From NCBI RefSeq assembly GCF_963921235.1, contig NC_086097.1, forward strand, positions 104,844,001 through 104,908,000: 64,000 bases of DNA, read 5' to 3'. Shown here in pieces: positions 1 through 64,000 of the stretch. This stretch comes from Mobula hypostoma. Lineage: Eukaryota. The notes under the pieces were generated by a model. It ran no database searches. It worked only from the letters and a program-made list of their open reading frames with translations, and was not told where the DNA came from. Each line of letters starts with the position of its first letter. Positions within the stretch are counted from its first letter, which is position 1. The position numbers and the translations under genes are program-made.

Positions 1-3000
1 ATTGCCTGTAACATGTATCTCCCGTATATTGCCTGTAACACGTAACCCCTCCATTCAGTGCCTATAAAATGTACCCCCCCATGCAGTACCTGTAAAATGT
101 CCCCCCCATGCAGTACCTGTAAAATCTCCCCCCGTACAGAGTCTGTGAAATGTCCCCACACCTGTACAGTGCCTGTAAAATGTCTCTATACCTGTACAGT
201 GCCTGTAAAATGTCCCCCCGTACAGTGCTTGTAAAATTTTCCCAGTATAGTGCCTGTAAAATGTACTCCAGTACAGTGCCTATAAAATGTATTCCCCCAC
301 CCTCCCCATGGTGCCTGTAAAATGTCCCCATACACGTACAGTGCCTGAAAAAAGTCTCCCTGTACAGTGCCTCTTAGCTGTATCCCTCCGTACAGGGCCT
401 CTAAACTGTATCCCCACTGTACACCACCTGTAAAATTCACCCCCCAGTACAGTCCCTGTAAAATGTATTTCTCTCCCGTACAGTGCCTGTAAAATGTGTC
501 CCCCGTGCATTGCCTGTAACATGTATCTCCCCCTGTACAGTGCCTGAAGACATCCCCCCCATACAGTGCCTCTAAACTGTATCCCCACCTGAGAGTGCCT
601 GTAAAATGTTCCTGCCCGTACAGTGCCTGTAAAATGTATCCCCTGTACATTGCCTGTAACATGTAACCCCTCCATACAGTGCCTGTAAAATGTCCCCCCC
701 GTACACTGTGTCTAACACGTATTCCCCCCGTACAGTGTCTGTAAAATGACCCCCTGTACAGTGCCTGTAAAATGTCTTCTCCGTACAGTGCCTGTAAAAT
801 TTCTTCCCCGTACAGTGCCTGTAAAATGCATTGACCCTGTACAGTGCCTGTAAAATGCATTGACCCCGTATAGTGCTTGTAAAATGCATTCTCTTTGTAC
901 ACTGCCTGTAACATGTATACCCAGCTTACAGTGCCTGTAAAATGTCCCCCCGTGCAGTGCTTGTACAATGTGCTCCCATACAGTGCCTGTAACACGTATC
1001 CCCCGTACAGTGTCTGTGAAATGTCCCCACACCTGTACAGTGCCTGTAAAATGTCCCCACACCTGCACAGTGCCTGTAAAATGTCTCCCCGTACAGTACC
1101 TGTAAAATGTACCCCAGTACAATATCTACAAATGTATTCCCCCCCACACCTCCGTACACTGCCTGTAAAATGTCTCCCTGTACAGTGCCTCTAAACTGTA
1201 TCCCCACCTGGGAGTGCCTGTAAAATGTATCCGCCCGTACAGTGCCGGTAAAATGTATCCCCCCGTACATTGCCTGTAAAATATACCCCCCAGTATATTG
1301 CCTGTAAAATGTACCCCCCCCCCGTACAGTGCCTGTAAAATGCATTCCCCCCAGACAGTGCCTGTATAATGCATTCCCCTGTACGGTGCCTGTAAAATGC
1401 CTTGACCCCATACAGTGCTTGTAAAATGCATTCCCTTTGTACACTGCTTGTACCATGTATACCCTGCTTACAGTGCCTGTAAAATGTTCCCCTGTGCAGT
1501 ACTTGTAAAATGCATTCCCCTTGTACAGTGCCTGTAAAATGTATTCCTCCCCTGTACAGCGCCAGTAAAATGTGTTCCCCCCCCCACACACACTGCCTGT
1601 GACATGTATACCCTGCTTACAGTGCCTGTAAAATGTCCCCATACCTGTACAGTGCCTGTAAAACGTCTCCCTGTACAGTGTCTCCTAGCTGTATCCCCCT
1701 GTACAGGGCCTCTAAACTGTATCCCCCCTGTACACCCCCTGTAAAATTCCCCCCCCCGTACAGTCCCTGTAAAATATATTTCCCTCCCGTACAGTGCCTG
1801 TAAAATGTACCCCAGTACGGTACCTATAAAATGTATTGCCCCACCCCCCACATGGTGCATGTAAAATGTCCCCGTACCTGTACAGTGCCTCTTAGCTGTA
1901 TCCACCCGTACAGGGCCTCTAAACTGTATCCCCCCCCCCATACAGTTCCTGTAAAATGTATTTCCCTCCCGTACAGTGCCTGTAAAATGTGTCCCCCGTA
2001 CATTGCCTGTAACATGTATCTCCCCCGTACAGAGCCTGAAAACGTACCCCCCCATACAGTGCCTCTAAACTGTATCCCCACCTGAGAGTGCCTGTACAAT
2101 GTTCCTGCCTGTACAGTGCCTGTGAAATGTATCCCCCCCCTTACAGTACCTGTAAAATGTATCCCCCCTACAGTGCCTGTAAAATGTATTCCCCCATACA
2201 GTGCTTCTAAACTGTATCCCCACCTGAGAGTGCCTGTAAAATGTATCCGCCCGTACATTGCCTGTAAAATGTATCCCCCTGTACAGTACCTATAAAATGT
2301 ATCCCTCCTACAGTACCTGTAAAATGTATCCCCCCTACAGTTCCTGTAAAATGTATCCCCCCCTACAGTGCCTGTAAAATCTATCCCCCATACATTGCCT
2401 GTAAAATGACCCCCCCCGTACAGTGCCTGTAAAATGACCCTACGTACAGCGCCTGTAAAATGACCCCCTGTACAGTGCCTGTAAAATGACCCCCTGTACA
2501 GTGCCTGTAAAATGCATTCCCCCGAGACAGTGCCTGTATAATGCATTCCCCTGTACAGTGCCTGTAAAATGCCTTGACCCCATACAGTGCTTGAAAATGC
2601 ATTCCCTTTGTACACTGCCTGTACTATGTATACCCTGCTTACAGTGCCTGTAAAATGTTCCCCTGTGCAGTGCTTGTAAAATGCATTCCCCTTGAACAGC
2701 GCCTGTAAAATGTATTCCTCCCCTGTACAGCGCCAGTAAAATGTTACTCCCCCCCCCCCCACACTGCCTGTGCCATGTATACCCTGCTTACAGTGCCTGT
2801 AAAATGTTCCCTGGTACGGTACCAATAAAATGTATTCCCCCACCCCCCATACGGTGCCTGTAAAATGTCCCCATACCTGTACAGTGCCTGTAAAATGTCT
2901 CCCTGTACAGTGCCTCCTAGCTGTATCCCCCTGTACAGGGCCTCTAAACTGTATCCCCCCTGTACACCCCCTGTAAAATTCCCCCCCCGTACAATCCCTG

Positions 3001-3451
3001 TAAGATGTATTTCCCTCCCATACAGTGCCTGTAAAATGTATCTCCCCCTGTACAGTGCCTGAAAACGTCCCCCCCATACAGTGCCTCTAAACTGTATCCC
3101 CACCTGAGAGTGCCTGTAAAATGTCCCCCTCCCCCGTGCAGTACCTTTAAAATGCCCTCCCCATATGGTGCCTGTAAAATGTATGTCCCCCTGTACGGTG
3201 TCTGTAAAATGTCCCCATACCTGTACAGTGCCTGTAAAATGTCTCCACACTTGCACAGTGCCTGTAAAACCTCCCCTGTACAGTGCCTGTAAAATGTATT
3301 CCCTACCCCCCCCCATGTCCCGTGTGGTGCCTGTAAAATGTTTTGCCCCATACACCTCTTCATTGTCCCCCTCCCCGTACAGAACCTGTAAAATGTCCCC
3401 CTCCCCGTACAGTGCCTGTAAAATGTATCCCCCCGTACAGTGCCTGTAAAA
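1..3451. repeat. Satellite/minisatellite array, ~28-30 bp monomer TACAGTGCCTGTAAAATGT(AT)CCCCC
   Basis: Over 100 visible tandem copies, running off the left window edge, with higher-order duplicated blocks. Confidence 0.97.
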
Positions 3452-4602
3452 CAGCGGTGCCCAACCACCGGGCCGCAAAGCGCACGCTACCGGGCCGCGA
3501 GGAAACGATATGATTTGGCGATAGGAGTCAGCTGCACCTTTTCTCATTCCCTGTCGCGCACTGTTGAGCCATTACGCACGCGAGGCCATTACCCGCGCGT
3601 CATCCATGTCAGCGCGGGAAGAAGATCAACTCCTCGAACTTGCAAATGACGGGATGAAAAGTATGTTTGACATAACATCTCTGCCGGCATTCTGGATCAA
3701 AGTCAAGGCAAAATATCCTGAGAACGTTGCTTCCATTTCCAACATATCTCTGCAATGAATGCAACGAAAACTAAATTGCGGAATAGACTGGACATAAGGA
3801 ACCCCCTTCGAGTATCGCTGGTCTCCCTTCACCCCTCGATGGCACGGTCTTGTTGTAGGAAAACAAACACAGGGCTCCCACTGATTCAGCAATATTGATG
3901 CATTGCAATGATTTTATATGTTCAAACGGGGAAAATATGTGCTGTGTGTTTAATATCCAAACGTTACTTAAAATGTTATGATGCTATTGACTTCTATAAC
4001 CATATAACAATTACAGCACGGAAACAGGCCATATTGGCCCTTCTAGTTCATGCCGAACGCTACTCTCACCTAGCCCCGCCGACCTGCACTCAGCCCATAA
4101 CCCTCCGTTCCTTTCCCGTCCATATACCTATTCAATTTTTCTTTTAATGATAATAGCGAACCTGCCTCTACCACTTCTACTAGAAGTTCGTTCAACACTT
4201 ACTTCAAGCTCCCCTGATAATTGACTTATCACTATATTCATGTGAGGAAAATATGCGCTGTGTTTAATATTAAATTCATTAGATAAACCCTTTTAGAAAC
4301 GAAATTGAGTGTATTAGCCACTTATCACCGACATTCTGGTCGTGATTAACCCCACCCCCCGAACAAAATCGCCAAAAAGGATTTGCAGAGAAAAGAAATC
4401 GGCGGGTTACGACGCGCATGCGCACTGGTGCCCGCACAAGGCTTCATGGTCATTGTAGTCTTTCTCTGGGTAAACAATGTATTTGACTGCTACTCTTGTC
4501 CGTTGGCAACGCTACCCCCCCCCCCCCCCGGGTTGGCCGGTCTGCAAGAATATTGTCAATATTAAACCGGTCCGCAGTGCAAAAAATGGTTGGGGACCCC
4601 TG
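3452..4602 (+). mobile_element. Non-autonomous hAT (Charlie/Buster-like) DNA transposon
   Basis: Terminal inverted repeats (TIRs) CAGCGGTGCCCAACC / GGTTGGGGACCCCTG. Flanking 8-bp repeat CTGTAAAA (3444-3451, 4603-4610). Transposase C-terminal remnant EEDQLLELANDG..SLPAFWIKVKAKYPE. Confidence 0.88.
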
Positions 4603-4957
4603 CTGTAAAATGTATCTCCCTCCCCCCGTACAGTGCCTGTAAAATGTATCCCCCTGTACAGTGCCTGTAAAATGTTCCCCCCGTACAGTGCCTGTAAAAT
4701 GTTCCCCCTGTACAGTGCCTGTAAAATGTATCCCCGTACAGTGCCTGTAAAATGTCCCCTCCCCGTACAATGCCCTTACAATGTATTCCCCCTCCAGCGT
4801 ACAGTGCCTGTAAAATGTTCTCCCCCCCCCCAGTTCGGTGGCTATAAAATGTGCCCCCACCCCTATTATAGTGCAGAGCCTACTAAATGGATTCTCCCCC
4901 CCCGCCTTAATGTGCCTCTGTCCCCCTGTGCGGTGCCAATAACATGTCCCCCCCACC
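4603..4957. repeat. Continuation of the same satellite, degenerating into the Tc1 left end
   Basis: The same monomer resumes after the hAT insertion. Confidence 0.93.
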
Positions 4958-6501
4958 GAAAGTTTTCATGTTTATTGTTTTATGACTCTGACTCAAAGCG
5001 GATTAAATTTGACTTTTTTTTTGACATTGATCAACAGAAAAAGAGTCTTTCATGTCAGTGAAAAAACTCTTCAAAGTTATCTAAGTTAATTATGAATATA
5101 AAATACAAAACTACTGTTTGCATAAATATTCACCCCTTTCAAGTCGGTATTTAGTAGATGCATGTTTGGTAGCAATTGCAGCCTTGAGAGTGTGGATAGG
5201 TCTCTATTAGCTTTGCACATCTGAAAACTGCAATTTTCCTCTATTCTTCTTGATTAAACTGCTCAAGCTCTGTTAGATTGCATAGGGATTGTGAGTGAAC
5301 AGCCCTTTTCAACTCCAGCCACAAATTCTCAATTGAATCAAGGTCTAGACTCTGACTTGGCCACTCCAGGACACTAATTTTGTTGATTTTAAGCCTTTCC
5401 TTTTAGCTTTGGCTTTATATTTGGGGTCACTGCCTTGCTGGAAAACAAATTTTCTCCCAAGTCACAGTTCTCTTGCAGATTGCATCAGGTTTTCCTCCAG
5501 GAATTCCCTATCATTTGCTGCATTCATTTTGTCCTCTACCTTCACAAGCCTTCCAGGGTCTGCTGCCGTGAAGCATCCCCACACCATGCTTTATGGTAGG
5601 AATGGTGTGTTTTTGATGATGTGTGGTGTTTAGTCTGATGGCCAAAAAGCTTAATTTTGGTTTTATCAGACCGTAGAACCTTCTTCCAGCTGACTTCAGA
5701 GTCTCCACATTGCCTTCTTGCAAACTCTAGCTGAGTTTTCTGTGAGTTTTTTTCAACAGTGGCTTTCGCTTTGCCACTCTTCCATAAAGCTGTGGCAGGT
5801 GTAGCACCGGGGCAACATTTGTTGTATGCGCAGTCTCCCCCATCTCAGCCACTGAAGCTTGCTACTCCAACAGAGTTGTCATAGGTCACTTTGTGGCCTC
5901 CCTCACTAATCCCCTTCTTTCACGGTCACTCAGTTTTTGAGGATAGTCTGCTACGGGCAGATTTACGGCTATGCCATATTCTTTCCATTTCTGAATGATT
6001 GACTTAACTGTACTCCGAGGGATGTTCAGTGATTTGGAAATTTTCTTGTATCCATCTCTTGACGTGCTTTTCAACAACATTCTTGCTTAGTTGCTTCAAA
6101 TGTTCTTTTGTCGTCTTAGTGTAGTTTTTGCCAGGATACTGACTCACCAGCAGTTGGACCTTCCAGATACAGGTGTATTTTTACTACAATCAGTTGAAAC
6201 ACTTTGATTGCACACGGTGATCTCTATTTCAGTAATTACGTGACTTCTAAAATCAGTTGGTGGTACCAGTGATGATTTGGTGTGTCATACTAAAGGGAGT
6301 GAATACTTGTGCAATCAATTGTCTTGTGTTTATATTTGTAATTCATTTAGTTCACTTTGTAGAGATCTATTTTCACTTTGAGATTGAATCTTTTTCTGTT
6401 GATCAGCATCAAAAATACCAAATTAAATCCACTGATTCAATGTTGTAAAACAATAAAACATGAAATCTTCCAAAGGGGGTGAATACATTTTATAGGCACT
6501 G
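4930..6501 (-). mobile_element. Tc1-family transposon (IR/DR type), degenerate, ~1.57 kb
   Basis: ~200 bp long inverted repeats (about 4930-5140 vs 6290-6501), TA at 6502-6503. Transposase remnant GYKKISKSLNIPRSTVKSIIQKWKEYG...KLSDRERRGLVREATK (5886-6080), interrupted by stops and frameshifts. Confidence 0.92.
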
Positions 6502-7569
6502 TAGCTCAGTTTTAAGTGACTGACCTCTTGTATCTACGTCTGTGTTTGAAACTCGTCCACTCATGAAAACATCCTTCTGTACCCTTGTGGTATCGTATAT
6601 TTGAATAAAGTTACCTCACATTTATTTAACTCCAAGGACTATTGTCTCTCACCCCAGAATTACCCCGGTGAATCTATTCTGGACTGTCTCCTAATGTTAC
6701 TATTTTTAACTTTGAAGACAAAACAGTACATTCCAGACAAGGCCTCACCAGCACAATTACATCAAAGCCTCCCTATTTTTAAACTCAAACTACTTTGTGT
6801 TGAAGGCTAGAATGCTGTGTACTTTCTTAACTACTTATTGGATTCATGGACTAGATCCCTTTGTATATCACTCACTTGTGGGCTTTCTCTTTCAGATAAT
6901 CTAGTGTTTGATGTATCTTATGAAATGCATGATCTCACACCTCCCCAATGTTAAGGTCCATTTATAAACATTATACTCACTAAGTTAGTCCATCATTGCA
7001 GTACCATTTGAAAGTTTGGAAATCTTAGGTACAATTGCGGTGGTTCTCCAGTAGTTGCCTTTCTTTCTGGAAAAGACCCATTTATTTTCGACTTTGTGAG
7101 ACCGAATGGATTGAAAATTTGCTAATACACTTCATCTGATACAGAGGACATTTAATTTATACATCAGTGTCCCATGTGGCACCTTGTTAACTGCCTTTTA
7201 TAAATCCACACTATTTCAATAGTTTCCTTTATCAACTCTCCCTCAAAGAATATGATCAATTTTTCAAACAGGATTTACCATGTTGACTAGGTTTAATTAT
7301 ATTCTGTTTTCCTAGATGATTAGTTACTTTTTTGATTATTAACTTCAGAATGTTGCCCATAAACCTAACTGGCCTGTAGTTCCCTGCCTTCTGCCTTTCT
7401 CCTTCTCTGATATCTACCTGAAGTTTAGCAAGTTATCAATTAGCATTATCTTCCAAGGTGAATTTTAGATGCAAAATTTGTATTCAACACCACACTTGTA
7501 TAGTAGATGACAACACATAACCAGATCCTTCATACCAACGTGTCATGTCAACCAAGATGCCTTCCTGAG

Positions 7570-7801
7570 TGTGGTAAACCATATATATGTTGTAACTGGG
7601 TTAACTGTCTGGACACGCCCCTCTGCTGACTGCCCCTGTGGCTCCTCCCACAGATTCCTGAATAAAGGTGATTTCGTCTTGCCCCTCCCCCTCAGTACGG
7701 GGGCAGACACTCAGCATGGAGGTCGTATTATCGTACAGCGAATAAAAGCCTTTCAGTATTTTACCCAACCTCAGTCTTTTGGAGTTATTGAAGGTGCTTA
7801 A
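7570..7801 (+). mobile_element. Solo LTR, 232 bp
   Basis: Starts TGT, AATAAA at 7741, 5-bp TSD CTGAG (7565-7569, 7802-7806). The 3' end reads AA instead of CA. Confidence 0.65.
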
Positions 7802-8785
7802 CTGAGGCCTTGTTAGCCTGCATTTGTCCATATTGCGCTCAACCTTGCCTTTCCATGTATCTGTCCAAATGTCTTTTAAGCATTGCAAATTGTACCACTT
7901 TCTCAGTAATATCTCTGCCATTTCTTTACTATTATCAATTCACCTGCTTTGTTCTTCAGAGACAACACATTTACTGCAGCCACCCTCATCCAATTTGTAT
8001 ATCCATAGCAACTTTTACTGTTTGTTATTTACAGTGTGCAAGTTTTCTCTCAAAATTCATTTCTGTGTTCTTAGTCTTAAAGTCTTCCTAGTCCTGTAGT
8101 TTGCCACTTTCTGTGCCCTACAATTTGACAATATCGTTGACTTCCTTTTGCTAATCTACAGATTGTGCTTTTTCTCACAGAATTCTCTTTGATTGGGATA
8201 ATTCTTGCTGAGCATTATTTGGATATTTGCTGCTGCTCTTGTACAGCAGTGTAGTCACTTAGCAAACTGTGTCATAGGGGAGTTAATGGGATTGTTTGAG
8301 GGAAAACACACAGGTAAAGGTAGGAGAGAGGAAACAGGATTTCTCTTTGCAAACCTGCGTTAACTCTTTAGACTGAATGGCCACTACCAGCGCATGATAG
8401 TGTGAGATATTCAAAAATCAAATCAAAAAGAGCTAGTTCAACTCTTTCATGTTAGCCCTCATTCACAGGTGTTAGGAAAGGCATCATGTGGAATGTGGTA
8501 TGAAGCCAGTATTGCAAATGACTTGGATTGTGCAGGAACCTGGAGGAGATCAGCTAGAAGAGCATATTTGGAGGTAATGACAAACTGAGACTAAATGTAT
8601 TGAGGCAGGGACACGTGCATTATCACAAAGGTGGGGGAGGTAGATGGTCCAGAGTTTGCTGATCCAGCAGTTTATATGAGTGCACAGGTCAGGAACTTTG
8701 ACCCGAGACATAGTGGAATGGATCAGATATGTACTTTGTGTATGAAATACCAAGAGTCAAAAGTGAGCCAACATTGACTGACGTG

Positions 8786-9050
8786 ACACACAAAAAATGC
8801 TGGAGGAACACAGCAAGCTAGGCAGCATCTATGGAAAAGAGTAAACAGTTGATGTTTCAGGCCGAGCCCCCCCGCCCCCCCCCCCAGCAGGACTGGACAT
8901 CCTTTTTTCCCTCCAGTCCTGCCGAAGGGTCTCAGCCCAAAATGTCAACTGTTTACTCTTTTCCATAGATGTTGCCTGGCCTACTGAGTTCGTCCAGTAT
9001 TTTGTGTGTGTTGCTTAGATTTTCAGCATCTGCAGGTTTTCTCTTGTTTG
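8786..9050. mobile_element. Palindromic Penelope-derived short element
   Basis: Long inverted arms. 12-bp TSD TTGACTGAYGTG (8774-8785, 9051-9062). Same sequence as the Penelope end at 17675-17770. Confidence 0.8.
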
Positions 9051-9074
9051 TTGACTGATGTGTGTCAATATAGG

Positions 9075-9562
9075 ACTTAGAAAACCTACAGCACAGTATA
9101 GGCCCTTCGGTCCACAATGCTGTGCTGAAAAACTTCCTTACTTTAGAAATTCCCTAGGGTTACCCATAGCCCTCTATTTTTCTAAGCTCTATGTATCTAT
9201 CCAGGAGTCTCTTAAAATACCCTATCGTATCCGTCGCTAGCATCCTATTCCATTCACTCACCAATCTCTGTGTAAAAAAACTTACCTCTGACATCTCCTC
9301 TGTACCTACTTCCAAGCACCTCAAAACTGTGCCCTGTCGTGTTAGCCATTTCAGCCTTGAGAAAAAGCCTCTTCTGATTATCCACACGATCAATGCCTCT
9401 CATCATCTTATACACTTCTATCAAGTCACCTCTCATCCTCCTTTGCTCCAAGGAGAAAAGGCTGGGTTCACTCAACCTATTCTCATAAGGCATGCTTCCC
9501 AATCCAGGCAACGTCCTTGTAAATCTCCTCTGCACCCTTTCTATGGTTTCTACATCCTTCTT
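9075..9562 (-). mobile_element. CR1 LINE 3' fragment
   Basis: ORF 9254-9613 has KDVETIERVQRRFTR...LEQRRMRGDLIEVYK, the CR1 ORF2 C-terminus. Confidence 0.88.
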
Positions 9563-9877
9563 GTATTGATTTATGTAATCAATGCAAACACATGAAAAGT
9601 AGTTATGGGACAAAACATTTACCTAACTTTCCCCTGACTGGAAGAGAGGTTTTTGAAAATGCATGGCTGTAATTATATAGGGTGTGCCATAAAATGGAAA
9701 CTATAAAGAGGAGAGGGACATAGAAAGAGTGGCTAGGCATTGTCCCCCTGGCTACTGTTGACAATTTTTCTGTGTGCTTCTGTGTTCAGTACAGAATAGG
9801 TTGGCTCGCTTCTTTGTGGATCTGGAAGTTGAGCTGAATCTTGGATGTATTCAAATGGCTTTTCCAATCTTTGGCAG

Positions 9878-9989
9878 ATTTGAAATTGAAAAGAAGTTGA
9901 AAGCAGCAAAGAAAAAGGAAAAGAAAGAGAAAAAGAAGAAAATGGAGGAAGAGCGTGAGAAGAAGATGCAGCAGATTCAAGAGTTGCCG
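9878..9989 (+). CDS. RTF1: RTF1 internal coding exon (first in window; lysine-rich region)
   Basis: Acceptor ttggcag| and donor |gtatcc. Encodes (R)[37 protein letters not shown], matching vertebrate RTF1 [22 protein letters not shown] as recalled. Confidence 0.93.
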
Positions 9990-12563
9990 GTATCCTGTTT
10001 TACTGTTTTTCTTTTTTGAGAGTATACTTCTAGTTGTTTCAGTATCAGATCCCATACCTACCGTGATACTTACTGTATCATCTAGCCACTGTTCAGATTC
10101 ATATTTAATGTTTTAAGTGCACCTCAAGAATGGGTTACTTTCTTCCCTGTCTCCCCAGAACATGGAACTGGAAAAAAGATTACTAATGATTTAGCGATGT
10201 GCTCAAATACAAATGTGGAAAATTAGGAGCAGGAGTAGACCTTTTGACACCTGGTCTCTACTCTGTCATGGCTAATTATCTAGATTCAGTATCTTGTTCC
10301 AGTTTCCTCCCCACATCTCTTGATCCCTCTAGCCCTTAGAAAATATAATCTATTCTTTCTTCGATATACTTAATGATTTGACTTTAAGTTCTGTGCAGAA
10401 GTCCATAGGTTCACTGCTCTCTAGGAGAAGAAATTTCTCATCTTAGTCTTTTGTTTACCTCTTTAGACTTTGATCTCTAGTCCTGAATTCTCTGGCAGTG
10501 GAAATGTATCCCTGACATTTCAATCATTTGCATAGAGGTTAGTTCTGCCCCTTTTGCAATAAGGCTGTTTGTGTATCAATTCAATAATTCCATCCTCGCT
10601 ATGCCTTTCACACTAAGAAATTCTGAAAATTCCTTACTACTATAACCTGTGCCAACATCTCTTGAAGATTTGTCTTTATCTGCTATTTTATTGAATTATT
10701 GTGAGACCTCTGTAAACACCATGTGGTTGCCCCTTTCAGTTCTACACAGTTACCATGAAACTTGAACTTCTCTCTATAATATCATGAGCTTCCATTGGGT
10801 GCTAGAGTTTTCCCCATGTCAAAAGATATGCAGACTGGTAGACTACTGTGAAATGCCCTTCGTTATGTGAGTGGTAGAATCTGAGAGGAGTTTTCGAGGG
10901 AAGTGAGTGCCCAAGGTTTAACCTCCCACTCAACTTTGCTGTCTGCTAACTTGGAGGTACTGCATTAGGTTTCCTCATCCAGATCATTAACATGAATTGT
11001 AAATTGCAGATTCCAGCACTGACTGTCACTGCCAGGTACTTAGGGAAAAATGACCCACTTAATCTGTTGGTCAACGAATTTTCTGTCTTAGCACAAATTA
11101 TCCTAATCTCATGGTTTTTATTAATTTTAGAGTTGAGTTATATACAATGTGGAAATGAGCCCTTCAGATTAACACATTGATATGTGCTACTTGTATAGAA
11201 ACAGAAAATCTACAGCACAATACAGGCCCTTTGGCCCACAGTACTGTGCCAAACATGTACTTGGTTCAGAAATTACCTAGGGTTACCCATAGCCCTCTAT
11301 TTTTCTAAGCTCCATGTACCTATCCAGGAGCCTCTTAAAAGACCCTATTGTATCCACCTCCACCAACATTCCACACATACACCGCTCTGCATAAAAACCC
11401 TGACATCTCTTCTGTACCTACTTCCAAGCACCTTAAAACTGTGCCCTCTCTTATTAGCCATTTCAACCTTAGGGGAAAAAACATCTGACTATCCACATGA
11501 TCAATGCCTCTCATCATATTGTACACCTCTAACAGGTCACCTCTCATCCTCCGCCACTCCAGGAAGAAAAGGCTGAGTTCACTCAACCTATTCTCATAAG
11601 GCATGCTCCCCAATCCTATATTCTGTCATCATATTTGCATACCAAAATGAACCACCTCACGCTTACCTGGTTTGAAATCCATCTGCCACTTCTCAGCCCA
11701 GTTTTGCATTCTATCAGTGTAACCTTCTGACAGCCTTCCACACTATCCACAACACCCCCAACCTTTGTGTCATCAATAAATTTACTAACCCATCCCTCCA
11801 CTTCCTCATCCAGGTCATTTATAAAAATCACGAAGAGAAGGGATCCCAGAACAGATCCCTGAGGCACACCACTGGTCACCAGCCTCCATGCAGAATATGA
11901 CCCGTCTACAACCACATTTTGCTTTCTGTGGGCAAGCCAGTTCTGGATCCACAAAGCAAGGTCTCCTTGGATCCCATGCCTCCTTACTTTCTCATTAAGC
12001 CTGGCATGGGGTACCTTATCAAATGCCTTGCTGAAATCCATACACACTACATCTACTGCTCCACCTTCATCAATGTGTTTAGTCACATCCTCAAAAAATT
12101 CAATCACGACCTGCCTGTGACAAAGCCATGCTGACTATTCCTAATCATATTATACCTCTCCAAATGTTCATAATTCCTGCCTTTCAGGATCTTCTCCATC
12201 AACTTACCAACCACTGAAGTAAGACTCACTGGTCTATAATTTCCTGGGCTATCTCTACTCCCTTTCTTGAATAAGGGAACAACATCTGCAACCCTCCAAT
12301 CCTCTGGAGCTCTTCCCATCCCCACTGATAATGCAAAGATCATTGTCAGAGGCTCAGCAATCTCCTCCCTCATCTCCCACAGTAGTCTGGGGTACATCTG
12401 GTTCCAGTATTGGAGACTTGTTTTACATAATGCTTTCCAAAAGCTCCAGCACATCCTCTTTCTGAATGTCTATATGCTCAAGCTTTTCAATTTGCTGTAA
12501 GTCATCCCTACAATTGCCAAGATCCTTTTCCGTAGTGAAAACTGAAGCAAAGTATTCATTAAA

Positions 12564-12794
12564 CAACAGGAATTCTGCAGATGCTGGAAATTCAAGCAAC
12601 ACACATCAAAGTTGCTGGTGAACTTAGCAGGCCAGGCAGCATCTGTAGGAAGAGGTGCAGTCGACGTTTCAGGCCGAGACCCTTCGTCTGAGTTAGTCCT
12701 GACGAAGGGTCTCGGCCTGAAACGTCGACTGCACCTCTTCCTACAGATGCTGCCTGGCCTGCTGCGTTCACCAGCAACTTTGATGTGTGTTGCT
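12564..12794. mobile_element. Near-perfect palindromic Penelope-derived insert within CR1
   Basis: Inverted arms of ~95 bp. Perfect 16-bp TSD CAAAGTATTCATTAAA (12548-12563, 12795-12810). Confidence 0.88.
12695..12730 (+). ncRNA. Putative minimal type I hammerhead ribozyme motif
   Basis: AGTC-CTGACGA-AGGgtctcggCCT-GAAAC-GTC-GACT: stem I AGTC/GACT, core boxes CUGANGA and GAAA, GUC triplet, loop-less stem III. Confidence 0.7.
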
Positions 12795-14324
12795 CAAAGT
12801 ATTCATTAAATACCTCTGCCATCTCCCCCAGTTCCATACACAGTTTTCTACTGTCACACTTGATTGGTCCTATTCTGTCACATCTTATCCTCTTGCTCTT
12901 CACGTACTTGTAGAATGCCCTAGGGTTTTCTTTAATCCTGCTCGCCAAGACCTTCTCATGGTCCCTTCTGGCTCTCCTCATTTTGTTCTTATGCTCCTTC
13001 CTGCTAGCCTTATAATCTTCTAGATCTCTATCTTTAGCTAGTTTTTGAACCTTTCATAAGCTTTTCTTTTTTTCTTGACTAGATTTTCAACAGTCTTTGT
13101 ATACCATGGTTCCTGTACCCTACCATCCTTTCCCTGTTTCATTAGAACGTACCTATGCAAAACGCCAAGCATGTATCCGCTGAACATTTGCCACATTTCT
13201 GCCGTACATTTTCCTGAGAACATCTGTTCCCAATTTATGCTTCCAAGTTCCTGTCTGATAGCTTCATATTTCCCCTTACTCCAATTAAACGCTTTCCAAA
13301 CTTGTTTGTTCCTATCCCTCTCAAGTGCTATGGTAAAGGAGATAGAATTGTGATCACTATCTCCAGAATGCTCTCCCATTGAGAGACTTGACATCTGACT
13401 AGGTTCATTTGGCAATACCAGATCAAGTACAGCCTCTCCTCTTGTAGGCTTATCTACATATTACGTTAGGTAACCATCCTGAACACACCTATCAAACTCC
13501 ACCCCATCTAAACCCCTTGCTCTTTGGAGATGCCAATTAGTATTTGGGAAATTAAAATCTCCCACCATGACAACCCTGTTATTATTACATCTTTCCAGAA
13601 TCTGTCTCCCTATCTGCTCCTCGATTTCCCTGTTACTATTGGGTGGTCTATATATTAAAAAAATCACGCAGTCGAGTTATTGACCCTTTCCTGTTTCTAA
13701 CTTCCACCTACAGAGACTCAGTAGACAATCCTTCCATGACTTCCTCCTTGTCTGCAGCCATGGCACTATCTCTGATCAGCAGAGCCATGCCTTCACTTCT
13801 TTTGCCTCCCTCCCTGTCCGTTCTGAAACATCTAAAGCATGGCACACCTGCCCCTGAGCCATCCAAGTCTGTGTAATGGCCACTGCATCATAACTCCAAA
13901 TACTGATCCACGCTCTAAGCTCATCCGCTTTGTTCATGATGCTTCTTGCATTAAAATACACACATCTCAAACCATCACTCGGAGCACATCCCTTCTCTGT
14001 CACCTGCCTATCCTCCCTCTCATAATTTCTCCAAGCTTTCTCTATTTGTGAGCCAACCACCCCTTCCTCTGTCTTCAGTTCGGTTCCCACCCCCTAGCAA
14101 TTCTAGTTTAAGCTCTCCCAATAGCCTTAGCAAATCTCCCTACCAGGATATTGGTTCCCCTCAGATTCAAGTACAACCCATCCTTTTTGTACAGGTCACG
14201 CCTGCCCCAAAAGAGGTCCCAATGATGCAGAAATCTGAATCCCTGCCCCCTGCTTCAATCTCCCGGTCATGCATTTATCTTCCACTTGGCTCTATTCTGA
14301 TTCTCACTGTCGCGTGGCACAGGC

Positions 14325-15669
14325 CTCAATGACTACAGATCGGTGGCATTGACCTCCCACATCATGAAGACCCTGGAGAGACTTGTTTTGGAGCTGCTCC
14401 AGCCTATGGTCAGGCCACACTTAGATCCCCTCCAGTTCGTCTACCAGTCCCGACTAGGAGTTGAGGATGCCATCGTCTTCCTGCTGAACCGTGTCTACGC
14501 CCACCTGGACAAGCCAGCGAGCACTGTGAGGGTCATGTTTTTTGATTTCTCCAGTGCGTTCAACACCATCCGCCCTGCTCTGCTGGGGGAGAAGCTGACA
14601 GCGATGCAGGTGGATGCTTCCCTGGTATCATGGATTCTTGATTACCTGACTGGCAGACCACAGTACGTGTGCTTGCAACACTGTGTGTCCCACAGAGTGA
14701 TCAGCAGCACTGGGGCTCCACAGGGGACTGTCTTGTCTCCCTTTCTCTTCACCATTTACACCTCGGACTTCAACTACTGCACAGAGTCTTGTCATCTTCA
14801 GAAGTTTTCGGATGACTCTGCTATAGTTGGATGCATCAGCAAGGAAGATGAGGCTGAGTACAGGACTACAGTAGGAAACTTTGTCACATGGTGTGAGCAG
14901 AATTATCTGCAGCTTAATGTGAAAAAGACTAAGGAGCTGGTGGTAGACCCGAGGAGAGCCAAGGTACCGGTGACCCCTCTTTCCATCCAGGGGGTCAGTG
15001 TGGACATGGTGGAGGATTACAAATACCTGGGGATACAGATTGACAATAAACTGGACTGGTCAAAGAACACTGAGGCTGTCTACAAGAAGGGTCAGAGCCG
15101 TCTCTATTTCCTGAGGAGACTGAGGTCCTTTAACATCTTCCGGACGATGCTGAGGATGTTCTATGAGTCTGTGGTGGCCAGTGCTATCATGTTTGCTGTT
15201 GTGTGCTGGGGCAGCAGGCTGAGAGTAACAGACACCAATAGAATCAACAAACCCATTCGTAAGGCCAGTGACGTTGTGGGGATGGAACTGGACTCTCTGA
15301 CGGTGATGTCTGAAAAGAGGATGCTGTCTAAGTTGCATGCCATCTTGGACAATGTCTCCCATCCACTACATAATGTACTGGGTGGGCACAGGAGTACATT
15401 CAGCCAGAGACTCATTCCACCGAGATGCAGCACTGAGCGTCATAGGAAGTCATTCCTGCCTGTGCCCATCAAACTTTACAACTCCTCCCTTGGAGGGTCA
15501 GACACCCTGAGCCAATAGGCTGGTCCTGGACTTATTTCATAATTTCCTGGCATAATGTACATACTACTATTTAACTATTTATGGTTCTATTACTATTTAT
15601 TATTTATGGATTAACTGTAACAAAAACCAATTTCCCCCGGGATTAATAAAGTATGACTGTGACTATGAT
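14325..15669 (+). mobile_element. 5'-truncated Rex1/Babar-type LINE with uninterrupted RT ORF (14343-15518), inserted in CR1
   Basis: YRSVALTSHIMK, DFSSAFNTI, GAPQGTVLSP, KFSDD motifs. 3' AATAAA followed by a short (TATGAC)-like tail. Confidence 0.9.
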
Positions 15670-16569
15670 TAATCCCGAGATTACGACCTTTGAGGTCCTG
15701 CTTCTCAGCTTCCTTCCTAGCTCCCTGTAGTCTGTTTTCAGGACCTCCTCCCTTTTCCTACCTATGTCATTGGTACCAATATGTACCACGACCTCTAGCT
15801 GTTCACCTTCCCACTTCAGGGTATCGTAGTCATGATCAGAAGCATCCCGGATCCTGGCACCTGGGAGGCAAACTACCATCTGTGTTTCTTTTCTGCGTCC
15901 ACAAAATCGCCTGATTGACCCCCTAACTATAGAGTCCCCTTTTACTGCTGCCCTCTTCCCTTCTGAGCCACAGGGCCAGACTCTGTGCCAAAGGCGTGGG
16001 CACTGTTGCTTCCCCCATGTAGGCCCCCCCGTCAGCAGTACTCAAGCAGGAGTACTTATTGTTAAGGGGGACAGCCACAGGGGTACTCTCTAGTATCTAA
16101 CTCTTGCCCTTCCTTCTCCTGACTGTTACCCACTTATCTGTCCCCCGAGGCCCCGGTGTGACTACTTGCCTCTTGCTGCTCTTTATCACCTCCTCACTTG
16201 GTCCCTAAGGAGCTGCAGTTCGATGCACCTGGTGCAGATGTGGCCATCTGGAGGTCGGGAGTTTCCTGGACTTCCCACATCTGACACCCAGTACAGAACA
16301 CCAGCCTCAGGGACGTAAAGGACTTCATTGAAATTTTCTGAATGTCTGTCTACCTGTTCTCCCTCATCTATTCTGTCAAAAAATAGACAGATGATTTGTC
16401 CATGATTTCCCTTTTACGAATCCACTAGTGCTCTGTTTTATAAATTCCCCCACCACACGTCAGGCTAGTTGAGCTGTAATTCCCTGATTTGTCTTTTTAC
16501 TAAGTAGTAAGGATATCCCCCACTAGTTCATCCCTTCCTACCTACATCTGTGACACTTAGTGCTCTGGA

Positions 16570-17772
16570 TCTTTTCAAAAATGATTTCAAGTTCCCTGAC
16601 CCCATCATCTTAGTTTTACTATGGATGTTCAGTCCCTATATACCTCCATCCCCCACCAGGAAGGCCTCAAAGCTCTCTGTTTCTTTCTGGACACCAGACC
16701 CAACCAGTTCCCCTCCACCACCACTCTCCACCGTCTAGCGGAACTTGTCCTCAGTCTAAATAATTTCTCCTTTGGCATCTCCCACTTCTTTCAAACAAAA
16801 GGTGTAGTCATGGGCACTCACATGAGTCCCAGCTATGCCTGCCTTTTTGTTGCCTAAGTGGAACAGTCCATGTTCAAAGCCTACACTGGCATCTGTCCCC
16901 CACTTTTCCTATGCTACATCGAGGACTGCATTGATGATGTTTCCTGCACCCATGCCAACCTCATTGACTTCATTCACTTTGCCTCCAGCTTCCACCCTCC
17001 CCTCAAATTTACCTGGTCCATTTCCAACACCTCCCTTCCCTTTCTTGATCTCACTGTTTCTCTATTTCTGGAGACAGCTTATCTACTGATGTCTATTATA
17101 AACCCACAGACTTTCGCAGCTACCTGGGCTATACCTCTTCCCACTGTGTTACTTTAAAAACGCCATCCCCTTCTCTCAATTCCTTCGTCTTTACTGCATC
17201 TGCTCTCAGGAAGAGGCTTTTCATTCCAGAATGAAGGAGATGTCCTCCTCTTTCAAAGAATGGGGCTTATGTTTCTGATATGTTGATCCATGGCCTTCTC
17301 CACTACTGTGATGAGGCCACATTCGGGTTGGAAGAGCAACACCTTGTATTCTGTCGGGGTAGTCTGCAACCTGATGGCATGAACGTCAATTGCTCGAACT
17401 TCAGGTAATGTCTCCACCCTCTCCTTCGCCAGTCCCCATCCCCTTTTCCCTCTCTCACCATCTCTTGGTCTGCCCATCACCACCTCCCTTTTTCTTTTTT
17501 CCATGGCCTCCTATCCTCACCTATCAGGCTCCCTCTTCTCCAGCCCTGTATCTCTTTCACCAATCAACTTTCCAGCTATTTACTTCATCCTTCCCCCTCC
17601 CAGTATCACCTATTACCTTGTGTTTCTCTCTCCCCTACCCCCACCTTTTAAATTTACTCCTCATTTTTTTTCCTCCAGTTCTGATGAAGGATCTCGGCCT
17701 GAAACATTGACTGTACTTTTTCCCCATAGATGCTGCTTGGCTTGCTGAGTTCCTCCAGCGTTTTGTGTGTAC
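16570..17772 (+). mobile_element. Penelope-like retroelement fragment (RT remnant + 3' terminal region)
   Basis: MDVQSLYTSIPHQEGL, NNFSF...QTKGVVMGTHMSPSYACLF, YIED. Ends with a hammerhead-like CTGATGA..GAAAC at 17681. Confidence 0.85.
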
Positions 17773-18809
17773 TGCTAGTATATATTGAAAATCTATCTGT
17801 CTGAACCTTGGAAAATTTCCACCAACGCATCCACTATGTGTAGGACCATTTTTAAGTTGCAGAATGTCAGACCCTGAAGAATTATTGGACTTTAATCCCT
17901 CCAATTTCCCAAACAACCCTGTTAATACTGACTTCTTCTTCAGCTTCACCTCACTTGATCTTGTGTTTCACAACATTCCTGCCAGGTTGTCTTTGTCCTT
18001 TGAGTACACCAAAGCTCTGTGTTCAATTTGTTGTCTTTGTTCTTGATTGAATTCCTCCTTTTTGTAAAGGATATGTGCATTCTTCTTCACTAGTCATTGA
18101 CTCCACACTTGACTTTCGAACCTTTTACAGTCGGCTTTGTTATCTGCAAGTTTATTCTCTCCATTCCAATCATTCCCATTGAGTATCTTTTCCTGAATTT
18201 TTGAGTTTTTCTTCATTATTCAGCCCTTTATTTTACACTTCTCCTTGGATCTAATATTATACATAATTTTTTTTTGCTGATTCTTGGTTGAGCTAGCTGT
18301 TCTGTTTATGCAACAGATGTGAATGAACGATAGTTGTAATTTCTCCATAGCCCACCTAGCTAACTCTTGATTTCATTGTTTCGTTTATCTAGATTCAGAA
18401 TCCTATTCCTCTTTCCATCCTTTCCATTTTCATGTTATGATTGTTCCTTCCCAAAGGATCCCACGCAACAGGGTTGTTTATTATCCCTTTCTGGTTACAT
18501 CGTACCACTTTTCAGATATTTTGAATTTACTTAATCAAACATTTTTAAAACAAATAGAAAATGTAGAATTTATCAGATTCATGGATGTTCCTAAAGGAAC
18601 GAAGCTAGTCTGATGTATCAGTAAGTTGAGATTTGTAGCAGTATATTTAGAGATCTATACGCAAAAATTGGACTTTCAGACCAACTTGTCCATGCTCACC
18701 TCAGCTAGTCCCATTTTCTTACACTTGGCCTGCAGCCCTGTACCTGTCTAAATGTATTTTAAGCATTGCAATTACACTGCCTCTCAGGTCGTCTGGCAGC
18801 TTGTGTACG

Positions 18810-19652
18810 CACTGTGTGGCCACTTTATTTGCTTGTTAATGCAAATATGTAATTCTCTTTTTTTTTAAACATGGGTTGCCATGGTAGCATAGCAATTAGC
18901 ATGACGCTATTACAACTCAGGGTGTTGGTATTCAGAGTTCAATTCTAGCATCCTCTAATCAAGTTTATATGTTCCTTCCCATATGCACGTGGGTTTCTCC
19001 AGGTGCTCCAGTTTTCTCCTACAGTCTAAAGACGTACTGGTTAATGGGTTAATTGGTGATGGTTAATTATCCTGTGATTAGGTTAGAGTTAAATCGGTGG
19101 GTTACTGGGCAACATGGCTTGAAGGACTTGTTCCATGCCATATCTCTAAATAGACAAAGCCAATCATGCAACTCAACGCATAAAAGAATACAGACATGAT
19201 CAAGAGGTTTAATTGTTGTTCAAACCAAACATCAGAATGGAGAAGAAATGTGATCCAAGTGACTTTGACCAGTGAAATGATTATTTGTACTGTTTGGGGT
19301 GGTTTGAGTATCTCAAACTGCTGTTCTCTGGGGATTTTCACGCACAACGATTTTCTAGCATTTACAAAGAATGGGGCAAAAAAAAACAAAAAAAAAAAGT
19401 GGGTGGCAGTTCTGTGGGCGAAAATGCCTTCTTAATGAGAGCGGTTAGAAGAAAATGGCCAGATTGGTTTAAGCTGACAATAGGGCGGCAGTAACTCAAA
19501 TAACCATACATTCAGCCGTGGTGTGCAGAAAAGAACATCTCTGAATGTACGATGTATTCAACCTTGAAGTGGAGGGGCAGCAGAAGACCACGAATATACA
19601 CTCAGTCGCCACTTTTTTTTAAGGTACAGGTGATGCCTAATAAAATGGCCAA
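18810..19652. mobile_element. Degenerate non-autonomous Tc1-like element interrupted by a SINE
   Basis: Inverted termini TGGCCACTTTATT / TAATAAAATGGCCA and Tc1-like internal sequence. Confidence 0.5.
18872..19150 (+). mobile_element. tRNA-derived V-SINE-like element
   Basis: A-box-like GGTAGCATAGC and B-box-like GAGTTCAATTC, followed by the V-domain-like GTGGGTTTCTCCAGGTGCTCCAGTTTTCTCC. Confidence 0.7.
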
Positions 19653-20780
19653 TAAAATTTCCCACCAACCTGTGTGGTGGGAAATCATGCCTTTTCCTAC
19701 CCCTTTTAAATCTGTTTCCTCCAGTTTAGAGGCCATGACCATGGGAAAAAGATAGCTTTCATCTTAATCATGTCCCTCATGATGTTGTATTTGTCAAAGG
19801 TCACCCCTCAGCCTTCTATGCTTCCAGCCTTTCCAGTCTTGCCTTGTAACTCAACCCCTCCAGTCTTTGTGGTTTCCAGCTGTCACAAGCCATATATTAG
19901 CCGGATGTTGTCCTTGGCCATTACTTGCAGTCTTGGATTTTGGCCATAGGAACGGTACAAGTTAGCTTCATGTGAATACTTTTGTTGTTATAAAATATCA
20001 TCAAGCTGTTTAGTTGAACTAAGACACAAAGGATAATCAGTATTAACCTGAGCGCAGGTATAGATAGAACTACATTTTAAGTGCAACAGATGCTCACCGT
20101 ATCCTGTTAGCCCTGCAATGTCTAAATTAGGAGATCTATTTCCACTTGATAAACCAAGCTGATAGATTCATACCTTTTATCCAGCACTGTGGCCCTTCCA
20201 TTGTGATCCCTAAGTGACACCTGGCTACTGGCAGGTTGAATTCATTTAGTTGGAGTGGCAAGGTGGGAACAAGTGGACTGGAGTGTAAAACAAACATTGG
20301 TTCTGGAAACCTGTGTGTCGTTATCTCCTGTACCTTCCCAAATAATGAATTACTTTTAGAAGAAAGCACTAGTGAAGTAACAGAGTTGGGTTCATTCAGA
20401 TTTGGCAACTTAAAGCTTGCTTTTTAGTACATTATTATTGCTTGACCATTGCTATCAAGCCATGGGTTTATCTTTCAGTAGAGAATGAAGGAAGTCAGTG
20501 TTTCGTTGAAAATTGAGCTGCCAGCATATTGAAGCTGTAGTAGAATGTACTTATGCTGTGACAGTCTTGGAGTGATCTGCATTTAATGGACCACTTAATT
20601 AAAGCCCTACAGTTCTGCTAAAATGAGCGAGCTCCATCTTTGGTACCAAGGGAGTTCAACGTCAGGTAAAGATGGTGCATTTGTGGCTAGTCCTCGATTC
20701 ATTTAGACTTCCTGCTGAGGCTACCATTGTCATGGAAGTCAGCTTTCGGCTAATTTACTTTTTTCTATGTAGTATGTCTG

Positions 20781-21170
20781 TGTTAGAGTGACTTTTGAGT
20801 TTAGGTCATTTACATTTAGCAAATGGCTTTGGCTACCAGTCTTCTGTTCCTTGATAATGTATTGTGAATTCAGTTTGGGACAATGCATTCCTAAAAGCTG
20901 ACCCAGTCCAGACGCTGCTAGCATCTGTGGGATGGATGTGAGTCAGAAGGTGTGAAGTTTGTATGTAGCTTCAAAAGAAAGCATTGTCTATACTTTGTAA
21001 ATATGGAAATGTGCTTTGTGTTTACCAAATAAATATGGAGCCTCACGTTGGGCCAGCAGACCTTTCCTCTGAAAATGTCTCCATATGATGCCTGCTGTAT
21101 CTTGTTTTGTCGAATAAAGACTTTGTATCTACCAGTAACTCTCTCTGGCGATTTCATTCACACGACAACA
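20781..21170 (+). mobile_element. Solo LTR, 390 bp
   Basis: TGTT...AACA termini, AATAAA at ~21113, 5-bp TSD GTCTG (20776-20780, 21171-21175). Confidence 0.78.
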
Positions 21171-22660
21171 GTCTGCATTCAGTAGATACGGACAGTGACC
21201 TTGACAGCATTATGATCTTGCTGCTGAAATCTAAAAACAAATGTACATCAAACTAGTCTGTTCTCGTAAAAGTTTATTACTGTCTTGTGAATAAAGTTGA
21301 TTAAGTGTATCTTGTCTGCAAAAGCAAGAAGGATTGCATTAGTCTGCTTTTAATCATCAGGAAAGTAAAGGCATCCATGGCAATGCTATCAAGCATCATT
21401 ATTTACTATAGTCTGTTCAGTGCTATTGTGTTTGATTTCTGCCAGCATCACATAGTACTAGACTTTACTGCAGCTTTTGCCCAGGGATGAAGGGAGAGTG
21501 ACTTTCCTTGACTTCAGGGTGCAAGTAAAATTCAAGTCATGCAGACAGCTCTACACTGGCTGATGTCATTGTTTCATTTTATTTGTTTATTGAGATACAG
21601 CAAGGAATAGGCCCTTCGAGCCATGCTACCCACAATCCCCCAATTTCATCCTTGCCTAATCACTTGATTTACATGTTGGAATCTACCAACTGGTATATCT
21701 TCGGACTGTGGGAGGAAATCGGAGCACCCGGAGGAAAGCCACATGGTCAAAGGGAGAACACACAGTGGGGAGAATTGAATCCGGGTTGCTACGGTGCTGC
21801 CCACCTTGCACTAAGGATGATGTTTGGCTTTGAGGCCAATACTCGATATCTTAGGACGTCATATGTTCCGTGATTTAGATGTAACAAATTAAGTGACTAG
21901 ATATCATGCACAAGATGGCCAAAAATTTCATGCTGAAGGTGCTTGGCACTGACTATTGCTGATGATTGTGGCTCAGCAGTACTACATTATGTCAGTAACA
22001 TGATCATCACTGAATCCTCCACCACAAACTTAGATGCTCAAATGGTTCAACATTTATACTGATCTAGTCAATGTTACCTTGCTTACAAAAACAGGTCAGA
22101 GGTTTGGAATTTAGGTGTGAGGGGCGTGTTTTCTGACTACCCAAAGCCCTCCCTCCATCTGTGAGGTATGTCAGGAATATGGAATGCAACAAGACTTGGG
22201 AAGCTGCACCCTCAAAGACAGAATAGACCATTCTTGGAATCTATGATCTCCTGTGTAGCCTTATTGAACTTCATCTGCTTAGGAGGCCGCTGCAAGCCAC
22301 CTGATCTTGTGGCAGTAATCTTCTGATTACTTGTGGTCTTGGAGCTTGGCCATAGCATCTCCTGAATGTTTTTGTTGCTGCAAATGCCGAGTACATGCCA
22401 CACAGATTGAAAATGTATACTTGTTTCAGATACCAACATCTGGAGGCCCCTTACCGAATGAAAGGCAATGTAAGCAAGCATCATAGATCTGAAACTTTTT
22501 CTCTCCACAGATGCCAAGTGACCTGAATATTTCCAACATTTTTTGGTTTATTTCGGCCAGACAAAGATCCACATCAACTTGTTTCAGATATGGCTTTTGA
22601 AGCTGATGACACATGAAAGAGTGCAAATCCTGACCACACTGAAATGTTTTGTCACTGCAG

Positions 22661-22772
22661 GTGATGTCTCACAACAAGGAACGGAGATCAAGGAGGGATG
22701 AGAAACAGGACAAGAAGTCTCAGGCTATGGAGGAATTGAAAGCTGAAAGAGAGAAGAAGAAAAATAAAACGG
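22661..22772 (+). CDS. RTF1: RTF1 internal coding exon
   Basis: ctgcag| ... |gtaaca. Encodes [37 protein letters not shown]. Phase 0 start and phase 1 end fit the neighbouring exons. Confidence 0.95.
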
Positions 22773-22859
22773 GTAACAAACAGTATTGTGTAGGCAGATT
22801 TTCATCCCAGAACCATATTTCTATGCCCTGGAGTTCTCATGAGATTAAACTGTGGAATC

Positions 22860-23190
22860 TTTCTTCAATGGTCTACTGTCCTCTGCTATTAGATTCCTTC
22901 TCTGGCCCTTTACCACTTCTACCTATTACCTCCTAATTTCTTACTTTATCCTCACTCACATTCTTTCTCAGCTAGTCTCACCTATCAGCTGCCAGCTTGT
23001 ACTCTTTCCCCTCCCCCATTTTTTTTATTCTGGCTTCTGCCCCCTTCTTTTCTCGTCCTATTAAAGAGTCTCGCCTTTTAAGCATCAAGTGTTATTTCCT
23101 CCCCATTGATGCTGCCTGACTTGCTGAGTTCTGTCAACATTTTGTGTGTGGCTCAAGATTTTCAGCATCTGCAGAATCTATTTTCTTTAT
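22860..23190 (+). mobile_element. Degenerate Penelope 3' fragment
   Basis: Resembles 17490-17770 and ends in ...GATGCTGCCTGACTTGCTGAGTT...TTTCAGCATCTGCAG. Confidence 0.65.
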
Positions 23191-23799
23191 AACAAACTGG
23201 AATCTTTTTAGTCTTAATGACTTGGAGTGTGTTGTTGCAAATTACTATGTCAATTATGAGAATTCATCTCTTGGCTCATTCTACTTGCTCATTTCCATGT
23301 ACTCAGTCTCCCTTTGCTTCTTATGCAATTGACTTGTACCCGTCTCCCACTCTACATGCTCTCCATCTAATCTTTTGTTTCCTCAATGGATTTAGATGGC
23401 AAAGATGGTAGTAAATTAAGCGGAAGATGAGGGAAGTTGAGACTGAGATTTCTCACTGAAGGTGAGAAGGTGTTTTGTGCAGAAAAGGCAATGTTGAAGA
23501 TGTCTAGGTTTAGGAAGTGTTGAGACCAGGAGGAATGCTAAGCTGCCTAGCAGCAGTTCGTGGGTAAGGAATATTGAAGGTAATCTTTTAGTCTGCTATG
23601 TGTTTCCATAGTGATTTTCTTCAGTGTTGTTGATGGCTTGAAAATATGAGAAACAAGGTATTCCCACTCTATGTTCTTAATCACAGAAAGTGTATTAGTG
23701 CAATAGCCTGTGTTGTAAGCAAATTGACCGAACAGACATGAAGGGATATGTAAAGAAAGCCAATAATTTTTGTGGTGTGAAGAATGTTCAGTTAGTTGA

Positions 23800-24810
23800 T
23801 GTGCTCCATGAAGTCTTTTGATAAGTTTCCAAATGGTAATTGAAAAGAGACCTGGCCAATTGGATACACTTGTCTTGACACTAAGAAGCAGCAGTAGTAG
23901 TAGACATTTGTTTTTCAGTTCGGGGGCATAAGTGGTGTGCCCCAGCAGTCAGTGTTGGACCCATTGCTATTTATCATGTATATCAATGACTTGGATGAGA
24001 GTATGCAAGGCAGGGTTAGTAAGTTTGCAGATGATGCTAGAAAGCATGGTGAAGATAAATGTCAAAATTTGCTGGGCATCTTGATCAATAAGGTAAGTGG
24101 GCCAAGGCATGGAAAATAGAGTTTGATTTGGCTATACAAGGTGCTTCATTTTGGGAAGACAAATCATGATGAGGTATTCATAGTAAACAGAAGAGCCCCG
24201 GAGAATGTTATAGAAAAGTGATATCCCTGAAGGTGCTGTTGCAGGTAGATGGTGATGAAGAAGACTTTTGACATCACTTAGGGCCTTGATTCTAGAAGTT
24301 AGGATGTTGTGTTTGTAGGCTGCAATTTGAATACTGTGTTACTCACCTATGAGAAAAATGGCATTAAGCTAGAAAGAGTGCAGAGAGATTTATCAGGATA
24401 TTGCTGGGATTTAAGGCACTGAGTTATGGACATGTTGAGCAGGTTGGAACTTTTTTACATTGGAGAGAGTGAAATACGAGTGAACTTGAAGAAAGATATA
24501 CCTTTTGAGGCTGAATGCACGCATTCTTTTTCACAGGGCTGGAATTCAAGAATGAGAGAACTTAGGTTTAAGATATACTGCTTAATAGGAACTTGAGGGG
24601 AAATGAATCATCAGTGTATGGAATGAGCTGCCAAAGGAAGTGATTAAGGCAGGTACATTAACGACATCTGAAAGGTACTTGGACAGGTACATATATGGAT
24701 AGGAAAGGTTTGGAGGGACATAGGACAAATGGGGCTAAATTAGTTTGGAATGTTGGTAGGCATAAACCAGTTAGGCTGAAGGACCTATTTCCTTGCTGTA
24801 TTACTCTGGA
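23800..24810 (+). mobile_element. Old degenerate CR1 fragment
   Basis: PQQSVLDPLLFIMYINDLD..KFADD remnant and a CR1-like 3' end. Confidence 0.75.
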
Positions 24811-25202
24811 AGTGGCATTAGAAAATTTAAAGACTTTCAAGTATGACAGATGGCATGGTTGGTGCAAAAGGAAGATTATTGCAACTGTCTTATATTGTAT
24901 AACAATATTCAGAGACACAAGAGACTTATGGTAGCTGGAAATCTGCAGCAGCTGCTTGAATGGGTGCCATAGAAAGTGTCAGAGTAAAGTTAGAGATTTG
25001 TGTATGTGTTGGTGATTCAAGACTAAGCTGGAAGGGTAAAATTTTTACCTAACTAAGTGGGCACATGTGGGCAAAGCATTTGGATTGAAGGCTGTGTCAC
25101 AGAATAATACAGCACAGGAACAACCTCTTAGCCCTGCTACATATTGGTTATAGGAATGAACAAGTGGCTTGATTGAGGAGTGAGTTGTCTTATTTCTTTC
25201 AG

Positions 25203-25338
25203 CTGAATTATTGGCCAGGAAGCAGCCTCTAAAAGCCAGTGAGGTTTATTCTGACGATGAAGAAGAGGAAGAGGAGGAGCAGTCTAGTGTGAAGAGCGAT
25301 CGGTCCTCTAGGTCTTCGTCTTCTGATGAAGAGGAAGA
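25203..25338 (+). CDS. RTF1: RTF1 internal coding exon (acidic/serine-rich; not in the ORF track)
   Basis: tttcag| ... |gtaagt. Encodes (A)[44 protein letters not shown](E). Confidence 0.95.
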
Positions 25339-26280
25339 GTAAGTTCTTATATTAGTGGAGCTATGGCCTGTCGCCTTGACTGTCTTTAGATAACTGGGAT
25401 TTTATTGCTTTTAATTTTCAGCAAAAAAAAGTAAAAATGGAATAAATCCTGCTCTTTGCCTTAAGTTTTAGAATAATAGGCCAAAGACATCTTTGATCAG
25501 CTATAAAGCAGATACCAACAGAGCCAGCGGTCTGGGTTAAGAAAGAACTTAAGTATTTCAGTAGTTGTCCAGCTACTGCATTCAAACCTGCTTTCCTTGG
25601 GCATGATGTAAAGAAATAAATGTAAATATGTGGGGATGAGATGGATGATGGATGATACATTGAAATAGTTGAATGCTTTGCTTGGGACAAAGCATCAGGG
25701 ATTTGATGAGGAAATGGGCTGCAAAAATGTTGAAGTATGGACAATTAAACTTCCAAGTTACAGAAGAAGTGGTTTCTTAGCAGCTGTGTCTTGAGGGAGG
25801 AATAAGATATCATTTGACAATGCCCTTGTGATTGGGGCTGTACAAAATAAGGATAATGAAGAATTGGGCATAAATATAATGGAGGAAGTTTATTTGCAGT
25901 GTAATGTGTTTGGTTAGGATGAAATGAATTTGGATAGAGGGGATTAAAAGCAAGGTTTGGTACCGATCAGCAGTGGCCGGTAGAAGAAAGAAGCAGATGT
26001 GTTTGGATGTTGACATCAGTAATTTGAGTTTGTGGGGGAGTATCAATGGGTATGATTGGACAGGGCATTACACAACAGGAGATGCCGTGGTTTAATTTAG
26101 TAAGAGTTACTCTGTCGCCACAGTTGTTTGGTTTGGATAGGTGGTGAGGAAGCTTCAGTAAAGGCAAGAATTAGGTAAATTCCAATACAACAGCAGCAAG
26201 CATGTGGATTTTACTTCAGCAGCAAGTGGAGGTACAAATTTTCCAGAAAATTCTCAGTGGGTGAATGAATTGAATTGACT

Positions 26281-26971
26281 GTGCGGGAGGAGAAGATGGC
26301 GGCGCGACGCAGCTCACAGCGGCCACTCCAGTGGTGATGTCTGTTGTTTGTCAAGTTGGGTGCCGTGCACAATCCTGATTTGACGGCGATAGATGTGAGA
26401 GCACGGAGGAACATCTGGTGAGACTTCTGAAATGCCTGCTTCACTACTGCTGCTACCATGTGGTCCAGAATCTCCAGAGGGGAAGGTCCCAAGTCCTCGG
26501 CTTTGCTTGTTGCTCGGCGGCCTTGGCAGAGTTGAAGCGCTCGGCAGAGGACGGTGCTCGGAGATGCTGTGTTGGAGGGGCTGGTCGGAGGCTCGAAGTT
26601 TGCAGACGTACTCAGAGTCCGCTGCGGTCAGGTGCTTCCAATGATGCTGCATCAGCAAGTTGGCGGTGCTTGGAGTTTCACGGCAGGGAGAGTTTCTCCC
26701 CTTCTGCCGCCTGCGTGAGACGATGAGTATCGGGACTTTGAGGCTTTTTTTTACCGTGCCCATGGTCTGCTCTTTATCGAATTATGGTATTGCTTTGCAC
26801 TGTTGTAACTATATGTTATAATTATGTGGTTTTGTCAGTTTTAGTCTTGGTTCGTCCTGTGTTTTTTTTTGTGATATCATTCTCGAGGAACATTGTTTCA
26901 TTTTTTAATACATGCATATCTCAATGACAATAAACGAGGACTAAGTGTCCTCATAATCTAATCTAATCTAA
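26281..26971 (+). mobile_element. Non-coding ~690 bp retroposon (copy 1): GC-rich AAGATGGCGG head, (TAATC)n tail
   Basis: Highly similar to 54885-55546. AATAAA followed by CTAATCTAATCTAA tail. Confidence 0.75.
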
Positions 26972-27259
26972 TTTCATACATCCTTCACATACGTGAGTAA
27001 AAATCTTTACATTACATCTCCATCTAAATGTGCAATGTCCACTCATAGTAATTTATAATAGAGCAGTCAATGTAATATAGAGTACACTCAAATCAGCGTG
27101 AGTTCATCAGTCTGATGTGGCCTGGTGGAAAAAGCTGTCCCGGAGCCTGTTGGTCCAGGGTTTTATGCTGCGGTATTGCTTCCTGTATGGTAGCAGCTGG
27201 AATAGATTGTGGTTGGGATGGCTTGGGTCCCCAATGATCCTACACCTGTCCTTGTAAAT

Positions 27260-29857
27260 AAGACCATAAGACAAAGGAGCAGAAGTAGGCCATTCGGCCC
27301 ATCGAGTCTGCTCCGCCATTTTATCATGAGCTGATCCATTCTCCTATTTACTCCCACTCCCCCGCCTTCTCACCATAACCTTTGATGCCCTGGCTACTCA
27401 GATACCTATCAATCTCTGCCTTAAATACACCCAATGACTTGGCCTCCACTGCTGCCCGTGGGAACAAATTCCATAGATTCACCACCCTCTGACTAAAAAA
27501 ATTTCTTTGCATTTTTGTTCTGAATCCACTCTGTCCATGCCTTTTAACATTTGAAATGTTTCTATGAGGTCTCCCCTCATTCTTCTAAACTCCAAGGAAT
27601 ACAGTCCAAGAGTGGACAAACGTTCCTCATATGTTAACCCTCTCATTCCCGGAATCATTCTAGTGAATCTTCTCTGTACCCTCTCCAACGTCAGCACATC
27701 CTTTCTTAAATAAGGAGACCAAAACTGCCCACAGTACTCCAAGTGAGGTCTCACCAGTGCCTTATAGAGCCTCAACATCACATCCCTGCTCCTATACTCT
27801 ATTCCTCTAGAAATGAATGCCAACATTACATTCGCCTTCTTCATTACTGACTCAGCCTGGAGGTTAACTTTAAGGGTATCCTGTACGAGGACTCCCAAGT
27901 CCCGTTGCATCTCAGAACTTTGAATTCTTTCCACATTTAAATAATAGTCTGCCCGTTTATTTTCTCTGCCAAAGTGCATAACCATACACTTTCCAACATT
28001 GTACTTCATTTGCCACTTCTCTGCCCATTCTTCCAATCTATCCAAGTCTCTCTGCAGACTCTCCGTTTCCTCAGCACTACCAGCCCCTCCACCTATCTTC
28101 GTATCGTCAGCAAACTTAGCCACAAAGCCATTCCATAATCCAAATCGTCGATGTTCAGTGTAAAAACAAGCGGCCCCAACACTGATCCCTGTGGAACACC
28201 ACTGGTAATCGGCAGCCAACCAGAATAGGATCCCTTTATTCCCACTCTGTTTCCTGCCAATCAGCCAACGCTCTATCCACGTATGTAACTTTCCCGTAAT
28301 TCCAAGGGCTCTTATCTTGTTAAGTAGCTTCATGTGTGGCACCTTGTCAAAGGCCTTCTGAAAATCCAAATATACAACATCCACTGCATCTCTCTTGTCT
28401 AGCCTACTGGTAATTTCATCAAAAAATTGTAATAAGTTTGTCAGGCAGGAATTTCCTTTAAGGAATCCATGCTGAGTTCTGCCTATCTTGTCATATGCCT
28501 CCAGGTACTCTGTAACCTCATCCTTGACAATCGACTCCAACAACTTCCCAACCACCGACGTCAAGCTAACAGGTCTATAATTTCCTTTTTGCTTCCTTGC
28601 CCCCTTCTTAAATAGCGGAGTGACATTTGCAATCTTCCAGTCTTCTGGAACCATGCCAGAATCTATTGACTTTTGAAAGATCATCGCTAATGCCTCCGCA
28701 ATCTCCACAGCTACTTCCTTCAGAACACGAGGGTGCATTCCATCTGGTTCCGGAGATTTATCTACCTTTAGCCTATTCAGCTTCCTGAGTACTTTCTCTG
28801 TCGTAATTGTGACTGCGCTCACTTCTCTTCCCTGCCACCCTTGAGTGTCCGGTATACTGCTGATGTCTTCCTCAGTGAAGACTGATGCAAAATACTCGTT
28901 CAGTTTCTCTGCCATCTCCTTATCTCCCATTACAATTTCTCCAGCATCATTTTCTATCGGCCCTATATCTACTCTCATCTGTCTTTTACTCTTTATATAC
29001 TTGAAAAAGCTTTTAGTATCCTCTTGGATATTATTTGCTAGCTTCCTTTCATAGTTAATCTTTTTTCTCTTAATGACCTTCTTGGTTTCCTTTTGTAAAG
29101 TTTTAAAAACTTCCCAATCCTCTGTCTTCCCACTAATTTTTGCTTCCTTGTATGCCCTCTCCTTTGCTTTAACTTTGGCTTTGACTTCTCTTGTCAACCA
29201 CGGTTGCATCCTTTTTCCACTCGAAAATTTCTTCTTTTTTGGAATATACCAGTCTTGCACATTCCTCATTTCTTGCATAAACTCCAGCCACTGCTGCTCT
29301 GCCGTCTTTCCCGCCAGTGTCCCTTTCCAGTCAACTTTGGCCAGTTCCTCTCTCATGCCACTGTAATTTCCTTTACTCCACTGAAATACCGACACATCAG
29401 ATTTCAGCTTCTCTTTTTCTAATTTCACAGTGAACTCAATCATGTTATGATCACTGCCTCCTAAGGGTTCCTTCACCTCAATCTCTCTAATCACCTCTGG
29501 TTCATTACACAATACTCAATCCAGTACAGCCGATCCCCTAGTGGGCTCAACAACAAGTTGTTCTTAAAAGCCATCTCGCAGACATTCTACAAATTCTCTG
29601 TCTTGAGATCCAGTGCTGATCTGATTTTCCCAATCTACTTGCATGTTAAAATCCCCCACAATTATCATAACACTGCCCTTCTGACAAACCTTTTCTGTTT
29701 CCAGTTGTAATTTGAAGTCCACATCCCTGCAGCTGTTTGGAGGCCTATAAATAACTGCCATCAGGGTCCTTTTACCCCTGCTATTTCTTAGCTCAACCCA
29801 TAAAGATTCTGCACCTTCCGATCCTATATCACCTCTTTCTAATGATTTAATATCATT
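27260..29857 (-). mobile_element. CR1 LINE, 5'-truncated (ORF2 endonuclease end + RT)
   Basis: ORF 27479-29512: [29 protein letters not shown]. Internal frameshifted segment and a deletion near 27520. Confidence 0.93.
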
Positions 29858-30410
29858 AGAATGTCCTGAATCATGGGAAGTTCACAACTACAGATGTGCT
29901 GGGCTGTCTGCACCACTCTTTGCAGAATCCTGCTATTAAGGGAGGGTACAGTTCCCATATCAGGCAGTGATGCAGTCTGTCAGGATGTTCCCAATTGTGC
30001 CCCTGTAGAATGTTCTTAGGATTTTGGGGTCCACACCAAACTTCCTCAACCATCTGACGTGAAAGAGGCACTGTTGTGCCTTTTTCACCACACAGCTCGT
30101 GTGTACAGACCACGTGAGGTCCTCGGTGATGTGCATGCCAAGGAACTTGAAGCTGTTTACCCTCTCAACCCGAACCCCAGATGGAAAGATGAAATATGGA
30201 AATGGCTAGTTATAAACATTGCTATAGAGTACTTTGGTAATGAGAGGATCTTGCATCTGAGGATCTGTAAGCCTAACATCAGTAGGGAAATTATTGTGGA
30301 AAAATAAGAGACATAATGATCACTTGGAAAAGCAGGAACTCAGCAGATGCAACCAGTATGGCTTTATCAAGTGACCAGTCAGCTTGAATTTTTAAAGAAG
30401 TAATATCGTA

Positions 30411-31579
30411 CAGGTTTCCCCCGCCATCCGAAGGTAGAGCGTTCCTATGAAACGGTTTGTAAGCCGAAATGTCGTAAAGCGAAGAAGCAATTACCATTTA
30501 TTTATATAGGAAAATTTTGTGAGCGTTTGCAGACCCAAAAATAACCTACCAAATCATGCCAAATAACACATAAATCCTAAAATAACAGTAACATATAGTA
30601 AAAGCAGGAATGATATGATAAATACACAGCCTATATAAAGTAGAAATACTTTTCCACAATCATTACTGAACTGTTCTTCAGAGCGAAAATCTCACGCAGG
30701 CGCCGTCGGCAGAAAATCTCACGCAAGCGCTGTTGGCAAGAACACTCTCTCCAATAACCTTTAAGCAATGAAGCTGCCAAATCATACCAAATAACACGTA
30801 AAAATACACAGCCGAAATAAAGTAGAAATAATGTATGTACACTTGCGGGAATTGGGAAGATAGCCTGCCGAGCACACTGATGATGGTGTGTTAGACTGAG
30901 TCGTCGCAGGTTGGGATGGTGCAGTGGCCCCCACCCTCCAGGCCGCCGAGCGATACATTGCTGCAAAGCATGCAGGAATGCAGCGGTAGCCGGGAGGCAC
31001 ACAGCACATCTTCAAGAAAAATGCCGAAATAAACAAGCTAATTAATTAGGTGCCGCCTGGCATGTAATTGTCGGCTCAGATCAGTGCCGATTTCCGATTG
31101 CGTAGTCTCTGATCTCGGCCGACAATTAGCTTTTTCATTATTCATTCGGTTTCGATTGTTATCCTTTCCTCTTCCAGATGCATCAGCTCTTCATCTATCA
31201 GTTCTTGGTCATGGGATGCCAAAACCTCTTCAACATCATCTTCATCAGCTTCCACAAGCCAAACTCACGTTGTCCTTACTTCGTTCACCACGATCGAAAT
31301 GCTTAATTATGTCTAGTTTTACGCTAAGTGTAACACTCTTACAAGCTCTTTCAGGCTTTTCCGATACCTTAGAACTCATCTTGCAAACGACTGCTCGCAG
31401 GCACCTGTTTAAGCAATGCCATTCTGAATCGGGGGTGGGGGGGAGCGACTGCCTTTTATCGCGAGCTGATTTTTTTCCTAACAGTGAAAACACCTGAAAG
31501 CGAAAACAGGGTAGTAATGTAGGTCTTTCGTAACAGTGAGGTTTCGTAAAGCAAACGTTCGAAAAGTGGGGGACACCTG
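30411..31579 (-). mobile_element. Tigger/pogo-like internally deleted DNA transposon (copy 1)
   Basis: TA|CAGGTTTCCCCC ... GGGGGACACCTG|TA. CENP-B-like HTH remnant KSVTLSVKLDIIKHFDRGE. Confidence 0.88.
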
Positions 31580-32221
31580 TATTGGCAAGGCAGTGCAATA
31601 GATGTGATTTATATGGATTTACAAGAGTTGAAGGTCTTCAATGAGATACCATGGGAGACTGGTTAAAAGGTTAGAGCCTATGGGATCCAGGACAAGTTGG
31701 CAAATTAGGTCCTTATTGGCATGGTAATAGGAGATAAGGTGATGGGGGACTGTTTTTTTAATGATTGGAATCCTGTGATAGGTGGTGTGTCCTGGGATCA
31801 CTGGTGGAACCTTTGCTTTTTGAAATATGGCTAGATGTGGATTTTCAGATTGTGATTGGCAAGTTCTCAGATGACAGATTGGTAGCTTTGATGGTGTGAA
31901 AGGCAGTGTTTGGCTACAGGGTGGCATTGATATGTTGGTGAAATGGGCTGAGATACAGCAGATGAAATTTAATCCAGATTAGTGTGGGGTGATGAAATTT
32001 GGAATACAAAGGAGGCTGGGACGTATTATCATGAATGGGAAGGTCTTTGGGAATATTAAAAACAGATGGACCTTGGAGTATGCAACTTCAAAGATGCTTG
32101 AAGATGACTGTTCAAGTTGATGATATGGTTGAGAAGGCATATGTGATTCTGGCCTTCATTAGTCAGGGCCATTGAATATAAGAGTAGAGTGCCTGTATTC
32201 AAACTTTATAAGACAAGCCAA

Positions 32222-34482
32222 GCTTATTTGTATAGCACTTTACAAACACAAGGCAGTTCAAAGTGCTTTACATAAAACAAGATAAAGGTTTCCCCCGCCA
32301 TCCGAAGGTACAGCGTTCCTATGAAACGGTTCGTAAGCCGGAATGTCGTAAAGCGAAGAAGCAATTGCCATTTATTTATATGGGAAAAATTTGTGAGAGT
32401 TCGCAGACCCAAAAAATAACCTACCAAATCATGCCAAATAACACATAAAACCTAAAATAACAGTAACATATAGTAAAAGCAGGTATGATATGATAAATAC
32501 ACGGCCTATATAAAGTAGAAATACTTTTCTACAATCATTGCCGCACTGTTCTCCGTAGTGAAAATCTCATGCAAGTGCTCTTGGCAGAAACAGTTTCCAG
32601 TAACCTTTAAGCTATGAAGCTGCCAAATCATAACAAATAACACATAAAAATACACAGCCTATATAAAGTAGAAATAATGTATGTACAGTGTAGTATCACT
32701 TACTGGAATTGTGAAGACAGCGCCGATCACACTGATGATGGTGTGTTAGGCTGAGTCGTCGGATGTTGGGTTGATGCCCTGGTCCCCAACCTCCGGGCAG
32801 CGAACCAATACCAATCCGCGGAGAATGCAGCGGTAGCCCGGACGCTCCCAGCACATCTTTAAGAAAAAAGCCAAAATAAACAAGCTAATTAATTAGGTGC
32901 CACTCGGCACCTAATTGTCGGCCCAGAGAGAGGTGACGCAATCCTAGCCACCGCTGCATTCTCTGTGGCAATGTATCGGTCTGAGAGTTGGGGTTGTGGG
33001 ACACTGGGGTGTCATTTCATCGTCGTCTGTTTCCATCAGGGCAGGCAGGTCATCTTCTATCTCTGCCTGCCTCGATGTCGAAGGTCAAGGTTCGTTGTCT
33101 GCTGTGGCTGATGTGGAAGGCTTGAAAAACGACAGTATGCTTGACTGCTTAGCCTTGCGCATTTTTCTATCATACAGTTCTTTGTAAGCAAACCATCCTG
33201 CAAATATGCCCTAAACCTACGTACCCTTTCAAAATTAAAGTCGTACTTTTCTGCAATCATTGTTGTCAATTGCAGCGAAAATCTCAAGCAGTTGCTTCAC
33301 GTTCAGTTCCTGGACAGCTTCACTTTCGGTCCGTTCGCTACTGCATTCAGTTTCGATTATTATCCTGTCCTCTTCCAATTGCATCAGCTCTTCATCTATC
33401 AGTTCTTGGTCATGGGATGCCAAAACCTCTTCAATATCATCTTCGTCAACTTCCACAAGCCAAACTCACTTTGCCCTTACTTTGTTCACCACGATCGAAA
33501 TGCTTAATTATGTCTAGTTTTATGCTAAGTGTAGCACCCTTACGAGCTCTTTTAGGCTTTTCCGATACCTTGGAACTTGCTAATGGCTGCTCACAGGCAC
33601 GTGTTTAAGCAATGCCAGCTAGAATGCAGTTCCGGGGGAGGAGCTTGGCTGCTTGGGGTGTGTGCTGCCTTTTATCGCGTGCTGCCTTTTTTCGTAAGTG
33701 AAAACACCTGTTAGCGAAAACAGGTAACTATTGTAGGTCTTCCGTAACAGCGAGGTTTCGTAAAGCGAATGTTCGAAAAGCAGGGGACACCTGTATAAAA
33801 AAATCAAACATCGACTTTCAGACAATATAAAGGAATAAAATCACATAAAATAAAGAAATAAAAGTTGCAGTGCAGGAGATTCTAATTCAAAGCTACGGCG
33901 AAAAGAAAAGTTTTAAGCCTCGATTTAAAAGAGCTTAAAGTTGGTGCAGACTTCAGATCCTCTGGAAGGTTATTCTATATCTGGAGCATAGTAACTAAAA
34001 GCTGCTTCACCATGTTTAGTTTTGACCCTGGGGACTGTAAGCAGATCCACCCCAGACGACCTGAGAGCTCGGGAAAGTTCATAATGCAACAAGAGATGGG
34101 AGATGTATTTTGGCCCTAGACCATTCAGTGCTTTATAAACTAGTAGTAATACTTTAAAGTCAATCCTCTGATGGACAGGAAGCCGGTGTAGTGATCTGAG
34201 AATGGGAGTGATATGTTCTACTTTCTTGGTCTTAGTGAGGACCCTAGCAGCGGCGTTCTGAGTGAACTGCAGCTGTCTGAGGGAATTTTTACAGAGACCT
34301 GTGAAAACGCCATTTCAATAGTCAGGCCTACTAAACATAAATGCAAGGATGAGCTTTTCCAGGTCTTGCTGAGACACAAACCCTTTAACTCTCACTATTT
34401 TAAAGATGGTAGTAGGCTGACTTTGAAATTGTCTTAATGTGGCAGTTAAAATTTAGGTCGGAGTCCATCAGAATACCAAGGT
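32222..34482 (-). mobile_element. L2 LINE 3' fragment hosting Tigger copy 2
   Basis: L2-like 3' end TTATTTGTATAGCACTTTAC...AAAGTGCTTTAC. Sequence continues at 33795-34482. Confidence 0.65.
32285..33793 (-). mobile_element. Tigger/pogo-like DNA transposon (copy 2)
   Basis: Same termini with flanking TA. C-terminal remnant EVDEDDIEEVLASHDQELIDEELMQL. Confidence 0.88.
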
Positions 34483-35401
34483 AAAACATTTATCAGACAT
34501 AAGCTGGAGTAATATGTGCAGTTCTAGTTACAGGTTCGGTCTGCTTTCCATGTAATGGCGGTGGTTGAGAGGTTTATTTTGTCTTATGTAAAACTGAGGG
34601 CTTTAGATGGGTAGACTGCAGGAAACATTTTCTTGATTATAAATGAATTAAGTTAGAGGAACATTCAAGAGGGACATCATCCAAAGAATGTTGTGTGCAT
34701 CACTGGAAAGTGTGGGGAAGCACTGGTCTAATGATCACTTAAATTGCCTAGAGATGGAAGGCTACATACCAAGTGCTGTGGAAAACAAGATTAATATGGA
34801 TGGGTGCCCATGTGGTGGTGTGTATGGTCTGGCTCTGAGGGAGATGTACAATATTACAAAAGGAACTCAAGTCTGCTTATTAGAGAATGAGAAGCAAGAG
34901 CAGACCCTTGCCTGCACAATCATGCATTGAGATCATGGTGGTCACGTAATTCTGCCATTTTCCTGCACTATTCACACAGCCTTTGATTCCCTTGATGTCT
35001 GGAAATCTGTTGATCTCTGGATGAACATGGCCTCTTGTCCTTTGGGGGAAAATCTCCATGAATTATCTTTCTCCACCAAATTTCTCCTCTTATGACTGGC
35101 CTTACCCAGTACTGCGAAAAAGAGTACTGATGTCTATTTGACTTTGTGCAGTCATCATTGAGAACTGGTGATGATGATTTTAATTAAAAAAATTTTGAAC
35201 TTGGCAATTGGGAGTTGGTCAGAATAACTTTTGATTTCAATAAATTTCTGTTGAATTCTAATCCTGTCTGTGTTTTCATGCATGCAGTGAATTTATAGAT
35301 TATGGTTAAAAGCAGGGCCCTTGACTAATTTGACGTTCTTTGCTGGTGGCAAAATTGTTACCTTTTTGCAAGGTTAATTTTGGCTATTTATATTTGTGCA
35401 G

Positions 35402-35579
35402 AAAAGAGGAAGTTCCAGCGAAATCACTTCCTGTCACTTTGCCAGAGGAACTCAACAAAATCAGGCTCTCACGGTATAAACTGGAGCGATGGTGTCACAT
35501 GCCCTTCTTTTCGAAAACAGCAGTTGGGTGCTTTGTTCGCATTGGCATTGGAAACAGCAACGGGAAGCCAGTGTACAGG
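35402..35579 (+). CDS. RTF1: RTF1 coding exon, start of Plus3 domain
   Basis: gtgcag| ... |gtaagt. Encodes [59 protein letters not shown]. Confidence 0.96.
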
Positions 35580-35740
35580 GTAAGTGTGGATCAGTGGCTA
35601 GTGTACAGGGTGAGTGTGCCCAGTGTACAGGATGAGTGTGGAATGTACAGGGTGAGTGTGGAGTGTGGCCAGTGTACAGGGTTAGTGTGGAGTGTGGCCA
35701 GTGTACAGGGTAGGTGTGGAGTGTGGCTACAGGTGTGGAA
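35568..35740 (+). repeat. Minisatellite (~20-30 bp unit CCAGTGTACAGG-GT(G/A)AGTGTGGAGTGTGG) overlapping the exon donor
   Basis: About 6 tandem copies starting within the last codons of exon 35402-35579. Confidence 0.9.
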
Positions 35741-36559
35741 GTTATCAATGGGGGTGGAGAAAACATTTCCTGCTGTGGGAGAATCTAACTGAGGCATCAC
35801 TTTTTTAAAAACTATACATTTGCCCATTTAGGATAGGATAATTTCACTTAGATGGGGCAATTTTATTCCTCTCTGTCATAATTGTTGAAGCTCTGCTGTG
35901 TGGCCACTCAACGGGGCTAATGTCTATTTAGAGCCTTCTTGTAAATCTGTTCTGGTGACCACACTTTACCTTGTTGAATGAAACGCAGACTTTTGACCAA
36001 GGCAATTTCTTCTGATTGGACATACAGTACCTGTCTTCAGAATGGTCTCATCATGAATGTTTGTGAGGAGCAATCATTAATACTGTTTTACATGAGATGT
36101 TGAAGCAGAATTTTGTGCTCATGCCAGATTCTTCCACTTGGTCTGTGTATTGGCATTCAAGTGTACAACTTTATCTCCTTAAACCATCAACCTGGAATTA
36201 TCTTGTGAAATTCATCCATGTGAATCCAGTGTCCATTATATCCAATCACAAATTGGGTTCTTAGTGGAAAGTGCCCATTGTCTGAGTGCCAGAGTTTTTC
36301 CGCCATCACAATATAAGTTAGGAGTGCGATGGAATGAATTTATCTTATTGTGTGTTGCTCCCAACAGCAATTTAAAAAATTGACACCATCCAAATCAAAG
36401 TTGTCGACTTCATTAAATCCCATCTACCTGCCTAAAAATATAACACTTTTGTTATTTGAATTTTAAGCTTTTGCAGGCTATGCTGAGTGACTGAGTGGAA
36501 ATCTGGCCAACTGAAATTACAGCCCCTTTGTCCCTTAAAATAATCTTCCAGGGTAAATG

Positions 36560-38095
36560 CAAGTAGGCTTTTTCCACTGAGATTGGGTAAGACTCAAACT
36601 AGAGGACATGAATTAAGGGAGAAAGGTGAAATGTTTAAGGGGGCATAGGGAGAACTTCTTCGCTCAGTGTGGTGAGAGTGTGGAATGACCTACCAGTGCA
36701 AGTGGTAGATGCAGGGTTAATTTCAACATTTAAGAGAAATTTGGTTAGGTGCACATGGATGGGAGAGGTATAGAGAGCTATGGTCCGAGTGCAGGTCGAT
36801 GAGACAAGGCAGATTATTGGTTCGGCATTGACTAGGTGGTCCAAAGGGCGTTTTTCTGTGGTTTAGTGATCTATGACTCAAACTCTAAAAGTTTTTTCAG
36901 ATATATAAAGAATAAAAGAGAGATAAGCGTGATATCAGACCACTGGAAAATTACACTAGAGAGTTAGTAATGGGGGGACAAGGAAATGGCGGCCAAACTT
37001 AAATATTTTATGTTATTGGTATTAATAAGGAGAAGATGCTTGGGGAGGTGAAAGGTCTGAAGGTAGCTAAGTCATCTGGAACATTTGGATTACATCCCAG
37101 GGTTCTGAAAGAGGAGGCTGAAGAGATTGTGGAGGCATTAGTAGTGATTTTTCAAGAATTACTAGATTCTGGAATGGTTCCAAAGGACTGGAAAATTGCA
37201 AATGTCACTCCACTCTTTAAGAAGGGAGGGAGGCGAAAAGGATATTATACACCAGTTATCCTGACTTCAGTGGTTGGGAAGATGTTGGAGTCCATTATTA
37301 AGGATAAGGTTTTGGGGTGCTTGGAGGCACAAAATAGGCCAAAGCCAGCATAGTTTCTTTAATGGGTAATCTTACCTGACAAATCCATTGGAATTCTTTG
37401 AGGAAATAACAGGCAAGATAGACAAAGGAGTGGCAGTGGAAATTGTTTACCTGGTTTTTCAGAAGGCCTTTGACAAGGTATCACACTAGAGGCTGCTAAA
37501 CAAGGTAAAGGCCTATGGTATCGCAGGAAAGATGCTAGCATAGATAGAGATTGGCAGACTGGCAGGAGGAAGAGAGTGGAAATAAGCAGGGCCTTTTCTT
37601 GTTGGTTGTTGGTAACTTGGGGTGTTCTGCAAGTGGTGTTGGGACCACTTTTAGTGTAATATGACAGAATTGATGGCTTCATGGGCAAATTTGTGGATGA
37701 TATGAAGATAGGTAGGGGGCAGATGATGTTGAGGAGTCTGCAGAAGGACTGAAACATTAGGAGAATGGTCAAAGAAGGGATAGATGTAAGATAGTGTGGG
37801 GAGTGTATGGTCTTTGGTAAAAGAAAAATAAGCGTAGACTATTTTCTAAATGGAGAAAAAAATTCAGAAATCAGAGATGCAAAGGAACTTGGGAGTCATC
37901 ATGCAGTCCTGTTCTGGAGAAACATTGTTTCGTTTGGTTATGTATACACACCAGATGACTATAAACTTTATTCCCTGAAGGTTAACTTGCAGCTTGAGTC
38001 AGTGTTGAGAGGACTAGAATATAAAGGCAAAGATATAATGCTGAGGCTTTATAAGTCATTGATTAAACCACACTTGGAGTATTGTGAGCAGTCTT
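36560..38095 (+). mobile_element. Degenerate CR1 fragments
   Basis: GLHPRVLKE..DWKIANVTPLFKKG and LYKSLIKPHLEYC remnants. Confidence 0.8.
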
Positions 38096-38761
38096 CAAGA
38101 TTCGAGATTGCTTAATGTCATTTCCTGTACACAAGTGTAAAGGAGAACAAAATAAAGCCAGATCCAATGCAGCACCACAAAAAGCACATAAGACTATAAG
38201 ATATAGGAGCAGAAGTAGGCCATTTGGCCCTTTGAGTCTGCTCCGCCATTCAATCATGGGCTGATCCAATTCTTCCAGCCATTCTCACTCCCCTACTTTC
38301 ACCCCATACTCTTTGATGCCCTAGTTAATCAAGAACCTATCTATCTCTGCCTTAAATACACCCAATGACTTAGCCTCCACAGCCACTCATGGCAACAAAT
38401 TCCACAGCTTTACCAACCTCTGACTTTTTAATTTCTCTGCATCTCAGTTCTAAAAGGACGTTGTTTGTCCCTCTTGTCCTAGAATCCACTACCATGGGAA
38501 ATAACTTTGCCATATCTAATCTGTTCAGGACTTTTAACATTTGGAATGCTTCTGTGAGATTCCCCCTCATTGTCCTGAACTCCAGGGAATACAGCTCAAG
38601 AGCTGACAGACGTTCTTCATACGGTAACCCTTTCATTCCTGGAATCATTCTCGCGAATCTTCTCTGAACCCTCTCCAATGTCAGTATACCCCTTCTAAAA
38701 TAAGGAGCCCAAAACTGCACACAATGCTCCACAAGTGCTTTATAGAGCCTCAACATCACAT

Positions 38762-38855
38762 AACACACACAAAATGCTTTTGGAATGCAGCAGGCCAGGC
38801 AGCATCTATTGGAAGAGGTACAGTCGACGTTTCGGGCCGAGACCCTTCGTCAGGA
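38762..38855 (-). mobile_element. Single-arm Penelope-derived insert with an intact hammerhead core
   Basis: Minus strand GTC-CTGACGA-A-GGGTctcgGCCC-GAAAC-GTC-GAC, flanked by repeated CATCACAT. Confidence 0.75.
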
Positions 38856-39411
38856 CATCACATCTTAACATCACATCCCTGCTGTTATATTCTATACCTC
38901 TAGAAATGAATGCCAACATTGCATTCGCCTTCTTCAGAACTGACTCAACCTGGAGGTTAACCTTTAGGGTATCTTGCACAAGGATTCCCAAATCCCTTTG
39001 CATCTCTGCATTTTGAATTCTTTCCCCATCTAAATAATAGTCTGCCCGATTATTTCTTCCTCCAAAGTGCATGATCATACACTTTCCAACATTATATTTC
39101 ATTTGCCATTTCTTTGCCCATTCCCCTAACTATCCAAGTCTCTCTGTTTCCTCTACACTACCCGCTCCTCCACCTATCTTTGTTTCATTGGCAAATTTAG
39201 CCACAAATCCATTAATACTGTAGTCCATATCACTGACATACATTGTAAAAAGCAGCAGTCCCAACACCGACCCCCGTGGAACTCCACTGGTAACTGGCAG
39301 CCAGCCAGAATATTGCCTTTATTCCCATTCTCTGTTTTCAACTGACCAACCAATGCTCCACTCACGCTAGTAACTTCCCTGTAATTCCATGAGCTCTTAT
39401 CTTGCTAAGCA

Positions 39412-42400
39412 ATAGATAATTGGATAGTTATAGACAATTATAGATAATTGGGCAGTTTTCCAGGGAAGGTGGGACCTGATCCGGTGGGATGGTCTACATC
39501 TGAACTGGAGGGGGACAAATATTCTTGAGGGTAGGTTTGCTAGAGAGGCTCCGGTGGATTTAAACTAGATATGAGAAGGGAGTGGAACTAGAGTGTAGGA
39601 ACAGATGTAGGGAAGAAGGAAGAAAAAGGAAATAGTAAAATTGTTTGCACATTTAGGGATAAACAGAGTAAGAGGTGGAAAATTTCTTAAATGCATTTAT
39701 CTTAATGCTAGGAGCATTATGATAGAATCATATATCTTAATGATAGAAAGGTGGATGAGCCTAAAGCATGGATTGATACCTGGAAGTATGATGTGGTAGC
39801 TATTAGTGAAACATGGTTACAGGAGGGGTGAGATTGGCAACTAAATATTCCTGGATTTAATTGCTTCAGGTGTGATAGAATCGGAGGGACAAGAGGGGGA
39901 GGGGTTGCATTGCTTGTCAGAGAAAATATTACAGGGGTGCTCTGGCAGGATAGATTAGCGGGCTCATCTAGGGAGGCTATTTGGGTGGAATTGAGGAATG
40001 GGAAAGGTGCAGTAACTCTTATGGGGGTGTATTATAGAATTATAAAATGGGGAGCGAGAATTGGATGAGCAAATTTGTAAGGAGATAGCAGATATTAGTA
40101 GTAGGCACAAGGTTGTGATTGTGGAAGATTTTAATTTTCCACATGTAGACTGGGAAGCCCAATCTGTAAAAGGGCTGGATGGTTTGGAGTTTGTAAAGTA
40201 TGTGCAAGATAGTTTTTTGCAGCAATACATAGAGGTACCAACGAGAGAAGGAGCAGTGTTGGATCTCCTGTTAGGGAATGAGATGGGTCAGGTGACAGAG
40301 GTATGTGTTGGAGAGCACTTCGGGTCCAGTGATCACAATGCTATTAGTTTCAATATAATTATGGAGAAGGATCGATCTGGACCCAGTTTTGAGATTTTTG
40401 ATTGGAGAAAGGCTAACTTTGAGGAGATGCGAAAGGATTTAGAAGGAGTGGATTGGGGCAATTTGTTTTATGTGAAGGATGTAATAGAGAAATGGAAGTC
40501 ATTTAAAGGTGAAACTTTGAGAGTACAGAATCTTTATGTTCCTGTTAGGTTGAAAGGAAAGGTTAAAAGTTTGAGAGAGCCATGGTTTTCAAGGGATATT
40601 GGAAACTTGGTTCGGAAAAAAAAGAGAGATCTACAATAAATATAGACAGCATGGCATAAGTGAGGTGCTCGAGGAATATAAAGAATGTAAAAAAGAATCT
40701 TGAGAAAGAAATTAGAAAAGCTAAAAGAAGATATGAGGTTGCTTTGGCAAGTAAGGTGAAAATAAATCCCAAGTGTTTCTACCGTTATATAAATAGCAAA
40801 AGGATAGTGAGGGATAAAATTGGCCCCTTAGAGAATCAGAGTGGATGGCTATGTGTGGAGCCAAAAGAGATGGGGGAGATTCTTAACAATTTCTTTTCTT
40901 CGGTATTCACTAAGGAGAAGGATATTGAATTGTGTAAGATCAGGGAAACGGGTAGGGAAGTTATGGAAACTATGATGATTAAAGAAGTAGTAGTACTGGA
41001 GCTTTTAAGGAATATAAAAGTGGATAAGTCTCCAGGTCCTGACAGGATATTCCCTAGGACTTTGAGGGAAGTTAGTGTGGAAATAGCAGGGGCTCTGACA
41101 GAAATATTTCAAATGTCATTAGAAACGGGGATGGTAACGGAGGATTGGTCATGTTGTTCCATTGTTTAAAAAGGGTTCTAAGAGTAAACCTAGCAATTAT
41201 CGGCCTGTGAGTTTGACGTCAGTGGTGGGTAAACTGATGGAAAGTATTCTTAGAGATGGTATATATAATTATCTGGATAGACAGGGTCTGATTAGGAACA
41301 GTCAATATGGATTTGTGCGTGCAAGGGCATGTTTGACAAATCTTATTGAATTTTTTGAAGAGGTTACGAGGAATGTTGACGAAGGTAAAGCGGTGGATGT
41401 TGTCTATATGGACTTCAGTAAGGCCTTTGACAAGGTCCCACACGGAAGGTTGGTTAGGAAGGTTCAATTGTTAGGTATTAATATTGAACTAGTAAAATGG
41501 ATTCAGCAGTGGCTGGATGGGAGATGCCAGAGAGTGGTGGTGGAAAACTGTTTGTCAGATTGGAGGCTGGTGACTAGTGGTGTGCCTCAGGGATATGTAC
41601 TGGGTCCAATGTTATTTGTCACATACATTAATGATCTGGATGATGGTGTGGTAAATTGGTTGAGTAAGAATGCAGATGATACTGAGATAGGTGGAGTTGT
41701 GGATAATGAAGTAGGTTTTCAAAGCTTGCAGAGAGATTTAGGCCAGTTAGAAGAGTGGGCAGAAAGATGGCAGATGGAGTTTAATGCTGATAAATGTGAG
41801 GTGCTACACGTTGGTAGGACTAATCAAAATAGGACATACATAGTAAATGGTAGGGCATTGAATAATGCAGTAGAACAGAGGGATCTAGGAATAATGGTGC
41901 ATAGTTCCCTGAAGGTAGAATCTTATGTGGATAGGGTGGTGAAGAAAGCTTTTGGTATGTTGGCCTTTATTAATCAGAGCATTGAGTATAAGAGTTGGGA
42001 TGTAATGTTGAAATTGTATAAGGCATTGGTGAGGCCAAATTTGGAGTATTGTCACCAAATTATAGGAAAGATGTCAACAAAATAGAGAGAGTACACAGAA
42101 GTTTTACTAGATTGTTACCTGGGTTTCATCACCTAAGTTACAGAGAAAGGTTGAACAAGTTGGATCTTTATTCTTTGGAATGTAGAAGGTTGAGGGGGGA
42201 CTTGGTAGAGGTATTTAAGATTATGAGAGGGATAGATAGAGTTGACGTGGATAGGCTTTTTCCATTGAAAGTGGAGGAAATTCAGACAAGAGGTCATGAG
42301 TTGAGAGTTAAAGGGCAAAAGTTTAGGAGTAACATGAAGGGGAACTTCTTTACTCAGAGAGTGGTGGCTGTGTGGAAGGAGCTTCCAGCAGAAGTGGTTA

Positions 42401-42569
42401 AGGCAGGTTCGATGTTGTCGTTTAAAGTTAAACTGGACAGCTATATGGACAGGAAAGGAATGGAGGGTTATGGGCTGAGTGCAGGTTGGTGGAACTAGGT
42501 GAGGTAAGATTTTGGCATAGATTAGAAGGGCCGAGATGGCCTGTTTCCGTGCTGTAATTGTTATATGGT
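39412..42569 (+). mobile_element. CR1 LINE (ORF1 3' end + nearly complete frameshifted ORF2)
   Basis: [34 protein letters not shown] motifs. 6-bp TSD TAAGCA (39406-39411, 42570-42575). Confidence 0.92.
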
Positions 42570-44754
42570 TAAGCAGCCTCACGTGTGACACGTTCTCAAA
42601 GGCCTTCTGAAAATCCAAGTACACCACATCTACTGCATCTCCTTTGTCTACCCTGCTTGTAATTTCTTCAGAGAATTGCAGTAGATTTGTCGGGCAGGAT
42701 TTTCCTTTTAGGAAACCATGCTGGCTTTGGCCTATTTTGTCATGTGCCTCCAGGTACTCCGTAATCTCATCCTTAACAATCGATTACAACAACTTCCTAA
42801 GCACTGATGTCAGGCTAACAGGTCTATAGTTTTCTTTTACATAGTAGAGGAATTAAGGGTTATGGGGAAAAGGCAGGTAGATGGAGCTGAGTTATGGACA
42901 GATCAGCCATAATCTTATTGGATGGTGGGGCAGGCTCAATGGGCCAGATGGCCTACTCCTGCTCCTATTTCTTACGCTCTTATGTTCCTTTCTGCTGCCT
43001 TCCACCCTTCTTAAATAGCAGAGTAACATTTGCAATTTTGCAGTCATCCAATACAATGCCAGATTCTATCGATTCTTGAAAGATCATCGTTAATGCCTCC
43101 GCAATCTAAAAAGATGAAGAACACAATATTTCGAAAAAATATGCACGCAATAAATATAAATACGTAAGATTATATTCATTGTACTACTTCCACCTGCATT
43201 AATTGAGCAAGGCTAATGGGCTATCATCTCCAAACACAAGTATTCACGATCAATGTAATGACTAGCCATTCTGGATATGTGAAGTGTTGAAGATGTCCGT
43301 GAAGACATCAGTGAGCTGCCATGCACACTCTCTGAATACTTGGTCTAGGATGTTGTTTGGCCCAGCCATTTATGGGGGTTGACTCTGCAAAGTCCTCCTC
43401 GCGTCTGCTGCTGTCTTGATCAAGTGGCTATTTACCTGGGAGTTGGATAGCTTTTGTGGCCAATGTTGCCTTGCATGCCTTAAAGCATACCTAAAAGTTG
43501 TTTAGAGCATCAGGGACGGAGGCATCGCTGGTACAGTCAATTCCTGCGCTGTTTTTCCTTGCGTAGTCAGTAAAGCCCTTGGAATCCTTATCAGACGGGC
43601 GTTCCTGAAATTTATGTGCGTATGCCATCTTGATGCCTAAGTTGAGGATTTTTGGGCCCCTTATCCAAGAAAATACTGTGATATTATTGGAGAAAGTCCA
43701 GAGGAGGTTCATGAGAATGTTTCTGGGATTGAAACAGTTAACAGGTGATAGCTCTGGGCCTGTACTCACTGCAGCTTAGAGGAATGGGAGATCTCATTGA
43801 AACCTATTGAATACTAAAATGCCTAAATAAAGTGAATGTGGAGAGTATACTTCCTTATAGTGTGGAGTCTAGAACAGCGTTTCTTTAGCCAAAGGGTGGT
43901 GAATCTGTGGAGGTCAAGCCATTTGGTATATTTAAAGTGGAGGGTGATGGTTTTTTGATTAGTAAGTGCATCAACAGTTACGGGGTGCAGGGAGGAGAAT
44001 GCTGTTGAGAGTGATTATAAATCAGCGGAGCAGGTTCGATGGGCCAGGTGGCCGGATTCTGCTCTATCTTGTGGTTTATAATTAACACTTTGGGATAATC
44101 CATGTTTAAATCACAATGAAGCAATGATGGAGGACAGCTTTAGTTAATAGATGTCCTCTTGTTCTGTTTCTTTATGGATTACTTCCATCCTTACCAAAGG
44201 ATGTATGTACCTTGGAGCACAACGGGAATTAGGGAGCTTGAGGGTAATCCAGTAAAATAGCAATGGGATTTATATTATGGAGAGTGACCCTATGATTGAG
44301 TGGGGTCAGAAGGCCTGCTCTTCTTTCTGCTCTTGTTGGTTAACCACTGGTTTCCATCTCTAAAGCTCTACCCTTTATTCAGTCTTTGCCAGTTTTTTTG
44401 AATGTTTAGTGTGGTGTTCCTCTATCAAAGTGGCACTGCTGCGGATAAAGGGAATGTATTGTAACAATGTGTACAGCTTTCACCCCCTTCCTGCTCGATT
44501 ACTATATCTGGTATGGTTTCGCTTATTATTGTTAATTTTATTTTGTTCTCCAAATGTTCTGACTTGCTCTACTGTAATCAAGACTCATTGCATTAATTTC
44601 ACTTCTACAAGGTTTGAATTTAAGAACTTATTGTAAAACATTAACTGGTGGCTTTTGGAGTCCAACATTGCCTCAGTTTGTGTCTCCTACTGCATTTAAC
44701 TTTGGTATAATGTGAAAGCACTTTCAGTGCTTCATTTAATTTGTCTCAGAAGCA

Positions 44755-45030
44755 CCGACAGGCAGGAGGCAGCGAGTGTGAATAAAGGGGCCTTTTCTGG
44801 TTGGCTGTCAGTAACTGGTGTGTTCCTCAGGGGTCAGTATTGGGACCGCTACTTTTCACATTGTTTCAGTGTTTTAGATAATAGAATGGATGGCTTTGTG
44901 GCAAAGTATGCGGATGATACGAAGATAGGTGGAGGGATGGTTAGTGCTGAGGAAGCAATGTGATTGCAACAGGACTTGGACAAATTGAAAGAATGGGCAA
45001 AAAAGTGGCAGACGGAATACAGTGTTGGGA
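44755..45030 (+). mobile_element. CR1 RT fragment
   Basis: GFVAKYADDTKIGG. Confidence 0.75.
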
Positions 45031-48000
45031 AAAGGATGATAGTGAGGAGATAATTGATCAGAGTTGCAGGGAAGTAGTCACCCTGAAGTTGCAGGAGGCG
45101 AGAGGCTGGGTGACTGTCAGGAGAAATGTGAATAGGCAGTTAGCGCAGAGCATCCTTGTCTGATTCCCCTAAAAATAAGTATACAGTTTTGGATACTGTT
45201 GTGGGGGCATGACCTCCCAGGGGAATGCCACAGAGACCAGGTTATTGGCATTGAGCATGGGTCTGTGGTGTAGAAGGCAAAGAGGTAGAAGAGGGGAGCG
45301 GTAATGATAGGGGACTCAATAGTCAGAGGAGCAGTCGGGAGATTCTGTGAACATGAAGGTATGTTGCCTCCCAGCTGCCAGGGTCAGGGATGTCTTGGAT
45401 CGTGTCTACAGCATTTTAGAGAGGGAGGAAGAGCAGCCAGATGTCTGGGTACATATTTGTACCTATGACATGGGAGGGAAAAGTAATGAGGTCCTGAAGA
45501 GAGAATTTGGAAAGCTAGGCAGAAAGCTCCAGGATAATAATTTCTGGCTTGCTACCTGTACCATGTGACGGTGAGGGTAGAAACAGGATGATTTGGCAGA
45601 TTAATATGTGGCTCAGAAGCTGGTGCAGGGGGCAGGGCTTCAGGTTCTTGGATCATTGGGATCTCTTCTGGAGGAAGTATTACATGTACAAAAGGGATGG
45701 GTTGCACCTGAACCAAAGGAGGGCCAATATTCTCACAGGCAGGTTTGTTAGAGCCATTGGAGAGGGTTTAAACTAATTTGACAGGTGTGGGAACCGGAAT
45801 GAAGGGACTCAGGATAAGACAGATGGTAAAATAACATGCAGTCATACTGTCAGGAAGGACAGGAAGGTGGTGGGACAAAATTGTAGCCAGCAGGGTGGGT
45901 ATCAGTGCATTAGGGATGCAAACCAAAAAGGGTAGCAAATACAGTACTCAAAGTGTTATATCTCTTTGCACGGAGTGTAAGAAATAAGGTGGATAATCTT
46001 GTTGCAGTATTACAGATTGCCAGGTATAATGTTGTGGCCATCACTGAATCATGGCTGAAGGATGGTTGTAGTTGGGAGCTGAATGTCCAAGGTTACACAA
46101 TGTATCAGAGGGATAGAAAGGGGTGGTGTGGGTCTGCTTGTAAAGAATGGCATCAAATCAGTGGAAAGATGTGACATAAGATCGGAAGATGTTGGATCTT
46201 TGAGGGTTGAGTTAAGAAACTGCAAGGGTAGAAGGACCCTGGTGGCAATTACATACAGGCCTGCAAACAGTAGCTGGGAGGTGGACCACAGATTCAATGG
46301 GAAATAGAACAGGCGTGTCAAAAGGGCAATGTTATGATAGTCATGTGAGATTTCAACATGCAGGTCGATTGGGAAAATCGGGTTGGAAATGAATCTCGAG
46401 TGAGTTTGTTGAATGGCTACCTGATGGCTTTTTAGAGCAGTTTGTCATTGAGACCACCAGGGGATCAACTGTACTGGATTGGATGTTACTGAACTGGGGA
46501 TGATTAGGGAGCTTAAGGTAAAAGAGCCCTTTGGAGCCAGTGATCACAATAAGATTGAGTTCAACTTGAAATTTGATAGAAAATAAAATCTGATGTAGCA
46601 GTATTTCAGTGGAGTAAAGAAAAGGAGTTGGCCAGTTTTGGAAGGAACCGCTGCCAGGGGTGACAGCAGAACAGCAATGGCTTGAATTTGTGGGAAAAAT
46701 ACGGAAGGTGCATTCAAAAAACAAAGAAATACTCAAATGACAAAATAGTACAACTGTGGCTGACAAGGGAAGTCAAAGCTAATGTAAAAACAAAAAGAGC
46801 AACAAAGCAAAAAATTGCGGAAACATAGAGGATTGAGAAACTTCTTAAAACCTACAGGGAGCAACTAAAAGAATCATTAGGAGGGAATGGATGAAATATG
46901 AAAGCAAACTAGCAAACAATATCAAAGTGGATAGTGAAAGCTTTTTCAAGTATGTAAAAAAAAATTTAAGAGATGAGAGTGAGAAAGGATCGCGAGAAAA
47001 TGAGGCCGGAGAAAGAATAACGGGGACAAAGAGATGGCAGATGAACTAAATGAGTATTTTGCATCAGCCTTCACTGTGGAAGACACTAGCAGTGTGCCAG
47101 ATGTTGAAGCACTTGAAGGAAGAGAAGAGAATGCAGTTGCTATTACAAGGGAGAATATACACGAAAAGCTGAAAGACCTAAGGGCACATAAGTCCACTCG
47201 GACCAGGTGAACTGCACCCTTCGGTTCTGAAAGAGGTAGCATTAGAGATTGTAGAGGCATTAGCAATGACTTTCCAAAGATGATTAGACTCTGGCATGGT
47301 GCCAGAGGACAAGAAAATTGCAAATGTCACTACACTCTTTAAGAAAAGGAGGAAGGCAGCAGAAAGGAAATTATAGACCAGTTAGCCTGACCTCAGTGGT
47401 TGGGAAGATGTTGGAGCCAATTGTTCAGGATGAGGTGATAGAGTACTTGGTGACACAAGACAAGATAGTACAAAGTCAGCATGGTTCCCTTCAGGGAAAA
47501 TCTTGCCTGATGAACCTGTCGGAATTCTTTGAGGAGATAACAAGTAGGATAGATAAAGGGGTTGCAGTGGATGTTTTTATATTTGGACTTTCAGAAGGTC
47601 TTTGACAAGGTGCCATACATTAGGTTGTTGACCAAGTTAAGAGCCCAAGGTATTACAGGAAAGTTACTGACATTGTTAGAGCATTGGCTGATTGGTAGGA
47701 AGCAACAAGTGGGAATAAAAGGATCCTTATCTGGTTGGCCGCCAATGACTGGTGGTGTTCCGCAGGGGTCGGTGTTGGAACCACTTCTTTTTATGCTGTA
47801 TATCAATGATTTAGATGATGGAATAGATAGCTTTGTTGCCAAGTTTGCAGATGATACAAAGATTGGTGGAAGGGCAGGTAGTCTTGAGGAAACATGTAGG
47901 CTGCAGAAGGATTTAGGCAGATTAGGAGAATGGGCAAGAAAGTGGCAAATGACATATAATGTTGGAAAATGAATGGACATGCATTTCAGTAGAAGAAATA

Positions 48001-51000
48001 AATGTGCAGACTATTTTCTAAACAGAGAGGAAATCCAAAAATCTGATATGCAAAGGACTTGAGAGTCCTTCCTAAAGGTTAACTAGCAGGTTGAGTTGGT
48101 GGTGAGGAAGGCAAATGCAATGTTAGCATTCATTTCAAGAGGTCTTGAATACAAGAGCAGGGATGTGATGCTGAGGTTTTATGAGACACCTCACCTTGAA
48201 TATTGTGAACAGTTTTGGGCTCCTCATCTAAGAAAAGATGTGCTGGCATTGGAGAGGGTCAGAGGTGGTTCACAAGGATGATTCCGGGAACGCAAGGGTT
48301 ATCATACGAGGAATGTTTGATGCTCCGGGTCTACGCTCACTGGAATTCAGAAGGATGGTGGGGGGGTGGGTTTCATTGAAACATTTTGTTTAAATCCAAA
48401 AGCCAATTTTATATACATGGAGACAAGTCAGGCAAATTATTAGCTGGTCTGTTAAAAGCAGATATGGCTAGAAGACAGATCCTGAATATACAAAGACCTG
48501 ATAGAACTGAAAATACGAAGATCCTAATGAAATTAGTAAGATATTTATGGATTTCTACTCTAATCTTTATAAATCTGAATTTTTAGACAGTTATTACTTC
48601 TATGAATAGTTTTTTTCAAAAATTGAATATACCTAAAAATTTCTATTCAAGATAGGAATACATTAGATGCACCTATTAAACAAGAGGAAATAGCAAGGGC
48701 TATATCCTCTCTCCAATCAGCTAAGGCTCCGGGACCGGATGGATATGCAGTGGAATTTTATAAGACTTTTACTGATACATTTATACCTCATTTATGTCAA
48801 ATTTTCACTGATTCTATATCCTCTGGAACTCTCCTGAAACTTTTTATGAAGCTTCAATCTCTTTAATTCCAAAAAAAGATGAAGATTTATCTGAATGCGC
48901 TTCTTATAGACTAACTTCTCTATTGAATGTGGATTTTAAAATTCTTTCTAAGATCTTGGCTAATAGACTTGAGAGTATTTTACCAACTGTTATTTCCAGT
49001 GACCAAAATGGATTTATTAAAAATAGATATTCACATTTTAACATTTGAAGATTATTAAATATTCATTCTTCTCCATCTAAAGAATCTGAATGTGTTGTTT
49101 CTCTTGATGCAGAGAAAGCCTTTAATAGGGTGGAGTGGTCTTACTTATTTGAGGTTTTGGATTTAACCTTGGCCCGGGATTTATTTCCTGGATTAAATTG
49201 ATCTATCATGCTCCTATGGCTGCGGTTATAACTAATAATCAAAAATCTCCCTATTTTAGATTATATAGGGGTACTTGGCAGGGATGTCCTCTTAGCTCTT
49301 TATTATTTAACTTGACCTTAGAACCCCTTGCTATTGCTCTTAGAGATTCTAATACTGTTCAGGGTATTAAGAGAGGGGACAAAATACACAAGGTTTCGTT
49401 ATATGCAGATGACCTGTTAGTTTATATTTCAGATCCTAGGAAATCTATTCCTTCTATATTTTCTGAATTCAGTAGTTTTTCTGGGTATAAATTAAATTTA
49501 CATAAAAGTGAGTTATTTCCTATTAATAATTACTCAGATCCAAATCAGCAAGTACCTTTTAGTATGGCTAAAAATTACTTTACCTATCTTGGCATTAAAA
49601 TTACTAAAAATTTTAAGGATCTCTATAAATATAATGTTTTTCCATTAATTGATTACCTCAAACAAATGCTTTCTAAATGGTCGCCTATGACATTATCATT
49701 AATAGGTCAAATTAATGCTATTATAATGATAGTTTTACCAAAGTTCTTATATATATTTCAGGCAGTTCCTTCCTTTATTCCTAAAAAAATTCTTTGACAG
49801 AATAGGTTCTATAATTTTATCTTGTATTTGGAACAATAAGAATCCTAGATTGAGTAAACCCTTATTGCGGAAATTAAAAAAAGATGATGGTATGGCTTTG
49901 TCAAATTTTAGAATGTACTATTGGGCAATTAATATTCGATATATTACTTTTTGGATTCACTATTCAGATATACATCATGGTTGGATTTGGAGGAAAACTC
50001 GATGAAAGGATTCTGTTTGGCCTCATTATTGGAAGCTGCTCTTCCCTTTTTGTTTTCTAAGATTAATAGACAAGATTTTAATCCCATTATTAAACATACA
50101 TTAAGAATTTGGTTTCAGTTTCGTAGATTTTTTGAGTTAAATAATTTTATTCTTTCTCGTAATATCCATCTCAATTATTTTTTTAAACCATCAATTTTGG
50201 ATAAGGCCTTTTTAATTTGGAAAACCAAGGGAATAATAACTTTTTCAGATTTGTTTTTAGGGGACTGTTTAATGTCTTTTTCTCAGTTAGTGGATAAATA
50301 TGATTTATCTAATGTACGCTTTTTTAGATATTTACAAATTGGGAATTTTTTACGTGGTTTGTTGCCAAATTACTCTTCTGCTTATTCACCTAATATGACA
50401 GATGCTCTCTTTCAGTTTAACCCATTTCAAAAAGGGTTGATAGCTTTAATCTATAAACGGTTATTGAACTCACGAATGATATCTAATGATAAAATTAAAC
50501 ATGCTTGGGAATCGGAATTTCAAGAGTCATTTTCAGATAATCAATGGAGTAAAATTTTCCATTTGGTTAATAACTCATCCATTTGTGCCCGTCATTCCTT
50601 GATACAGTTCAAGGTAGTGCATCGGGCCCATATGTCCCAAAGAAACTAATGCGTATTTTTTCCAATATCAATCCTATTTGTGACAGATGTAATATTGAGC
50701 TGGCCACTTGACTCATATGTATTGGTCTTGGATCTGGATCTACAACCTAATTTGCTAACGGCAATTTTTGGGATTATCCCATTGGAAACAGGAAACATTC
50801 CTGTTTCCGCTCAACGTATGATAGCCTTTTCAACTATATTGGCTAGGAGAGCCATTTTATTGAAGTAGAAGGATTCTAATCCACCTATGGTCTTTTATTG
50901 GCTTTTCTCTATTATGTCCTGTTTAAGTTTAGAGAAAATAAGAAGTCGGACATTTGATACACCCTTTAAATTTGAGCAGATCTGGCAATCTTTTATTCAA

Positions 51001-51770
51001 TATTTTCATTTAATTTGATTTATTACTTTTCCAATTTTTTTTTTGAAGTTTTAGATTTGATCAGAAAGTCTTTCTATTTTTTGGTCATATCCTCAGAATG
51101 GACTGCCCAGTCCCCTTTTTATTGTTTCTTTTTTTTGTATAGTGTTCTTTTTTCTTCATTTAAAATTCAAAGTTTCTTTCTTTCCTCTTCATGAACTGAT
51201 AAGAGGAGAATTGCTGTTTTCTTTTTTATTATATATTATATACTAGCTTAACACTATGTGTGATTTTGATCATGTCTGTCTCAATCTTGGTTTGTATTAT
51301 TGATAATATATATTTGAGATAGTTCTCCTCTTGTTTGTTTTTATGCTCCTTTTAAATCATTAAAAAGATTAATAAAGAAAGAAAGAAACATTTTGAATGT
51401 TGAAAGGCCTAGACGGAATAGATATGGAAAGGGTATATCCCATAGTGGGGGAGTGTCGGACAAGAGGGCACAGCCTCAGGAGAGAGGGGCGACCGTTTAA
51501 AACAGAGATGTGGAGAAACTTCTTTAGCCAGAGGGCTATGAATTCGTGGAATTTGTTACCACAGGCAGCCGCGGAGGCCGGGTTGTTGGGTGTACTTGAG
51601 GCAGAGATTGATAGGTTCTTGATTGGACACGGCATCAAAGGTTACGGAGAGAAGGCCGGGGAGTGGGGTTAAGCAGGGGGAAAAAGATCAGCCATGATTG
51701 AATGACAGAGCAGACTGGATGAGCCAAATGGTCTCATTCTGATCCTGTGTCTTTTGGTCTTATGGTCTTG
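45031..51770 (+). mobile_element. Near full-length degenerate CR1 (ORF1 esterase + ORF2), interrupted by L1 at 48389-51384
   Basis: ORF1 VCCLPAARVRDV..LRSWCRGQGFRFLDHWD. ORF2 ITESWL, YRPANS, KFADD. The 3' end resumes at 51385 (MLKGLDGID). Confidence 0.9.
48389..51384 (+). mobile_element. 5'-truncated L1-clade LINE (AT-rich, fish-type)
   Basis: GDKSGKLLA, KAPGPDG, SLDAEKAF, RGTWQGCPLS, SLYADD. 3' AATAAA + (GAAA)n. 11-bp TSD GAAACATTTTG (48378-48388, 51385-51395). Confidence 0.92.
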
Positions 51771-52019
51771 TAATGCAGTTTGGTAAAAGGAACATAGTGC
51801 AGACTATTTTCTAAATGGGGAGAAAATTCAAACATCAGAGGTTCAAAGGAGCTGAAGAATCCTCGTGCAAGACTCCCTGAAGGTTAATTTATAGGTTGAG
51901 TCTGATAAAGAAGCCAAATACAGAGTTGGCATTTATTTCAAGGGGAATAGAATATAAAAGCAAGGAAATAAGTATTGTAAATTGTTTTGGGCCCCGTTTC
52001 GCAGAAAGGATGTGTTGTC

Positions 52020-54572
52020 ATAGAAAACATACAGCACAATACAGGCCCTTCAGCCCACAAAGCTGTGCTGAACATGTCCCTACCTTAGAACTACCTAGGC
52101 TTCTATTTTTCTAAGCTCTGCTGCCGGCAGCCCATTCCACGCACTCACCACTCTCTGCTTAAAAGTCTTACCCCTGACATCTCCTCTGTACCTACTTCCA
52201 AGCACCTTAAAACTATGCCCTCCACTTTTCGTGATTTTTATTAACGACCTGGATGTGGGGGTAGAAGGGTGGGTTGGCAAGTTTGCAGACAACACAAAGG
52301 TTGGTGGTGCTGTAGATAGTGTGGAGGATTGTCAAAGATTGCAGAGAGACAGTGATAGGATGCAGAAGTGGGCTGAGAAGTGGCAGATGGAGTTCATCCC
52401 GGAGAAGTATGAGGTGGTACACTTTGGAAGGACAAACTTCAAGGCAGAGTAAATGGCAGGATACTTGGTAGTGTGGAGGAGCAGAGGGATCTGGAAGTAC
52501 ATATCCACAGATCCCTGAAAGTTGCCTCACAGGTAGATAGGGTAGTTAAGAAAGCTTATGAGGTATTAGCTTTCATAGGTCGAGGGATAGAGTTTAAGAG
52601 TGGCAATGTAATGATGCAGCTCTATAAAACTCTGGTTATGCCATACTTGGAGTACTGTGTCCAGTTCTGGTCGCCTCACTATAGGAAGGATGTGGAAGCA
52701 ATGGAGAGGGTACAGAGGAGATGTACCAGAATGCTGCCTGGTTTAGAGAGTATTCATTATGATCAGAGATTAAGGGAGCTAGGGCTTTACTCTTTGGAGA
52801 GGAGGAGGATGAGAGGAGACATGATAGAGGTGTACAAGATAATAAGAGGAATAGATAGAGTGGATAGCCAGCGCCTCTTCCCCAGGGCACCACTGCTCAA
52901 TACAAGAGGACATGGCTTTAAGGTAAGGGGTGGGAAGTTCAAGGGTGATATTAGAGGAAGGTTTTTTACTCAGAGAATGGTTGGTGCGTGGAATGCACTG
53001 CCTGAGTCAGTGGTAGAGGCAGATACACTAGTGAAGTTTAAGAGACTACTAGACAGGTATATGGAGGAATTTAAGGTGGGGGGTTATATGGGAGGCAGGG
53101 TTTAAGGGTCGGCACAACATTGTGGGCCGAAGGGCCTGTAATGTGCTGTACTATTCTATGTTCTATGTTCATGCTAGCCATTTCAGCCCTGGGGAAAAGC
53201 CTCTGACTATACACACGATCAATGCCTCTCATTATCTTGTACATCTCTATCAAGTCACCTCTCATCCTCCGTCGCTCCAAGGAGAAAAGGCCAAGTTCAC
53301 TCAACCTATTCTCATAAGGCATGCTCCCCAATCCAGGCAACATCCTTGAAAATCTCCTCTGTACCCTTTCTATGGTTTCCATGGCCTTCCTATAGTGAGT
53401 TGACCAGAATTGAGCACAGTACTCCAAGTGGGGTCTGACCAGGGTCCTATATAGTTGCAACATTACCTCTCAGCTCTTAAACTCAATCCCTTGATTGACG
53501 GAGACCAATGCACCGATCCTTCTTAACCACAGAGTCAACCTGCGTAGCAGCTTTGAGTGTCCTGTGGACTCGGGCCCCAAGATCCCTTTGATCCTCCACA
53601 CTGCCAAGAGTTTTACCATTAATACTATATTCTGCCATCATGTTTGACCTACCAAAATGAACTACCCCGTGCTTATCTGGGTTGAACTCCATCTGCCACT
53701 TCTCAGCCCAGCTTTACATCCTATCAATGTCCCGTTGTAACCTCTGACAGCCTTCCTCACTATCCGCAACACCCCCAACCTTCGTGTCGTCAGCAAATTT
53801 ACTAACCCCTCCCTCCACTTCCTCATCCAGATCATTTATAAAAATCACAAAGAGTAGGGATCCCAGAACAGATCCCTGGTCACCGGCCTCCATGCAGAAT
53901 ATGACCTGTCTACAACCACTCTTTGCCTCCTGTGGGCAAGCCAATTCTGGATCCACAAAGAAATGTCCCCTTGGATCCCATGCCTCTTTACTTTTTCAAT
54001 AAGCCTTGCATGGGTTATCTTTTCAAATGCCTTGCTAAGATCCATATACACTACATCTACGGCTCTGCCTTCATCAATGTGTTAAGTCACATCCTCAAAA
54101 AATTCAATCAGGCTCGTAAGACACGACCTGCCTTTGACAAAGCCATGCTGACTATTCCTAATCATATTATGCCTATCCAAATGTTCATAAATCCTGCCTC
54201 TCAGGATCATCTCTATCAACTTTACCGACCACTGAAGTAAGACTCACTGGCCTATAATTTCCTGGGCTATCCCTATTCCCTTTCTTGAATAAGGGAACAA
54301 CATCCGCAACCCTCCCATCCTCTGGAACCTCTCCCGTCTTCATTGATGATGCAAAGATCATTGCCAGAGGCTCAGCAATCTCCTCTCTTGCTCCCCACAG
54401 TAGCCTGAGGTACATCCCGTTCGGTCCTGGTAACTTATCCAACTTGATGCTTTCCAAAGCTCCAGCACATCCTCTTTCATAATATCTATATTCTCAAGCT
54501 TTTCAGTCCACTGCAAGTCATCCCTACGATTGCCAAGATCCTTTTCCTTAGTGAATACTGAAGCAAAGTATT
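52020..54572 (-). mobile_element. CR1 LINE split by a + strand CR1 (pieces 52020-52218 and 53169-54572)
   Basis: YRPVSLTSVVGK, KFADD, LERRRMRGDL. The 3' region continues on the other side of the insert. Confidence 0.88.
52219..53168 (+). mobile_element. 5'-truncated CR1, relatively well preserved
   Basis: ORFs 52231-52452 and 52473-53105 (RT C-terminus). (TTCTATG)n tail. Confidence 0.9.
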
Positions 54573-54869
54573 TGATAGCTATATGGACAGGAAAGGGAAT
54601 GGAGGGTTATGGGCTGAGTGCAGCTCGGTAGGACTAGGTGAGAGTAAGAGTTCGGTACTGACTAGAAGGGCCGAGTTGACTTGTTTCCGTGCTGTAGTTG
54701 TTATATGGTTTATATGGTTATTGGAGAATCCAGAAGAGGTTCACAAGGATGATTCTGAGAATGAAGGCGTTAACATATGGGGAGCATTTGGCAGCTTTGA
54801 GCCTGAACTCAGTGGAATTTAGAAGAATGTTGGGGGGGATCTCATTGAAACCAAATGAATGTGAAAAGG

Positions 54870-55546
54870 ACGAGAGTCGGCGAAAATGGCGGGAGGAGAA
54901 GATGGAGGCGTGACACAGCTCGCAGCGGCCACTCCGGTGGTGGTGTCTGTTATTTGTCAAGTAGGGTGCCATGCACAATCCTGATTTGATGGAGACGGAC
55001 GTGAGAGTACGGAGGAACATCTGGTGATGCTTCTGAAATGCCTGCTTCGCTGCTGCTGCTACTGTGTGGTCCAGAATCTCCGGAGGGGAAGGCCCCAAGT
55101 CCTCGGCTTTGCTTGTTGCTCGGCGGCTGGGGCAGGGTCGAAGCAGAGGCTGTGTCAGAGGGGCTGGTTGGAGGCTCGAAGTTTTCAGACAGACTCAGAG
55201 TCCACTGCAGTCGGGTGCTTCCAGTGGTGCTGCTTTGGCAAGTTGGCGGTGCTTGGAGGTTCATGGCAGGGAAAGTTTCTCCCTTCTACCGTCTGCGTGA
55301 GGTGATGAGTCTATCGGGACTTTGAGACTTTTTTTATACTGTGCCCATGGTCTGCTCTTTGTCAAATTATGGTATTGCTTTGCTCTGTTGTTATGTTATA
55401 ATTATGTGGTTTTGTCAGTTTTAGTCTTGGTGTATTCTGTGTTTTTTTTGTGATATAATTCTGGAGGAACGTTGTATCATCTTTTAATGCATGCATTTCT
55501 AAATGACGATAAACAAGGACTGAGTGTCCTCGTAATCTAATCTAAT
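54870..55546 (+). mobile_element. Non-coding ~680 bp retroposon (copy 2), inserted in a CR1 fragment (54720-55830)
   Basis: Homologous to 26281-26971, with the same TAATCTAATC tail. Confidence 0.75.
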
Positions 55547-55878
55547 AAGATACATGTGGAGATGTTTCCTGCAAACCTTTAGAACAGAGGTATGGAGGAA
55601 TTCTTTAACCAGAGAGTAGTAAATCTGTGGAATGCTCTTCAGTAGACTGTGGTGGAGGCCAAGTCAGTGGGTATATTTAAAGCGAAAATTGATAGTCAGG
55701 GCATCAAATGATATGATGAGAAGGCAGGTGTATGGGGTTGAGTGGGATCTGGGATCAACCATAATGGAATGGCAGAGCAGACTTGATGGGTTGAATGGTC
55801 TAATTCTACCTCTATGTCTTTTGGTCTTACTATCTGACTTGTGTCTGGCCACTTATAACTATCTCTCTCTGCTTCCAG

Positions 55879-55961
55879 GTTGCAGAGATCACTGGTGTTG
55901 TAGAAACTGGAAAGGTTTATCAACTGGGCAGTTCAAGGACAAACAAAGGGCTGCAGTTACG
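55879..55961 (+). CDS. RTF1: RTF1 coding exon, Plus3 domain
   Basis: ttccag| ... |gtaagt. Encodes [27 protein letters not shown](R). Confidence 0.95.
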
Positions 55962-56299
55962 GTAAGTACCAGAGCGGAGGATTGGTTCAACTCATTAAAT
56001 GAGAACTGTTGACTTCAGGAGATCAAGTTGGGGTAGGCCTGATGAAGTAAAAGGCTGCCAGTCATGATGTTGCAGTACCCAGCTGGAGAAGAGGAAAATT
56101 GGATATAATTCCCTTTATATTAACCACAATGCTGCCACTGATTAATCATTATACAGTTAAGTTGTATGTGACTAGTCGTCACAATGCATTTTACAATCAA
56201 AATTACTCTGCTTCTGTTGGAAGTAAAATACTTAAGAGTTCTTCTGTCATTTCTTTGTCCCTGATTACTACCACTCCAGTGTCATTTTCCAGCAGTACA

Positions 56300-56580
56300 A
56301 TATCCATTAAGTAGTGATCAAGATAAAATTTAATTTTATTTGTCACGTACATCAAAATATCAAATGCACAGTGACATATGTTGCTTGTATCAACAACCAA
56401 ACAGTCTGAGATGCGCTGGGGGCAGCCTGCAGGTGCTGCCATGTTTCCAGCCCACCTTGAGGAAGCCCACATGATCATGGGGAGAACATACAAACTCCTT
56501 TCAAATAGTGGTGGGGACTGAACCCTGACCTTACAGCTAGTGCTGTAAAGTGTTACACTCGCCACTATGCTGCCACGCCA
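56300..56580 (-). mobile_element. SINE (V-SINE-like, degenerate)
   Basis: Minus strand begins GGCGTGGCAGCATAGTGG...CAGGGTTCAGT (tRNA-like head) followed by TGTTCTCCCCATG..GTGGGCTTCCTC. Confidence 0.55.
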
Positions 56581-57245
56581 TCCAACAATGTGAAAATGTG
56601 TTCAAATGTTGAGCAAGTAATTACCAATTATAAGCCAGAAGTTTATACCAATGGTAAACAAGGAATACAATCTGAATAGGCAGTAAGCTCAATTCATACA
56701 AGTGAAATACTGTGCATCCTATCTTTAAATTCATTACCTGCTGGTAATGATTTTGCTGTTGTTACTTATGCAAGCATTTCCATCATATAGGATTTCCCGA
56801 GCATGAGTGACTAATTGTGCCCATATGTACCTGGATCTTATGAAGCATTTGGTAGGGATCTTTTTGATCATATTGTACATTTTGCTTTGGCTGTGAACTC
56901 TGCTGAAATTGAACAAAATAATGGAACAAATGCCATCCATGGAGTGAGATTTGACTTGTGTTTCAGGTTTATCATCTTTGATTTGGACAGAAGTCAGAAA
57001 TAATCCTTTGAAAAATTATAGGGAATCTTTAGATTATCCTAGAATACATGACTGGATCATATTACAAACGAAAGGGGACAATAAAGTATTTTTTAAAAAT
57101 GCTGGAGGAATGACCACAACTGTTACCAGCACCTGCAGTGGTAAAAATGGTAATCTTTTAATGCCGTGAGTTAAACGTTAGCATTTCATCGCCCCAACCC
57201 CTTTGTTTATAGTTCATGAAAATAACAAATGCTTTACTGTATTTC

Positions 57246-57467
57246 AAACAAAAGAAAGTCTGCAGATGCTGGAAATCCAAGCAACACATACAAAATGCTG
57301 GAGGAACTCAGAGGCTAGACAGCATCTATGGAAAAGAGTATGGTCGATGTTTCGAGCTGAGACCCTTCAGGAGCAATCCTGCTGAAGGGTCTTGGCCTGA
57401 AACATCGACTGTACTCTTTTCCATAGATACTGCCTGGCCTGCTGAGTTCCTCCAGCATTTTGTGTTG
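57246..57467. mobile_element. Palindromic Penelope-derived short element
   Basis: Inverted arms. Degenerate flanking repeat GCTTTACTGTATTT / GCTTTGCTGTACTT. Confidence 0.8.
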
Positions 57468-57732
57468 CTTTGCTGTACTTTGTTGGAACACAATTGAATA
57501 TCCAGCTACTTTTACTCTATACTGATTTATTCTGTTATAAGTATGAGATTCTTTTGGAGCAATGTTCAGTGGGTAGAATCAGTCATTGTCTCAATTATCC
57601 AATAACCATGCTACTGAAAATGCATTATCACTGTCACTATTTGACAGCATTCTAGACAACTGGTTATGATTTGATGTGACTGCAGTGTTTATCATGATTG
57701 GGAATTGGTAATGGCATATAGTAATTGTCACC

Positions 57733-58580
57733 TGTTACATAACCGACAACAATGAATATTAGTCGAGACAGGTTTTATGAAAACAACCAAACATTTATTG
57801 AACACGTATAAACGATAAGGGAAAAAAAAACAAAGGAAAACTTTAACCAGAGGTTAAACAGGTACGCAGCCGTTCATCAACTCCACTCGGCTCTGGTTCT
57901 TAAAGCGTTAAATGTGGAAACAGTTCTTAAAGCGATAACTTTGAAAGTCCAACAGTTTTACACATTCAATTGGGAGAGACTTCTCTGGAGAACGATTTCT
58001 TCACCGACGCACCTTTATTGCCAGTTCTGTCCTCAGGATTCCCGATGCCAAAATTAAACAGTTTAAGTCAACTGACCTTAAATTCCTTTTAGAGAGAGAG
58101 CCTTTTTGCACGAACTCATTGCGCTTTTACAAGAGTTATCTCAATGCAGCTTCTCTTCAACGAAGACTCAATAAGGTCGATCCTTTATTAAACTGCCCAA
58201 ACGATGCCAACTTCTCTCGATCCTTCACTGATGAATTCTTCACTCTCCCTTCAAAACTGTTGAAATTGAGTAAGATGGCACTTCCAGCCACAAATTTCCA
58301 GTTCAATAATACAAATCTTGTAAGAGAACGCACCTTCCGTTTTAAAAATGAAACTGCGTCACAAAAACAAACACGAAACAGAAACGGAGGCACAACACGT
58401 TCTACCTGGAAATCTACAAACTCAAAAACCTACTGCGTCACCTGAGTCGACCCTTATATAGTCACGGGGCACATCATCACGTGACCTCACATCGATGGGA
58501 AAATCACATCAGGTGACCTCCAAAAGACCATTACAGCATTCTCACCAAAAAAAAAAACAGATCTCCTTGAGCATGTAACA
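57733..58580 (-). mobile_element. Solo LTR, 848 bp, antisense to RTF1
   Basis: TGTTACAT...ATGTAACA 8-bp inverted termini. 4-bp TSD CACC. Minus-strand TATATAA (58454-58460) and AATAAA (~57794-57799). Confidence 0.85.
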
Positions 58581-59746
58581 CACCTGGGATAGGGTAAAAG
58601 ATTGTCTGATTGCTGAGACCAGGTGAAATGGATCAATGAGGCAGCCAGAGGGTGAGCTTTCAGATTTTATTACTTTTGTGCCAATTGGTCCATCTCCAAA
58701 TCTTCTCTTAATTTCCTGGATTATTGTATCTTCTTTTCAGGTGGTAAACTAGCCACAAAGGTTAAGTACAGGCTCCCACAGCTATCTTGACAATGCTTCC
58801 TCCTAACTTGCCTTCTGTAAGGACTCCATTGTAATCTCCCAATGTGAAGGCACTTTCAGGAAACCATGTACTTGTACTCTTATGTCTTCTGTTCTATAAC
58901 ATTCTCCCCAGGGCCTGACCATTCACTATCTAAGTTTTACCTTGGTTTGACTTCTCAAAAGGCATCAACTTGCACTTGTCTAGATTGAGCATTTTTGCCA
59001 TTCCTCTGCCCAGTTACCGTCAGATCAAGGTCCTCCTGTCATTTTGATAACCACCTTTGTTGCCTATGATGCCAAGTATTATAGTAGGATCAGCTCACTG
59101 TAATACTATGCCTTTTTCTTCTCGTCTTTTGAGGTCAAGGTAATGCACCTGTTGTACGACAAATGACCTATCCATCCAGGAATCTGGACTTGAGGCTTCA
59201 GAATCCGGTTTATTATAACTGACATCGTGGAGTCAGTTGTTTTGCGGCGGCAGTACATAAAAATGCAGTTAATTAAATAAGAATGTATAAAAAGTAAATA
59301 GTGCAAAAAAAGAGAGCAAAATAGTGAGATGGTATTGATGGAGCATTCAGAGATCTGATGGTGGGGGAGGGGATGAAGAAGTTTCTAAACCTCAAAGCAT
59401 TATATTTTGAAGATGTCCTCAGTGGAGGCTCATGCCCCTGATGGGCTTGGCTGAGTTTATAACTTCTGCAGCTTTTTCTGGTCCTTTGCAGTGGCAGTTC
59501 CATGCCAGATGGTGATGCAGTTTGTCACAATGCTCTCCATGGTACATCTATAGAAATTTGCTAGAATCTTTGGTGATTTATTTATTTTCTGGGTTCTCAA
59601 CTGCAGTTCATGATAGGGAGCTTAAAAAAATGTTGACTTCAGGATATGCTTTCACAAATTTCTATGATTAACTATATTAAATGGCTCATTTTACAAAAGG
59701 GAAAAACAAACAAGAAAACTAAGTATGTTTACCTTTATTTTTCTAG

Positions 59747-59834
59747 ACATGGCTCAGATGAGCGGGTGTTTCGACTTGAGTTTGTGTCAAACCAGGAATT
59801 CACTGAAACAGAGTTCATGAAATGGAGAGAGACG
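59747..59834 (+). CDS. RTF1: RTF1 coding exon, Plus3 domain
   Basis: ttctag| ... |gtgagt. Encodes [29 protein letters not shown]. Confidence 0.96.
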
Positions 59835-60054
59835 GTGAGTTCTGTGGTGAGGGAGCTTTCAATTTTGGTTTAGTTTTTCTAAAGCTGAGGAGCATGCTTG
59901 CAATCTGGCTGCAAGCAGTGTTTCAATCTCTGCATCTGAATGCTAAGTGTAGGTGCTTCAGAGAGGTATCATTGTTGACAAGCCCGAGTACAGAATGGGC
60001 ACCAAATTCTACAGCTTTGTAGATAGTTTAAACCCTGGCTTTCCATTGTTTCAG

Positions 60055-60162
60055 ATAGTGATGGGAGGAATGCAGTTACCAACCATGGATGAAGTTAACA
60101 AGAAGGAACAGCAGATCAAACAGGCACTGGAGTATAAGTTCAATGATCATGACATTGAAGAG
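60055..60162 (+). CDS. RTF1: RTF1 coding exon
   Basis: tttcag| ... |gtaggt. Encodes [36 protein letters not shown]. Confidence 0.95.
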
Positions 60163-60784
60163 GTAGGTGACAGCAAAAATCAAGCAAAGTTGTTGCATTT
60201 ATTTTCCATCACCTTTATTACATTGTTCATTTTGTAGCCAAACGTATTCAGCTCAAATTGATAACAATTCCTGGACAAATGTTTTGTCCCCTTGGAAGAA
60301 GGAAGTCACTTAATGAACTCTCTGTCGCTTATGGCAGAGTAAGGATCAGAATATAACACTGGAGCACACTTCCTAGAGAAAAAAAATCCCTGTGCCATAT
60401 TCTGTACCAGCCTTCAGCCTTGTGCTAAAGATTTAATTGCAAATTAGTGATATTTTATGGTGTGGACCCATGTCCATGAACATTTTATTTCATGTTAGTT
60501 ATGTAACCAGTGATGGATATTGCCCAAATGGGCAACCTGATTTGACGAATTCTGAAGGTAAATGATCAGTTTTTAATATAGAGCACAGTGTGATTTTGGG
60601 GATGGTCATGTGGGGAAGTGATGCAATTTCTTTGCAAATGTTAGGTTAAAAGTGGGATCATTCACTGACATTTATAAACTTTTTGATTTCCTTCAGAGTT
60701 CAATTGCAATTGAAGCTGAATGTAACAATATTAGATATTAATAGTCACCCCAAACAAGAGTATCTAAAACCTACACTTAAAATG

Positions 60785-61110
60785 CGTAGTCATACAGCAC
60801 AGAAACAAACCCTTCGGCTGAATTCATCCACGCTGATCAAGATGTCTACCTGAGCTACTCCCATTTGCCATCATTTTGCCCATATCCCTCTAAAACCTTC
60901 CTAATCTTGAATATGTCCAAGCGTTTTTTGAATTCTGTAGTTGTACTTCTTTAGGCCATTTACTGTGCCAGCTCATTCCTTACACCCACCACCTCTGTGG
61001 AGAAGTTTGTCCTTTGGGTCCCTTTTCAATCTTTTCCCTGTGCCATCTCATTTTAGACTTCCCTAAATTTTTGAACCTCTAAGATCGCATCTCACCCTCC
61101 TGCATGCCAG
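60785..61110 (-). mobile_element. Degenerate CR1 3' fragment
   Basis: Resembles the reverse complement of other CR1 3' ends in this window. Confidence 0.6.
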
Positions 61111-61853
61111 AGAAAATGTCATCAATGTTGCTGAGTCCCCTTCAGTTGATACTAAGGATCAAACTGTGGTGAGAAGCAGATCAGAGGGTGGGTATAAGCA
61201 ACTCGCCTTCCAACCTCCTGCAGTGTTTCCATGATTTATAATGTGCAAATCCATTTCCCCAGATGAGCGCCACTCCAATAACACTTATGAAGTTTTCATC
61301 ATCTAGAACAAGCCGACTGACTTTATTGCCACCGTGATAGCGTTCAAAGCACCCATTCCCTGCAGTGTGGCTGCAAATTAAAACTGCATAGCCGTTACTT
61401 ACCTAATAACTGTGACATCTCCAAAACCTGTGACCTCCACCACAAGGATTGGGTTTGTATCCTTAAGGGAGTGTTTCATGCTGAATCTAATCATTAAATT
61501 ACTGCAAGATGATGAAGTCCTTCTGATGAGATTGACTCACAGAGCTATGATAATGTTTTGAAGGAGAAAAATATGTTGTTTAAGGGTAATACTGAATTAT
61601 GAAAACAATTGAGGATTTAGATTAAGTCATGCAGACAACAAATGAGTGTTGATCAGTACAAGCTCTTCAAGCAGTTTAATAAAAAGTAAATGAGAATCAA
61701 AGCTGAGACTGGTTGTTTGTGCTGTCAGAAGTCTGAAGGACACCTAATAAATATTATGGGCTTGGAACTCTAAGGATATAGTCGTTTCATAAAGAAGCAT
61801 TTCACCTTAGAAGCCATCCTTGCCTTCAGTTACTGTGTGCTGTCTTGTTGCAG

Positions 61854-61931
61854 ATTGTGAAGGAGAAGGACCGATTCAGGAAAGCACCTTCCAATTATGC
61901 CATGAAAAAGACTCAGCTGATGAAAGAAAAG
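61854..61931 (+). CDS. RTF1: RTF1 coding exon (last in window; gene continues beyond)
   Basis: ttgcag| ... |gtgggt. Encodes IVKEKDRFRKAPSNYAMKKTQLMKEK. Confidence 0.96.
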
Positions 61932-62959
61932 GTGGGTGAAATACTCAGTTTGAGGTTTTTGTTCAGTGCAGTTTGGTTTTTGGATGCATGTTCTTTATTT
62001 ACAAAGTTATTTACTTGTATGATTAGTCCTCAAGTTCAGGCAGCAGAGAGGGAGTTATCCAAGGTAAAAGGAAACAGTAATAAACAAGATTTCAACCTAT
62101 ATCATACATTAATGCAGCATGATCCTGCTATCGATAGTACAGAGTTGACACAAGCACTGTACCAGTGTCCATCTGCATATCCCAGCATATCAGCCACAGT
62201 GCACCTGTGGAGAAGTCTGTGGTTCATTCTACAACCTTACAGATCTGGGATTGAAGTTATCCTTGGACCTGGGGAACCTGGAAATCCAACATAAAACGAA
62301 GTGCTGGGGAAGAGAAATAGTTAATGTTTCAGATTGAAGATCTTTTACCACAACTTTCTCCAAGACTATGCCTCTGAAGTTGATGATCCAGGGCTGTGTT
62401 TGCTTTTTACGGCAAAACTTGAAAGGAAAGTGAGGGGGTGAAAAATCTTTTGAAAGTTCAGATACGTTCAAGGTCAGACGTAGTTGGTTTGAACATTTCA
62501 GGAAGCATGTACACCTTCATATTATCCTGTAGGAGAAGCAATAGGAGCAAATACCATGATGGTGGAAAAATTTCCAAAGAAGATTAAACAAATCATCGAA
62601 GAAGGTGACTTCTGTGATAAATAAGTAGTTAATGTGGATAAGATTAGGTGTTTTGGAAGAAGATGCCATTATATTCTGTTACCAGAAGTTACAAAACATT
62701 TGGGAGTATTGGGTGCAGTTCTGTGGTTGTGGTTGCTCTGGAGAGTCTAGGAGGGATTTACCAGGATGTAGCCTGAATTGGAGGACATCAGTTATTGGGA
62801 GAGATTGGATCAGCTTGGTTGTTTCTCCATGGAGCTGAAGGATGACCTAATAGAAGTATACATGACTGAAATGTGTAGATCGGGTAGATGAGAATATTTT
62901 TTTCTCATGGTAGGGATATCGAAAAAATGAGGGTTTGTTTGTTAGAGAAAGGACTCTTT

Positions 62960-63085
62960 ATAGTCATAGTATAGTCATAGTCATACTTTATTGATCCCAA
63001 GGGGAAATTGGTTTTCGTTACAGTTGCACCATAAATAATTAAGTAGTAATAAAACCATAAATAATTAAATAGCAAATAAATAATA
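62960..63085 (-). mobile_element. Rex1-type 3' tail fragment inside an old CR1 remnant (~62620-63320)
   Basis: Reverse complement of the tail at 15590-15668 (ACTTTATTGATCCC..GGAAATTGGTTTT..TTACAGTT). Confidence 0.7.
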
Positions 63086-63669
63086 AATTAAATCTTTATG
63101 GGATCTGAGGTGAAAATGTGTTACACAGAATGATTGCTATCTGGAATGTGATGTTGGAATCAGATATGATCATTTTGTTTGAGGCATTTAGACACTTAAA
63201 TAGGCAAGATATACAGTATAAGGATCAGGTTCTAGTGCAGGCAAAAGGAATCATGTAGGTGGGCAAGAGATGAGCATGGACAATGTGAGCCAACTAGCCC
63301 ATTTCTGTATTGTATAATTCTGTCCCCATGAATGAGAAATTCCAGACTTTGAGGTGACCAAAGATTGCCTCTGTAGGCAAATCCAATGTTGACCATAAGC
63401 TTAAAGTCCTACTAATCTACCAGCTGGGAAAACCTAAGGTCTCTAAAAGGGTATTCGGAGGCAGTATTCTGGACATGTGGTGATCTCAAAAAAATCTGGA
63501 AGATGCCACTACCGTTCTTAGGTTTTATTATGAACACGAAGGATTCTGCAGATGCTGGAAATCTTGAGTGACATGCAAACATTGCTGGTGGAAGTCGAGC
63601 AACATCTATGGAGGGTAATTTGATGAAGGGGCAGTTTATTTCCCTTTGTAGATGCTGCCTGCCATGACT

Positions 63670-64000
63670 GTAAGATATAGGAGCAGCATTAGGCCATGTG
63701 GCCCATCAAGTCTGCACCGCCATTTCATCATGGCTGATCCAATTTTCTTAGCAGTCCCAATCTCCTGCCTTCTCTCTGTATCCCTTTATGCCCTGGCCAA
63801 TCAAGAATCTATCAACCTCTGTCTTAAACATACATAAGACAGCCTCCACAACTGCCTGTGGCAAATAATTCAACAGATTCACCACCCTCTGGCTAATGAA
63901 ATTCCTCCTCCTCGCTGTTCTAAAAGGATGCCATTCTATTCTGAGGCTGTGTCCTCTGGTCTGAGATTCTCCCACCATAGGAAACATCCTCTCCACATCC
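63670..64000 (-). mobile_element. CR1 3' end (runs off the window)
   Basis: ORF 63748-63996 FPMVGESQTRGHSLRI..RNFISQRVVNL. Confidence 0.85.

Follow-up and report, generated by a model that had tools for sequence, protein, structure and literature searches.

The 64,000-nt window of Mobula hypostoma DNA analyzed here opens on a tandem array in which TA and the outer ~27 bp of a Tc1 transposon tip recur as a ~28-bp unit at least 129 times, a lower bound since the array runs past the left side of the window. The array occupies positions 1..3451 and 4603..4958, on either side of a 1,151-bp insert, and grades at ~4960 into what remains of an inverted repeat of the Tc1 element, whose far end is at 6501. 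Of the likely RTF1 exons in this stretch, the first (9878..9989, plus strand) begins mid-codon after an AG; the array therefore likely lies in an intron upstream of it, in agreement with the RTF1 intron named in a preliminary description of this DNA. A later exon, at ~35.4 kb, encodes a Plus-3 domain, and on this match the gene is presumably RTF1.

The Tc1 element has the organization of the IR/DR group. Its inverted repeats are 213 bp each, within the IR/DR range of about 200-250 bp, and are identical at 160 of 206 aligned positions. Each end carries outer and inner direct repeats: the 5′ end (6291..6501, minus strand) is intact, with an inner core at 6305 and an outer core at 6485, and the arrayed 3′ end (4929..5141, plus strand) has an inner core at 5127 and, as the fourth direct repeat, a decayed tip at 4929-4958. 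The TA target-site dinucleotide is present at 6502..6503 (plus strand), where contigs of other copies match through 6503 and then diverge, while on the opposite side this flank has been taken over by the array. Reverse-complemented, 6474-6503 gives the sequence quoted in the preliminary description, and the array does run into the rest of the inverted repeat near 4960; the bases that join them resemble the end of a unit and not the opposite terminus, a feature for which local duplication of the tip does not account. That description called the arrayed terminus the left one, which is right in window terms, but the transposase is encoded on the minus strand and the arrayed end is the 3′ end of the element.

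The transposase gene (approximately 5140..6100, minus strand) is broken by several stops and frame changes. Pieces of a paired-like DNA-binding domain (HTH_SB, E = 4.5e-13, above the cut-off) and of a DD34E catalytic domain (DDE_3, E = 0.0016, below the cut-off) are recognizable. By the usual DD34E pattern, the second-D site is 104 nt from the E, a base short of the span of 34 intervening codons; an additional base is present there in other copies. The second catalytic D itself is missing, and judged by these lesions the local copy is dead. A homolog search with one transposase piece returned a single broken relative, and the HTH piece gave 0 matches among PDB sequences.

Tandem Repeats Finder, a check proposed with the first description, reported a tract at 3-3303 (period 28-29, 115.7 copies, 71% matches) and further tracts at 3364-3451 and 4621-4826. 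A unit scan placed 118 units between 25 and 3451 and another 11 between 4595 and 4958, every one on the plus strand, with ~4 extra decayed units concealed in long gaps of the list. The main block (1..3451, plus strand) is open at the left edge of the window, and its 118 scored units span 25-38 bp; the 11 others form the proximal block (4603..4958, plus strand). Units are arranged head-to-tail with a mean length of 28.7 bp, inside the minisatellite range of 10-60 bp. They differ from one another by 28% on average, with 114 distinct sequences among 123 units, and the main block contains irregular duplications spanning 7-10 units, whose partners are 4-11% apart. An assembly artefact was rejected on the diversity of the units, the lack of any exact repeat of at least 80 nt and a junction reproduced by contigs. 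A coding role was also rejected, since the long frames across the array are probably repeat read-throughs. No second array was found in the remaining 59 kb of the window.

The typical unit aligns to the Tc1 end with a score of 42, against a mean of 10.4 and a maximum of 28 in 20,000 shuffles; elsewhere in the window the top score against that end is 25. The unit is thus homologous to a transposon segment beyond chance, and the array stands in the place of that segment on its inner side, the only side inside the window. The preliminary description had singled out the unit at 272-298, which indeed matches the Tc1 end at 96% over 27 nt, although the monomer it quoted is nearer to that end than a typical unit: after the unit core, TATTC is found in 8/129 units and TATC in 32/129. 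Its statement that each unit carries TA|CAGTG does not hold, as TACAGTG is kept in 59/129 units and TA in 102/129. None of the 129 has the motif that the three intact direct repeats share. Positions 1-18 (TA and tip) are the best conserved (108-123/129, position 11 excepted), in part because the unit scan anchors there and the C-run slips elsewhere; positions 19-24 match in only 27-85/129. The last three units of the proximal block, at 4834, 4872 and 4929, are decayed and all keep the A of the Tc1 end at position 11, against 5 of the 126 others (Fisher p = 1.6e-4, for units that are not independent), the remaining 121 of those 126 lacking it.

The two bases 5′ of the unit are TG (43), CG (39) or CA (19) in most cases (n = 128), and the triplets preceding TA include CTG (33), CCG (33) and CCA (13) among the 102 units that keep it. 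Between block partners, 11 of 19 pairs with CG switch to TG or CA, while core sites differ at 56/846, as expected for a decaying CpG. CG-TG and CG-CA switches are seen and TG-CA switches never, which makes CG the likely ancestral state before the unit. The unit boundary falls ~1-3 bases from the transposase cleavage site, a proximity not expected from chance slippage.

The array is interrupted. Positions 3452..4602 (plus strand) are a separate insert that sits within one unit, flanked by identical 8-bp target-site duplications at 3444..3451 and 4603..4610 (both plus strand) and bounded by short terminal inverted repeats (13/15 matches). With both the 8-bp duplication and the short inverted repeats of hAT elements, it is likely a hAT-type deletion derivative. 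One piece resembles the C-terminus of a 627-aa protein, P0003 (residues 584-625, 67%), which carries a precomputed PF14291 assignment, a family we take to be hAT-linked, and has no match in a local Pfam scan; a Pfam scan of four insert pieces also gave no match. Nested in the insert is a dispersed-repeat fragment (3997..4198, minus strand) that shares 83% identity with 42370-42571, the terminal part of an element resembling a reverse-transcriptase-encoding one and presumably CR1.

We examined contigs of four sequencing runs (X1, X5, X10 and X12) out of 24. In these, 522, 486, 285 and 526 contigs per run exit the element directly behind TA, with flanks that are unrelated (agreement 0.36-0.37, AT-rich majority). 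The Tc1 family is therefore very abundant and its other ends are not arrayed as a rule, the flank table showing the majority line alone, in which a minority of arrayed ends would stay hidden. A foldback-type feature of the family can be rejected, since the opposite end is single and, in each run, hundreds of ends from the family sit in unrelated flanks. X1 and X5, from two organisms, each have a single contig over the array/Tc1 junction (4830-5042); X1 may be the source of the window itself and is not independent support, and the junction is common to organism B. X10 and X12 have no contig over 4830-4910, which says nothing on the absence of the array in organisms C and D. Flank contigs end at 6603 in X10 and at 6511 in X5 and do not bridge the right end. 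The summed depth of contigs, which is not a copy number, is about four orders higher over the Tc1 body than over the flank. Scans of metagenome, viral and prokaryote-genome contigs with unit-dimer and element-end patterns gave 0 matches, a result that carries no weight because these collections are not expected to contain this animal.

Taken together, amplification of the Tc1 end in place, with more than 100 copies as first proposed, is supported by the position and orientation of the at least 129 units, the gradient at position 11 and one junction contig per organism. That edge units keep the A while most others do not points to birth at this spot. The proposal of a newly arisen satellite is unsupported because the units are 28% apart, the later insert itself holds a nested repeat and organism B has the junction: the array is old. 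We consider it likely, at a probability of about 70%, that the minisatellite arose at this one locus by chance duplication of the tip followed by repeated unequal exchange, and that it probably has no function. An IR/DR Tc1 copy would have inserted at a TA in the intron, after which a ~28-bp stretch ending in the C-run of the Tc1 end would have duplicated, probably through mispairing with a C-rich flank predicted to carry CG just before TA; we infer this microhomology for an original flank that is gone or lies outside the window. An early unit may then have acquired an A-to-G change at position 11, a variant that would have propagated away from the element while the original tip and the units adjoining it decayed in place. 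Blocks of 7-10 units would have been copied again, and a hAT-like element would have entered one unit, in an order relative to block copying that the data do not fix. Minisatellites derived from transposable elements are a common occurrence, and any portion of an element can act as the seed (PMC9659126, PMC3389668).

A less likely origin for the first repeat is an abortive transposase nick or break repaired by templated duplication, each new unit then restoring a TA|CAG site open to further nicking as long as the family was active. The near coincidence of unit boundary and cleavage site and the conservation of TA and tip would fit such a trigger; nicking is reported to harm the extreme ends of IR/DR elements such as Tdr1 (PMC5224488), and transposase breaks have been proposed as starters of tandem repeats (PMC6947457). 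Yet hundreds of other ends per run have flanks that are unrelated, the direct-repeat core motif is absent from every unit and the conservation is partly a product of anchoring and slippage. It is improbable that the unit belongs to a dispersed satellite family derived from the Tc1 family end, with this array one of many or copied in. The bulk unit does differ from the element's other end at position 11 (121/129 not A), and the abundance of the Tc1 family makes independent array births plausible, but the units adjoining the element keep the A of its end, the rest of the window holds no further array and only one contig per run covers the junction.

The earlier reading of the array as a sink for transposase or as alternative ends is disfavored, and we give a retained role of this kind very little credence. 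The units that keep TA or TACAGTG, and the report that tandem repeats within Galileo ends carry secondary transposase sites (PMC3573991), speak for it. Against it, no unit has the shared core motif and positions 19-24 are eroded, the units closest to the inner repeat are the most decayed, the insert of 1.15 kb lies between most units and that repeat, and the local transposase is dead. In Sleeping Beauty, the PAI subdomain binds the core, binding begins at the inner repeats, which are bound better than the outer ones, cleavage requires the full IR/DR and small repeat changes lower activity (PMC7827188). On this sequence evidence the array is probably not a working transposase trap. Lowest of all we rate the idea that the unit junction is left over from an excision footprint (CTG-TA-CAG) or from two elements inserted tail-to-head. 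CTG does precede TA in 33/102 units, and double insertion yields tandem dimers (PMC5932611); however, CCG and CCA together are as common as CTG, TG-CA switches are lacking and a dimer would repeat the entire element, not 28 bp. A footprint origin was rejected on the likely ancestral CG before TA.

Among the closest known cases is Tetris with the TIR-220 satellite of Drosophila virilis, also a kilobase-size satellite-like array from the terminal inverted repeat of a DNA transposon; its unit is an internal repeat of ~220 bp that a foldback element already held in tandem and that was amplified at numerous sites (PMC4079207), whereas here it is the single outermost 28 bp including TA, seen at one locus. 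In Xenopus, Xstir and Xmix are vertebrate tandem repeats from part of a DNA transposon, entered as "TIR" in a table of one source (PMC9659126) and described as an amplified internal segment in another (PMC6004289). Xmix is a T2/Kolobok MITE whose repeat rides between intact ends and is so mobile, while the repeat described here stands in for the tip and, as a rule, arrays are lacking at the ends of other copies. Scaled-reptile SINE satellites and human transposon-derived minisatellites share amplification in place of a short segment of one copy, heterogeneous units and multi-unit duplication, and differ in having a SINE or Alu as the source instead of a Tc1 terminus (PMC10702118, PMC3389668). 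The element resembles Sleeping Beauty-type IR/DR Tc1 transposons in its inverted repeats of ~213 bp, each with an outer and an inner direct repeat, its TA flank and its HTH_SB and DDE_3 pieces (PMC7827188, PMC5224488), but belongs to another family by end sequence, is dead at this locus and has an array in place of one outer repeat. Galileo ends also contain tandem copies that vary independently between both ends; Galileo is of the P-element superfamily, with 2-3 copies of ~210 bp within the end and secondary binding sites reported (PMC3573991), against more than 100 tip copies here with the presumed binding core eroded.

A search of the open-access literature found no description of an array of the outer direct repeat and TA of an IR/DR Tc1. 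This composition is the only new part; the array is otherwise a clear example of a known route of satellite DNA origin. On this reading the locus cleanly documents how a satellite was born in nature, with the source element still joined to it and the units showing the direction of spread, and the later insertion and the junction common to a relative give the relative order of events. If a transposase trigger were true, IR/DR ends would be enzyme-driven birthplaces of minisatellites, the family's own enzyme having driven its cleavage site into runaway expansion, and duplications across this abundant family would be expected to cluster at the terminal TA. An enrichment of duplications at the cleavage site family-wide would be direct support for the old transposase-break origin of tandem repeats.

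A broken Tc1 element occupies ~4929-6501, with its transposase on the minus strand, which places the array at the element's 3' end, and with TA at 6502-6503. Its inverted repeats (213 bp, agreeing at 160 of 206 positions) contain direct-repeat cores, the motif common to the three intact direct repeats, at 5127, 6305 and 6485, an arrangement like that of Sleeping Beauty-type ends as outlined in passages of PMC7827188. Three-frame translation of the transposase shows stops and frame changes; HTH_SB scores over the Pfam cut-off and DDE_3 under it, and the spacing from the second D site to E is one base less than DD34E, where other copies carry one extra base. The typical ~28-bp unit aligned to the reverse complement of 6474-6503 with a score of 42, against a mean of 10.4 and a maximum of 28 in 20,000 shuffles, so the shuffle control leaves standing the derivation of the unit from the Tc1 end proposed in the preliminary description. 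The best score elsewhere in the window is at most 25. At ~4960 the array passes into the remainder of the inverted repeat; the few bases that join this remainder to the last unit (4945-4965) look like the end of a unit rather than like the matching bases of the opposite terminus.

Tandem Repeats Finder (TRF) reports a period of 28-29 across 3-3303 and more blocks at 3364-3451 and 4621-4826. A core-anchored scan of the window scored 129 units, every one on the plus strand; the window's left edge falls within the array. Units differ from each other by 28% on average and from the core consensus by 10.6%, while blocks of 7-10 units recur 4-11% apart. The array is old and irregularly recopied, not the newly arisen satellite first suggested. 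An assembly artefact was ruled out by the diversity of the units (114 distinct among the 123 shorter than 40 bp) and by the lack of any exact repeat of at least 80 nt within the array. TACAGTG, said to be present in each unit, is retained in only 59 of 129, and none keeps the direct-repeat core; positions 19-24 are the least conserved, besides position 11 and the last two.

The preliminary description was right about the tandem units and wrong about their continuity, having overlooked an insert of 1,151 bp (3452-4602). This insert splits one unit, so the array is the older of the two, and it is flanked by identical 8-mers, a target duplication without mismatches. The insert ends in short terminal inverted repeats and contains a stretch matching the C-terminus of a 627-aa protein, with no match in a local Pfam search; it is probably a hAT-type deletion derivative. 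A dispersed-repeat fragment (3997-4198) is nested within it.

Unit position 11 is A in the intact end and in all three units adjoining the element, but in only 5 of 126 others (p = 1.6e-4, for units that are not independent). The three adjoining units are also decayed: each carries 4-5 core mismatches, whereas the mean is 1.9. Both patterns fit an array born at the tip, in which an early A-to-G change at position 11 would have spread outward. We favor, with a probability of roughly 0.7, local duplication of the tip followed by unequal exchange. The tip may have duplicated through mispairing of the end's C-run with a C-rich flank, a presumed microhomology, and unequal exchange would then have enlarged the array. 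It is well established that minisatellites can form from a segment bordered by short direct repeats (PMC3389668), and section 2.2 of a review (PMC9659126) finds no conclusive preference for any element part as seed.

The main rival, a transposase trigger, draws on a unit boundary only 1-3 bases from the cleavage site and on the damage that nicking causes at IR/DR ends, as described in portions of PMC5224488; we consider it unlikely. An origin as a dimer or excision footprint is the least credible reading. The two bases preceding the unit are mostly TG (43), CG (39) or CA (19) among 128, and flips between block partners are CG-TG (8) or CG-CA (3), never TG-CA, which makes CG the likely original state. 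CTG-TA-CAG, a palindrome that many units contain, is therefore probably a product of CpG decay and not a footprint. That the array acts as a functional transposase sink, as had been proposed, is a weaker reading and highly improbable.

Membership of a dispersed family is somewhat less far-fetched, though still improbable. Four of 24 sequencing runs (X1, X5, X10 and X12, from organisms A-D) were compared over 4830-7240 at 80% likeness. Each yielded 20,000-35,000 contigs over the Tc1 body, and 522, 486, 285 and 526 contigs, respectively, continue just past the TA at 6503. Beyond that point agreement falls to 0.36-0.37 with an AT-rich majority, indicating that the family as a rule ends without an array, although a minority could be hidden. 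A foldback-type family feature was also rejected for the array. One X1 contig carries the array-element junction with 0 differences, and this run may be the window's own source; one X5 contig carries it too, differing at 8 positions and showing 10 gaps across 214 nt, while 730 nt of flank differ at only 8 positions. In X12, one contig covers the last 60 nt of the element and continues through 501 nt of flanking sequence, with 35 differences in all; judged from this alignment, the Tc1 insertion is older than a ~6% split.

Reverse-transcriptase relics abound in this stretch of animal DNA. Exon-like pieces fitting RTF1 lie on the plus strand at ~9.9, 22.7, 25.2, 35.4 and 61.9 kb; that at ~35.4 kb matches the Plus-3 domain (Pfam, E 5e-15), and the others we take to be RTF1 as well. 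Because the earliest opens mid-codon, after AG, at 9878, and a scan of the window for charged stretches found no exon-like piece before it, the array likely sits in an intron whose upstream exon lies beyond the window. Immediately 3' of the likely Plus-3 exon is a short tandem repeat of 20-29 bp (35594-35727), apparently made from the 3' end of this exon together with its splice donor; it may be another case of duplication in place within the same gene. Separately, a SINE-like inverted repeat lies at 12595-12794 (94-bp arms, 98% complementary, 12-nt spacer). An open reverse-transcriptase frame of 405 aa on the plus strand (14301-15518; RVT_1 and ALKBH8_N matches), possibly a young LINE, sits inside an older element of opposite strand. 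Two related repeat copies (30534-31376 and 32409-33577) lie ~2 kb apart in one intron, 90-93% alike over ungapped blocks.

Searches of the open-access literature brought up no description of an array composed of TA and the outer repeat of an IR/DR element, though one may exist in subscription papers or in supplements. The array is a real feature of a known kind: it behaves like Tetris TIR-220, a tandem repeat derived from a transposable element (PMC4079207), and resembles both Xstir, of similar derivation (PMC9659126, PMC6004289), and the SINE-derived satellites of reptiles (PMC10702118).

Follow-up and report, generated by a model that had tools for sequence, protein, structure and literature searches.

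The window, i.e., the whole stretch of 64,000 nucleotides of Mobula hypostoma DNA that was analysed, contains exons of the RTF1 gene, all of them on the plus strand, with the Plus-3 domain at 35.4 kb. Between the exon with the translated stretch 9876–9986 (RTF1 residues 221–257, E 2.8e-4) and the exon with the translated stretch 22661–22771 (residues 261–296, E 5.7e-11) an insert of 231 bp is situated at 12564–12794. The insert therefore sits in an RTF1 intron, on the sense strand, and its assignment to the RTF1 pre-mRNA in the preliminary description of this DNA is borne out by the two flanking exons. Two repeat features were recorded elsewhere in the window: a long tandem array at 1–4800, which is degenerate and has units of about 27–30 bp, and an inverted LINE pair in an RTF1 intron (52224–53855), which is 77–78% complementary over 228 and 309 nt.

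The insert is flanked by an exact direct repeat of 16 bp (16/16), the left copy lying at 12548–12563 and the right copy at 12795–12810; there is no third copy within the window. When the same repeat search was applied to random position pairs, none of 300 scored above 11, compared with 16 at the insert. The host of the insert is a decayed LINE ORF2 on the minus strand (12104–13460, ends approximate), which we take to be of the CR1 type and which was recognized by its open reading frames and their continuity across the site. With the insert and one copy of the repeat removed, the LINE frame resumes, running from '...MELGEMAEV' on one side to 'FNEYFASVF...' on the other as in the uninterrupted open reading frame at 27479–29515. 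Consequently, one of the two 16-bp copies is extra, and the repeat is a true target-site duplication, as had been proposed. A relative of the host LINE at 54318–54572 (82% identical) breaks off inside the word duplicated at 12548 and for that reason is no empty-site control.

The insert is a palindrome, in which 12595–12688 pairs with 12701–12794. The two arms are identical at 92/94 positions, in agreement with the nearly perfect inverted arms described earlier, and as RNA they are predicted to form a hairpin with a minimum free energy of −204.7 kcal/mol (z −26; 0/200 shuffles fold as well). The palindrome is asymmetric, with 31 nt present at the left outer end only and 10 nt of parent sequence (12691–12700) on the right only. 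The 31 nt (12564–12594, minus strand) constitute the 'tail' of a Penelope-like element (PLE). They do not pair with the right arm, and their sequence recurs behind 12794 in the contigs of two runs; three other palindromes have it as well, each on one arm. The left arm (12595–12688, minus strand) is, according to the arm alignment, a pLTR end that is 5'-truncated at hammerhead position G5, leaving the ribozyme incomplete (for the arms we use the hammerhead position numbering, with C3, G5, C17, etc., as we assume it to apply). The right arm (12691–12794, plus strand) is a tailless pLTR end, for which alignment and related-genome contigs place the 5' truncation 8 nt before C3. Between the arms lie two nucleotides (12689–12690) that are foreign to the parent of both arms, as judged from the parent upstream sequence in related-genome contigs, beside an inverted microhomology of 2–4 nt.

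The related-genome contigs stem mainly from run X1, which is another genome (0.51 of words); it tests the family and not the locus, and its summed depth is no copy number. In X1, 391 contigs extend behind 12794 with a consensus that starts like the 31-nt tail (agreement 0.44), and 158 contigs extend before 12691 into a pyrimidine-rich stretch. As each arm holds parent sequence that is absent from the other, neither arm is a plain copy of the other. Common to both arms is a C at 12744, a minority allele that reaches at most 23% in X1. An assembly artefact can be ruled out, given that the host frame is restored by the duplication, the tail is confined to one side and two adjacent bases distinguish the arms. 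With a duplication of 16/16 and this single two-base difference between the arms, the insertion in the RTF1 intron is young.

The right arm contains a minimal type I hammerhead motif (12695–12730, plus strand). Stem I is formed by 12695–12698 and 12727–12730, and the core CUGACGA (12699–12705) is followed by an extra A (12706), stem II (12707–12709/12716–12718), GAAA (12719–12722) and a loop-less stem III (12722–12725); the cut is predicted after 12726. Sequence reading and a motif scan agree that this core is complete, as had been claimed. All features of the minimal PLE hammerheads listed in PMC4209133 were found by the scan in the plus arm, namely the core boxes, stems I and II, the extra nucleotide after A9 and the palindromic positions 15.2–16.2 (here and below, statements on published work refer to the parts of the cited papers that were available). 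In the arm alignment the minus arm has no C3, no U4 and no 5' stem I strand, and it does not show this set of features. It had been described as carrying the same motif with CUGA changed to CAGA; however, the homology ends at 12688 (G5) and the 'CAGA' spans the junction. Of the two hammerheads that were thought to lie in opposite orientations, the one in the plus arm is thus complete and the one in the minus arm is cut off by the junction.

The covariance-model search that had been suggested as a check gave no support for the motif: in the region 10000–20000 of the window Rfam yielded no hammerhead family match up to E 10. The best Rfam match, mir-3926, scored 50.8 bits, below the gathering score of 82, and matched both strands equally, so that we discarded a microRNA reading; the match reflects the hairpin only. 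Scans of viral, metagenome and prokaryote genome contigs with three hammerhead patterns produced no locus. A 20-nt pattern produced 41 loci, which were dropped as chance, all 41 of them matching only over 19–37 nt around the seed. In the tailed arm (12564–12688, minus strand) one frame is open throughout, giving 41 codons, for which the probability by chance alone is ~0.14; in other PLEs the pLTR and tail encode the start of the open reading frame (PMC3846280).

At 16489–17777 (plus strand) the window harbours a decayed PLE fragment comprising reverse transcriptase, the endonuclease end and a pLTR (tblastn E 1.7e-74 to P0005), an older relative of the arms. The match between the arm and the end of this Penelope fragment at 17.7 kb, which had been noticed before, was confirmed with 82% identity over 76 nt (E 5e-15). 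As a donor the fragment was rejected, as it belongs to an older subfamily and is identical to the arm at 75/92 positions. P0005 exceeds the Pfam cut-off for GIY-YIG, and its RVT_1 match falls short of the one for that domain. The fragment and P0005 together identify the arms as terminal repeats that belong to an element with reverse transcriptase and GIY-YIG endonuclease. P0005 has a C-x4-C-x2-C linker before GIY-YIG, which fits the CX2-5CxxC signature common to Neptune and Nematis; the linker region is absent from the fragment in the window. Judged from these sequence features, the parent is an endonuclease-bearing PLE, probably of the Neptune type. The closest named relatives of the nearby reverse transcriptase come from rays (76–77% identity). 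P0004, P0006 and P0007 are PLE reverse transcriptases that NCBI annotations of rays and skates list under the names of host genes, and these names probably belong to gene models that absorbed a PLE. A second, more decayed PLE reverse transcriptase fragment was seen at 58683–58842 (tblastn E 5.6e-5).

A profile search of the window found 10 arms with E <1e-8 and 3 weak matches, and nothing in the reversed window. We counted 11 arms at 7 loci, a number that includes the weak right arm at 63.6 kb and leaves out the weak matches at 62.3 and 22.5 kb. Four of the 7 loci are two-armed, and every one of them has the tail on a single arm and a centre of its own. Besides the 231-bp insert these are an older insertion at 8786–9049 with the tail on the right arm and an 11/12 duplication, an older one at 57246–57469 with the tail on the left arm and a duplication of about 13/15, both with different centres, and a decayed one at 63534–63665 with the tail on the left arm and a weakly matched right arm (E 0.81). 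Single arms were found at 38762–38856 (minus strand), tailless, with an intact hammerhead and a 10-bp duplication, in another LINE, and at 23002–23190 (plus strand), where a longer pLTR end has a tail and a decayed hammerhead. The hammerhead core is intact in 2/11 arms. In the two older palindromes that were compared, the identity between the arms (71/85 and 77/86) is no higher than the identity to other copies, which indicates that the arms of a palindrome are not being homogenised. Two details of individual arms may be added. Within the 8.8-kb palindrome, part of the hammerhead of the left arm is replaced by a G/C homopolymer run (8867–8885). The single young arm (38762–38876) has its start 3 nt upstream of C3, and ahead of it lie ~10 additional nt, in part a repetition of the target duplication.

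The preliminary description had left a choice between a retrozyme-like family and extremely truncated inverted Penelope insertions. Our results support the latter and agree with the published pattern. PLEs insert with an inverted 5'-truncated copy beside the element and a tail of 30–40 bp at one end (PMC8557442), and copies arranged head to head, with a 31-bp tail in rotifer Pen2a and a target duplication, are described in PMC3846280. All of these traits were found at the insert: a PLE terminal repeat, a head-to-head 5'-truncated copy, a tail at one end only (31 nt) and a duplication. Very probably, then, the 231-bp insert is a dead, recent and minimal insertion of an endonuclease-bearing PLE that arose in one event.

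Given this identity, we considered two alternatives for how the two arms came about. First, both target strands could have primed, which we favour as the most likely mechanism, if with some reserve. For a purified PLE protein, cleavage and extension of both strands of the target are described, with two internal start sites that bound the tail (PMC11167929). At the RTF1 locus the PLE protein would have nicked both strands of the AT-rich target 16 nt apart, a spacing that is visible in the duplication, the enzyme being presumed. Each 3' end would then have primed a cDNA on PLE RNA, one from the start at the tail end and one from the start at the pLTR end; the outer ends of both arms are observed here, and for the two start sites we rely on PMC11167929. 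Both cDNAs would have ended after about 100–125 nt, near the 5' edge of the hammerhead, where the arms do end. The cDNA ends would presumably have been joined via a few complementary bases with 2 extra nt and then repaired, the hammerhead being a passenger. Two primings explain the outward-facing 3' ends, the one tail, the one duplication and the variable centres. They also agree with the reach of the arms: the tailless arm extends further 5' at 12.6 and 57 kb and the tailed arm does so at 8.8 kb, as expected if the arms are independent, in the three cases that can be judged (63.6 kb is undecidable).

Second, a single cDNA could have folded back on a short inverted match and copied itself, an endonuclease or a template switch leaving the tail on one arm. 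Self-priming was proposed and favoured in PMC3846280, and resolution of the tail by the endonuclease is described in PMC8557442. The centre of the insert fits the inverted match TCAG..CTGA of the parent except for the 2 extra nt, and a centre variant in X1 that lacks 5 nt falls on a 5-nt match to the parent upstream sequence. In addition, the arms are nearly identical and both have the minority allele C at 12744. Two copies of a single template would account for this allele; two RNAs from one donor would do so equally. In its plain form, however, folding back cannot give a tail on one arm together with extra 5' sequence on the other, and it does not predict the reversed pattern at 8.8 kb. Moreover, inverted matches are not enriched at the arm ends, their mean length being 3.1 nt versus 3.4 nt further upstream in a weak test on two decayed long copies, and inverted microhomology as the cause of the clustered arm ends is accordingly not supported. 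We regard self-priming as possible rather than probable. Taken as a whole, a PLE insertion, most likely made by two primings, is, with good confidence, the best explanation of the insert.

The position of the arm ends was analysed further. Seven of the 11 arms end within −21 to +4 of C3, i.e., within 25 nt of the 5' edge of the hammerhead; for two of them, the left arms at 8.8 and 12.6 kb, we fixed the boundary by eye, against the automatic alignment. Under a constant stopping risk, and uncorrected for the interval having been chosen afterwards, the chance of this clustering is at most ~0.001 (0.0008). Among the X1 joints listed that run back within the arm, 2/7 leave from 12726, the predicted cut site. 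The chance for these joints is 0.003, or 0.08 without an ambiguous one that perhaps reflects CpG decay, and their strand is not given. A tentative and rather doubtful reading is that the ~100-nt arms are run-off products, in which reverse transcription begins at internal tail sites in the upstream pLTR and proceeds to the 5' end of the RNA, and template jumps lead onto RNAs ending at C17. The RNA 5' end would then be located at a pyrimidine tract with CAG as its last bases, 0–20 nt upstream of the hammerhead. Such a tract overlaps the 5' strand of stem I in the longer copies (17650–17678 and 8897–8916) and is also present in the consensus of the loose ends in X1. If this reading were true, the jumps onto the RNAs that end at C17 would be a record of in vivo cleavage by the hammerhead; the available parts of PMC11167929 report no RNA ends at the hammerhead cut site. 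The tract resembles a splice acceptor, and both of these copies, at 8.9 and 17.7 kb, have sense orientation relative to RTF1. In Drosophila Penelope the end of an intron adjoins hammerhead stem I likewise (PMC4209133).

If, instead, the palindrome were a discrete non-autonomous family, retrozyme-like or SINE-like, that is copied as a unit by PLE proteins, its copies should share ends and centre. In favour of such a family, a single duplication surrounds the whole unit, and pLTRs are able to mobilise other sequence in trans (PMC3846280). However, the four two-armed loci of the window have four different centres. The related-genome comparison points in the same direction. It covers four of 24 listed runs, of which X21 and X22 contributed no reads, and spans 12672–12971 and thus one arm and the centre, a range in which a skip of the entire insert or a truncation upstream of 12691 is out of view. 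In X1, 49,250 contigs were aligned to this range. Their summed depth is 1.5–3.3 × 10^7 along the arm (about 2 × 10^7) versus 560 in the bin 12672–12681 beyond the centre, about 3 × 10^-5 of the arm depth; this bin lies at the edge of the stretch, and at the opposite end the edge effect amounts to a roughly fourfold drop in depth, much smaller than the gap. The 8 joints in X1 listed first come from one contig each, one of them being an opposite-strand joint at 12710/12747, and among the further joints (12 of those listed) no two are alike. Depths of 164 and 248 are reached by two variants close to the centre, which lack 5 or 6 nt, compared with 26–118 for other single contigs, so that some centres do recur, a point in favour of the family. 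Among the contig pieces listed none spans the whole stretch. The insert also does not have tandem same-sense hammerheads, the defining trait of animal retrozymes, and its only complete hammerhead is predicted to be buried in the hairpin. With variable junctions and next to no depth through the centre in X1, a discrete retrozyme-like family is very improbable.

As to the activity of the hammerhead, it had been supposed that the hairpin competes with the ribozyme fold. The hairpin is real, but the folding computation goes further than competition: 12701–12731 is predicted to be paired with a probability >0.99, and forcing the ribozyme stems costs 57.5 kcal/mol relative to the hairpin. For these two reasons the hammerhead is expected to be silent in the RTF1 pre-mRNA, where, according to the computation, the left arm would be transcribed first and would then zip up the right arm without cleavage. 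Minimal hammerheads were inactive as monomers (PMC4209133), and cleavage by the PAc hammerhead is protein-assisted (PMC11167929). We also found no sign of the excess conservation of the hammerhead core across copies that had been envisaged. In a rough comparison, CpG decay in X1 amounts to 7–12% of the depth in the ribozyme and to 8–10% at a CpG outside the motif, where other subfamilies may dilute the value; in run X15 it leans the other way, with 1.8–3.5% in the ribozyme, about half of the 4.7–5.2% outside.

Use of the element by the host, as an active ribozyme or as a regulatory or edited hairpin affecting RTF1 expression, is highly improbable: the intronic sense orientation, the very stable hairpin and the higher A>G shares in X15, which is guessed to be RNA, than in X1 (17.8 versus 1.2% at 12733 and 12.5 versus 2.6% at 12743) would speak for it, but X15 and X1 are different organisms with shares that are family-wide and equally explained by alleles, the insertion is young and never spanned by the contig pieces listed, the predicted pairing covers the hammerhead core, the published minimal motifs were inactive as monomers or, in PAc, protein-assisted as stated above, and the other plus-strand copies within the window all lack an intact core as a dimer partner.

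Compared with known systems, the insert is closest to the inverted-pLTR insertions of the Pen2a_Av type (PMC3846280, PMC8557442), with which it shares head-to-head arms, a shorter inverted copy, a 31-nt tail on one arm and one duplication around the whole. It differs from them in that its arms are only ~100 nt long with no open reading frame between them and that its duplication is 16 bp, versus 8–10 bp in the rotifer cases described there. Compared with the minimal hammerheads of metazoan PLEs (PMC4209133), stem II has 3 bp here versus 7–8 bp in the Schistosoma motifs, position 11.1 is a U in a G-U pair (a C in the 38.8 kb copy), and the second motif is incomplete; pairs of hammerheads on opposite strands, 100–700 bp apart, were noted in the same paper in 2014. 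With PAc, an Anolis Poseidon element (PMC11167929), the insert has in common two 3' boundaries framing the tail, an AT-rich target (the duplication has ATT) and a hammerhead just upstream, whereas P0005 and with it the relatives here carry the C-x4-C-x2-C linker, a mark of Neptune and Nematis and not of Poseidon. Like the animal non-LTR retrozymes (PMC7229834; bioRxiv 10.64898/2026.07.22.740005) the insert is short, non-coding and PLE-related, with a type I hammerhead and a long duplication. Retrozymes, in contrast, consist of units in head-to-tail tandem, each unit having its own hammerhead, and are further characterized by monomeric circular RNAs; at the insert we found an inverted pair with one complete, buried minimal motif. 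In the searchable papers we found none on two-armed elements of this short kind from sharks or rays; the family may be listed in Repbase, Dfam or subscription papers, which lay outside this search.

The 231-bp insert is an ordinary minimal PLE insertion, a tidy case of the published pattern. As a single element it matters little, and its value lies in the family as a whole. With six other loci in the same 64 kb, a genome-wide table of the junctions could tell two-strand priming from self-priming, which PMC3846280 and PMC11167929, in the parts available, leave open. Such a table could also show whether the hammerhead cut or the 5' end of the transcript sets the stops of the cDNA.
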